Shown: positions 1 to 34,227 of the stretch, piece after piece | Position numbering within the stretch: the stretch's first letter is position 1 | How the letters are laid out: each line of letters opens with the position of its first letter | Source of the DNA: a virus | IMG/VR virus record: IMGVR_UViG_3300002461_000302 | Span: 1-34,227 of that record | Length of the DNA stretch: 34,227 bases | Strand: one strand, 5' to 3' | Position numbers and translations under genes: made by a program | Notes under the pieces: model-generated | Database searches by the model: none | What the model saw: only the letters and a program-made list of their open reading frames with translations | Told to the model about the DNA's origin: nothing

Positions 1-94
1 CGCTTCACGGGTTTACCCCACGTAAGCCACACTTGCGCCAGGAGGTAAGCCACGCTTGCACATGCAAGCCGGGCTTACGTGGTGAAAACCCTTG
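1..94. repeat. Left copy of the 94-bp direct terminal repeat (identical to 34134-34227)
   Basis: Read directly: cgcttcacgggtttacccc...ggtgaaaacccttg is present at both ends. It contains internal GTAAGCCAC repeats and nested inverted repeats. Confidence 0.95.
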
Positions 95-95
95 G

Positions 96-347
96 TCAGT
101 GCAAATTGGCATCCGTTCGCTGGGCGCTGTAGATCGTGACGCCCAGGAACAGCCAGCGGACGGTAAAAATCGTGTAGCCGCCGGCTGTCTGGGTTGCGTC
201 TGCGGTAATGGTGCGCTTGAGCATGTAAAACTCCTGATACCGCGGCCACAAAGGGCGGGGCCGCTTCGCCGTTGAACTGGTACGATGGCGCCAAAACGCG
301 CGCGCGCGAGGCGACAGCAGAAAATGCTGCTTTTCCCCCGCTTTCAT
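96..347 (-). CDS. Small membrane protein, last gene of the early-right operon (83 aa, or 42 aa from the ATG at 224)
   Basis: The ATG overlaps the upstream stop (ATGA at 344-347). The C-terminal part is hydrophobic (YTIFTVRWLFLGVTIY). An internal ATG at 224 is preceded by AGGAG at about 7 nt. The start is unresolved. Confidence 0.45.
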   Translation of the reverse strand: MKAGEKQHFLLSPRARAFWRHRTSSTAKRPRPLWPRYQEFYMLKRTITADATQTAGGYTIFTVRWLFLGVTIYSAQRTDANLH

Positions 348-631
348 AGCTTTTTCTGCCCCGCGATTGCAGCCCAGGCTTTCCGGATGCTGTGCGCTGC
401 GGCCTCGATCAATCGGCGTATGGCCCAGCTGGTGGACCGTTGCTGATGTCGGGCCAGCGCTTCCTCCGGGTCCCCGACCAGCAGCACCGGGCGGCCGTCC
501 AGCATGACGGTGGTCAGCAGCACGCCCATGGCGCTGGTGCGAAAGTTCAGCATTCGGACGTTCCGGAAGTCCTCACCAAAACAGGCGGCCTTGTCGTCAG
601 GCGTGGCGGTGGTCAGGTCCATCTGGATCAT
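344..631 (-). CDS. Hypothetical early protein (95 aa)
   Basis: ORF is ATGA-coupled to both neighbours and has C-biased wobble like the recognisable genes. No motif recognised. Confidence 0.55.
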   Translation of the reverse strand: MIQMDLTTATPDDKAACFGEDFRNVRMLNFRTSAMGVLLTTVMLDGRPVLLVGDPEEALARHQQRSTSWAIRRLIEAAAHSIRKAWAAIAGQKKL

Positions 632-867
632 GGCCGGGCCTCCAGCGATTGCGTCAGCATGGCCTGCGCGTCCCGTTCGCTCATGATCTGGCCCGGCCTG
701 GGCGGCAAGCCCCCGCCCTTGATGCCGTCCAAGGCGCTGCGCTCATCCACCAGGGATTGCGCCAGCTTCACGGCGTACTTACCGCCCCTGAACGTCCCGG
801 CCGCGTGCTGGGCCACGATGTCATAAGCCCAGACCATGCCGGGCGGGATCTTCTGCGGCTGGCTCAT
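628..867 (-). CDS. Hypothetical early protein (79 aa)
   Basis: Track ORF 628-924 trimmed to the ATG at 867, which overlaps the loader stop (ATGA). No motif recognised. Confidence 0.5.
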   Translation of the reverse strand: MSQPQKIPPGMVWAYDIVAQHAAGTFRGGKYAVKLAQSLVDERSALDGIKGGGLPPRPGQIMSERDAQAMLTQSLEARP

Positions 868-1745
868 GCTGCGGCCTCCTTGCGGGCGGTTTTGCGGTAG
901 CTCTCCCCCTTGAAGGGAACCCATTTGGCGGTTTCGGTCAGCCGATCCATGACGCGCTCCCCGACAAACTCAACCAGTCCCGGCGCGTCCTGGTTCGTCA
1001 GGATGATGGTCGGCCGCATGTTGCGGTAACGCTGGTCCAGCACGCCGAAAAGCAGCGTCTGCTCCCCGTCCGTGCCGTACTGGACCCCGACTTCATCAAG
1101 AACCAGCAGGTCGATTTCGAGCCCAAATTCCGTCAGGGCATCGCCTTCGCTGCGGTCGGAGTCCCGGCGCCACGTCCCGCGGATTTCCTGAATCATTTCC
1201 ATGCAAGTGGCGTAGCGCACGGAATACCGGCCGACCAGTGCCAGCATGATGGAGCTGGCCAGGTGGCTTTTACCGGTGCCCGGGTGTCCGGCCAGAATCA
1301 GGCCCAGGCCGCGGCGCAGGTTTTCGGGGAATTGCTCCACGTAGTCCCGCGCCATCGTCAGCGCGCGGGTTTGCTCGGGTGTGGTCGCCTTGAAGGTTTC
1401 AAACGTGCGGTCATAGAACCGCGGCGGGATGCCCGCGCCCTGGATTTTGTCCCGGCGGCGGTCCAGTTCGGCGATGCGTTCGCGCTCTGCCTGGTCGCGT
1501 GCGGCGGTTTCCCGCTGCTCGGTTTTGCAGTCTGGGCAGTCCTCCCACAGTTCGCGCGGCGCTCGGCTGGGCAGGTTCAAAAGGTGGCCATTGCTGAAAA
1601 ATCCACCATGCCGGTGGCAATTCAGCTGCATCCGGCCCAGCGGCGTGGTCGGTGTTTTTCGGTAAATCGCCAGCATTCGGTCGGCGCTCTGGCGCTCGGC
1701 TTCACCGGTTGGCTGATACTCGGGGGAGACTGAACGATCCGTCAT
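864..1745 (-). CDS. DnaC/IstB-like AAA+ replicative helicase loader
   Basis: 293 aa. Walker A GHPGTGKS and Walker B LLVLDEVG. N-terminal Cys/His cluster (CHRH...CPDC). Lies directly downstream of the initiator gene. Confidence 0.85.
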   Translation of the reverse strand: MTDRSVSPEYQPTGEAERQSADRMLAIYRKTPTTPLGRMQLNCHRHGGFFSNGHLLNLPSRAPRELWEDCPDCKTEQRETAARDQAERERIAELDRRRDKIQGAGIPPRFYDRTFETFKATTPEQTRALTMARDYVEQFPENLRRGLGLILAGHPGTGKSHLASSIMLALVGRYSVRYATCMEMIQEIRGTWRRDSDRSEGDALTEFGLEIDLLVLDEVGVQYGTDGEQTLLFGVLDQRYRNMRPTIILTNQDAPGLVEFVGERVMDRLTETAKWVPFKGESYRKTARKEAAA

Positions 1746-2658
1746 CTTCGATTCCTTTCGATGGGTCTTTGCTTGCTAAACCGGTGTGTCTGCCAGTGCT
1801 GGCTGGGCGCCGGGGGTTTGAATTGCCGCCGGGCGGCTTAAATGGGCTGCGGTAACTGCTGGTGATGCTGTGTTCAATGATTTCGACGGGATCCAAACCC
1901 TCGGCGATGTATCCGGCCATGCGCTTTAGCTGCAGCCTCACGGCCTCCGCGGTCGGGCTCACCTTGCGGGCTTTGAGGTCTGCCAGCCAGCGAAGCCACA
2001 GCGGACGGTCGAGCCCTTCGGGTAGGTCAACGGTCGCGGGATCAAAGCCCTTCGGGTTTTTGTCTTTCGGCTTTTTTGAATCCGTCGATCCGGACAACTC
2101 GAAGCCCTCCAAAACATCGCCATCGCTTTTATGGTTATCTTTGGGTTCTGTTTTGGGTTCTTTATGGTTAGGGTCCGCCCCATGCACTAGTGAGTCCGCC
2201 CCATGCACTAGGTCTAGTGCGCCCCGTGCACTAGGTAGTGCATCTGGCGCACTAGCTGAATCGTCCCGGTAGTCCTTCACATGCACTAGCACTAGTGCAG
2301 GAGGCGCACTAGATGGCGGCATCTGGTCTGCATCAGGTAGTGCAGCGGGCGCACTAGTAAAGGCTCTGGACTTGCGCGCTTTGGTCAACGGCGGGGGCGT
2401 GAATGCGGCGGGCTTAACCACGTATCGGGTATGGCGCGGGTCGTTGCGGTCGGCTTCCACCACGCCGGTGGCCTCCAGCGCCTTGATGGCTGCAATAACG
2501 GCATTGCGGGAAAGGCAGGTGTATTCCTGCAGCTTGGTCAATGACGGCCACGCGCAGCCGTTCGCAGCGCTCTGCATGTCAGCCAGCGCCATAAGCACCG
2601 CCTTTGCCGGGTGCGGCATCTGGAGGGGTGCACATTGGCTCATAACCTCATTGCTCAC
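1702..2658 (-). CDS. Replication initiator (lambda O-like role) with N-terminal winged-helix DNA-binding domain
   Basis: 318 aa. The N-terminal segment PAKAVLMALAD...SLTKLQEYTCLSRNAVIAAIKALEATGVV is typical of phage initiator wHTH domains. A low-complexity linker (repeated LVH/LVHGAD) is encoded by the iteron DNA. Overlaps the loader gene by 44 nt. Confidence 0.7.
   Translation of the reverse strand: MSNEVMSQCAPLQMPHPAKAVLMALADMQSAANGCAWPSLTKLQEYTCLSRNAVIAAIKALEATGVVEADRNDPRHTRYVVKPAAFTPPPLTKARKSRAFTSAPAALPDADQMPPSSAPPALVLVHVKDYRDDSASAPDALPSARGALDLVHGADSLVHGADPNHKEPKTEPKDNHKSDGDVLEGFELSGSTDSKKPKDKNPKGFDPATVDLPEGLDRPLWLRWLADLKARKVSPTAEAVRLQLKRMAGYIAEGLDPVEIIEHSITSSYRSPFKPPGGNSNPRRPASTGRHTGLASKDPSKGIEDDGSFSLPRVSANR
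2127..2170. repeat. AT-richer A-B-B-A repeat block next to the iterons (candidate DNA-unwinding element)
   Basis: TTTATGGTTA at 2128-2137 and 2161-2170 flanks TTTGGGTTC at 2140-2148 and 2152-2160. The block is locally AT-rich in a GC-rich genome. Confidence 0.5.
2174..2357. repeat. Iteron array (putative origin of replication) inside the initiator gene
   Basis: GCACTAG cores on the + strand at 2184, 2205, 2228, 2249, 2283, 2289, 2306 and 2351. Inverted CTAGTGC/TAGTGCA copies at 2214, 2236, 2292 and 2338. The first two copies are a perfect 17-mer, TCCGCCCCATGCACTAG, spaced 21 bp apart. Confidence 0.75.
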
Positions 2659-3041
2659 GCGGCGCCCTTCGCCTTGAGCCCCACACGGCTGGCGGCCTTT
2701 TCCATGCGGACAACCAGATCGGCCTGGAGAGATACCGCGCTTTGAAAGGAGCGCATGAGGTCGGCCACTTCATCCCGCGGTTCAATCGGGGTTGTCGGCG
2801 CGTAGCCCAGCACCTCGAGGATGTAGGCCACGCCACCGTGGTAGCCTTTTTCTCGCGCCAGTCGTAGCACCAGCAAAACCTGGTCCGGTGACAGCTTGGC
2901 CGGGCGGTCATCGTTCAGGCAGTCCAGCAGCTGGCGCTGGGCGTTTTCTGCCAGTTTCTCGGGCCAGATCTTGGGGCCCACGATGGCGGACCCGCCAGCG
3001 GCGCGCACGCAATCAATAAGCGCTTGTGTCAGTGTGTCCAC
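2655..3041 (-). CDS. Phage regulatory protein, CII-like (186/P2 CP76-type resemblance)
   Basis: 128 aa with a GTG start preceded by GGAAAGG. The segment DRPAKLSPDQVLLVLRLAREKGYHGGVAYILEVLGY resembles the CP76-type CII family as I recall it. Sits at the lambdoid position downstream of cro. Family assignment is unverified. Confidence 0.5.
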   Translation of the reverse strand: MDTLTQALIDCVRAAGGSAIVGPKIWPEKLAENAQRQLLDCLNDDRPAKLSPDQVLLVLRLAREKGYHGGVAYILEVLGYAPTTPIEPRDEVADLMRSFQSAVSLQADLVVRMEKAASRVGLKAKGAA

Positions 3042-3059
3042 GGGCTACCTTTCCGACAA

Positions 3060-3097
3060 CTTGCGAAAAAGAAAAACGCTTTCGCAAGCGTTCGCAA
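3060..3097. promoter_or_regulatory. Cluster of TTGCGAA/TTCGCAA heptamers including a 9-bp inverted repeat, in the AT-rich cro to cII-like spacer
   Basis: CTTGCGAAA (3060-3068) and TTTCGCAAG (3080-3088) form a perfect inverted repeat with an 11-nt spacer. A third TTCGCAA lies at 3091-3097. A/T runs follow at 3101-3120. Confidence 0.5.
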
Positions 3098-3132
3098 AGA
3101 CTTTTTTGGGCAAAAAAAACAAACTACCCACC

Positions 3133-3375
3133 ATGTCCAAAACCATCACCCCACCCCGCGCCGGCCTTGTTCCGTACCACGTCAGCGCCCACACGCGCAC
3201 CGCCACAAACACAGACGCCACGGGCGAACCCGTGACCGACCTTGTGACTTCTGAGTTGTCCATGCACTGGCATGGCGGGGAGTTGCGGCTGGTGCACCGC
3301 TGGGTGAACCTGTCACGACAGAGGGCCCCGCGTGCACCGATGCGTGCAGCGCGCGGCCGGAGGTACTGGCCTTGA
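3133..3375 (+). CDS. Candidate 80-aa ORF antisense to the early-right operon (hypothetical)
   Basis: Wobble positions are C-rich like bona fide genes here. The overlapping minus-strand ORF (3045-3383) has G-rich wobble, as expected of a shadow frame. No clear RBS or promoter is visible. Confidence 0.3.
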   Translation: MSKTITPPRAGLVPYHVSAHTRTATNTDATGEPVTDLVTSELSMHWHGGELRLVHRWVNLSRQRAPRAPMRAARGRRYWP

Positions 3376-3386
3376 ACCGCCATCGG

Positions 3387-3629
3387 TCAGGCCGCGGCGG
3401 CGGTTTGTTGCGACTGCTGGCCGTCCTGCTGGGCGCGGGCTTTGCGTTTTTCGCGTGCCTCGATCTTGTCCCGCAGCGCCTCGAGCGCGCGGAAGTACGA
3501 AAGCCGGATGTCCTTCGCCTTGCCGCGCTTCAGCTTGCTGATAGTCGCCTGCGGAATCTTGGTTTCTTCTTCAATCTCTTCCTGCGTGTAGGTGCGCAGG
3601 AGGTTGATTACAAGGGCTTGAGCTTCCAT
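3387..3629 (-). CDS. cro: Cro-like HTH regulator (first gene of the early-right operon)
   Basis: 80 aa. HTH segment YTQEEIEEETKIPQATISKLKRG. AAGGAG RBS. Divergent from the CI gene across a 79-bp operator region. Confidence 0.7.
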   Translation of the reverse strand: MEAQALVINLLRTYTQEEIEEETKIPQATISKLKRGKAKDIRLSYFRALEALRDKIEAREKRKARAQQDGQQSQQTAAAA

Positions 3630-3648
3630 GCTGTCGATACTCCTTAAT

Positions 3649-3665
3649 GGATATTCCTTATATCC
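3649..3665. promoter_or_regulatory. 17-bp operator-like inverted repeat GGATAT-N5-ATATCC
   Basis: Perfect 6-5-6 dyad overlapping the -10 of the PR-like promoter. A related 8-bp palindrome, GAATATTC, lies at 3681-3688 and recurs at 4860-4867. Confidence 0.6.
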
Positions 3666-3690
3666 TACACAAGCGCAAAAGAATATTCAA
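3662..3690 (-). promoter_or_regulatory. PR-like sigma70 promoter for the cro-like operon
   Basis: On the minus strand: TTGAAT (3690-3685), a 17-nt spacer, then TAGGAT (3667-3662). The AAGGAG RBS and ATG at 3629 lie downstream. Confidence 0.55.
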
Positions 3691-3708
3691 GTGCGGGACA
3701 CTCGAAAC

Positions 3709-4347
3709 ATGCCGAATCTCGCAAAAAGATTGAAATTTGCACGCCAGCAGGCGGGCATGACCCAAAAGCAACTGGCCGACGCTGCCGTCATGCGCCAGAG
3801 TGATATTTCCAAAATCGAAAATGGAGACATCCAGCGGACTACGTACATAGGCCAGCTGTCCCGGGCGCTTGGGTGTGATCCGATCTGGCTTGAGACTGGC
3901 GACGGCGCGCTGGTGAAGGGTGCGCACCTCGAGCCCGGGCCGGTGCTAAGCGGGAGGATCCCGCTTATTTCCTGGGTACAGGCCGGCGCATGGTCGGGCG
4001 CACAGGATCCGCTGGCGCCTGGTGATGCAGAGGCATGGCTGGCCAGCCCGGCAACCCCTACGCCTGGAGCGTTTGCCCTGCGGGTGCGCGGTGACAGCAT
4101 GACGGCTGCCGGCGTGGGCAAGTCCTACCCGGAGGGGTCAATAATTTTTGTGAATCCTGAACGTCGGGCGCCGGTCAACGGTGAACGAGTCATCGCCAAG
4201 CTGGACGGCTCGGACGAGGTGACATTCAAGGTTTACAAAAACGAGGACGGGCGCCAATGGCTGCAGCCTCTGAACCCGGCGCATTTGCCGATCCGTGATG
4301 AATTCAGGGTGCTGGGCACCGTTTTTGGAAAGTGGGAACCCGAATGA
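3709..4347 (+). CDS. cI: CI-type repressor: N-terminal XRE-family HTH plus C-terminal S24 (LexA-like) autopeptidase
   Basis: 212 aa from the ATG at 3709. HTH MTQKQLADAAVMRQSDISKIENG. S24 Ser/Lys dyad context RVRGDSM ... RVIAKL. The track ORF start at 3628 would overlap cro and the operators. Confidence 0.9.
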   Translation: MPNLAKRLKFARQQAGMTQKQLADAAVMRQSDISKIENGDIQRTTYIGQLSRALGCDPIWLETGDGALVKGAHLEPGPVLSGRIPLISWVQAGAWSGAQDPLAPGDAEAWLASPATPTPGAFALRVRGDSMTAAGVGKSYPEGSIIFVNPERRAPVNGERVIAKLDGSDEVTFKVYKNEDGRQWLQPLNPAHLPIRDEFRVLGTVFGKWEPE

Positions 4348-4559
4348 ATCTCAAGCTGTACCTTAAAACCCTGCCGGGCCGCGTGGTCTTCACCCTGCTG
4401 GTCATGTTGGTGTGGTGGCTGGCCGTCGAATTCTGGCCAGACAATGAGGAACCCGCGCCCGTGGCCGCCGGGCAATGCGTGGGGCTGCAGTGCACCTATG
4501 CGGACGACACGGCAAAGGCCTTGCAGGCGCAGGACCAGCTGACGCCAGCGAAAAAATAA
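4344..4559 (+). CDS. Small membrane protein co-transcribed with cI (candidate exclusion/immunity accessory, rexB/sie-like position)
   Basis: 71 aa. ATGA overlap with the cI stop. One strong TM helix (VVFTLLVMLVWWLAVEFW). Confidence 0.6.
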   Translation: MNLKLYLKTLPGRVVFTLLVMLVWWLAVEFWPDNEEPAPVAAGQCVGLQCTYADDTAKALQAQDQLTPAKK

Positions 4560-4564
4560 CCGCC

Positions 4565-4813
4565 TCAGTGTTTCGGCAGCCCCGCGCCCGGGGTGTCGCC
4601 GTCCGCCAGTTCTCCCAAAACCTCCCGCACTGAATCTAATTCAGCCGGCGGAAGGTCGGCCATGGTCCCCAGGATGTACTCCCTGCGCGTGCCGTCGGCC
4701 ATAGTCAACACCAGCACCGCCCCCGGCAATTCCCCAGCCTCTGCCAGCGCCAGCAGTCGCTGAATTTCCAGCACCACCGCCTGGTGTTCCGGGGATTTGG
4801 GCGTTTTCGTCAT
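4565..4813 (-). CDS. Hypothetical 82-aa acidic protein, convergent with the cI operon and divergent from the PL-like promoter
   Basis: Isolated minus-strand ORF between two plus-strand units. No RBS is visible and no motif was recognised. Confidence 0.45.
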   Translation of the reverse strand: MTKTPKSPEHQAVVLEIQRLLALAEAGELPGAVLVLTMADGTRREYILGTMADLPPAELDSVREVLGELADGDTPGAGLPKH

Positions 4814-4851
4814 TTATTTTTTCACTGTTACAAAAAATACGCGCAAAAGGA

Positions 4852-4882
4852 TTGACCTGGAATATTCATTTGGGAATATAAT
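4852..4882 (+). promoter_or_regulatory. PL-like promoter for the early-left operon, with operator-like GAATATTC/GGAATAT sites
   Basis: TTGACC (4852-4857) and a perfect TATAAT (4877-4882). The 19-nt spacer is long. GAATATTC at 4860-4867 and GGAATAT at 4859-4865 and 4873-4879 lie inside it. AT-rich context. Confidence 0.5.
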
Positions 4883-4921
4883 GGACACAAGGCCCGGGTG
4901 TTCTGGGCAGGAGAAAGCAAG

Positions 4922-5518
4922 ATGTCCAGAGACTATATTTCATGCGCCGACACTGCCGCGCTGATTCGCAAATCCCTCAAAGAATCCTTTCCCGGTATCA
5001 AGTTTTCGGTGCGCTCCAGCACCTATAGCGGCGGCGCCTCCATTAATGTGCGCTGGACCGATGGCCCCAATGCCGCCCAGGTCGAGGCGGTGGCCGATGT
5101 GTTCAGCGGCTCCTACTTCGACGGCCAGACCGATTACAAGGGTAGCACTTATGCCCTGATGGATGGCAAGCAAGTCCGCTTTGGTGCTGACTTCATTTTC
5201 TGCAATCGGTCTTTCAGTGATGCCGCTGTCCAGCGTGCCATCGATCAAGTGTCCCGCGCCTTCGCTGGCAACTTCGCCGAAAAAAATATTCCTGTCCCCA
5301 CTGTGGCGCAGTACCGCAGCGGCGAACTATACCGCGCCCAGATCATGGACAACGGCAGCGATTACTGGAGCCTGCAGAGCCTTATCAGCCGGGCGATGGG
5401 CAAGGCCTCCGACCGGCTGGCGGTGGCCAAGTCGCTGACCGCCGGCAAGGTCATTTATCTGGGCAATGACGGTTACAGCCAAGTCGGCGCCCTGTCCCCT
5501 GCACTGGTGGAGGCCTGA
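4922..5518 (+). CDS. Conserved phage/conjugative-element protein (LPD29-like domain resemblance), first gene of the early-left operon
   Basis: 198 aa from the ATG at 4922 with an AGGAGA RBS. The motifs FPGIKFSVRS and INVRWTDGP resemble a domain I recall from large polyvalent proteins. Recollection only. Confidence 0.55.
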   Translation: MSRDYISCADTAALIRKSLKESFPGIKFSVRSSTYSGGASINVRWTDGPNAAQVEAVADVFSGSYFDGQTDYKGSTYALMDGKQVRFGADFIFCNRSFSDAAVQRAIDQVSRAFAGNFAEKNIPVPTVAQYRSGELYRAQIMDNGSDYWSLQSLISRAMGKASDRLAVAKSLTAGKVIYLGNDGYSQVGALSPALVEA

Positions 5519-5522
5519 CCCC

Positions 5523-5669
5523 ATGGCCGAAGCCCTTCAAACCCTGAATGCCCTGATTGCCCGGGGCATGGAATTCCCGGACGCGCTCTATCGGGCGTGT
5601 GTCGATACCGGCGCCAACAGCGACGAGCTGACGGACGCATATGACGCGCAGTTTTCGCGCGGCAGCTGA
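5523..5669 (+). CDS. Hypothetical 48-aa acidic protein
   Basis: ATG at 5523 preceded by GGAGG. Lies between two larger operon genes. Confidence 0.4.
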   Translation: MAEALQTLNALIARGMEFPDALYRACVDTGANSDELTDAYDAQFSRGS

Positions 5670-5696
5670 ACCCCCTTCAAAACTCAGGAGTTACCC

Positions 5697-6371
5697 ATGC
5701 TGAAAATTGACAATCAAACCATGCTCCGGCCGGGCTCGCCTGCGGCCACGTCCGTGGTTTTCAATGCGACTCACGACATTGAAAACTTGTGTTCCGCCAT
5801 GCTGGACCAAGCCAATGAACTGGACACCAGCCTGGACGCACAAGGACCGGCCGCCCTGCTGCGCGCCATGGTGATGCGGGTCCAGGCGCTGAACTCGGTC
5901 ATCATGAGCTACACCGACGGCGACGACATCACGCTGGCCGCCGGGTTCCGTGAGTTGTACGGCCGCGAAGTGGGGGACCGGTGCCTTGTCGCTGCGCAGG
6001 CCGACCAGGAGGCCATGCGCGAAACCATGTTCATGGAGGGTATGGCGCTGGCGGCGGACTTCTGGGCCGCGGCCGGGGATGTGGACGCGGATGCCTGCGA
6101 GTTGGCGGCCAAGTATCGCAAGCGCGGTCAGCCCCAAAACAATTTTGCCTTGTCGAATGTCATGCAGCTACTCGAGCGCCCGGCGCTGGCGGAAGGCTTT
6201 GCGGCCGTGCTGTCCAACATTGCAGCCGTCAATGGTCAGGTCGATCCCGCAGAGTTTGCCCGGCTGACCTATGCGCAGATCCAGGCAGCACCTCCCAAGC
6301 CCGCCCGCAGCGCGAAGCGCGCCCCCGCGGAAGCCATCACCGCCCGCGCCCAGATCCTCGAAACCGTCTGA
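5697..6371 (+). CDS. Hypothetical early-left protein (224 aa, acidic, helical-looking)
   Basis: CAGGAG RBS and protein-like composition. The opposing frames are Arg/His/Gly-rich shadows. Confidence 0.65.
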   Translation: MLKIDNQTMLRPGSPAATSVVFNATHDIENLCSAMLDQANELDTSLDAQGPAALLRAMVMRVQALNSVIMSYTDGDDITLAAGFRELYGREVGDRCLVAAQADQEAMRETMFMEGMALAADFWAAAGDVDADACELAAKYRKRGQPQNNFALSNVMQLLERPALAEGFAAVLSNIAAVNGQVDPAEFARLTYAQIQAAPPKPARSAKRAPAEAITARAQILETV

Positions 6372-6377
6372 ACCGCC

Positions 6378-6704
6378 ATGTCACAAACAACAAACAAAAA
6401 ATCCACCGCCAGGGCGCCCCAGACAGCGCAGGCGCTGCGCGGGGTGGGCATCTGCAACAGGCTGGCATCTATCGAGACAAGCCACAAACAGGCTGTAGTG
6501 GACCTGCTGCGCGGCCTGCTTCAGTACGCGGAACAGCCCGGCGCTGATGTCCGGTCGATTTTCTTTGCCCTCCAGGAAGGCCCGAACGGCTTCCGGACCG
6601 GCGTTACCGGGCACTACCGGAGCCGCCCTATCGATGCCCTGCCCGCCATGGAAGCCCTGCGCCGCAAGTTGCGCTGGGAATTGTGCTTCACCGAATTGGC
6701 CTGA
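6378..6704 (+). CDS. Hypothetical early-left protein (108 aa)
   Basis: ORF in the operon. Its start region GCCATGTCACAAACAAC nearly repeats that of the next gene. Confidence 0.55.
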   Translation: MSQTTNKKSTARAPQTAQALRGVGICNRLASIETSHKQAVVDLLRGLLQYAEQPGADVRSIFFALQEGPNGFRTGVTGHYRSRPIDALPAMEALRRKLRWELCFTELA

Positions 6705-6737
6705 GTGCCGCCCCTCAAAACCTGAAAGGAATCTGCC

Positions 6738-7514
6738 ATGTCACAAGCAACCCTTGAGCGCCCAGCCGCCACAAAGCCAGCGGGCAAAAGAAACAGCCCC
6801 GCCGCCGATCCGCGCGGGAAAATGATTTTTCAACTGTCGGAGCTGCTGGCTGGCATCGTCGCCATGGTCGAGGACGAAATGGGGGATTGTGTGGGCCGCG
6901 TGCTGGAAGTTGCCGGCGGTTACGTGCGCCGTGCGCTGGGCGAATTTGTGGAAAGTGACTCGGACACCAGTTACCACACCATGCTGGACGCGGACAGTTT
7001 CATCCAGGCGGCCGGCGCGCTGGTGGCGCAGGAGTACAACGTCAGCAGCAAGGGCCACAAGGGGCGCACCAATGCCGCGGAAACGCTGGTTATGCAGTCT
7101 GACGCCATTGTCAACGCCATGGACCAGCGGCTGACCGACATTACCGGCGGCAAGGTGGCGGCCATCGCAGAGCCGGACGAAGTGGCGGCGCCCGCAGGGG
7201 CTGACCCTGCAGCAGAGCCTGACGCGCCCGGGGTATTCCTGACCACAGAGGCGGCGCACCTGGTCAGCAATTGCACTTACCAGATTGAAACCCTGATTTT
7301 GATAATGCAGGACATGGCCCGCCGCGCCGATGACGACACCACGGGCGTGAATTTGCCCATCGTCGTGCAGGCCTTGGGGGTCCGCATCGAACAGCTGAAC
7401 CAGTGCATCACGGACACGGTTTACCCCAGCCCCAACGGTCCCAGCCTTGCGGACGTGCGGGACAAAGCACAAGGACAGGCGCCGCGCTTGATGCAGATCA
7501 AACAAGCCGCGTAA
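6738..7514 (+). CDS. Hypothetical early-left protein (258 aa, acidic)
   Basis: AAAGGA RBS and balanced composition. The equally long antisense ORF 6741-7523 looks like a shadow frame. Confidence 0.65.
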   Translation: MSQATLERPAATKPAGKRNSPAADPRGKMIFQLSELLAGIVAMVEDEMGDCVGRVLEVAGGYVRRALGEFVESDSDTSYHTMLDADSFIQAAGALVAQEYNVSSKGHKGRTNAAETLVMQSDAIVNAMDQRLTDITGGKVAAIAEPDEVAAPAGADPAAEPDAPGVFLTTEAAHLVSNCTYQIETLILIMQDMARRADDDTTGVNLPIVVQALGVRIEQLNQCITDTVYPSPNGPSLADVRDKAQGQAPRLMQIKQAA

Positions 7515-7606
7515 ATACTTCACGAAAGCCGGCGGGGGAAACCCTTGTAAGGGCGATCACGTAGATAGAAACACTTTCGCCTTAATCCAAAGGGCGGCCT
7601 ACCGTA

Positions 7607-7638
7607 CAGACGGAAGCCGCACCAGACGGTAAGCGCAC
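7607..7638. repeat. Tandem 16-bp direct repeat in the 157-bp intergenic region upstream of 7672
   Basis: CAGACGGAAGCCGCAC (7607-7622) is followed directly by CAGACGGTAAGCGCAC (7623-7638), 13/16 identical. The palindrome AAAACGTTTT and T-runs follow. Confidence 0.7.
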
Positions 7639-7671
7639 ATTTTTGCAAAACGTTTTTTTCAGGGATTCACT

Positions 7672-8262
7672 ATGTCAGCCACTGCAACAACATCAAAGCA
7701 GCCAGCCAGCACCCCCGCACTTGAGTGCAGGCAATTCCCTTTCCATACCGTTTATGAGGGCTCCGCCCAGCAGCTGGTGGCCTTCGGCGTTCTGCCGGAT
7801 GGGTACAAATTCCCGGCGCGCGGCAAGGACCATAAATTCATCGCCGGTAACGGGTTTGAATACACCGTTGACCGGGACTGGCACACTCCGATCTATACCG
7901 TATTTGTGGGCATCCCGGACTCCGCCCTTTTCCCGGCCCAGGTGCTGGCCGTTATCAAGGGGATTCACCGCCTGTTTCTGTCCCTACCTGGGGAGCCCCT
8001 GCAGCTGGTCAACGTGCAGCGCGGCGATAGCGACAAGATAGAAAACCTGCGGCTCACCATCACCGGCCCGCGCGTTAGCCGCGGCACAGTCTTCTACTCG
8101 CTGGCCTCCGTCATGGAGCTGTACGCGCAGGAGGAAATTCTGGCCTCTGGCACGGTCAAGAGCCCGGCCGGCTACCTGCACTCGCTGCCCTCCCCGATCG
8201 CTGCGCCTGCGGCCCGCCCAGCCCTGCGGCGCGCCCTTCCCCGGCTTCTCGCTGCCGCCTGA
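7672..8262 (+). CDS. Hypothetical protein (196 aa) upstream of xis
   Basis: ORF with an AGGGA 6 nt upstream. Its stop overlaps the xis-like start (TGATG). Confidence 0.6.
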   Translation: MSATATTSKQPASTPALECRQFPFHTVYEGSAQQLVAFGVLPDGYKFPARGKDHKFIAGNGFEYTVDRDWHTPIYTVFVGIPDSALFPAQVLAVIKGIHRLFLSLPGEPLQLVNVQRGDSDKIENLRLTITGPRVSRGTVFYSLASVMELYAQEEILASGTVKSPAGYLHSLPSPIAAPAARPALRRALPRLLAAA

Positions 8263-8657
8263 TGTCACACCCAGCAACCAGGCGCGGCCTGCCCTACGCG
8301 GAGGCCATGGCATACGTTGGCGTCAAGCGGCGGACCTTCGATGAAAAATGGCGTCCGCGCCTGGTCGGCATCCCGCAAGGGGTCAGCCTGATTTTTGACG
8401 TTCAGGATCTGGACCGGCTTTTCGAGGAATTCAAAACCCAGGCGGCCGGCGGGCCTGCTGCCAATGACCATGCACCGATGGCGCACAATGGCCCCCGGAA
8501 CGGTCGGCCCGCACAAAAGAAAGGTAGTAAACCATGGGCCAAAACACACGGGGAATCCTCCCCGACAAGGACGGTTGGCAGGTCGATAAATGGAAGTGGA
8601 AAAAGCGCTTTCGACAGCGCGGTTTCCGCAGTTTTGCCGAAGCGGAGGGCTGGCTAA
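8262..8657 (+). CDS. xis: Excisionase-like small DNA-binding protein
   Basis: The N-terminal 60 aa (LPYAEAMAYVGVKRRTFDEKW...IFDVQDLDRLFE) resemble the excisionase/AlpA-type HTH. Lies immediately upstream of int. The low-complexity tail overlaps int by 124 nt in another frame. Confidence 0.5.
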   Translation: MSHPATRRGLPYAEAMAYVGVKRRTFDEKWRPRLVGIPQGVSLIFDVQDLDRLFEEFKTQAAGGPAANDHAPMAHNGPRNGRPAQKKGSKPWAKTHGESSPTRTVGRSINGSGKSAFDSAVSAVLPKRRAG

Positions 8658-9712
8658 TTCAGGAGCTCGAGGCCCACCAAAAGGTGGCGCTGCTGGGTGC
8701 CCGGGTTATCCGGACTTTTGACGATGCAGCCGCCCACTATCTGCGCACCAACCCGGACAAGCCTTCACTGGTAACGGAGGCGTATTTGCTGAAATCGATC
8801 ATGCCCTTTATTGGTCCCCTCGAGCTCCACCAGGTCCACGACAGCACGCTGGCGCCGTACATCACGGCACGGCTGGCAGAGGGTCGCGCGCACAAAACCA
8901 TAAATCTGGCGCTGGGCGTGGTCCGTCGAATCCTGAACTTGGCCAGCACGGCATGGCGGGACGATGACGGGCGGACGTGGCTGGATAAGGCGGCGGCAAT
9001 CACCATGCTGCCCCTGGTCGGCCACCAGCGGGAACCTCGGCCAATTACCTGGGCCCAGCAGCGGCTGCTGCTGCCGCGGCTGCCGGACCACTTGGCGCGC
9101 ATGTCCTTGTTCATCCTGAACAGCGGCGTGCGTGATGATGTGGCCTGCAGCCTGCGCTGGGATTGGGAGATAAAAATCCCGGAGCTGGGGTGTTCGGTGT
9201 TCGAGGTGCCACGGGCGCACGTCAAGGGGCGGCGCCGCGTGCGGATCGTGGTTTGCAACAGCGTGGCGCAGTCGGTCATTGATGCGGCCCGGGGACATCA
9301 TCCGGAATTCGTTTTCGTCTATCGCAGGGAACGGGTCAAGAACCTGGACCAGGCGCCGGCTATGGCTTACCAGCCGATTGCCAGGATGAACAACAGCGGA
9401 TGGCGCACCGGCCGCACGGCGGCGGGCCTGGGTGATTTGCACGTTCACGATCTGCGGCACACGGTAGGGATGCGCCTGCGGGAAGCCGGCATTGCAGACG
9501 GCACGATTGCCGATCTGCTTTGGCACAGCACGCCCTCTATGACGCACCACTACAGCGTGGCGCAGATTGTGGAACTGCACAGCGCCCTGGAGAAAATCAA
9601 GGCGGACAGCGGCGCTTGGAATAAGAGCCTGCACACGTTGAGGCTCGAACAATCGGGGATGCCGGCGGCGGCCACTCCCCCAAAAGTCCCCGCGGAAAGA
9701 AAAATAGCCTAG
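8534..9712 (+). CDS. int: Tyrosine recombinase (phage integrase)
   Basis: 392 aa. Catalytic signature visible: SGVRDDV (Arg), HVHDLRHT (HxxR), MTHHYS (Tyr). N-terminal arm-binding-like segment GILPDKDGWQVDKW...FRSFAEAEGWL. Adjacent to attP. Confidence 0.9.
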   Translation: MGQNTRGILPDKDGWQVDKWKWKKRFRQRGFRSFAEAEGWLIQELEAHQKVALLGARVIRTFDDAAAHYLRTNPDKPSLVTEAYLLKSIMPFIGPLELHQVHDSTLAPYITARLAEGRAHKTINLALGVVRRILNLASTAWRDDDGRTWLDKAAAITMLPLVGHQREPRPITWAQQRLLLPRLPDHLARMSLFILNSGVRDDVACSLRWDWEIKIPELGCSVFEVPRAHVKGRRRVRIVVCNSVAQSVIDAARGHHPEFVFVYRRERVKNLDQAPAMAYQPIARMNNSGWRTGRTAAGLGDLHVHDLRHTVGMRLREAGIADGTIADLLWHSTPSMTHHYSVAQIVELHSALEKIKADSGAWNKSLHTLRLEQSGMPAAATPPKVPAERKIA

Positions 9713-9753
9713 AGGGGTCAGCCTCTAAGCTATTGAAAACACTCAGAAAAGTG

Positions 9754-9798
9754 TGGTGCGGCTGGCAGGAATTGAACCCACGACCCCTTGGTTCGTAG
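9754..9798 (-). other. attP core: 3'-terminal 45 nt of a tRNA-Arg(ACG) gene, from the anticodon loop to CCA
   Basis: The minus strand reads CTACGAACCAAGGGGTCGTGGGTTCAATTCCTGCCAGCCGCACCA. This gives the anticodon loop CU-ACG-AA, the variable loop, the T arm, the 3' acceptor strand and CCA, and closely parallels E. coli tRNA-Arg(ACG). No matching 5' half is present. Flanked by the 7-bp inverted repeats CAGAAAA (9744-9750) and TTTTCTG (9799-9805). Confidence 0.8.
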
Positions 9799-10004
9799 TT
9801 TTCTGCTCGCCGCTAAGTTGTTGATTTATATGGAAGATGGGCCGGCCGTTCCACTTGCTTGTGCCCTGTAGTGTTCAGACCAGCATGGACCAATCCCCCA
9901 AAACTCCCCATGGCACCTTTGGGAATTAATCACAGAGCCGCGGTAAAAAATGGTGCTATGTTGAATGGGTGTGATACTTGGTCCCCAGAAGTTAAGGGCG
10001 AATA

Positions 10005-10187
10005 ATGAAAGTCGAATCGGTTTTTTTGTGGGCATGGCGCAGTGCGCTGCTGCTGCTCCTGGTGTTTATCGGCCACCAGCTGCAAGAAGTACGCACCGCA
10101 ATGCGGACCAGTGATACCTCCATGTCCGTCTGGCAAATGACCCTTGATTTACAGGCCATTCGCAAGGCGTTGGCGCCAGAAAAATGA
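10005..10187 (+). CDS. Candidate moron: 60-aa protein with an N-terminal TM/signal-like helix, in a low-GC island next to attP
   Basis: AAGGG is about 8 nt upstream of the ATG. Hydrophobic segment SVFLWAWRSALLLLLVFIG. Possible extended -10 (TGCTATGTT, 9954-9962). Opposite orientation to the lysis genes. Confidence 0.35.
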   Translation: MKVESVFLWAWRSALLLLLVFIGHQLQEVRTAMRTSDTSMSVWQMTLDLQAIRKALAPEK

Positions 10188-10197
10188 CTGCGCGTTT

Positions 10198-10719
10198 TCA
10201 GCGTTTTGGCGTCAAGGAATCGTAGGAGCGTTCGCAGGTTGCGCCGGCAATCCCGCGTTCATCAGCAATTTTTGCCAGAATTCCCGCTCGGGCGTCAATG
10301 CTTGCAAGCACGTCGGCAAGCACTCCGGCGGGGTCTTGGGCTGGCGTCCCTCCGGTGCCAGTGCTGGCACTGCCGCGGGCTTCACTGGCTCGCTTTGCAG
10401 CGGCTTGGGCTGCGTCCCGCAGGCCGGTAGCAGCACGGTTAGCACGCACAAGGTCAGCAGCAAGCCGATCCAGCTTTGATTTTGCTTCGAGAATTGCATT
10501 GTCTTTTTCCAGGTTACGGCGGTTTTCCTCTTCACGCTGCGCGCTTTCCGCCTTGGCGCGCATGCGTTCTGCCTCGGCCCTGGTGTCGGCCCATGCGGCG
10601 CGCGCCTCGGCGAAGTCGGTTTTCTCGCTGGACAGGCGCACGGTTTGCACGCCGGCCGTGGCGATGGCCAGGGCGGCAACCCCGCCGGCTATCCAGGTGG
10701 TCATCGGGAGGGGGATCAT
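10198..10719 (-). CDS. i-spanin (Rz-like)
   Basis: 173 aa from the ATG at 10719 (ATGA overlap with the upstream ORF). N-terminal TM (TTWIAGGVAALAIATAGV), then a charged coiled-coil-like region. Contains the embedded o-spanin frame. Confidence 0.75.
   Translation of the reverse strand: MIPLPMTTWIAGGVAALAIATAGVQTVRLSSEKTDFAEARAAWADTRAEAERMRAKAESAQREEENRRNLEKDNAILEAKSKLDRLAADLVRANRAATGLRDAAQAAAKRASEARGSASTGTGGTPAQDPAGVLADVLASIDARAGILAKIADERGIAGATCERSYDSLTPKR
10212..10499 (-). CDS. o-spanin (Rz1-like lipoprotein), fully embedded in the i-spanin gene in another frame
   Basis: 95 aa. Signal peptide plus lipobox (LLTLCVLTVLLPAC) followed by a Pro-rich mature part. Confidence 0.75.
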   Translation of the reverse strand: MQFSKQNQSWIGLLLTLCVLTVLLPACGTQPKPLQSEPVKPAAVPALAPEGRQPKTPPECLPTCLQALTPEREFWQKLLMNAGLPAQPANAPTIP

Positions 10720-10859
10720 TTGCGGTTCCTCAAGATGCACCAGGCGGCCAGGGCAAAAACCAAAAATATTCCCATTGTCATGAGCGGCAGCCACTGAATC
10801 AGCCAGCCGACCAGCCCCACGTCCATGTGGCCGCGCTGCCGGGACCGGCGGGCGATCAT
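10716..10859 (-). CDS. Small (47 aa) single-TM lysis-cassette protein (antiholin/pinholin-like or lysis regulator candidate)
   Basis: ATGA-coupled to the endolysin stop and the i-spanin start. Basic N-terminus, then the TM LVGWLIQWLPLMTMGIFLVFALAAWCIL. Confidence 0.5.
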   Translation of the reverse strand: MIARRSRQRGHMDVGLVGWLIQWLPLMTMGIFLVFALAAWCILRNRK

Positions 10860-11269
10860 GGGTAAAAAACCCGGTTGCCGGACCCGGGCGCCTTGATAGT
10901 CCAATGGCTCCAGCCGTTGGTGGCGCTGGGGTGTTCGATGTAAATCCCGTGCGCCGCCATCCTGTCTTTGTTCAACATGCACCAGGCATCAATATGCCCC
11001 TTGGGGTCATACCGATCAACGGCCAGTCCTTCCTTGTGGCTACTGTTGGGCGCGCCCTGGGGGCAATCCTGCGGGCGGAACCCGCCGAAAGCTTTCCCGC
11101 TGACCCCGCTGCCGGTGGCCGGGTTGTCGGGGAATTCGATGCCGTCGGCAATGGCCTCCACCTCGAGCGCCACACACGCGGCCAGCAGCTTGGTGGCGTT
11201 CTGCTCACGCGCAGGCGTCCAGTCCTTGCTGTCACGGTGCGGGCCCACGTATTGCGTCAGGGTAATCAT
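10856..11269 (-). CDS. Endolysin, M15-family (VanY/L-Ala-D-Glu peptidase-like) zinc peptidase
   Basis: 137 aa. Zn-binding-type motif SSHKEGLAVD and a later HW...H-type segment (IEHPSATNGWSHW). Positioned between holin and spanins. Confidence 0.75.
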   Translation of the reverse strand: MITLTQYVGPHRDSKDWTPAREQNATKLLAACVALEVEAIADGIEFPDNPATGSGVSGKAFGGFRPQDCPQGAPNSSHKEGLAVDRYDPKGHIDAWCMLNKDRMAAHGIYIEHPSATNGWSHWTIKAPGSGNRVFYP

Positions 11270-11691
11270 GCGTCCGGCCCCTTTCCCTGCGCCTTGTTGA
11301 CGCGCTCGATCAGCTCGTCCATCGTCTGCAGGGGTTTGGTCCGCCAGCGTTTCAGCAGCACAGCCAGGCCGCCGGCAACAAACCAGCCCACGGCGCCGAC
11401 AAAGCCGTCCACGGCCGTGTGGTGCGAGCGCTTGCCATCGTTCAGGAAGGAAAACAGATTGAACGACTGCAGGAAGTCGAACAGGACATCCCCGAAAAGG
11501 TAGCTTGCAGCGAATGCCACAAAGGCCCGCGCGAACAGCTGGCCTTTTGTCTTGGGCGGATCCACCGCGATCATGAGCGCAGCGCCCACGGCCGCCGGGA
11601 AGAACTTGGCCAGGATGACGGCCAAGCCCCCGGCTTCGGTGGCTTGGGCGGAATTTTCAAACATGCGCATGGGGCTTTCTGATGTGTTCAT
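11266..11691 (-). CDS. Holin candidate (multi-TM)
   Basis: 141 aa from the ATG at 11691 (ATGA overlap upstream). Three to four hydrophobic helices and a charged C-terminus. Lies immediately upstream of the endolysin. Confidence 0.6.
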   Translation of the reverse strand: MNTSESPMRMFENSAQATEAGGLAVILAKFFPAAVGAALMIAVDPPKTKGQLFARAFVAFAASYLFGDVLFDFLQSFNLFSFLNDGKRSHHTAVDGFVGAVGWFVAGGLAVLLKRWRTKPLQTMDELIERVNKAQGKGPDA

Positions 11692-12071
11692 CGGTGGATG
11701 CCATCGGGGTGTTTGGTGTCGTACCACTTGAGGTAGTCGTTCTGAATTTTTGCGCAGCGGTCAAACCGCTTTCCGCTGCCGGCCGCGGCATGCCTGTTCA
11801 GGCGGGCGGTGACAATCCACTCCTTTGGCAGCTCCCACAGGTAAATGGTCATCCACACCACGTTGACGATCACGTCAAACACATAGCCGCGCAGCAGCAT
11901 GTAAGTGCCCAAAATCGTGGCGGGCTTTGTCAGACCCTGCCCGGGCAAGTCGCGCACACGGGCCAGGTTCATCAAAGCCCAAAAGTGTTCGATCAAACTC
12001 CACGGCGCAGTAAGCACCAGCAGCGTGAACAGGAACAGCTCGATCCAGAGGGTGAATTCAAGAATGCTCAT
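11688..12071 (-). CDS. Membrane protein of unknown function (127 aa) preceding the holin
   Basis: Trimmed to the ATG at 12071 (ATGA overlap). N-terminal TM (FTLWIELFLFTLLVLTAPW) and a second hydrophobic segment. Confidence 0.5.
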   Translation of the reverse strand: MSILEFTLWIELFLFTLLVLTAPWSLIEHFWALMNLARVRDLPGQGLTKPATILGTYMLLRGYVFDVIVNVVWMTIYLWELPKEWIVTARLNRHAAAGSGKRFDRCAKIQNDYLKWYDTKHPDGIHR

Positions 12072-12445
12072 GGTTCGTCCTCGATGTTTTCGATTGCGGT
12101 TTCCGCGTCCTTGCACTCGCGGTAGGTCTTGTTTCGGGCATACAGGCCCATGATGGCCAGCTGGAGGGTTACGCTGTACTGTGTTGCGAGCATGGGCGCG
12201 GCCACCATTTCAGCGAACTGGATTACCTGCTGGATCAGCGTGCGGTCCTTGCCCTTTCCCGTGGTGGCCAGGACGTGGGCGATGCGTTCGGCTTTCGTCT
12301 GCGGACGAGGCGCCCAGACCGCGCCGGTCCATGTGTCATCGCCTGCGGCTGGTGCCGGGGTTTCGATGGCGCCATTTGGCGGCGTCGCCCCATCGAAGGC
12401 GCCCAGATAGATGCCGTCCGGACTAGCGTAGTGCTTGGCGGTCAT
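12068..12445 (-). CDS. Possible tail fiber assembly/chaperone-like protein (125 aa)
   Basis: Trimmed to the ATG at 12445 (ATGA overlap with the fiber stop). Position and an N-terminal YASPDGIYLGAFDG...P pattern are reminiscent of Tfa-type proteins. Weak. Confidence 0.4.
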   Translation of the reverse strand: MTAKHYASPDGIYLGAFDGATPPNGAIETPAPAAGDDTWTGAVWAPRPQTKAERIAHVLATTGKGKDRTLIQQVIQFAEMVAAPMLATQYSVTLQLAIMGLYARNKTYRECKDAETAIENIEDEP

Positions 12446-13680
12446 GGGAACGCTTCGACAATCAATGCCCAATTGGCGAATGTGGTGTTTATGATGGCTC
12501 CGCCCGTCTTCGGCACCAAAGCGTGCGTACCCGTTGAATTGAATGCGATCACGATGTTGGTGGCGTCCATACGCGGCGTGAAGCCAACCGGCGTTGAGTC
12601 TGCTCGGTTCCACATGGGGTTGATTTGAACCACGTCCCCGATGCTGTACCCGTTTTCAGCAGTGAGGCACTTAAGCTTGTAGGTCACGATGGCTGGTTCA
12701 ACTCCTAGCCCGTGCGCAAGTGTCAACGTGCCGCCGCCAACCCACGTTTGATTGGCGCTTTTGTATCGGCTGGGGCGCGAAAGCCCGACTAGTTCGACCA
12801 CGTTTGCAGCCGTGGCCCGCAGCATGCCGCTGACACCAGCGGCCAGCACCACATCGCCGCCGGTGTTGGTCACAATGTTGGCATTGTTCGTAAGGGTCGA
12901 AGCGCCGCTGGCCACAAAGCGGACGACTCGACCGGCCGCGATGGTAAAACCAGTCATCACCAGCGAGCCAGTTAGACGAATGTCATCGGAGTCTGGTGCT
13001 GCCGTGGTCAGATTCACCGTCCCCGCCACGCTGGCTACGTCGATTCGAGTAGCACGCGGCGCGGCGCCGATGTCGGCCAGTGTTTGCACTGGCGTGCGGG
13101 TCTCGTAACCGCTCTCGTCAGCCTTGACGCGCAGGAGGTGCAGCGCTTTGCCGGTCAACGCTGGCAGGCCGGTCGATGCCGCGCTGGCGGCGGCTGCCGC
13201 TGCTGCCGCGGTTGCTGTAGCAGCGTCTGTGTCGGCCGCTGCTGCAGCAGAAACAGCGGTCGCAGCTGAGTCTACAAGTTGGTCAATCAGGTCCTGCGGG
13301 TCAATGCCGGATCCGATAGGCACAAGTATGGCGCGGGAAATTTCTTCCCCAACCTCCTGAATCGACATCCAGGTCCGGTCGATGTCTGCGTTTACCGTGG
13401 AGGCATTGAAGTCGCCCAGCTGCTGGTAATCGTTGACGCGGGATTTTGGGATGATGCGCTGGAGCTCGACAACCTCACCGCCGACCATCGGCGCGGTAAA
13501 GGTGACATCCAGGCCGGAGGGTGCGCCCAGGGCGGACAGGGTAAAGCCGCTGGTGACAATTACGGTATTAACCCGGACTTGCAGGTCCCCCGCCAGCACC
13601 ACGCGGAACGTGGTCGGGAATACAGTCGCGCCGGGTGCGGCTGTATATTTTTTGTAGGGTGTCTGGACGGGTACTGACAT
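12442..13680 (-). CDS. Tail fiber with a T7 gp17-like N-terminal adaptor region
   Basis: 412 aa. N-terminal pattern (YKKYTAAPGATVFPTTFRVVLAGDLQVRVN...) typical of podovirus fiber N-domains. Ala-rich coiled linker and a beta-rich C-terminus. Follows terL. Confidence 0.7.
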   Translation of the reverse strand: MSVPVQTPYKKYTAAPGATVFPTTFRVVLAGDLQVRVNTVIVTSGFTLSALGAPSGLDVTFTAPMVGGEVVELQRIIPKSRVNDYQQLGDFNASTVNADIDRTWMSIQEVGEEISRAILVPIGSGIDPQDLIDQLVDSAATAVSAAAAADTDAATATAAAAAAAASAASTGLPALTGKALHLLRVKADESGYETRTPVQTLADIGAAPRATRIDVASVAGTVNLTTAAPDSDDIRLTGSLVMTGFTIAAGRVVRFVASGASTLTNNANIVTNTGGDVVLAAGVSGMLRATAANVVELVGLSRPSRYKSANQTWVGGGTLTLAHGLGVEPAIVTYKLKCLTAENGYSIGDVVQINPMWNRADSTPVGFTPRMDATNIVIAFNSTGTHALVPKTGGAIINTTFANWALIVEAFP

Positions 13681-13719
13681 GGCGGCCTTTGCGTAGTGCG
13701 CGCGGGCCGCGCTGGGTGT

Positions 13720-15360
13720 TCAATCGCTTGAGTCAAAAGCCAGCTCGTGCACGCCCGCGGAATTTGCCCAATTGTGGGTTTGGCCCTCTGTTGGAATCCC
13801 GACTATTTGCCCAATGCGGACGGGTGTGTCGGCAATGGCGCCCGCCCCGGAATCGATGTAATCGTCCGGCTGGGTGGTGCTCAAAGGATTGAATTCTTTC
13901 AGCTGGTCATAGGCCGGGCTGTCCCACACCGATGAATGCGCCCACAGCACGCGCATAGACAGCGGGGGCTCGAAGGCGTCCAGGATCCGCTTTTGCTTGT
14001 TGATGGTGGAATGGTCCTCCAGCACGCCGCAGGCCACGGCCGGCAGCATGGCGCCGGGCTCCCCTTGTCCTGCCAGGTGTTTGTGCAGGCGGGCCGGCAC
14101 AAAGCCCCCCGCCCCATTGGTTTCCACGGTAACGGCCGGGATGCTGTACTGAATCACCATTTGCCGCACGCGCCGGCACTGGTCATCAAGGTCCCCGGTC
14201 AGGCCTTCGGCAACTTGCCAGTACAGTGCACCGGCCGCGTCGGTCAGCACCAGCGAGAAAGCGGAGGCGTCGGATTTTATCTTCCCCAGCGACACATCCC
14301 AGCGCGCACATGCGCCCACAATTTGCACCGAACCCAGCTGCATGACGGCTTCGCGGTTGCGATAAACAACCTTGGGGATGTCTGCATATTCGCGCATCCG
14401 GTCCGGATCCAGGCGAGTCTCCCCTACGGGCTTGGCCTCCATCTGGTATTGGCTGTCCCAGGCGTTCAGCGTGCTGGTGTCCTTGCGGCGCTGCTCGATG
14501 TCGGCGCGGGTGAAGCGCTCGGGCCAGGCGCAGCCGGCGTAAATGTCCAGCACGGCGCCGGGGACTTGCTTCAAGGTGATGGTGCGGCCTTTGACTTCGT
14601 AGTCCTTGCCCTCCACCAGCATCCGGGAGAATTTGCCGATGCCCAGCAGCAGGTAATACCCGTCCGGGCCCGCGTCGAAAGTCAAGTGATAGACCGACTT
14701 GTCGCCCGTCAGGCTGCGGTATTGGTGTTCAAAAAGCGGGATTTTCAGCACGGCCGCGCCTCCGTCGATCTGTTCGGTGTAAATGGATTTGTGCGTGTGC
14801 GGCGTGCCTATGTAGGTTTTCTGAACACCAGGCACGCCAATGTGGGTTGACTCTTCGATCTTCTGGCGCAGGTTCTGCCGGGCCTCGGGAGTCTTGATGT
14901 TTTTCGGGACTTCGACATCATCAAAATCAATCTTGTTGGCACGGAACCCGGTTGCATTGCTGTTAACTCCCACGGCCGACATGCTGGGGTTGCGCGCGTC
15001 AGTCGCGCCGTTTACGGTGAAGGATTGCGCGCCAGGCTTAGGCGGCAGAATTCCCCGCGTCAGCGGGTGCCGGCGCAGCACGTTAATGGTGTCTTTCGTC
15101 AGCTTGGTGGCTAGGTCGTCATCTGCCGCCCAAATCAGGGAAACATTTTCGGCATCGCAATACAGCAGCCACGCCTTGTAAACCGCGTAAATAGTGGACT
15201 TGCTGGCGCCTCGAAACACCATGAGCACGCGCACCAGGTCCGCCGTGTGCTCCAGCCAGTCGCACATGCGGACGTGCAAGTCCGGAACCTTCCACCTCTT
15301 GAGCTTCGCCCAAATGATGAAAAAAGCTAGGAAGCTGACCTTATCCGCGGGTCTTGGCAT
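13720..15360 (-). CDS. terL: Terminase large subunit (T7 gp19-like)
   Basis: 546 aa. Walker A-like FRGASKST and Walker B-like KIDFDDVE. The length and C-terminal nuclease-sized half fit. Overlaps the small-subunit candidate by 20 nt. Confidence 0.85.
   Translation of the reverse strand: MPRPADKVSFLAFFIIWAKLKRWKVPDLHVRMCDWLEHTADLVRVLMVFRGASKSTIYAVYKAWLLYCDAENVSLIWAADDDLATKLTKDTINVLRRHPLTRGILPPKPGAQSFTVNGATDARNPSMSAVGVNSNATGFRANKIDFDDVEVPKNIKTPEARQNLRQKIEESTHIGVPGVQKTYIGTPHTHKSIYTEQIDGGAAVLKIPLFEHQYRSLTGDKSVYHLTFDAGPDGYYLLLGIGKFSRMLVEGKDYEVKGRTITLKQVPGAVLDIYAGCAWPERFTRADIEQRRKDTSTLNAWDSQYQMEAKPVGETRLDPDRMREYADIPKVVYRNREAVMQLGSVQIVGACARWDVSLGKIKSDASAFSLVLTDAAGALYWQVAEGLTGDLDDQCRRVRQMVIQYSIPAVTVETNGAGGFVPARLHKHLAGQGEPGAMLPAVACGVLEDHSTINKQKRILDAFEPPLSMRVLWAHSSVWDSPAYDQLKEFNPLSTTQPDDYIDSGAGAIADTPVRIGQIVGIPTEGQTHNWANSAGVHELAFDSSD
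13789..13808 (-). repeat. Late-region motif copy C (19/20)
   Basis: tgttggaatcccgactattt inside the last 30 codons of terL, in a different reading frame from copy A. Lies 109 nt upstream of the tail fiber ATG. Confidence 0.9.
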
Positions 15361-15709
15361 TCGCTTTTTTGGCTGGTGTTTTTGCAGATGTTCGCTTCTG
15401 CGGGCCCAATCGCTCCAGCAGTTCCGTGGCTTCTTTCTCGGCTGCCGCGGCCAATGCGCGCTTTTCCTTGTCGTCGTCCGGATCCCCCCCGGCCGGCGGT
15501 GGCGCCAGCAGGGTGGTGATGCGACAAATAAGGTTCACCGTCCCCATGGCGTTTTTCTTGATCCACACCCTATCCCCGCGGTCCTGCTGCTTCATGTCCA
15601 CCTGTTTGACGCCCGCGCCGGGCCAGTTGTCCGGGTTGGCTTCATCCAGGAAAACATCGGCCAGCCGCTCCTGCAGCGCTTCGAGTTTTTCAATCTGTTC
15701 TGGTGTCAT
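15341..15709 (-). CDS. terS: Terminase small subunit candidate
   Basis: 122 aa, immediately upstream of and overlapping terL. Charged and helical with a basic tail. Assigned by position only. Confidence 0.45.
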   Translation of the reverse strand: MTPEQIEKLEALQERLADVFLDEANPDNWPGAGVKQVDMKQQDRGDRVWIKKNAMGTVNLICRITTLLAPPPAGGDPDDDKEKRALAAAAEKEATELLERLGPQKRTSAKTPAKKANAKTRG

Positions 15710-15711
15710 GG

Positions 15712-18252
15712 TCAGTTCGCTCCTATGGCTTGCTCAAAATCCGGCGCGCGCTCCGGGAAGGCGTCCGCAGGATCCCACCAATACCCTTGCCCCCAATCCT
15801 TTTGAGCGCGCTGCTTCATGCGGGCCAGGTAGCCCGGATTCAGCGCCTCTTGCGCGCTGAACAAAAACCAATGTTCGTATGCGCTGCGGGTCCACCACAA
15901 ATTGCTGTAGGGCAGTTGCGAATTTGTCCAGCGCAGCGCCTCCGCGCCGATGTGGGTGTCTTTGCCTTTGGCCGCCTCCCAGGCATTGCCGACAATCAAG
16001 TCTCCGGCCAGGCCCGCCACGGCGCCGGCTGATGGGCCCAGCACCGTGCCGACAACCTGCTCGGTTTTGTTGCCGCGCTGCTCGGTCGGATCCTTGAAAA
16101 GCAGGTCCCCCAGGTAGCCGGCGCCGCCGCCCTGGGTGAATGCGCGCATCCAGAATTTGGCCTCGGTCATGTCGTAGGGGTCCTTCCCCTGCACCAATGC
16201 CTTGTTTTGCAGGACCATCCCGCCGATCATGGTCAGCGTCAAATTCAGCGCAGCCAGCACCGCCACCTTGTTGAACGTGCCGCCTGCCGCGGTTTCAGCC
16301 CCGAACCCGGCTGGTGCACCCTCGAGCCCCTGCGGCGTGTCCAGCACGCGGCGCCAGTGCCTGGTGAGCATGGCAATGGGGAAGCTCTTGAACTGCGCAA
16401 ATGAGCGCCACAGTTCGCCGTCTATCGTGCCAGCGGGCCGTCCGCCGCCGGTGACAATCGCGCGGGTGGCCACGTCAGGATTGACCACGGCAAAATTTGC
16501 CTCGTCCAGCGTGAAGCCCAGCACCTTGGTGGCTACCTGGGCGGCATCGGGTGCGCCGGTGGCCTTGATGCTTTCCGGGGTCAGGAACTGCCGGCCCTGG
16601 AAGTCGGTCAGCTGCGCCTGGTTGACCACGGACCAATCGGCCTCCGTCAGCCCTTTCCGCTCCAAAAGGTGGCGGTCCCATGCGGTCAGGTCGCCCCACT
16701 TTTTGGCGGACATCTTGCCCAGGCCGCCCATCAGCGTCATGGAAAACGCATTGCGCAGGCCATCGGTCCAGGCGTTCATCAGGGACAGCTTCATCACGGA
16801 CCCGGCAACCCGGCCGGTCAGGCTGTGCGTCATGTTGTCGCCGGTCCAGCGGTTCAGTGTTGATGTCAGGGATTCGCCGATGATGCCGTGAGACTGCAGG
16901 AATTCGCGCGTGTCGCCGTCGAACTGCTTGCCGATGTTGCGCAGCATGTCGAAGTACGGCAGCTTGTTGTAATGCAGGGTAGCCGCAATGGTGCCCATGT
17001 CCGTGGTGCTGGTCAGCACGGCGCCGCCCAGCTTGGCGGCCGTCTGGATGTTGCGCAGGTCCTGCCCCACCTGGGACAGCAGCAGATTTTCCGGGGTGGC
17101 AGCCTTGCCGCTGACAACATTCCAGTAGGCCTCTGCAGTGGTTCCCGCCAGGCGCTGGTCCTTGATGCCGGCAAACCCGCCCAGATCGTCGGCGCGCTGG
17201 CCCACGTCGAGCTGCACGCGGTATTGCTGTTCAGGGTTGGGCCCGTAGCGCTCCACCAGGCCAATGTCCCGCGCCATCCGTCCGACGTGTCCGACCATGG
17301 CGTCGTACAGCGAACCCTCCCCGAACTGGTTCATGTAGTCCATCCATGAATCGCCGTCCTTGAAGTGCAGGACCCGGGCTTCACTGCCGCGGTTCGCTCG
17401 GGCGCCGGTGCCGCGGTAGGCGCCGGGCTCTACCTTGTTCAGCCCACCGGTGGCCAGCGTGTCGTGCGCGCCGCGTAGCAGGTCCAGCATTTCCGCATCG
17501 TTCAGGAGCTGGCCGTCTGGTTTGACATATTGCTCCCGGTCCAGCAGTGGCAGCACCTTCGCCGACCAGTCGGCCGCGCCAGCGTCCCGGACCTTCGCGG
17601 CATCGTGCGCCTGGGACAGGTAGCCGTAGCCCAGCTTTCCGACATCGCCGCCCGCAGCATTGAAGCGCAGGCGCATGGCTTCGATGGTGGACAGCCAGGC
17701 TTTCGCGCCGGCCTGGGCAATCTTGTTGCCGGTGTTGCCGGCGCCGTTGGCAAACACTTCGCGCACCACGTCCGCCGTCATGGCGGGGTTATCCACGTCA
17801 AACATGCGCATGGCCAGGTTCCGCATGGCGCCGGTGCCGTCGCGCGATTGCGCCGCGTCGATCATGTCACCCAGGCCGGCAATGGATTCATTCCTGACGC
17901 CATCGATGTACTGGCCCGTTTGCTCGATGTCGCGGATGAACCCCTGCGAGCGTGTCAGGTCGGACAGGTCCATCGCCTTTTTGATACGGGTATCGGTTTC
18001 ACCGGTGCGCAGGACTTGCAGGGTTTCCCGGTATTCTTTCAGCTCTGCTTGCTGCACCACGTCCTTGGTGGCGGCCGTGACTGCCTCAATCATCCGTTGA
18101 TCTTTGGAAAGGCCCAGCCAGCGCTGGCGGTCGGTCCTTGCCAGGTCCCGCATCTTGCCTACAATGGCACCTTCAATTGCGGCCAGCTTGGCATCGCTGA
18201 TTGACCGGCCGGCTGCAGCTGCGCGAACTGCGGCGATACATTTGGGATCCAT
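15712..18252 (-). CDS. Large virion-associated / ejection protein of unknown function (846 aa)
   Basis: Follows the gp16-position gene. C-terminal hydrophobic and Gly-rich segments (VAVLAALNLTLTMIGGMVL; GGGAGYLGDLLF; GPSAGAVAGLAGDLIVG). No enzymatic motif recognised. Confidence 0.55.
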   Translation of the reverse strand: MDPKCIAAVRAAAAGRSISDAKLAAIEGAIVGKMRDLARTDRQRWLGLSKDQRMIEAVTAATKDVVQQAELKEYRETLQVLRTGETDTRIKKAMDLSDLTRSQGFIRDIEQTGQYIDGVRNESIAGLGDMIDAAQSRDGTGAMRNLAMRMFDVDNPAMTADVVREVFANGAGNTGNKIAQAGAKAWLSTIEAMRLRFNAAGGDVGKLGYGYLSQAHDAAKVRDAGAADWSAKVLPLLDREQYVKPDGQLLNDAEMLDLLRGAHDTLATGGLNKVEPGAYRGTGARANRGSEARVLHFKDGDSWMDYMNQFGEGSLYDAMVGHVGRMARDIGLVERYGPNPEQQYRVQLDVGQRADDLGGFAGIKDQRLAGTTAEAYWNVVSGKAATPENLLLSQVGQDLRNIQTAAKLGGAVLTSTTDMGTIAATLHYNKLPYFDMLRNIGKQFDGDTREFLQSHGIIGESLTSTLNRWTGDNMTHSLTGRVAGSVMKLSLMNAWTDGLRNAFSMTLMGGLGKMSAKKWGDLTAWDRHLLERKGLTEADWSVVNQAQLTDFQGRQFLTPESIKATGAPDAAQVATKVLGFTLDEANFAVVNPDVATRAIVTGGGRPAGTIDGELWRSFAQFKSFPIAMLTRHWRRVLDTPQGLEGAPAGFGAETAAGGTFNKVAVLAALNLTLTMIGGMVLQNKALVQGKDPYDMTEAKFWMRAFTQGGGAGYLGDLLFKDPTEQRGNKTEQVVGTVLGPSAGAVAGLAGDLIVGNAWEAAKGKDTHIGAEALRWTNSQLPYSNLWWTRSAYEHWFLFSAQEALNPGYLARMKQRAQKDWGQGYWWDPADAFPERAPDFEQAIGAN

Positions 18253-18451
18253 GCTTAAAGTCCTTGAATTTCTGGTTTACCTTGCGGCCATGTTGGGCGG
18301 GGTTGTCCTGTTCGGCGCTGCCGTTCTTGGGAGCTGGAAAAACGGCGTCCGATACGCCGGGCAATGGTGCAAATACGTCCTCGGGCTGGCGTGTGTGGGC
18401 TCCATGCTGGGCTGGTCCTTCGTGCAGTTCATGCCCCTGCCCCCAGCGTAA
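18251..18451 (+). CDS. Candidate antisense moron: 66-aa protein with two TM helices
   Basis: The ATG shares the CATG with the start of the 846-aa gene on the other strand. The ORF exactly fills the 176-bp gap and ends 23 nt inside the 1014-aa gene. TM1 is FLVYLAAMLGGVVLFGAAVLG and TM2 is YVLGLACVGSMLGWSFVQF. Minus-strand frames in the gap do not look coding. Confidence 0.35.
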   Translation: MLKVLEFLVYLAAMLGGVVLFGAAVLGSWKNGVRYAGQWCKYVLGLACVGSMLGWSFVQFMPLPPA

Positions 18452-21400
18452 GCGCGCAATTTGCCGCCACCTCCAGCAGGTCGGCATCCCGGGCGCCCAG
18501 CTCCGTATCGGTGCCTTCCAAGGATTCGCGGCGGATCCGGTCCATTTCCTGCCTGACTGTCACGTCATTGCCCTGGGCGTCCTTGCCGACAACCATGTCC
18601 GGCGCGATGCGCTCCAGTTCAGCCACACGGCCCAGCACGGAACGGGTCAGCGGGTCCTTGTGCACCGGGGGCAGGTCATTGCCGAAAAGGCTGTTTTCTG
18701 GCAAAATCGGAGGTATGGACATGAAACTTCCTCCACTGCTGCCGGAATCCTTCCCGCCGGGCACAGTGTTTGCCGATGTGGAAGGCGTACCGGTAAGCAG
18801 ATCCCCCGATTGGGTTTGCACCGCTTGGGACAAAGTAGAGCCCCGCAGGTTCCCGGCCAAGTCGTTTGTTGACAATGGCGGCGTGCTGCCAGAGGACAAA
18901 TTCCGCGCGCTGGTGATGTCGTCCCACGCTGCCGTATAGATTTCTTTCTGCCGGGTTTCCAACTCGGTCAAGCGCGCAGCCTCATCTGGCGTAGGCGCGC
19001 GGTTCTCCCCCTCGATTTTCCGCAGTAGCGTATCGCTTTCAACGTACAGCGGGTGCGCGTCATGCTTGGCGGCCATCATTTCCGCCAGGTTGATTTGCAC
19101 CTCTGCCGTGTGCCCGTCGATCCGCACGTTCATTTTGACATCGCGGTATCCGTTCGGGTTTGTCGTCGGCTCTGTCAGGCCGTTGCGGAATCCCCCCTCC
19201 AGTACCTCGAAGCGCGCGCGCAGTTCGGCCAGCGCCTGCTCCACGTCCTGCAGCGACTTGACCACTACAGTACCCCGCACCAGGTCCTTTATGCGGGTGG
19301 CGTCCCCTTCATAGTCGGCCGCGATTTTTGCAGCAGCCCGGTCGGCCCCCTTGAGTTTGGCCAGCTTGAGCTGCGCGCCCAGGCGGTCGGCTACTTCCAT
19401 CAATCGGCCATCAAAAACCGGCTTCACCGCGCCGGCCTGCTCGTACATGCGGGCCAGCCCCGGCTCCATCGTCATGCCTTCGGGCGCCTTGAGAGGGGTC
19501 AGCCCCAGCTCGTCCCGGATCTGCGCCACGCGGTCCGCGTTCGTGCTCCAGTTGTCCCATGCCGCGCGCTCGGTTTGCAGCTCGGTGATGCGGCGCTGCA
19601 GGGCCTCGGGGTCCTTGATGTTGACGCCCTCGCGTTTTGCCAGCTCCGGCCGTTTTGACGCGCCCTGGACGGCCGCCAGGCTTTCGCCCAGCTCGCGCTG
19701 CTTGCGGCTGACCAGCGCGGCCATGCGGCCGGCTTCCTTCATGGCACTGTCATCAAAGCCGAACATATCGCCCGTGGTGTCGGCGCGTTCGCCCATCATG
19801 CTGCGGACGGCGTGCATGGTGTTGACGGCCTGGGTGATGGGCTTGCCGTCCTGCAGCGCCTGCTGGCCTACGGCTTGTAGGCGTCCGTCCCCGGGGGCAG
19901 CTCGGGCAATGGCCACGGCTGCATCATCGGAGAGCTGGCCGGCACGATGGGCGGCAATGAGGTCAGGTCCGCCATCAGCTGCGAGCGCGTAAGCCCGCTG
20001 TCCTGTTGAGCGCGCCAAAAGTCCGCGTGATTCTGCTTCGGCGCGGGTGAGTCCTGTTCCTTGAAAATACTGTACATAGTCGCCTACCTTTCCTTGTCCG
20101 TCGCGGATGTTGAGCTCGGCATCCAGCGCCGCCGCGCGCGCCGCTGTGAAACCGTCGGCCTCTCGGTGCACCTGGGCGGGGATGGTGGCCTCCCCGCTGC
20201 GGATCGCCAGGTCCCTGCGGTGGCGGCCGGAAATAACCTCGAGGCTGCCGTCCAGGCGCTCCCACACCTGAATGGGGGCCACGCCGGTGCGGTCGAATGT
20301 CCCGCCCAGGGGCTCCACCACGCCCTGAACATCGGCGCCGCCCTTGAATTGCGGCACGTCAGCGGACAATTTCAGCCCTGCCAGCGGCACCTCCACGACA
20401 GCCAGGTCCGTTTGAAACTGGTTCGGGTCGCGCGGCTGCGGCCCCCGGAGAATGGCCGCGGCCTCCCGTGGCGCGGTGGCTTCGCGCACGTCCTGCGCGA
20501 GCGTCAGGTTATGCGTCATGACTGCATCGGCCTGGTCAGGCGTCAGGCCGGCGCGTGCCGGCGCTTGTGCCTCACCGGTGACAGGCAAAGCGGTTTGTGC
20601 GCCAGATTCTGGTGAAAGTGGGACGCTACCGTCTGCTACCGGTTTGATAGCTGCTTGCGCACGACTGGCGCGGGCTGCACCGTGCATTGCATATGCGGCG
20701 AAGCCAGCAGGCACCAGGGAAGATACAGCCAGCCCCACCGGGTCCAGCGGGTCATAAGCCTCTGCCAAGTCCTTGTAATTCGCCTCCCGGAGAATGGACC
20801 GTGTGGCGGCCTGCTGCGCCACAAAGGCACCAGGCCCACCGGCCGCCCAGAGCCCGGCGGTCGCCAGGTAGGAGCCAGGCGCGGCCACCGGCAGCAGCAC
20901 GCCAGTAGTTGCCGCGGCACCGGTCAGCATGCCGACCTTTGTCCGGGTGGTCTTGTCCACGCCCTGCTGGCCCAGATCGTCGGCAGCCTTCATGCCTTCA
21001 TCGGCGCCCAGCATCACGGCGCCAGGCACGCCACCGCCGGCAACCGTGTAGCCCACGGCCTTGGTCATAAAGCGGGTCAGGTCATACGTCAGGCGCTCGG
21101 CCGTGCTTGCCGTGGCGGGGTCTGGCCGGTAGTTCAGTTCGACATTGCGGAAAGACCGGCCCAGGTTTGAAACCGTGTCCACGCCATCAGCCGCGATGCT
21201 GGCGCGCTGCTTTTCTGTCTCGCGCTGCTCTGTGTCGTTCGGGATGGAAAACATACCCCCGGCGCTGGCCGTGCCAGTCGCCGCCATCGTCTGGCCGTAG
21301 CCCTTGACGGAATCAGCCACAAAGGCGGCAGTCTCGCTGACGCCACCAGCCACGGCGCGCAATGGAGCGCTCCAGCCGTTCCACTTTGCAACCGGCTTTG

Positions 21401-21473
21401 CGCGCTCCGGCGGCATTGTGGCCAGGTTGTCGAGCGCCGCGTCCGTGTCGTTTTGGTACAGGTCGCCCAGCAT
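18429..21473 (-). CDS. Internal virion (gp16-position) polyvalent protein. N-terminal membrane-active region, ParB-like nuclease domain, RelA/SpoT-like nucleotidyltransferase domain.
   Basis: 1014 aa. ParB N-domain motif APIQVWERLDGSLEVISGRHRRDLAIRSGEATIPAQV (aa ~398-435). RelA/SpoT synthetase-like motifs KLKGADRAAAKI, IKDLVRGTVVV, NPNGYRDVKMNV, AEVQINL and HPLYVE (aa ~705-812). Gly/Ala-rich hydrophobic N-terminus. Confidence 0.8.
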   Translation of the reverse strand: MLGDLYQNDTDAALDNLATMPPERAKPVAKWNGWSAPLRAVAGGVSETAAFVADSVKGYGQTMAATGTASAGGMFSIPNDTEQRETEKQRASIAADGVDTVSNLGRSFRNVELNYRPDPATASTAERLTYDLTRFMTKAVGYTVAGGGVPGAVMLGADEGMKAADDLGQQGVDKTTRTKVGMLTGAAATTGVLLPVAAPGSYLATAGLWAAGGPGAFVAQQAATRSILREANYKDLAEAYDPLDPVGLAVSSLVPAGFAAYAMHGAARASRAQAAIKPVADGSVPLSPESGAQTALPVTGEAQAPARAGLTPDQADAVMTHNLTLAQDVREATAPREAAAILRGPQPRDPNQFQTDLAVVEVPLAGLKLSADVPQFKGGADVQGVVEPLGGTFDRTGVAPIQVWERLDGSLEVISGRHRRDLAIRSGEATIPAQVHREADGFTAARAAALDAELNIRDGQGKVGDYVQYFQGTGLTRAEAESRGLLARSTGQRAYALAADGGPDLIAAHRAGQLSDDAAVAIARAAPGDGRLQAVGQQALQDGKPITQAVNTMHAVRSMMGERADTTGDMFGFDDSAMKEAGRMAALVSRKQRELGESLAAVQGASKRPELAKREGVNIKDPEALQRRITELQTERAAWDNWSTNADRVAQIRDELGLTPLKAPEGMTMEPGLARMYEQAGAVKPVFDGRLMEVADRLGAQLKLAKLKGADRAAAKIAADYEGDATRIKDLVRGTVVVKSLQDVEQALAELRARFEVLEGGFRNGLTEPTTNPNGYRDVKMNVRIDGHTAEVQINLAEMMAAKHDAHPLYVESDTLLRKIEGENRAPTPDEAARLTELETRQKEIYTAAWDDITSARNLSSGSTPPLSTNDLAGNLRGSTLSQAVQTQSGDLLTGTPSTSANTVPGGKDSGSSGGSFMSIPPILPENSLFGNDLPPVHKDPLTRSVLGRVAELERIAPDMVVGKDAQGNDVTVRQEMDRIRRESLEGTDTELGARDADLLEVAANCALTLGAGA

Positions 21474-23591
21474 TTATTGCGCTCCGATGGTGATACGGCG
21501 TTTGCCATCGGCGGACATCACCGGGCGGCCGTTGACCATGACATTGAATTTCCCCGGACCGGCATAGGACAGTTCGGCGCCGGGTAGGCTTTTGACAAAC
21601 TGGTCCACCGGCACCGGCACGCCCGCGGCGCGGACAAACTGGTCGGCCGGCTTAGCACCTGGGCCAGCCGCCTGCAGCGCAATATCTGCCGGGCTGATGG
21701 TTTTCAAACGCTTGTCCAGCGTGTCCTCGTCCATGCCCGCAGGAAGGGGCAGGCGCTTGCCGTTGCGCTCGATGATGGTGCCGCCCACCGCCAGCCGCAC
21801 CGCGCGCTGCATGTCGCTTTCTGACAGCTTGCCGCCGTTTTCTGCGGCCATCCCGTGCGCGATGTACAGCGCCGCGTCCCTCACGCCCTCGGTCAGCTGC
21901 TGGGATGGGAAAAGCCCCTCAGTTTCGGCAGTCATGACCCGCTTCCACTGGCTGGCTGTCACGTCCGCCTTTGCCGCGTTCTTGGTGCTGGTGCCGTCCT
22001 TCTGCGCCGCTGCGCCTTTCAGGATCAATTCCGACACAAAGCGGCCTTCGGTGGTCTGGGCGCCGGCTGTGCCAAAGGCCAGCCCCAGCGCGCGGTCCTT
22101 TTCGTTCAGCTGGCGGGCCATGCCGGCGGCGGCCTGCGGGCCCATCGTTGTGGCCAGGGTGGCAATGGCTGCGCTTTTTTCCTTGGGCGCCAGGTTGTCC
22201 AGGATCCGGCGGACGGGCTCGATTTCTTCGGCGGTCAGTGGCGCCACGGGTCCACCGCTCCACTGCCGTGCACGTTCCGCAATGGGCGCGCGCTCCGCCA
22301 GGCTCTTGGTGATGCCTGCAATTGAGCTGGTATCCAGCGGCTTGAAGTCGGCGGCATCGGCGCTGCGCTCCAGGTAGGCGCGCATGGGGTCCCTATCGAT
22401 GTCGGTTTTTGACCCGTTCACGACTTTTTCGATCTGTTCGCGGCGGCGCTGCAGCGCGGGAGAGTTTCCTTCCCTTGCAATCTGCGCCTGCACGGCATCA
22501 AGCGCGGCGCGCTGCGCCTGCACCGGCATGGAAGCCAGGCCGCCGGCCTCCTGCTGCTGCTTGGCCAGCGCCACCACGCCCGCCTGGTACGGCGTGCCGG
22601 CCGTCTGGCTTATTACCTTGTCGATATAGGCCGGATCCATCGCCAGCCCCTTGTCGCTGACGCTTTGGAAGGTCTGAAAGGTGGCCTCGGCCTTTTTCAG
22701 GCTGGCCTCGGCCTGCCGCGCGGCGCGTGCCGCTTGCATTTCCGCGCGCTGGTCCAGCGAAAACTTGTAGGCGCTGGTGCGGTCCATCAAAACGGCTTTT
22801 TTCTGGGGGTCCAGGCCGTCCATCTTGCTGATTGCCTGCTCCACCGCGTCCAGCTGGCCGCGATTGTTGCGCGCGCCGCTGACCATTTCGTAAGCGCGCG
22901 TGTAATTCACGGTTTCTCGGAAGCCCTGCACCTCTTTTTCCACCTTTTCCGGACTCCAACCGGCCGCCGGGCCCGCTGTGCGCGCTGTCTGCTCCCACTG
23001 CTTGGTGGCGGCCTCGATGTCGGTGCCTGCAAAACGCTGCATTGATTCTTTGTAGCCCAGCAGCCCCGCATCCGCTTCCTGCTGATCGCGTTTTCGGATG
23101 GTGTCCTCGAGACGGTTGTTCAGTTGCCCGTTGAGCCCCTGCATTTGTGCAGTCACCAGCGGCGCCAGGTCGGCGGGCAAAGCCTGCGTTTTCTCGGTCA
23201 GGACCTTAGCGCTGCCCTCTGTCCACAGTTTGCGTGCATCGTCCTTTTTGATCGCGCCGGTGGACAGCTTGGAAGTGATGTCATCGTTCAGGTCAGCCAG
23301 GCCGGTCTGAATCCCCGCGTGTGCGGTCAGCTGCTGGATTTGCTCGGCCCGCGCCGCCTGCTTTTGGGCCTCCTGCTTTTTCTCGGCCTCTACTTTCAGC
23401 CGCGCGCGTTCGATTTCGGCCAGCCCATTGTCGGCAATGGCGGACGCGGTGCCACCCAGGCGCATCCCTGCAGCCCCCAGCCCGCCGTCGTCAACCGGGC
23501 GGGCCGATGCTATCGGCGTAAGCGATGGCGTTTGAGTGCGCGCCGTTTGCGGAACCAGCTGACCGCCGTCCCCCATTGGAATTTTTGCCAT
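21474..23591 (-). CDS. Internal virion protein (T7 gp15-like position and size)
   Basis: 705 aa. Long helical Ala/Gln/Lys-rich protein between the gp14-like and gp16-position genes. Confidence 0.55.
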   Translation of the reverse strand: MAKIPMGDGGQLVPQTARTQTPSLTPIASARPVDDGGLGAAGMRLGGTASAIADNGLAEIERARLKVEAEKKQEAQKQAARAEQIQQLTAHAGIQTGLADLNDDITSKLSTGAIKKDDARKLWTEGSAKVLTEKTQALPADLAPLVTAQMQGLNGQLNNRLEDTIRKRDQQEADAGLLGYKESMQRFAGTDIEAATKQWEQTARTAGPAAGWSPEKVEKEVQGFRETVNYTRAYEMVSGARNNRGQLDAVEQAISKMDGLDPQKKAVLMDRTSAYKFSLDQRAEMQAARAARQAEASLKKAEATFQTFQSVSDKGLAMDPAYIDKVISQTAGTPYQAGVVALAKQQQEAGGLASMPVQAQRAALDAVQAQIAREGNSPALQRRREQIEKVVNGSKTDIDRDPMRAYLERSADAADFKPLDTSSIAGITKSLAERAPIAERARQWSGGPVAPLTAEEIEPVRRILDNLAPKEKSAAIATLATTMGPQAAAGMARQLNEKDRALGLAFGTAGAQTTEGRFVSELILKGAAAQKDGTSTKNAAKADVTASQWKRVMTAETEGLFPSQQLTEGVRDAALYIAHGMAAENGGKLSESDMQRAVRLAVGGTIIERNGKRLPLPAGMDEDTLDKRLKTISPADIALQAAGPGAKPADQFVRAAGVPVPVDQFVKSLPGAELSYAGPGKFNVMVNGRPVMSADGKRRITIGAQ

Positions 23592-24217
23592 CAGTCACCA
23601 CTCCCTAGATTGCCGGTTGTGTAGCGCGACAGCGGGTTCGCGGCCGTCGAGGACCAGCCGCCGTATGCCTGGGATCCGAACTTGAGCGCAGAGCCTGCCG
23701 CAGTCACATAGCCCGCGGCTTTTGCGTTCTTGCCGGACGCCTGGGCGGCGGCGCCGTTCTGCCGCGCGTTGGCTGCGGCGGTGTCGGCTGATATGGATGC
23801 GCCCTGACCCTGGGCGATGATCTGGCGCGCCCGGGTGTTGCCGGACAGGATCGTCGTGAGTGCGTCGTTTTCCCCGTCGCGCATGATTTCAAAGTTGATA
23901 AGTTCGGCTGTGCCGTCGCTGACCGATGTCCCGCTGGCCGCGGTGGCCGCCACTGCTGCAGAGCGCTGGCGCTTGGTGGCCTTCCGGATCTGGTCCGCCT
24001 GCAGCGCCGCCTCACCTTGGGCGGTGGCAGCATCGGCTTCGGCCTGGGCTTTCTGATAGTTGCCGATGGCGATAGACTGCTGCGCCTGGTTCTCGTTGAC
24101 GGCCGCAATGCGGTTGCCCTCGGCCTCGGCCTGCTTGCCCTGCTGGACGGCGCTGTAAGCGGTGGTAGCTGCGCCGGCCGCTGCCAGCCCCAGCATGATC
24201 GTGGTCGGTTCGCACAT
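23591..24217 (-). CDS. Internal virion protein (T7 gp14-like)
   Basis: 208 aa. N-terminal hydrophobic segment (TTIMLGLAAAGAATTAY), then an Ala/Gln-rich helix. Size and position match gp14. Confidence 0.55.
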   Translation of the reverse strand: MCEPTTIMLGLAAAGAATTAYSAVQQGKQAEAEGNRIAAVNENQAQQSIAIGNYQKAQAEADAATAQGEAALQADQIRKATKRQRSAAVAATAASGTSVSDGTAELINFEIMRDGENDALTTILSGNTRARQIIAQGQGASISADTAAANARQNGAAAQASGKNAKAAGYVTAAGSALKFGSQAYGGWSSTAANPLSRYTTGNLGSGD

Positions 24218-24220
24218 GGC

Positions 24221-24685
24221 TTATCCCCTCTTCCAAAACATCAAAAATTGCTCATCGTTCCCGCATGGGACGGTGCCGATGGTGAAACCCAGCCAGCGCA
24301 ACCACTGGATGGAAACCACGTTTTCCCGGTGCACCTGGTTGTGCAGGTATTCATATTCCTTGTGCATGTCCGCCACCTGGGCGTGGCATTGCCGCACCAG
24401 GCGGCGGGCCACCGGCATGGCGTCATCGGTGGCCAGCAGCCACGGCACGCCCCAGCCCGCCTCGTGCGATGGAGTCACGCCGAAAATCACTGCCGGCACG
24501 TCGTCAATCTCTGCTGTGCGGGACCAGACCGACCAGCCGCGGCTGGCTTCGACCAGGGCGGCAGGCGCTTCCCCGGGGTTGGACAGGCTCAATTCCTTGA
24601 TGTCGGCCGCGCGCAGGTTCGCGCCGATGTGCGCGGCGTCCTCTGCGGTGGCTGGGCGGAAAGTGATGTTTGGCATGTCAGTCAT
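24221..24685 (-). CDS. Internal virion protein A (T7 gp13-like, GNAT-like fold family)
   Basis: 154 aa. The pattern FRPATAEDA...GVPWLLATD...SIQWLRWLGF resembles the gp13/DUF2833-type family as I recall it. Follows tubular protein B. Confidence 0.55.
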   Translation of the reverse strand: MTDMPNITFRPATAEDAAHIGANLRAADIKELSLSNPGEAPAALVEASRGWSVWSRTAEIDDVPAVIFGVTPSHEAGWGVPWLLATDDAMPVARRLVRQCHAQVADMHKEYEYLHNQVHRENVVSIQWLRWLGFTIGTVPCGNDEQFLMFWKRG

Positions 24686-26834
24686 TCACCGTGCATTTGC
24701 GAATCACGGCCAGGACGTGGAAGGCCACGGGCTCCGGCTGGCTGATGGTCAGTTCGTTAAAATAAAGCTGGTCGGATAGGGTTGTCTCGCGCAGGTCGCC
24801 GCTGCCGACTGCGGGCGGCAGGTCCAGCAGCTCGGCATTCATGCGGCGGAAGTCTTTGGCGATGCCATTGATGACCGCGCCCACCGTGTCCAGCACGCGG
24901 ACAATGACTTCGGATACGCTGATGGCTGCGCCCTGCGACGTGCCGGCGATGTTGCCGATCTCGGGGTTTTTCAACGTCATCAACGGCGTGTAGCCCAGCC
25001 CGACCTCCACGGTGTTGGCTGTACGGGCCAGCTCAATGGTTCCGCCGGTGACTACCTGCTCGCCCTGGTAAACGTCATCGGCCAGGACCTTGACGGTTTT
25101 GCCCTCCAGGTGGTCAAAACCGGTCCATGTGGCTTTTGCTGTGCCGTCCGTGTCGGTCTTGGCGCAGTCGGTTTTAAGCGTCGGGTCGAAATACTCGATG
25201 TAGCGTTTGACGTTGCCGCCGATGGTGCGCTGCGTGATGGTCCAGGTCTGCTCGGACGCGGCCGTCGGAATGGCTGCGCAGTACTCATATAGGCCTTGGG
25301 TGGTCCAGCGGCCCCATGCGTTGACTTCCTGCTCTGTTTCGTAGGTCGAAACCGCCAGCACGCCATCCGCGCGGACGCATGTCAGCTGTGCATCGGGCTC
25401 CTGCTGGAAGCACATATCCACAATGCCGGATTCGGTGATGTGTTCAGAGAAAACCGTCCGGTCAGGGGAATCAAACCCGTCGATGTCGTACCGGTAGCCG
25501 CATGCCCGGATCTTCCGGCCCGCCCGTTGCACAAAAAGAATCTCATTACCGACCTTGACCGGCCGCACAAAGTTGGCGCCAGCGTTCGATTCGTCGTTTT
25601 TCTGGAAATTGGTAGGGGAAAGGGCTTTCTCAACGCCTCCGCGGACGCTCATTTCATTGGATGACGTGTGCACCATGAGCCGGCGGGCCTGTGAAAGGTG
25701 CTGAATCGGGGCAATTTCGGAGGTTGCGAGCTCGCGCGAGAAAGCGGCATCGTCTGCGGTCCCGATTTCAAAGTCCAGAACATCGCCGATACGGCTGCAA
25801 GCCAGTGTTTGAGGGTGGCCAGGGGATCCTGCCAGCAGTAGGCGCTGCTCATAAAGCGCCACGGCGCGCGGGTAGCCGTTGGCGCCTCCCCAGATTGACC
25901 GGTTCAGGGTCCATGAGTTTGCAATCGCTGGCGTGACACTGGTCAGGACCTGCTGCACGGTGCCGTTCACCACGGTGCTACTCGAATAGCCGGTGATTTT
26001 TATCAGTCCGCCGTTGACCTTGATGTATTTGCCGACTTCGCCGGTAGCGCGCCAGCCGGCGGCGCCCAGGGTGGCGGTGACAGCAGCCCCGACAGGACCC
26101 ACAACGGACGCGGTGCACGTCGTTTGTGGGGTGCCCGTGATGGTCCAGTCTCCGGATGCAATGCTGGTGCCTGGGAATGCGCTTTTAATCTCGCAGGTCA
26201 CGGTGTTGACATCGGTGTAACCCGTGATGGTCGCCAGGCCGGAGCCTGAAACGATGTCGCGCCCCACGTCTGCAGCCAGAAAGCCGGCAGTGGCGCCGAA
26301 GGACCGGCCGGTGCCGACCGTGGCCGCGGAAAGGGTCAGCGCCAGGGCCGGACTCACGCCCAATTCATCGAAAGGTTCGACCGTGAACGGCGCAGTCAGC
26401 AAGCGCCAGTTGTCATCACCGAAGCGCTGCAGGCGCTGGACAGGAACCTCGGGGTGCACCAGAAACATTGTGTCGGCGCCCTGGACGAAACCGATGTCGT
26501 CCAGCATGTCCTCGGTGTAGGACGTGACAATCTCGAAGGATCCGACCCGCACGCCATCCTTGAAAACGCGCATGTACAGGTCCCCGACCTCGAGCATGTA
26601 GGCCTGGTCCCGGTTGTATTTGAACGTGATAAGTCGGGTCCATTTGTCGCTGAATTTGACCTCTGCAACCCAGCGTGAGCCCGGCCGGCGGCGCGCGCCA
26701 CCTTGCACCAGGTATTGCAGGTTTTCCCCAACCTTGAGCCCGTTGCCGTATTTGGCAATATCCACGCGACTGCCCACACGGGGGGACAGCTCCCCGGCCG
26801 TGAAGTTGGTTTGAATGGGGATGGCCTTGCCCAT
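24678..26834 (-). CDS. Tail tubular protein B (T7 gp12-like)
   Basis: 718 aa. Hallmark N-terminus IQTNFTAGELSPRVGSRVDIAKYGNG...GGARRRPG. Confidence 0.8.
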   Translation of the reverse strand: MGKAIPIQTNFTAGELSPRVGSRVDIAKYGNGLKVGENLQYLVQGGARRRPGSRWVAEVKFSDKWTRLITFKYNRDQAYMLEVGDLYMRVFKDGVRVGSFEIVTSYTEDMLDDIGFVQGADTMFLVHPEVPVQRLQRFGDDNWRLLTAPFTVEPFDELGVSPALALTLSAATVGTGRSFGATAGFLAADVGRDIVSGSGLATITGYTDVNTVTCEIKSAFPGTSIASGDWTITGTPQTTCTASVVGPVGAAVTATLGAAGWRATGEVGKYIKVNGGLIKITGYSSSTVVNGTVQQVLTSVTPAIANSWTLNRSIWGGANGYPRAVALYEQRLLLAGSPGHPQTLACSRIGDVLDFEIGTADDAAFSRELATSEIAPIQHLSQARRLMVHTSSNEMSVRGGVEKALSPTNFQKNDESNAGANFVRPVKVGNEILFVQRAGRKIRACGYRYDIDGFDSPDRTVFSEHITESGIVDMCFQQEPDAQLTCVRADGVLAVSTYETEQEVNAWGRWTTQGLYEYCAAIPTAASEQTWTITQRTIGGNVKRYIEYFDPTLKTDCAKTDTDGTAKATWTGFDHLEGKTVKVLADDVYQGEQVVTGGTIELARTANTVEVGLGYTPLMTLKNPEIGNIAGTSQGAAISVSEVIVRVLDTVGAVINGIAKDFRRMNAELLDLPPAVGSGDLRETTLSDQLYFNELTISQPEPVAFHVLAVIRKCTVND

Positions 26835-27403
26835 CAGTACCGCCCGGCTAGCAGAGGGAATTCATCGCCGAAGGTATCGCTTGGGTTTTCCTGCCCGTCG
26901 ATTGCCTGGGCTTCGCGTAACGTCTTGGTGGCGGTGTCCAGCAGCGAATCCCGAAGGCTGGTGCTCTGGCATATCGGGTAAGCCAGGACGGCCGCCATCA
27001 TGGCCGTGGCAGTCTCCACCAGGCCGGCGTCCCAATTGTCCTCAACCTCATTGCGCCACACGTACCGCAGCGGCAGCGCGGTCGCGTTGGCCAGGATCAT
27101 GCGGCCTTCGAGCTGGAAGTCCGCCACAAAGGAACCGGGCTTGCCGACCTCAATCAATCGCAGGAAGTCAGACGGCAGCGGGAACTGTGCGGTGTAGCCG
27201 TAGGCTGGTGCCTCCGCGTCAGGGGACAGCAGCACGCGCTTGATCGCGCAATTCCAGAAGTGTTTACGCAGGAGGGAATCACGCACCTGGGGGTAAAGGT
27301 TGGCGCTGTACCGCGCCCGGTCGTTGTCCTCCTGCAGGCTGGCAATCGGCGACTTGCCCAGCATCATCAAGGCGTTTGAACAAATCGATACTGCGGTGGT
27401 CAT
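26834..27403 (-). CDS. Tail tubular protein A (T7 gp11-like)
   Basis: 189 aa from the ATG at 27403 (AAGGAA RBS). N-terminal pattern VSICSNALMMLG...SLQEDNDRARYSANLYPQVRDSLLRKHFWNCA. The track's TTG start at 27439 lies inside the terminator hairpin. Confidence 0.75.
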   Translation of the reverse strand: MTTAVSICSNALMMLGKSPIASLQEDNDRARYSANLYPQVRDSLLRKHFWNCAIKRVLLSPDAEAPAYGYTAQFPLPSDFLRLIEVGKPGSFVADFQLEGRMILANATALPLRYVWRNEVEDNWDAGLVETATAMMAAVLAYPICQSTSLRDSLLDTATKTLREAQAIDGQENPSDTFGDEFPLLAGRY

Positions 27404-27417
27404 GGTTCCGGTTCCTT

Positions 27418-27449
27418 CAAACAAAAACGGGGAGCCCAAAGGCCCCCCG
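27418..27449 (-). terminator. Rho-independent terminator after the capsid/decoration genes
   Basis: Minus-strand RNA: an 8-9 bp GC stem (GGGGGGCC/GGCUCCCC with one G-U), a UUUG loop, then GUUUUUGUUUG. The plus-strand version has an A-C mismatch and no U-run. Confidence 0.7.
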
Positions 27450-27496
27450 TGTCAATGCGCCACCGCGTTGGAGACAGTCACGCGCTGGCAACTGCC

Positions 27497-27955
27497 TTAC
27501 GGTGCAACGTACTGGATTTCAACGCGGATTGCGGCGTTTGCTGTTGGCGTGGCGCCGGCAAATGTCCCGTAAATTTCGCAGTCCTGGGGCAGCACGTAGT
27601 ACTGGCCTGCCGTTACCTTGGTGCCGGTGAAAATCTGCGCCGTGGCCGCGCTGGTGATTGCGGTCGCGGCCATGATTGCGGTTGCATCCACTGCCACCTT
27701 TGTGGTGGCGTCGCGCAGGCCCAGGGCCAGGGTCAGCGATGCCGTGTTAGCGGCATTGGAAAGAACCATGTCGGTCAGCAGGCGCGAGCCTTTGGGCATC
27801 ACCATGCCAGTACCGAAGGTGTCACCGTTCGCGGCCGTGTAGGTGGCCGGCGTGTCGATGATGATTGCGCGCACACGGTTGTGCGCGGCAGATTGCATTT
27901 TGTTGCCGGCAGCAATTGCTACGGCGCTGCGGGTAACTGTTGCGAGTTCAGCCAT
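27497..27955 (-). CDS. Putative capsid decoration / minor head protein (152 aa)
   Basis: Thr/Ala-rich and beta-looking. Lies directly after the major capsid gene and before the terminator. Assigned by position. Confidence 0.4.
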   Translation of the reverse strand: MAELATVTRSAVAIAAGNKMQSAAHNRVRAIIIDTPATYTAANGDTFGTGMVMPKGSRLLTDMVLSNAANTASLTLALGLRDATTKVAVDATAIMAATAITSAATAQIFTGTKVTAGQYYVLPQDCEIYGTFAGATPTANAAIRVEIQYVAP

Positions 27956-27982
27956 GATGTGGGCTCCTGGTGTGTGGTTGCG

Positions 27983-28852
27983 TTAAACGAAGTCGATCTT
28001 CACGACTTTGAGCTCGGACTGGCGGCCGGCGCCGTAGCTGGCAGCCATGGAGGCTTGCGTCAGGTCCTTTTTGTCAGGACGTGGGCTGAGCTTGCCTTCC
28101 TCGTAGCCAATACCGAAGTCAATCGCGGACTTGGTGTAAGCCATCGCGCTGTAAACCGTGCTGACCTTGGTAAAGCGCTGGTAAGGGATCCAGGTGAAAC
28201 CCATCCACTTGCCTTTGAGCGTGCCGGTCTGCAGCATCTGGCCAGCCAGAAAGTCGGCGCTGGTCAGCGTGGTATCGGCCAGGATCTGGCCCAGAGAAAC
28301 ATCGTTGTAGAGCATGAACAGCTCTTCACCGGTTTCCTCGTCGGCCTCGTTGGCGCGGAAAATCTGCTTTGCAGCGATGATCTTCGCCTTGGTGAAACCG
28401 GTTGCACCGTTCACGATGATCTGGCTGGAGGGCAGCGTGTAGCTGGTCAGGCCATCCACGGAGCTGATTGCACCCAGGCCAGCCTCGTAAATCATCTGGT
28501 CGATCTTGCGGTTCTTGGCCGCCATGAGGGACTTCATGTAATGGCCGCCGGTAATCGGGTTCGCCATGACTTTGGCCACGTCGGCGCGGTCCATCGGGAA
28601 GGCCTTGTAAAAATCGCGCATCACGGCATTGCGGGCCGTGTGTTCAATTTCAGAGAAAACCGTGTCGCCGTGGCGCGTGGTGTTCTCGTCCAGGTCGCCA
28701 GCGGTGCCCAGGGCGTTGATGGTGAAGGACGCGCCGACAATGGTGCCGCGGTCGTTGACCGTGCCCATGAGGCGGGAGGTTTGTTGTTGCGCTTCAAGGC
28801 GAAGGGCTGTGTCCCAGGCCTTGACGTGTTGCGTGGTAATCGTATCGGACAT
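27983..28852 (-). CDS. Major capsid protein
   Basis: 289 aa. Strong CAGGAG RBS and a long structured leader. Sits between the scaffold and the terminator. Composition is typical of HK97-fold coat proteins. Family not verified. Confidence 0.7.
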   Translation of the reverse strand: MSDTITTQHVKAWDTALRLEAQQQTSRLMGTVNDRGTIVGASFTINALGTAGDLDENTTRHGDTVFSEIEHTARNAVMRDFYKAFPMDRADVAKVMANPITGGHYMKSLMAAKNRKIDQMIYEAGLGAISSVDGLTSYTLPSSQIIVNGATGFTKAKIIAAKQIFRANEADEETGEELFMLYNDVSLGQILADTTLTSADFLAGQMLQTGTLKGKWMGFTWIPYQRFTKVSTVYSAMAYTKSAIDFGIGYEEGKLSPRPDKKDLTQASMAASYGAGRQSELKVVKIDFV

Positions 28853-29021
28853 GAATAGCTCCTGAAGTTTTGAACTTGGGTTGTTCGCCTTTCAGGGTGT
28901 CCATTGCTGGGCCTGGTTGTGCGCCTCACGCGGCCGGCTGCAGTCGCGTTACACGGGCTCTAACTCGAGGGTGTCCGGTTGCCAGACCGGGCCTATGGGA
29001 AGTAATGTCCCACTGGCCCGG

Positions 29022-29041
29022 TGTTGGAATCCCGACTTTTT
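29022..29041 (-). repeat. Late-region motif copy B
   Basis: Identical 20-mer that starts at the scaffold stop codon. Non-coding, 169 nt upstream of the capsid ATG, and followed by a 12-bp hairpin (28987-29021). Confidence 0.9.
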
Positions 29042-30002
29042 ACGAGGCCTTGCCGCCGTTCACGATGGCTTGCCAGCGCGCGGTGGCTGCGGCGTGTCCA
29101 GGGTGCCGCGGGTTGCGGTATTCCTCGGACTGCTGAATCTTTGCGGCCTCGGCCAGCCCGCCATTGCTGCCGGCGCTGCCGCCAGGATTGACGCTGGTGT
29201 CCTCTTTCAACTGCATCCCGACCACGGCCATGATCTTGTTGAAGGCGGGGATGTTGCCTAGCTGTGTCTCGATTTCCTCGAGGGTCACCCCGGCTTGGGA
29301 TGCCAGCTGCTCGGTGGCACGCCATGCCGCTGCACCGTGCTTGGCATAATCGGCGCCCCAGGTTTCTTGTAGCGCTTTCACCGTGTCCTGCGAATTGAAC
29401 TGCATCCCGGCATTCACCAGGGTGGGAGCCATCTGCAGGAATTCACCGACAGCCATTTCAAATTGGCCCTGTGAAAAGCCAGCCTTGTGCGCCTTCTCGC
29501 GGAAAGCGTTGGCCAGGCCTTCATTGATCGGCATGTCCTTCAAGGCCTCGGGCAGTTCGGGCAGCTTGTAATCGGCTGCGGCCTTGGGCCGGGCGCTGCC
29601 TTCACCCATGCGCTTCTCAAGCGCGGCGTGCGCGTCAGCTACCTTCTTCGCCGATGCCGCCGGGTCGAGTGCGCCCTTGTCGTCTTTGACCTGGTATTTT
29701 TCTGGGATGAATGCCCATGGCGTGGCAGCATCAGCAGCGCCAGCAGCCCCTGCGCCCTCACCGCCAGCAGCTGCCCCGGCGCCAGCGGCAACTGCGCTGC
29801 TACCTGCAGCACTGCCGCCAGTTGGCGCAGGGTTCGCGCCTCCCGCGCCAGCTCCACCAGCACCAGCGCCGCCTGCTCCTGCTGCACCAGCAGCCGCTCC
29901 AGCTCCAGGGTCTGCGCCTGCTCCTGCCGCTGCAGCTCCTGCCGCGCCGCTACCCGCTGCGCCTGGTGTCGCTTCCATGAAAACATGGTGTTTGCCCTTC
30001 AT
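29040..30002 (-). CDS. Scaffolding protein with a ~100-aa Ala/Gly low-complexity N-terminal region
   Basis: 320 aa between portal and capsid. Helical charged C-terminal two-thirds. N-terminal (A/G)n tract. Confidence 0.6.
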   Translation of the reverse strand: MKGKHHVFMEATPGAAGSGAAGAAAAGAGADPGAGAAAGAAGAGGAGAGGAGAGGANPAPTGGSAAGSSAVAAGAGAAAGGEGAGAAGAADAATPWAFIPEKYQVKDDKGALDPAASAKKVADAHAALEKRMGEGSARPKAAADYKLPELPEALKDMPINEGLANAFREKAHKAGFSQGQFEMAVGEFLQMAPTLVNAGMQFNSQDTVKALQETWGADYAKHGAAAWRATEQLASQAGVTLEEIETQLGNIPAFNKIMAVVGMQLKEDTSVNPGGSAGSNGGLAEAAKIQQSEEYRNPRHPGHAAATARWQAIVNGGKAS

Positions 30003-30023
30003 GATGTTGCCTTTCTGGGGTGG

Positions 30024-30269
30024 TTAATCTTGGGGAATCTCTGCGGACAAGGGGGCCGCACCGTTGGCGATGTTGATCTGGCCGACAATGAACTGGACAA
30101 CCTCCTGATTGCCGCAGTTTTTGAAGGTTTTCAGGACGGCATCAATGCCGCCGGTGGTGGTCGCGCCCTTGCTGAACATGGTCAGCAGCTGCTCGAGGAT
30201 GGCCGCGCCGCGATGGTCAACCTCGAAAACTTGCCGGTACAGCTCCGGAGTTACTGGAACGTCCTGCAT
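30024..30269 (-). CDS. Hypothetical 81-aa protein between portal and scaffold
   Basis: The ORF abuts the portal stop. No motif recognised. Confidence 0.5.
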   Translation of the reverse strand: MQDVPVTPELYRQVFEVDHRGAAILEQLLTMFSKGATTTGGIDAVLKTFKNCGNQEVVQFIVGQINIANGAAPLSAEIPQD

Positions 30270-31892
30270 TTACGCGGCGGCCGGCAGTGCCGACTTAATC
30301 ATCTGTTCGCTGGCCATGCCTGCCATCTGGGCGTTTTGCGCCTGGGCCTTCGCCGCCTCAGTGGCTTGCGCGCGTGCATCCCGGCGCGCCGCCACCTGGT
30401 CAGGGTTGCGCAGGATCTGCGCAGGCACGCCCAGGGCGTCGGCTTTCTTGCGTTGGGCTGCTGGCATGTCCACCATGTCCAGCATTTCCACGGCGCCATC
30501 GGGATCCATCTGCATCGCTGCAGCAAGCCCTTGCAGAAACACATCGATGGCGGTGACTTCCTCCAGGCGCTGCGCACGGGCCAGCGGGCTGATGTATTTC
30601 ACCGTAAAGTTTCGGCCGCGCAGGCTGTCCGGGACCTTGCCCAGGATGCCGGCGCGCAGGGCGATAAAGAAACAGCGCTCGATAAGCGGCTGCAGGAATT
30701 CAGCTTGCAGGCGCGCGAAGATCGGCGCCATTTGCTGGCGCACCAGTTGCACGCGGGCGTGCACTTCCGTGGCGGTCATTTGCGGGCCATCCTGCGGCTG
30801 CAGCTGGTCGGCAAGCATGATCTTGCGGATGCTGGCGCGCAGCTGGTCGGACTTGGCAAAAGAGACATTGAAGTCCGCGCCGGTGGTCAGCGGGACAAAG
30901 TTGTCCATGTTTGCCACCATCACGACTTTGCGCGCGCCCAGGCGTGTGGTCTTGGAGTTGTAAACCCCGTCGTTCGTGGCCTTCCACATGCCGCTGACGG
31001 CGATGTCCAGGTTGGCCAGCTCCAGCTCCTGAATCTGGTTCAGCGTCTTGATGTCGGGCAGAGCATCGGAGCCCAGGCCGGTGGCGTAGGGCGTGCCTGG
31101 TATCAGGCGCCAGCGCGGAATGGCACACGGGAACTCGTCATAGCCGGACTCGCGCACCATTTTCTTGGTGGCCACTTCATGGTGGCAGGATGCGAAAGCC
31201 TTGTTTTTTGCCAGGGCTGGGCCGGTGGCATAGACCGTACGGGGATAAATCGCCCAGACAAACCAGACCTTTTCGCCCAGCACTTCGCCGCCCAGCTTGA
31301 ATTTGTCCTGCAGCGCTTGGGAGAGGTTCTCCAAGCCGTACTCATTGACGGCCTGCTCCAGCGTCAGCTCAAACTCGCGGTAGATCGTGTCCACCATGTT
31401 GCCGGGCTTGCTGCAGGCGATGAAACACTGTGCCAGTGGCCACTGCTCGAAGTTGTAGCCGCCGCCTTCTTTCTCGGAGGTGTACAACACAAACCAGCCG
31501 GCCGGGCCCAGGTCGGCGTGGCACTCGCTGGCAGCGGCGTCGAAGTTGCCGGCGTGGATGTTCTCGAAAATGATGCGGGCGGCCTGGTCGAAAAACTGCT
31601 TTTCTTCCTCGTCCTCCGATCCAGCGCTCATGCCGAACCAGATTGAATTTGCCGGGTGCAGGCCTGACGCCATGCCGGACGAAAACAGCCGGCCGGAATC
31701 CACGGCCGTGCTGTCCAGCACCTTCGCCTTTTGCGCCTGGATGTCGGTTCCGGAAACTACATTGCCGTTGAATCCGTGGGCGCGTTCCGGTGCCATGTAC
31801 TCGAATACATTGCGCCAGACAGGCTCATGCGGCAGACGTTCGCCCTTGAGCTGCGCCAAGCGCCGGACATCCTTTTCAGCGGATTCTGACAA
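30270..31892 (-). CDS. Portal (head-to-tail connector) protein, T7 gp8-like
   Basis: 540 aa. N-terminal pattern RLAQLKGERLPHEPVWRNVFEYMAP parallels the T7-type connector N-terminus. Size and position fit. Confidence 0.8.
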   Translation of the reverse strand: MSESAEKDVRRLAQLKGERLPHEPVWRNVFEYMAPERAHGFNGNVVSGTDIQAQKAKVLDSTAVDSGRLFSSGMASGLHPANSIWFGMSAGSEDEEEKQFFDQAARIIFENIHAGNFDAAASECHADLGPAGWFVLYTSEKEGGGYNFEQWPLAQCFIACSKPGNMVDTIYREFELTLEQAVNEYGLENLSQALQDKFKLGGEVLGEKVWFVWAIYPRTVYATGPALAKNKAFASCHHEVATKKMVRESGYDEFPCAIPRWRLIPGTPYATGLGSDALPDIKTLNQIQELELANLDIAVSGMWKATNDGVYNSKTTRLGARKVVMVANMDNFVPLTTGADFNVSFAKSDQLRASIRKIMLADQLQPQDGPQMTATEVHARVQLVRQQMAPIFARLQAEFLQPLIERCFFIALRAGILGKVPDSLRGRNFTVKYISPLARAQRLEEVTAIDVFLQGLAAAMQMDPDGAVEMLDMVDMPAAQRKKADALGVPAQILRNPDQVAARRDARAQATEAAKAQAQNAQMAGMASEQMIKSALPAAA

Positions 31893-31895
31893 GGG

Positions 31896-32141
31896 TCAGC
31901 CCCCCAGGGTTGATTTGCCGGCGCTCAGTGCGGACGATGGCGCCAGGCCGGCACCGGTGGAAAGGGCGCTGCCGCGGCGCGCAGTGCGCCGGGCGGCAAT
32001 CTCGGTGTTTGCTTTGGCCGTGGCGTCGGCGTCTATCTTGTCGGCCTCGACCTTGGGGTCCACCTTCACCACGTCAGGCACGGGCACCTGTGCGGCCGGC
32101 ACAATGGCCGGCGTTGCCGGAGCGGATCCGCCGATGCACAT
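31896..32141 (-). CDS. Hypothetical 81-aa protein upstream of portal
   Basis: Trimmed to the ATG at 32141, next to the upstream stop. Starts MCIGG and has a basic ARRTARRGSALSTG segment. Confidence 0.45.
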   Translation of the reverse strand: MCIGGSAPATPAIVPAAQVPVPDVVKVDPKVEADKIDADATAKANTEIAARRTARRGSALSTGAGLAPSSALSAGKSTLGG

Positions 32142-32143
32142 GA

Positions 32144-32506
32144 TTAAACCTTGTGGCCGTTGGGGTTCGAGCCGTACAGGGGCGGCACGTACCAACCCTT
32201 GTCGGTCATGGTCGGGGCGGTCAGCTTGGTCAGGTCCAGCGCTTCGATGGCTGGATGCTTTTCGACCACGGGCATGGATGCAACAGGTTTGCCGGCGTTG
32301 GCTTGCATTTGCTGGACAGCACCCAGCAAAGCGGCGATCTGTTTTGCCTGGGCTGCGACGGTGGCGGCAAGGTCGGCGGGGTCCACGGGATCCGGATCGT
32401 CGCCCAGCTGGACGCCAGTAGCCTGGAATGCGTCAGGGGCTGGCGCGTCAGGTGATGCGATGGCGGCGGCGCCGGGTGTTTCGAGGGTGCGGGTGGTACG
32501 GGCCAT
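32144..32506 (-). CDS. Hypothetical 120-aa acidic protein
   Basis: The ATG at 32506 has an AAGGA RBS. The track start at 32536 has none. Confidence 0.5.
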   Translation of the reverse strand: MARTTRTLETPGAAAIASPDAPAPDAFQATGVQLGDDPDPVDPADLAATVAAQAKQIAALLGAVQQMQANAGKPVASMPVVEKHPAIEALDLTKLTAPTMTDKGWYVPPLYGSNPNGHKV

Positions 32507-32565
32507 ATCGGGGCGTCCTTGGTTGATGCCGCACATGGCGGCGGGGTAGGAGCCCTGACTTTCGT

Positions 32566-32895
32566 TTAGGCGCTATGTTGGAATCCCGACTTTTTGCGGT
32601 CCGGCGCGTGGGCCCGTGCGGCTGATAGCAGGTCCTCCACGTTCAGCGGCAGGGCGTCCCGCGGGTGTTGTCGCTGGTTCTCTGGCAGAGTAGGGCCGAC
32701 AACCTGGACCCAGAGGTTTACCAGGGCTTCCCCGCCCGCGTGGCTGGGCTCTGCGTCGTTGTTTCGCCATCCGACGATGGTCCCGCGCGGCCAACCTATT
32801 GCCGCGCCGATCTGCGCGGGCCGGTAGCCCTTACCTTCCAGCTCCACGATTACGCGGAACCAGTCAACCCTGATACGTCCTGCCGTTGTTGCCAT
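32566..32895 (-). CDS. Small HTH DNA-binding protein (candidate late-gene regulator)
   Basis: 109 aa. HTH-like GYRPAQIGAAIGWPRGTIVGWRNN. Last gene before the structural block. Its 3' end contains copy A of the late motif. Confidence 0.5.
   Translation of the reverse strand: MATTAGRIRVDWFRVIVELEGKGYRPAQIGAAIGWPRGTIVGWRNNDAEPSHAGGEALVNLWVQVVGPTLPENQRQHPRDALPLNVEDLLSAARAHAPDRKKSGFQHSA
32576..32595 (-). repeat. Late-region motif copy A (minus strand AAAAAGTCGGGATTCCAACA)
   Basis: Plus strand tgttggaatcccgacttttt. Lies in the last codons of the HTH gene, 70 nt upstream of the ATG at 32506. A degenerate 13/18 copy lies at 32547-32564. Confidence 0.9.
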
Positions 32896-32904
32896 GCTTG
32901 CCCC

Positions 32905-33291
32905 TCAGTCCCCGCTGCCGGTTGTTGATCCGCTGTCCCATGAACTGGACGCACCGGCGCCGCCAAAGTCGCCACCGCCTCCGCTTTCAAACGGCACCGG
33001 CACGGCCGCAGACGCTCCGCCCCAGGACGGGAAGGGCGGGGGCTCAGGCGCCAGGCCGTGCATCACCATCAGGATGGGCGCAGCGTCCGCCAGGTCCTGT
33101 CCAGCCGATGGCCCGCAGTGCTGGCAGTTCTCGTTTAGGTCCCCGAAAAGGGCGGACCCGCACCGGTTGCAGCGGTAATCCCGGGCTGTGGCTGGTCGGT
33201 CAGTGTCACCAGCTGCGGATTGCCGCCGGATGCGTCCGGCCAGCGCGGCCATGGCCACGGGATCCGCTGGGAGGGGTAGGCCTGCGCACAT
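32905..33291 (-). CDS. Zinc-ribbon protein with a Gly-rich acidic tail (128 aa)
   Basis: CNRC...CQHC four-Cys ribbon. C-terminal SGGGGDFGGAGASSSWDSG. Confidence 0.5.
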   Translation of the reverse strand: MCAGLPLPADPVAMAALAGRIRRQSAAGDTDRPATARDYRCNRCGSALFGDLNENCQHCGPSAGQDLADAAPILMVMHGLAPEPPPFPSWGGASAAVPVPFESGGGGDFGGAGASSSWDSGSTTGSGD

Positions 33292-33293
33292 GG

Positions 33294-33752
33294 TCAGGCA
33301 AGCCCGGCGGTGATGGCGTCCACAGCCTTCGCGTCTTGCCGCACGTTCGCGCTACTTGCTGGCTGGCCGCCAATAATGTTCAGCGCCACAAACCAGACGG
33401 ACCGGTCAAGGCTGACAGTTGTGGATATCTGGCCAGATAGCCCAGCAGCGGCAAAAGCCCTGTACGCGCCGGATCTTGGGCTATTGGCGCCGACGATGCC
33501 CGCCCACCTGGACCAGCCGGCCGCCGTCCACTTGAAGGCATAGGCGCCGAAGTCCCGGCCGGCAAACACTGGCACGTCGAGCGCAATCTTTCGGCTTCCC
33601 AGCCTGGTGGTATGCGTGCCGGCGTCAGCACTCACGGCCGCCGGCACGCGGACCCGCAGCCAGAAATAAGGGATGCCCAGGAAGGACCAGCGGACTTTGG
33701 CCAGCAAGGTGCCATCGTCCTGGGGCTCGGTGGTGGTGGTGCGTTTAATCAT
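33294..33752 (-). CDS. Hypothetical 152-aa protein
   Basis: ATGA-coupled to the upstream gene and beta-looking. No motif recognised. Confidence 0.5.
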   Translation of the reverse strand: MIKRTTTTEPQDDGTLLAKVRWSFLGIPYFWLRVRVPAAVSADAGTHTTRLGSRKIALDVPVFAGRDFGAYAFKWTAAGWSRWAGIVGANSPRSGAYRAFAAAGLSGQISTTVSLDRSVWFVALNIIGGQPASSANVRQDAKAVDAITAGLA

Positions 33753-34141
33753 GGTGCTATACCTTTCATAGCGTGTTGTGCCCGTGTGGTGTGGGCGGGA
33801 GGGTGAAACTGTCCGAAGCCATAGCCGCCGGGCGTGTAGTCGATGCCATCAAAGGCAACAACCCGGGCGCCCATCACGGCAGGCAGGCCGGCCGCGTCCG
33901 TGCTGACGTATCCCATGCGCACGAGCTGCCGCAGGAATTCGGTTTGAAGTACCACGATTGGGGGATTGATTGCGCGCTCGATCTGGTCCAGCATGGCCTG
34001 CTGCCGGTGCCACACCTCCGTGGCGTTCATGCGCTGGTCAGGCGCCCAGACCTTGCCCAGGGGCATCAATACCCCAGACGCGACTGCAGCCGGTGCAAAG
34101 CCGGCCGCCAGGATTGAGCCAAGGAATCCCCGGCGCTTCAC
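33749..34141 (-). CDS. Predicted Tat-exported protein (130 aa from the GTG at 34141; the track offers a GTG at 34186)
   Basis: Twin-arginine signal KRRGFLGSILAAGFAPAAVASG. The GTG at 34141 is preceded by GGGG at about 7 nt. The longer version would translate the repeat-rich junction DNA. Confidence 0.5.
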   Translation of the reverse strand: MKRRGFLGSILAAGFAPAAVASGVLMPLGKVWAPDQRMNATEVWHRQQAMLDQIERAINPPIVVLQTEFLRQLVRMGYVSTDAAGLPAVMGARVVAFDGIDYTPGGYGFGQFHPPAHTTRAQHAMKGIAP

Positions 34142-34227
34142 GGGTTTACCCCACGTAAGCCACACTTGCGCCAGGAGGTAAGCCACGCTTGCACATGCAA
34201 GCCGGGCTTACGTGGTGAAAACCCTTG
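34134..34227. repeat. Right copy of the 94-bp direct terminal repeat
   Basis: Identical to 1-94. Confidence 0.95.

What the first reader, a model, noticed from the sequence alone, without database searches (positions are those of the whole stretch)
19014..19451. RelA/SpoT-like nucleotide pyrophosphokinase module inside the ejected (gp16-position) core protein
Residues ~675-820 of the 1014-aa protein line up motif by motif with the synthetase fold of RelA/SpoT homologs and small alarmone synthetases:
- KLKGADRAAAKI (R/KxKxxxSxxxK-type)
- IKDLVRGTVVV (DxxRxxV)
- NPNGYRDVKMNV (GYRSxH-type)
- AEVQINL (ExQIRT-type, with the Arg replaced by Asn)
- HPLYVE (HxxYK-type)

The gene sits where T7 has gp16, after the gp13/14/15-like genes. 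That position implies the protein is packaged in the capsid and ejected into the host with the DNA. T7 gp16 itself carries a lytic transglycosylase, not this fold, and I see no transglycosylase motif here.

The same fold is used by toxic small alarmone synthetases (FaRel, CapRel), by the T6SS effector Tas1 (ppApp synthesis) and by mycobacteriophage Phrann gp29. A virion-delivered member could be a host-takeover or anti-defence effector acting before any phage gene is expressed.
Basis: partly seen in the sequence, partly recalled or inferred. Interest (0 to 1): 0.8.

Follow-up and report, generated by a model that had tools for sequence, protein, structure and literature searches.

The report
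Alarmone-synthetase cargo in phage ejection protein
A temperate short-tailed phage of Burkholderia-like bacteria carries a Tas1-like RelA/SpoT pyrophosphokinase as a swappable cassette inside one of the proteins it probably injects with its DNA, which is a new carrier for an already known kind of phage-borne toxin or effector.

Summary
Window 19014-19451 encodes residues 675-820 of a 1014-aa protein (18429-21473, minus strand), and all five quoted motifs are present.

The region is a RelA/SpoT-homologue (RSH) synthetase domain. Its closest solved relative is the (p)ppApp-making T6SS toxin Tas1 (phmmer E=3e-11; family profile E=2e-22; Foldseek top hit). The Mg-binding Asp, acceptor-stacking Tyr and catalytic Glu are invariant in relatives down to about 30% identity.

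The gene lies in the internal-virion (ejection) protein block of an epsilon15/BcepC6B/BPP-1-like temperate podovirus. Its N-terminal module and C-terminal tail form a conserved chassis shared with about 100 proteins. A close relative has a Zeta-toxin cassette at the same place, others carry ART, SLT or GGDEF domains, and one natural variant has no cassette.

No Tis1/IapK/Aph1-type immunity gene was found. Virion delivery and the product ((p)ppApp most likely) are inferred, not shown.

RelA/SpoT domains in phage polyvalent proteins (Iyer 2017) and MuF-fused Apk2 toxins (2023-2025) are already described, so this is a new variant of a known kind.

The parts
18429..21473 (-). Whole gene: 1014-aa multidomain ('polyvalent') internal-virion/ejection protein
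   Evidence: ORF. Full-length orthologues at 66-91% identity occur in Burkholderiaceae MAG contigs, including a 573-kb contig, so it is a prophage.
20454..21473 (-). N-terminal chassis module (aa 1-340) with hydrophobic segments at aa ~180-210 and ~245-264
   Evidence: PHROG 1145/14422/11561 match aa 94-278. tblastn matches the BcepC6B gp16/KL4/E332 'lytic transglycosylase domain protein' and Yersinia YeP4-6. BLASTP matches SPN1S_0018 and the YeP5 430-aa protein. About 100 proteins share it. Hydrophobicity scan.
19494..20411 (-). ParB/Noc/KorB-like module (aa ~355-660), with a VISGRHRRDLA box at aa 413-423
   Evidence: 57% identity to parts of Vibrio and Shewanella phage 'DNA methylase' polyvalent proteins. 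Weak profile hit to Noc. AF2 model (pLDDT 81) has Noc, ParB and KorB as top Foldseek hits, E~3e-5.
18663..19503 (-). Exchangeable cargo cassette (aa ~657-937): RSH domain plus its conserved linear tail
   Evidence: blastn. The flanks are 87-89% identical to L007, where this segment is replaced by a Zeta-toxin cassette. L003 (P0014) lacks window 18672-19508 altogether. Protein-level module map.
18894..19481 (-). RSH (RelA/SpoT-homologue) synthetase domain, Tas1/Apk-like (aa ~665-860)
19323..19358 (-). Syn1, ATP-phosphate binding: K706-x-K708-xxx-R712-xxx-K716
   Evidence: Aligned to Tas1 IKSRERAMQKI.
19260..19292 (-). Syn2: D730 (Mg2+ ligand) with R733 and T735, in the 'DxxRxT' form seen in Apk enzymes
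   Evidence: Apk signature taken from PMC12226406.
19125..19160 (-). Syn3 / G-loop: G775-Y776-R777-D778. Y776 is the acceptor-base stacking Tyr.
   Evidence: Invariant GYRD. Present in 136 of the top 146 family representatives.
19086..19106 (-). Syn4: catalytic E791-x-Q793-x-N795
   Evidence: Aligned to Tas1 EIQVN and Rel EVQIRT. ExQxN in 103 of 146 representatives.
19038..19055 (-). Syn5: H807-xx-Y810
   Evidence: Invariant.
18774..18881 (-). Conserved disordered tail after the RSH domain (aa 865-900: PPLSTNDLAGNLRGSTLSQA...LTGTPSTS)
   Evidence: The motif TGxPS[TS]S lies 114-131 aa after GYRD in 59 of the 60 motif-bearing representatives (60 of 146; one at 153), across different architectures. 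pLDDT is below 50.
18432..18671 (-). C-terminal chassis tail (aa 935-1014, ...LLEVAANCALTLGAGA)
   Evidence: Shared with most N-module proteins whatever their cargo, and with E332 gp18, SPN1S_0018 and YeP5.
23591..24217 (-). gp14-family internal virion protein (context)
   Evidence: PF24072 T7_gp14 E=3.9e-8; phrog_418.
21474..23591 (-). 705-aa protein in the gp15 position (context)
   Evidence: No family hits. Syntenic 684-711-aa gene in all related loci.
15712..18252 (-). 846-aa internal/virion structural protein that follows the target (context)
   Evidence: phrog_684 E=6.5e-217. Homologous to BcepC6B gp17, the epsilon15-group 824-aa protein and a Pelagibacter phage 'internal virion protein'.

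Best explanation
The 1014-aa gene encodes a modular internal-virion (ejection) protein of a temperate epsilon15/BcepC6B/BPP-1-like podovirus that lysogenises Burkholderiales.

A conserved chassis provides packaging and ejection. It consists of the N-terminal module (aa 1-340, with membrane-like hydrophobic segments) and the C-terminal tail (aa 935-1014). Two cargo modules lie between them:
- a ParB/Noc-like module (aa ~355-660);
- a cassette (aa ~657-937) holding a catalytically intact RSH pyrophosphokinase of the Tas1/Apk lineage.

Proposed mechanism: a few copies are packed in the capsid core and expelled through the tail ahead of or with the DNA. Once in the cytoplasm, the RSH domain uses host ATP to pyrophosphorylate the 3'-OH of a purine nucleotide. 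The most likely acceptors are AMP, ADP or ATP, giving (p)ppApp; GDP or GTP is less likely. This would act before any phage gene is expressed and would perturb host energy, purine and alarmone status for takeover or counter-defence.

Shown here: the fold, the catalytic motifs, the synteny, the chassis homology and the cassette exchange. Inferred: packaging, ejection into the cytoplasm, the product and the biological role.
For: **Fold and catalytic residues.**
- Pfam E=6e-5.
- Tas1 is the only PDB phmmer hit, E=3e-11.
- The family profile gives Tas1 at E=2e-22, then Rel, RelA, RelQ and RelP.
- Foldseek top 50 are all RSH, with Tas1 first.
- The invariant core K..R..K / D..R.T / GYRD / E.Q / H..Y holds in 14 and in 65 sequences.

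**Nucleotide rather than tRNA acceptor.**
- No tRNA-targeting toxSAS (CapRel, FaRel2) appears among the PDB sequence hits at E<=1.
- The domain is 38% identical to the C-terminus of the portal-adjacent protein of Bordetella phage PHB04. That gene is followed by a 69-aa gene and an SAH-type hydrolase, which is the Apk2/IapK/Aph1 layout.

**Virion and ejection context.**
- Gene order in the window.
- The same order is kept in 9 related loci and in Burkholderia phage vB_E332, SPN1S and YeP5.
- N-module and C-tail homology to those syntenic proteins.
- SLT-bearing versions exist on the same chassis.

**Modular cargo.**
- Nucleotide-level cassette replacement by Zeta toxin, and a natural cassette-less variant.
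- ART-PolyVal, Zeta, SLT, GGDEF and InPase occur in homologues.
- 39 of the top 146 clusters of this RSH clade sit on the same chassis.
- The rest sit in ddrB-ParB, portal-fused, MuF and other polyvalent contexts.
- The closest predicted viral structures are ~1000-aa polyvalent proteins of uncultured phages.

**Cytoplasmic target.** Zeta, ART, GGDEF, ParB and RSH all need cytoplasmic substrates (established knowledge of those families). This supports cytoplasmic delivery.
Against: - No experimental evidence exists for packaging or ejection of this protein or of any close homologue. No cultured phage in the collection searched has this architecture.
- No homology to T7 gp15 or gp16 was detectable.
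- SLT cargo on the same chassis acts in the periplasm, so the topology of the cargo region after ejection is unclear.
- Unlike all characterised Apk1 and Apk2 toxins, no Tis1/IapK-type or Aph1/SAH-type immunity gene was found next to the gene or elsewhere in the window. A Tas1-grade ATP-depleting enzyme made late in infection, or injected into the phage's own host, would hurt the phage. The activity must therefore be attenuated, autoinhibited or different.
- Syn3 (Y-R-D-x-K) matches neither the Apk 'GxN' nor the (p)ppGpp 'SxH' signature, so the acceptor is uncertain.
- The Pfam score is below the gathering threshold.
Confidence: 0.55

Rival explanations
1. [quoted passage not shown] It would act as a signalling pulse that triggers a stringent-like state, for example to bias the lysis-lysogeny decision or shut down host transcription and translation. 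It would not act as an ATP-depleting toxin.
For: - The absence of any immunity gene fits a non-lethal enzyme.
- The second-best structural match is the Streptomyces exported synthetase, which makes both products (PMC12691689).
- Syn3 lacks the Apk GxN signature.
- Iyer et al. proposed exactly this role for RelA/SpoT in polyvalent proteins.
- The phage is temperate: it has a CI-like repressor and an integrase.
Against: - Sequence similarity to the (p)ppApp maker Tas1 is about 17 orders of magnitude stronger than to any (p)ppGpp synthetase.
- Syn2 (RxT) and Syn4 (no Arg) follow the Apk pattern.
- The guanine-recognising SxH of Syn3 is also absent.
Confidence: 0.2
2. [quoted passage not shown]
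For: - The toxSYNTH cores of Tas1, FaRel2 and CapRel superimpose closely (PMC11782079), so fold alone cannot exclude this.
- Syn3 is atypical for alarmone synthetases.
Against: - No CapRel or FaRel2 chain appears among the PDB sequence hits at E<=1 or among the 50 Foldseek matches listed.
- The PHB04 relative is linked to an SAH-type nucleotide hydrolase.
- No pZFD/Panacea-type antitoxin domain was detected.
Confidence: 0.08
3. The protein is a phage-borne polymorphic toxin for competition between bacteria, as proposed for MuF toxins. Particles or lysis products kill non-lysogens, and lysogens are protected by exclusion. In this reading it does not help the phage's own infection.
For: - Cassette polymorphism with classic toxin domains (Zeta, ART) mirrors polymorphic toxin systems.
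- The phage is temperate.
- A conserved small membrane-protein gene antisense to the late operon could be an exclusion factor.
Against: - No cognate immunity gene varies together with the cargo. The small antisense gene is the same with RSH, Zeta, ART and cargo-less variants.
- ParB and SLT cargos are not toxins.
- Nothing was tested.
Confidence: 0.12
4. The RSH domain is an inactive or purely structural remnant, or the gene product is not packaged and the domain acts inside the producing cell.
For: - The Pfam score is below threshold.
- A natural variant lacks the cassette and the rest of the phage module is intact, so the cassette is dispensable for virion function.
Against: - All catalytic residues are invariant across orthologues at 56-95% identity and across distant relatives, which indicates purifying selection on activity.
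- The clade is large: 806 clusters at E<=1e-30.
Confidence: 0.05

Closest known systems
Tas1 / Apk1 (Pseudomonas aeruginosa T6SS (p)ppApp synthetase effector, PDB 6OX6)
   Same: - Closest solved relative by sequence (E=3e-11; profile E=2e-22) and by structure.
- Same Syn1, Syn2 (DLxRxT) and Syn4 (ExQxN, no Arg).
- Also a cargo domain at the C-terminal side of a delivery module that is injected into another cell.
   Different: - The delivery module is a phage ejection-protein chassis, not PAAR/T6SS.
- Syn3 is GYRD.K rather than GYSG.N.
- No Tis1 immunity gene was found.
- About 24% identity in the structural alignment.
Apk2: MuF-fused (p)ppApp synthetase toxins of temperate phages (Bacteroides caccae, S. 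pneumoniae, M. haemolytica; PMC10083569, PMC12226406)
   Same: - A temperate-phage, head-associated carrier protein with a C-terminal RSH toxin domain that is presumed to be co-injected with the DNA.
- The window's domain is 38% identical to the MuF-position protein of Bordetella phage PHB04, which has the Apk2-type operon.
   Different: - The carrier is the podovirus ejectosome protein, not MuF.
- An extra ParB-like module is present.
- There are no downstream IapK or Aph1 immunity genes.
- The cassette is internal, followed by a conserved C-terminal tail, rather than terminal.
Polyvalent proteins of phages and conjugative elements (Iyer et al. 2017, PMC5512222)
   Same: - Several unrelated effector domains (ParB plus RelA/SpoT) in one polypeptide in a virion-gene context.
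- Homologues carry the defining domains: ART-PolyVal, InPase, ddrB-ParB and LPDs.
- That paper lists RelA/SpoT as a phage-type polyvalent domain.
   Different: - The paper reports RelA/SpoT acquisitions in prophages of Spirochaetes and epsilon-Proteobacteria and in MuF fusions. It has no occurrence of 'T7-like', 'internal virion' or 'gp16'.
- The betaproteobacterial ejection-protein chassis is therefore a further, apparently undescribed, carrier.
T7 gp16 and the syntenic ejection proteins of epsilon15-like and BcepC6B-like podoviruses
   Same: - Position in the internal-virion block after a gp14-family protein and a ~700-aa protein.
- Large, with hydrophobic segments.
- Homologues on the same chassis carry the SLT activity typical of gp16.
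   Different: - No detectable homology to T7 gp16, and no SLT domain here.
- One more large internal protein (846 aa) follows.
- The cargo is a cytoplasm-acting enzyme, not a cell-wall enzyme.
Toxic small alarmone synthetases of TA and defence systems (FaRel, FaRel2, CapRel, PhRel/Phrann gp29)
   Same: Same RSH/toxSYNTH fold and a role in biological conflict.
   Different: - Those are small proteins with fused or adjacent antitoxins.
- Several of them target tRNA.
- They act for the cell or prophage against incoming phage.
- No significant sequence hit to them was found here.

Membership tests
RSH (RelA/SpoT homologue) synthetase superfamily | Profile match to RelA_SpoT (PF04607) at or above the curated threshold | tested here: inconclusive
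   E=6.1e-5 but 23.7 bits against a 27-bit cut-off. Orthologue P0006 and relative P0004 carry precomputed PF04607 hits. 13 of 65 clade members match at E<=1e-3.
RSH (RelA/SpoT homologue) synthetase superfamily | Five synthetase motifs, including the Mg-binding Asp (Syn2), the acceptor-stacking Tyr (Syn3) and the catalytic Glu (Syn4) | tested here: met
   K706/K708/R712/K716, D730, Y776, E791/Q793 and H807/Y810 are aligned to Tas1 and Rel and are invariant in relatives.
RSH (RelA/SpoT homologue) synthetase superfamily | Fold superposable on solved RSH synthetase domains | tested here: met
   AF2 model with pLDDT 81. Foldseek PDB top 50 are all RSH; Tas1 E=1.4e-9, TM 0.56/0.68.
RSH (RelA/SpoT homologue) synthetase superfamily | Pyrophosphate transfer from ATP to a 3'-OH acceptor | not testable with these tools
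   Needs an enzymatic assay.
Apk1/Apk2 adenosine 3'-pyrophosphokinase toxins | Toxin domain most similar to Tas1/Apk | tested here: met
   Tas1 is the only phmmer hit and the best profile and structure hit. 38% identity to the PHB04 Apk2-like protein.
Apk1/Apk2 adenosine 3'-pyrophosphokinase toxins | N-terminal PAAR (Apk1) or MuF (Apk2) delivery domain | tested here: not met
   No PAAR or MuF hit in Pfam or PHROGs. The N-terminus is the podovirus ejection-protein module.
Apk1/Apk2 adenosine 3'-pyrophosphokinase toxins | Adjacent immunity gene(s): Tis1/IapK, with or without the Aph1 hydrolase | tested here: not met
   - The next gene is the 846-aa virion protein.
- tblastn with the PHB04 small protein and SAH finds nothing.
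- 27 small or unknown window proteins give no Tis1, IapK or Aph1 hit in the PDB.
- Sequence searches can miss fast-evolving immunity proteins.
Apk1/Apk2 adenosine 3'-pyrophosphokinase toxins | Apk signature residues at Syn2 (RxT), Syn3 (GxN) and Syn4 (no Arg) | tested here: inconclusive
   Syn2 is R733-G-T735 and Syn4 is E-V-Q-I-N, which fit. Syn3 is Y-R-D-V-K, not GxN.
Apk1/Apk2 adenosine 3'-pyrophosphokinase toxins | Exclusive (p)ppApp synthesis and toxicity | not testable with these tools
   Needs expression and nucleotide analysis.
Polyvalent proteins (Iyer et al. 2017) | Two or more unrelated effector domains in one polypeptide of a phage or conjugative element | tested here: met
   ParB-like module plus RSH domain in a prophage gene.
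Polyvalent proteins (Iyer et al. 2017) | Shares modules with proteins that carry the characteristic polyvalent domains | tested here: met
   Homologues carry ART-PolyVal, InPase, ddrB-ParB, LPD1/3/22/29, Zeta, GGDEF and SLT.
Polyvalent proteins (Iyer et al. 2017) | Transferred into the recipient cell with the DNA | not testable with these tools
   Inferred from the virion-gene context only.
T7 gp16-type ejection protein | Sequence or profile homology to T7 gp16, or a lytic transglycosylase domain | tested here: not met
   No SLT or gp16 family hit. The only PDB hit is Tas1.
T7 gp16-type ejection protein | Syntenic position in the internal-virion block downstream of a gp14 homologue | tested here: met
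   The synteny is conserved in related phages.
T7 gp16-type ejection protein | Present in virions and ejected on infection | not testable with these tools
   Needs virion proteomics and ejection assays.
toxSAS toxin-antitoxin modules (FaRel, FaRel2, CapRel, PhRel) | Small toxin with an adjacent or fused antitoxin (SAH, pZFD/Panacea, Tis1-like) | tested here: not met
   1014-aa multidomain virion-block protein. No antitoxin-type domain or neighbour was found.

The most novel reading that the evidence does not exclude
The ejection protein of epsilon15/BPP-1-like temperate podoviruses is a general, polymorphic 'warhead carrier'. RSH, Zeta, ART, GGDEF or SLT cassettes are recombined into a fixed chassis and injected in a few copies with the genome.

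The RSH cassette belongs to a distinct GYRD/ExQxN clade that has its own conserved linear tail and no cognate immunity gene. In this reading it delivers a brief, self-limited pulse of (p)ppApp or a non-canonical 3'-pyrophosphorylated nucleotide. That pulse would disable NTP-dependent defences or set the lysis-lysogeny decision before any phage gene is expressed.

Lysogens would be protected by exclusion of the ejectosome rather than by a toxin-specific immunity protein. The candidate exclusion factor is the small membrane protein encoded antisense at 18251-18451.
Probability: 0.2. Interest if true: 0.75.

Novelty: new variant of a known kind. Interest (0 to 1): 0.55.

Why it matters
Whether phage-borne RSH toxins such as the MuF-Apk2 proteins are carried in virions and injected is stated to be an open question in the Apk2 literature (PMC10083569). 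Here the same enzyme class sits in a protein type, the podovirus ejection protein, for which ejection into the host is the established function.

Nature has also provided controls:
- sister phages about 87-89% identical in the flanks that carry a Zeta cassette in the same place;
- a variant with no cassette at all.

This makes 'what does an injected alarmone synthetase do for a phage?' directly testable.

The finding also shows that ejection proteins can behave like polymorphic toxins. That matters for annotating prophages, and for phage-therapy safety, because virions may deliver toxins.

The lack of an immunity gene raises a specific mechanistic question about how self-intoxication is avoided.

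Tried and rejected
1. **Cargo-specific immunity gene downstream.** The 176-nt gap after the gene holds a real 66-aa two-helix membrane-protein gene on the opposite strand (18251-18451). It is also present with Zeta, ART and cargo-less variants, so it is not an RSH-specific immunity gene.
2. **Immunity homologues elsewhere.** tblastn with the PHB04 IapK-position protein and SAH, and a PDB search with 27 concatenated small or unknown window proteins, gave no Tis1, IapK or Aph1 hit. The only hits were artefacts of the GGGGS linkers I inserted.
3. **Megablast against phage genomes.** 22 kb of the window gave no match, so there is no close cultured relative.
4. **Homology to solved T7 gp15/gp16-type structures.** phmmer of the 705-aa and 846-aa neighbours against the PDB gave nothing.
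5. **NCBIfam.** No hits for the target, its neighbours or the small ORF.
6. **Word-indexed homologue search with the domain alone.** It found only 4 proteins. The exhaustive profile search was needed to see the real size of the clade.
7. **The Tas1 paper.** The original (Ahmad 2019) could not be read. Its content is cited only through later papers.
8. **Other long ORFs.** Long plus-strand ORFs that overlap the gene (19053-19658, 19351-19992) are treated as high-GC artefacts, because the minus-strand ORF has all the homology.


Full report
**1. The observation.**
The finding's coordinates (19014-19451) fall inside a single long minus-strand ORF, 18429-21473, of 1014 aa. They correspond to residues 675-820. 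All five quoted motif strings are present at aa 706-717, 728-738, 772-783, 790-796 and 807-812.

The resemblance to RSH synthetases is not a chance pattern.
- Pfam RelA_SpoT matches aa 711-810 with E=6.1e-5. The score (23.7 bits) is below Pfam's 27-bit gathering cut-off.
- phmmer of the whole protein against every PDB sequence returns one hit, the T6SS (p)ppApp synthetase Tas1 (6OX6). The hit has E=3.1e-11 and aligns aa 656-805 to the Tas1 toxin domain.
- A profile built from the window domain, its orthologues and four distant relatives (alignment A1) scores Tas1 at E=2.3e-22. It then picks up Rel, RelA, RelQ/YwaC, RelP and an exported Streptomyces synthetase; eleven of these score E=3e-5 to 5e-3 and the weakest two 0.08-0.13.
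- An AlphaFold2 model of aa 640-880 has mean pLDDT 81 and exceeds 90 over the catalytic core.
- Its best PDB match is Tas1 (Foldseek E=1.4e-9, TM 0.56/0.68). All 50 listed matches are RSH synthetase domains.

Residues expected to bind the ATP phosphates are K706, K708, R712 and K716. D730 is the Mg2+ ligand, Y776 is the acceptor-stacking tyrosine, and E791 and Q793 are the catalytic residues. These roles are assigned by alignment to Tas1 and Rel and by the FaRel2 description in PMC11782079. K708, K716, D730, Y776, E791 and Q793 are invariant in A1 down to 29% identity (R712 in at least 90% of its sequences; K706 varies). The equivalents of K708, D730, E791 and Q793 are invariant, and those of R712, K716 and Y776 nearly so, in 65 additional proteins of the clade.

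**2. What the protein is.**
BLAST mapping of 120 homologues onto the query shows four parts.
- **N-terminal module (aa 1-340).** It recurs in about 100 proteins and has hydrophobic stretches at aa ~180-210 and ~245-264.
- **ParB-like module (aa ~350-660).** It is 57% identical to part of the Vibrio and Shewanella phage 'DNA methylase' proteins. Its AlphaFold2 model (pLDDT 81) matches Noc, ParB and KorB at E~3e-5. The GERR-box equivalent is ISGRHRR.
- **RSH module (aa ~665-860).**
- **C-terminal tail (aa ~935-1014).** It reappears at the end of nearly all proteins that have the N module, whatever lies between.

Between the N module and the tail, homologues carry Zeta toxin (PF06414), ART-PolyVal (PF18760), SLT (PF01464), GGDEF, InPase or nothing.

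The nucleotide comparison is decisive.
- Locus L007 is 87-89% identical to the window on both sides. It replaces window ~18663-19503 (aa ~657-937) with a 1-kb Zeta-toxin cassette.
- Locus L003 (protein P0014) lacks window 18672-19508 altogether.

The finding is therefore one allele of an exchangeable cargo cassette in a conserved carrier protein.

**3. Genomic setting.**
All neighbours are on the same strand. In order they are:
- portal;
- scaffold;
- HK97-type capsid;
- tail tube A and B;
- a phrog_308 internal virion protein;
- a T7_gp14-family protein;
- a 705-aa protein with no family hits;
- the target;
- an 846-aa 'virion structural protein' (phrog_684);
- large terminase;
- tail fibre.

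The rest of the window has a LexA/CI-type repressor, a tyrosine integrase and replication genes. Orthologues lie inside bacterial contigs of up to 573 kb assigned to Burkholderiaceae. This is a temperate podovirus or prophage.

The same gene order is kept in nine related metagenomic loci. It is also kept in Burkholderia phage vB_E332, where the syntenic gene has the N module plus an SLT domain. It is kept again in Salmonella phage SPN1S (epsilon15 group) and Yersinia phage YeP5, whose syntenic 600-aa and 430-aa proteins share the N module and the C-terminal motif.

The 846-aa neighbour is homologous to BcepC6B gp17, the epsilon15-group 824-aa protein and Pelagibacter phage 'internal virion proteins'.

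The claim 'in the ejection-protein block' is thus well supported. Homology to T7 gp16 itself is not: no hits were found. A further large internal protein also follows the target. Ejection proteins of this block are reviewed as being expelled to form the trans-envelope channel (PMC8954989). That review has no occurrence of 'toxin', 'effector' or 'ADP-ribosyl' and reports only peptidoglycan-degrading activities on these proteins.

**4. The RSH clade.**
An exhaustive profile search of 1.84 billion cluster representatives finds 806 clusters at E<=1e-30 and 4147 at E<=1e-10.
- Of the best 146 new cluster representatives (150 rows listed), 39 also carry the N chassis.
- Among 65 that do not, the co-occurring Pfam domains are ddrB-ParB (11), portal fusions (4), MuF (2), and InPase, ART-PolyVal, SLT, LPD22 and others. 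No PAAR or Rhs domain was seen.
- The closest predicted viral structures are ~1000-aa proteins of uncultured phages annotated DdrB-like, ART-PolyVal-like or RelA/SpoT.
- The clade has its own signature: GYRD in 136 of 146 and ExQxN in 103 of 146.
- A conserved disordered tail (PLRxxES..N.RG...SQA...ETGxPSTS) lies about 120 residues after GYRD in 60 of 146. It lies inside the exchanged cassette.

**5. Likely mechanism.**
What is shown is an intact RSH active site in a cargo cassette of an ejection-block protein. The rest is inferred: the protein is packaged, is expelled on infection, and its cargo reaches the cytoplasm. The alternative cargos (Zeta, ART, GGDEF, ParB) all need cytoplasmic substrates, which supports cytoplasmic delivery. 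SLT cargo on the same chassis acts in the periplasm, which leaves the topology unsettled.

The most likely reaction is ATP-dependent 3'-pyrophosphorylation of adenine nucleotides, giving (p)ppApp. The reasons are:
- Tas1 is far closer than any (p)ppGpp synthetase.
- Syn2 (RxT) and Syn4 (no Arg) follow the Apk pattern described in PMC12226406.
- No tRNA-targeting toxSAS is hit.
- The 38%-identical domain of Bordetella phage PHB04 sits in a portal-adjacent protein followed by a 69-aa gene and an SAH-type hydrolase. This is the Apk2/IapK/Aph1 arrangement.

Two things count against simple Tas1-like action. First, Syn3 is Y-R-D-x-K rather than the Apk GxN. Second, no immunity gene exists next to the gene or detectably elsewhere in the window.

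Tas1 is a very fast ATP-depleting enzyme (PMC10083569; the turnover figure is known to me only from memory of Ahmad 2019, which I could not read). An unrestrained version would starve the phage's own replication and packaging. I therefore expect attenuation or autoinhibition. Full-length Apk2 is less toxic than its isolated domain, and the conserved tail is a candidate for such regulation. Alternatively the product may differ. Rival readings are scored in the report: a (p)ppGpp pulse, tRNA modification, interbacterial toxin use, and a dead domain.

**6. Comparison with what is known.**
RelA/SpoT domains in phage-type polyvalent proteins, and their fusion to MuF, were described computationally by Iyer et al. 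2017. They proposed that such phages trigger an alarmone-like response on entry (PMC5512222). MuF-Apk2 toxins have been shown to make (p)ppApp and to be neutralised by IapK/Tis1 and Aph1 (PMC10083569, PMC12226406).

[quoted passage not shown] Iyer et al. report RelA/SpoT acquisitions in prophages of Spirochaetes and epsilon-Proteobacteria, and the paper has no occurrence of 'T7-like', 'internal virion' or 'gp16'.

The window's protein passes the polyvalent-protein criteria. It fails two defining Apk1/Apk2 features, the PAAR or MuF carrier and the adjacent immunity gene. It works like an Apk toxin but should not be filed as Apk1 or Apk2.

**7. Verdict.**
It is incomplete in three respects: the ParB module, the cassette exchange and the prior literature.

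Novelty is that of a new variant of a known kind. The variant consists of:
- a new and mechanistically better-grounded carrier;
- a distinct RSH subclade;
- no cognate immunity gene;
- natural Zeta-swap and cassette-less sister alleles.

Interest is moderate (0.55). The finding would not astonish a specialist. It does offer a clean system to test whether and why phages inject alarmone synthetases.

Noticed in passing
window 18251-18451 (+ strand), between the target gene and the 846-aa gene: A 66-aa gene antisense to the late operon encodes a small protein with two hydrophobic helices (MLKVLEFLVYLAAMLGG...FVQFMPLPPA).
- Its ATG abuts the ATG of the 846-aa gene head-to-head, and its 3' end overlaps the target's last 23 nt.
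- Substitutions between loci are biased to third codon positions (for example 4/0/13), so it is a real gene.
- It is present in loci with RSH, Zeta, ART or no toxin cargo, and is missing only in L003.
- It is a possible exclusion or moron function. It is not an RSH-specific immunity gene.
   Followed up: partly
window 18774-18881 (aa 865-900 of the target): A conserved, predicted-disordered linear motif (PLRxxES..N.RG...SQA ... ETGxPSTS) follows the RSH domain at a fixed distance. It occurs in 60 of the 146 top family representatives, including 3000-aa polyvalent proteins, and lies inside the exchanged cassette. Its function is unknown; it could be a processing site, a docking peptide or an autoinhibitory tail.
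   Followed up: partly
L002 5032-7297 (Bordetella phage vB_BbrM_PHB04, MF663786.1): An apparently unrecognised Apk2-type operon in a cultured phage. The portal gene is followed by a 493-aa 'hypothetical protein' with a C-terminal RSH domain (38% identical to the window's). Next come a 69-aa gene and a 192-aa SAH-like gene annotated 'bifunctional (p)ppGpp synthetase/hydrolase'.
   Followed up: partly
window 4898-5518 (+): A stand-alone LPD29 (PF18847, 'large polyvalent protein associated domain 29', E=2e-26) protein. It is encoded in the block that runs on the same strand from the CI-like repressor (3628-4347) to the integrase (8534-9712). A polyvalent-protein domain thus exists here as a solo, probably lysogeny-side, gene.
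   Followed up: no
L003 11936-12311 (protein P0014) compared with window 18288-19508: A natural sister phage (about 84-87% nucleotide identity in the flanks) lacks both the RSH cassette and the small antisense gene. The rest of the structural module is intact. This makes it a ready-made negative control.
   Followed up: partly
proteins P0125-P0270: The same RSH clade is fused directly to portal proteins (Phage_portal_3) in 4 of 65 sampled proteins. It also occurs beside RadC, TopoIB, Amidase_2 and InPase domains. These are further virion-linked carriers for this enzyme.
   Followed up: no
window 5697-8657 (+): Five consecutive genes between the LPD29 gene and the integrase (224, 108, 258, 196 and 131 aa). 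None of the four I scanned against Pfam matched, none hit the PDB, and only the 131-aa gene has a PHROG hit (phrog_13517, unknown function). If co-transcribed with the repressor they would be lysogen-expressed candidates for defence or immunity functions.
   Followed up: partly

Follow-up and report, generated by a model that had tools for sequence, protein, structure and literature searches.

A repeated 20-nucleotide box as a probable recognition element of activator-dependent late promoters in temperate podoviruses

The window, i.e. the whole stretch of DNA that was analysed (34,227 nucleotides), is a complete phage genome of 34.1 kb with a 94-bp terminal direct repeat. The phage is a temperate podovirus, and temperate-phage genes are present: a CI/S24 repressor, an integrase, a replication initiator and a DnaC-like loader. 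Its late operon lies on the minus strand and has a T7/epsilon15-like gene order: portal, scaffold, capsid, tail tube A and B, internal virion proteins and pilot protein, followed by the small and large terminase, fibre and lysis genes. When 40 ORFs were scanned against PHROG and Pfam, no RNA polymerase or sigma gene was detected. The virion proteins of 705, 846 and 1014 aa have no polymerase relative among PDB structures, and the largest early ORF is the 392-aa integrase. An earlier note on this DNA had stated that the phage has no RNA polymerase gene, and the scans agree with it. Megablast with 22 kb of the window against GenBank phages gave nothing. It is important to note that no consensus sigma70 promoter was found between positions 20000 and 34227 of the window, where 1.8 were expected. 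The features that are needed below are the following.

3628-4347: CI/S24 repressor gene, separate from that of the 109-aa helix-turn-helix (HTH) protein
13771-13776, minus strand: predicted −10-like hexamer of box copy C, CACAAT; predicted start at ~13764
13789-13808, minus strand: box copy C, found by exact match and by weight matrix
27427-27450, minus strand: intrinsic terminator (10-bp stem with 8 G-C pairs, T-run) that ends the unit of box B, capsid gene and 152-aa gene
28853-29003, minus strand: predicted 5′ leader of the capsid mRNA
29004-29009, minus strand: predicted −10-like hexamer of box copy B, GACATT; predicted start at ~28997
29022-29041, minus strand: box copy B, found by exact match and by weight matrix
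32558-32563, minus strand: predicted −10-like hexamer of box copy A, GAAAGT, 13 nt past the core; predicted start at ~32551
32566-32895, minus strand: gene of the 109-aa HTH protein, candidate late activator; box A overlaps its 3′ end
32576-32595, minus strand: box copy A, found by exact match and by weight matrix (21.4 bits)

The sequence AAAWAGTCGGGATTCCAACA has exactly three matches in the window, all of them on the minus strand (13789-13808, 29022-29041 and 32576-32595). Allowing up to 3 mismatches adds no further site in the window. Shuffled sequence contains 0.01 matches on average, and none of 100 shuffles reaches three. The three 20-nt copies on the late strand had been described in the earlier note, and both the exact matches and the shuffle statistics bear them out. 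A weight matrix made from relatives only, with the window excluded, finds the same three sites with scores of 19.6-28.5 bits; the best score in 30 shuffles is 7.2 bits. The earlier note had also pointed to a degenerate copy at 32547-32564 with 13 of 18 positions matching. On recounting, 12 of 18 match, and sites with at least 12/18 matches occur 14 times in the window versus 7.6 times in shuffles, which is near chance.

The three copies are placed in different coding contexts. Copy A consists of AAAAA (32595-32591), the 14-mer core GTCGGGATTCCAAC (32590-32577) and a final A. It lies within the 3′ end of the 109-aa HTH gene, where it is read as ...KKSGFQHSA-stop, with the pre-portal and portal genes downstream. 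From the end of copy A to the next start there are 40 nt (ATG at 32536) or 70 nt (ATG at 32506), and the latter ATG has the better ribosome-binding site. L129 and L130, two close relatives, have a box at the position of copy A, which is equivalent to box 2 of Pseudomonas-type prophages. Copy B (AAAAA at 29041-29037, core at 29036-29023) begins at the scaffold stop codon (TAA-AAAGTCGGG...), and the major capsid gene follows 170 nt downstream. Copy C (AAATA at 13808-13804, core at 13803-13790) is located inside the 3′ end of terL and is read as ...GQIVGIPTEGQ... in a frame unlike that of copy A. It lies upstream of the tail fibre and lysis genes, with 109 nt between the motif end and the fibre gene. 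These contexts are as the earlier note had given them (KKSGFQH for A, QIVGIPT in another frame for C, the scaffold stop codon for B).

Between copy B and the capsid gene, the predicted leader contains two hairpin elements of the form AGGCCCG-loop-CGGACACCCTG (28993-28967 and 28913-28893). Almost all relatives have them as well, and the inner stem shows covariation. A search of Rfam gave no credible family anywhere in the window, these hairpins included.

Conservation of the box was followed in 49 loci fetched via the capsid protein, with capsid identities of 25-91%. Most relatives whose sequence extends far enough upstream have a related box ~150-190 nt before the capsid gene, so that the motif does recur at syntenic positions, and most carry one to three further copies, upstream and downstream. 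Relatives that share just 40-60% capsid identity, among them Pseudomonas prophages and YeP5, have the box at matching positions. In YeP5, an inducible isolate from Yersinia enterocolitica, boxes precede the lysis cassette, the pre-portal genes, the capsid gene and terS. Relatives of terL were gathered by protein search and contig look-ups, and the terL-internal box stands at the identical place in L064-L069, L127 and L128 (83, 81, 71, 64 and 60% terL identity). From 72 non-redundant instances the family consensus is AAATA-GTCGG-GAWN-CCGWC. Applied to 936 kb of relatives, the weight matrix gives 112 matches in the direction of the late genes and 2 in the opposite one. The motif is old and has been conserved far past sequence drift.

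Beyond these relatives, a scan of one genome per species found multi-copy clusters only in prophage-sized regions of Pseudomonas and Stenotrophomonas, which indicates that the box is phage-specific and not a host repeat. Single matches in the same scan came from Massilia, Pseudoduganella, Rhodoferax, Accumulibacter and Nevskia (Burkholderiales and other Gammaproteobacteria), and the remaining single matches were at about chance level. The exact 16-mer AGTCGGGATTCCAACA, searched across viral contigs, brought up no relatives, only single matches about as often as chance predicts. In the low-GC relatives Piluca, TPWB-05 and vB_EcoM_APEC no box could be detected, and HTH homologues are distant or absent. 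In Piluca, CACCCAACAAA is repeated before late blocks instead.

The box is followed by a second conserved element. A hexamer nAnAnT is present 13 nt past the 14-mer core, and the spacer between them is variable and C-rich. In the 72 contexts, box position 29 is A in 64 cases and position 33 is T in 68, and most spacer and flank columns contain less than ~0.6 bit. Against circularity, contexts were re-selected by picking sites on the 20-nt box alone with the over-represented Pseudomonas group left out. In these 49 contexts the pattern is retained (A29 in 38, A31 in 32 and T33 in 40). An A at −11 and a T at −7 are the hallmark of sigma70-family −10 elements, and a −10 with A-11/T-7 at a fixed position is what we find here. 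Note that the hexamers are weak, with two or three positions conserved, and that a few sites are 1 nt off or lack the A (L018, L035, L127). GACATT, the hexamer of copy B, also follows the capsid-gene box in L118, L120 and L129. The shared downstream flank ACA-NN-G[C/G]GCC proposed in the earlier note is not kept across the family; the conserved feature is the hexamer.

If the hexamer occupies −12 to −7, the centre of the dyad would fall at ~−32.5 and the A-tract at ~−44 to −40. With this assumed start site, the whole box would extend from ~−44 to −25 and take the place of the −35 element. The −35 slot reads GGAWNC (box positions 5-10) and not TTGACA, and there is no −35-like hexamer. Such absence is the expected state of an activator-dependent promoter. 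At the predicted place of the A-tract, UP elements are contacted by the alpha subunit of RNA polymerase. Alternative sigma factors were considered and rejected. For sigma32, sigma28, sigma54 and ECF factors, judged by inspection only, the spacings do not fit and there is no sigma gene; runs resembling CCCCAT are not at a constant distance, and the window lacks them.

The arrangement of terminators around the boxes also bears on where transcription begins. In 19 distinct contexts, nearly all of them the capsid-gene copy and YeP5 included, the box is preceded at a distance of a few nt by the end of a hairpin plus T-run that resembles a terminator. With terminators just before its box, the capsid gene needs a fresh transcription start. 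Together with the lack of a consensus sigma70 promoter in the late region, the upstream terminators argue that transcription starts at the box. A different arrangement is seen in 17 contexts, where an intrinsic terminator comes after the box and the holin, endolysin and Rz genes lie downstream of it. All but one of these are the first box of a Pseudomonas-type prophage. In the window no terminator follows box A.

Variation of the box between genomes suggests what kind of factor reads it. The 14-mer is an imperfect dyad, GTCGG-GAWN-CCGWC in the family and GTCGG-GATT-CCAAC in the window phage. The box type is uniform in each genome and varied between genomes, and the change is often symmetric in both half-sites:

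GCCGG..CCGGC: L040 and L127
GGCGG..CCGCC: L121
GACGG..CCGTC: L026
GACGA..TCGTC: L124 and L126
GTTGA..CCAAC: L117
CCAAC as the right half: all copies in the window and in close relatives

The right half-site is often degenerate (CCGTC, CCGCA, CCGAA, CCAAC). Variants that are uniform within a genome and divergent between genomes point to a dimeric binder that is encoded by the phage genome and co-evolves with its site, rather than to a host factor.

The most likely candidate for this binder is the 109-aa HTH protein, judging from its gene context and predicted fold. The protein matches PHROG 16553 (E=2e-11), which is labelled 'transcriptional repressor'. Pfam gave nothing at the curated cutoff, only sub-threshold generic HTH matches, and no HTH_3, Phage_CII or Q-family domain. 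NCBIfam contained no match for it, and a profile search of PDB sequences returned nothing relevant. In the AlphaFold model (pLDDT 83), the HTH comprises residues 26-45 (helices 26-33 and 37-45). The nearest folds are Cro/C1-type HTH domains, e.g. P22 c2, restriction-modification controllers and SinR; the Foldseek E-values are weak (at least 0.03) and the TM-scores are 0.6-0.7 when normalised to the targets. C.BclI, C.AhdI, C.Esp1396I and C.Kpn2I are the controller proteins among the nearest matches of the model. The family comprises 868 clusters at 50% identity, all without an assigned name.

The genes of the HTH family and the boxes are found close together. HTH homologues are present in 62 loci, and a box lies on the same strand within 3 kb downstream in 56 of them. 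In 32 of these loci the box is −69 to +49 nt from the HTH stop codon; over the 56 loci the median distance is 9.5 nt. When ten loci were fetched via the HTH protein, eight had a box at the 3′ end of the gene or up to ~320 nt past the stop codon and two had none. In the close relative L129 the HTH gene is the final gene of the early rightward operon, directly before the late genes. The residues of the predicted recognition helix differ in lineages with divergent boxes, a comparison that covers a handful of lineages only. A role of the protein as small terminase acting on a pac site was rejected: the Terminase_5 match is weak (E=0.007), the gene and terL are far apart, the sites stand ahead of late blocks and the hexamer is left unexplained.

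Taking these results together, we consider it probable that each copy of the box marks a late promoter that depends on an activator and is used by the host sigma70-type RNA polymerase, the box being its upstream recognition element. The earlier note had offered a late promoter or activator site, used by host RNA polymerase plus a phage factor such as the neighbouring 109-aa HTH protein, as one reading of the motif. Five comparative lines now back it: the hexamer at a fixed distance, the upstream terminators, the orientation of the matches (112 versus 2), the genome-specific variants and the adjacency of the HTH gene. The full promoter would consist of the A-tract AAAWA, the 14-bp imperfect dyad, a 13-nt variable spacer and the weak −10 element nAnAnT. 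The HTH protein would be made from the last gene of the early operon, and its dimer would bind the dyad and recruit or stabilise RNA polymerase. In this way three late units may be switched on: pre-portal and portal from copy A, capsid from copy B, fibre and lysis from copy C. The capsid unit would be closed by its own terminator, giving a layout like that of T7 phi10/Tphi without a phage polymerase. We infer from the comparative pattern that transcription starts at the boxes and that they are bound by the HTH protein, acting as an activator and not as a repressor. It is important to note that a dyad at ~−32.5 would be unusual: classical class II activators bind at −41.5 and Mu C at −43.5. The simple activator model also leaves the terminator after the first box of Pseudomonas-type prophages unexplained.

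Other readings of the box have to be weighed against this one. If the box were an operator, the HTH protein or another phage protein would repress the late promoters at it, as a timer or for silencing in the lysogen. The PHROG 16553 label and the repressors P22 c2 and SinR among the nearest folds agree with such a role, and, with the dyad centred at −35, a bound protein would keep sigma region 4 out. We nevertheless regard repression as unlikely. With GGAWNC in the place of a −35 hexamer and a weak −10, the promoters are not expected to fire alone, and the phage already has a separate CI/S24 repressor. Moreover, the HTH gene ends the early lytic operon just before the late genes, and it is at the end of the early operon that lambda Q and other late activators or antiterminators are encoded. 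This same position, being that of Q, raises another option: the box may be the loading site of a Q-like factor, with the HTH protein joining RNA polymerase and making it terminator-resistant. The 17 contexts in which box, terminator and holin/endolysin/Rz genes follow each other resemble the lambda layout of Q, pR′, tR′ and S-R-Rz. On the other side, Pfam and NCBIfam detect no Q-family domain, the promoters are without the strong −35 and −10 of the pR′ type, and there are 3-4 boxes per genome. In addition, terminators right before the capsid-gene boxes imply that upstream transcripts stop, and box A of the window has no terminator past it. Loading of a Q-like factor therefore appears improbable to us. 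We give a similarly low chance to a related and broader possibility, that the HTH protein at −35 stands in for the contact of sigma region 4 or rides RNA polymerase as a Q-like antiterminator. If this is true, each box would be a reloading point along the late operon, which would account for the terminator past the first box in Pseudomonas-type prophages.

Action of the motif as RNA, whether as a processing-site hairpin, as a 5′ stabiliser or as a nut/boxB-like antitermination signal, is suggested by the consensus GUCGG-GAAA-CCGAC. Folded as RNA, this sequence would give five pairs capped by a GNRA-like loop (−8.7 kcal/mol, z=−2.9). Matched substitutions in the two arms are seen in some lineages, and an A/U-rich stretch stands ahead of the hairpin. 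In the window phage, however, the pairing is broken. The 5-bp hairpin of the earlier note does form on the plus (antisense) strand, with a G-U pair; on the mRNA-sense strand a C-A mismatch interrupts it in all three window copies and in close relatives, and the sense RNA is predicted to fold without it (z=+0.2), which speaks against the RNA processing site that the note had also considered. One or two outer pairs are broken in many lineages (CCGTC, CCGTA, CCGCA, CCGAA), and the loops GAUU, GAAC and GAUC are not of the GNRA type. A dimeric protein would account for palindromic covariation at its site just as well, the fixed-distance nAnAnT and the directly upstream terminators would be left unexplained, and the promoter model puts the box upstream of the start site. 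We consider an RNA element quite unlikely. A promoter, or its relic, for a single-subunit or otherwise unrecognised RNA polymerase in the style of T7 class III is suggested by the positions of the boxes, which mirror phi10 and phi17, and by the T7/epsilon15-like structural module. The likeness to phi10, gene 10 and Tphi noted earlier is substantiated by the order of box B, capsid and 152-aa genes and the strong terminator after the capsid block (27450-27427). Yet no polymerase or sigma family was found in the 40 scanned ORFs, solved structures contain no polymerase related to any of the three large virion proteins, and the early ORFs are all of 392 aa or less. Like sigma-dependent promoters, the element has two parts, with 13 variable nt between the core and an A-11/T-7 hexamer, and is not one contiguous block from −17 to +6. 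The element is under strong present-day constraint and is thus not a relic, contrary to what the earlier note had allowed for. Such a polymerase promoter is highly improbable. Just as remote is the reading of the copies as weak intrinsic terminators of the plus (antisense) strand or as DNA sites for packaging, replication or recombination. Copies A and B are picked up on the plus strand by a simple terminator scan (GTTGGAATCCCGAC with TTTTT after it), but the stem has 5 pairs including G-U (−5.3 kcal/mol, z=−0.7), TATTT follows in copy C, and a terminator needs neither 20-nt identity nor a fixed downstream hexamer. As for DNA sites, the boxes always precede late blocks and do not lie at genome ends or within the immunity, origin or terminase regions.

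The activator-dependent promoter proposed here can be compared with known phage systems, of which Mu C/Mor is functionally the closest. Mu has four dispersed promoters for its late genes (Plys, PI, PP and Pmom) that are used by sigma70 RNA polymerase and have a −10 without a −35 hexamer, and its C protein is a small dimeric HTH activator that binds an imperfect dyad overlapping the −35 region and centred at −43.5 (PMC2582627). The box promoters share the −10, the missing −35 and the imperfect dyad over the −35 region. In Mu the activator comes from the preceding temporal gene class, and so does the candidate HTH gene. There are differences as well. The Mu C site is 16 bp at −43.5, whereas here a 14-bp dyad plus A-tract would be centred at ~−32.5, i.e. 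about one helical turn closer. The HTH of Mu C is C-terminal and TrpR-like; that of the 109-aa protein is N-terminal and Cro/C1-like, with no match to the Mor/C family. In addition, the window phage, unlike Mu, is a podovirus with a T7/epsilon15-like structural module.

Lambda CII binds at the −35 of PRE, PI and PaQ, promoters with no −35 consensus and a poor −10. It acts as a tetramer on the direct repeats TTGC-N6-TTGC and drives lysogeny genes. The likeness would lie in a small HTH protein at −35; in our case, however, the site is an inverted repeat, the genes are late lytic ones and no Phage_CII domain was detected. The C proteins of restriction-modification systems are likewise small Cro/C1-type HTH dimers that activate from short palindromes at or near −35. 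The resemblance in fold is a partial one, and their C-boxes differ in being paired operators, upstream of the controller's own gene and a restriction gene, with built-in repression, while here there is one dyad per promoter and no restriction-modification context. With T7 class III promoters the boxes share repetition before highly expressed late blocks, a capsid gene between promoter and terminator, and a related gene order. They are unlike these in that the T7 promoter is a contiguous 23-bp site for a phage RNA polymerase, and here the element is bipartite and sigma-type, with no polymerase. The MotA box of T4 middle promoters is centred at −30 and needs AsiA, which remodels sigma, and the P1 Lpa late box is a 9-bp inverted repeat near −22 that needs SspA of the host. 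Both resemble the present case in combining a phage box in the −35 place with a host-type −10; no homologues of MotA, AsiA or Lpa were detected in the window phage. In the literature searched there is no description of the box or the HTH protein, and box-variant sequences gave only unrelated primer coincidences. The YeP prophage paper contains no discussion of promoters. The regulatory logic is a familiar one, with a new protein and a new site, and no new principle is involved.

Our results propose a late-transcription switch for a widespread and unstudied group of temperate podoviruses whose virion genes are T7/epsilon15-like and which lack an RNA polymerase gene. The hosts of this group include Pseudomonas, Stenotrophomonas, Yersinia enterocolitica O:9, Comamonadaceae and Oxalobacteraceae. 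A role is thereby proposed for a family of small 'hypothetical' proteins, together with a predicted DNA site. The predicted regulon would include the lysis, portal, capsid, pilot protein or terminase, and fibre blocks. Natural variants of the box, with the protein that belongs to each, would be of use in studies of specificity, as orthogonal expression parts and in annotating the late operons of prophages. If the proposed switch operates in this way, the T7-style layout of promoter, capsid and terminator may be retained while the host enzyme carries out transcription.

In the Pseudomonas-type prophages the first copy of the box, the 20-nt motif found before late gene blocks, lies at about position 4000-4900 in each locus. 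A strong intrinsic terminator is located approximately 15 nt past the transcription start predicted for this box (loci L034, L036-L038, L043-L046, L048-L051, L053 and L055-L057), and the genes for holin, endolysin and Rz are found downstream of it. The succession of box, terminator and lysis genes is similar to the layout of pR'-tR' in phage lambda. A simple activator model leaves this layout unexplained.

A hairpin element was noticed in the predicted leader of the capsid mRNA:

28853-29003, minus strand, predicted capsid mRNA leader
28993-28967 and 28913-28893, minus strand, the two copies of the hairpin element

The element has the form AGGCCCG-loop-CGGACACCCTG. It is kept in nearly all relatives, its inner stem shows covariation, and no Rfam family matches it. 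A related sequence, (GGA)CACCCAACAAA, is present in four copies upstream of late gene blocks in Alcaligenes phage Piluca. The hairpins could influence how the capsid message is translated or processed, or how stable it is.

Regarding the 109-aa HTH protein, the candidate box-binding activator, some relatives encode 149-aa homologues (P0010 and P0011) that contain the HTH domain twice in tandem. At locus L117 the box is GTTGA-GATT-CCAAC, in which the window-type right half-site takes its most symmetric form. One lineage has a perfect palindrome, GCCGGGATTCCGGC, immediately after the HTH gene (L031, position 5204; L039, position 5465). It has neither the A-tract nor the −10-like hexamer, and the true boxes (GTCGGGAAYCCG..) of this lineage are found farther downstream. 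The palindrome may serve autoregulation, or it may be a box that has decayed.

Repeats were noticed at the two ends of the window and inside the replication-initiator gene:

1-94 and 34134-34227, exact 94-bp terminal direct repeat
1702-2658, replication-initiator gene (HTH_36)
2183-2357, iteron-like repeats of TGCACTAG inside the initiator gene

The 94-bp repeat contains recurring GTAAGCC words as well as an inverted repeat of 31 nt, whose arms lie at 6-36 and 64-94. The 94-bp repeat may reflect genuine terminal redundancy; alternatively, a circular molecule may have been assembled with an overlap that covers a regulatory region. The TGCACTAG repeats occur in both direct and inverted orientation. 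This region is probably the origin of replication, in a position comparable to that of lambda ori inside gene O.

Two further genes lie in the late region:

about 18254-18440, plus strand, small membrane-protein ORF (MLKVLEFLVYLAAMLGGVVLFGAAVLG...)
18429-21473, minus strand, 1014-aa internal virion (ejection) protein gene

The membrane-protein ORF is antisense, between the genes for the 1014-aa and 846-aa proteins. This spot looks like a moron insertion site, because relatives carry other small reverse-oriented genes there (L068, 6937-7131; Yersinia phage YeP5, 31917-33070). The 1014-aa protein combines a ParB-like motif and a RelA/SpoT-like domain in one chain. The latter matches Tas1 (PDB 6ox6, E=3e-11, over residues 656-805), a type VI secretion (p)ppApp-synthetase toxin, and also Pfam PF04607 (E=6e-5). 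Through this virion protein, a nucleotide-pyrophosphokinase may be co-injected with the phage DNA.
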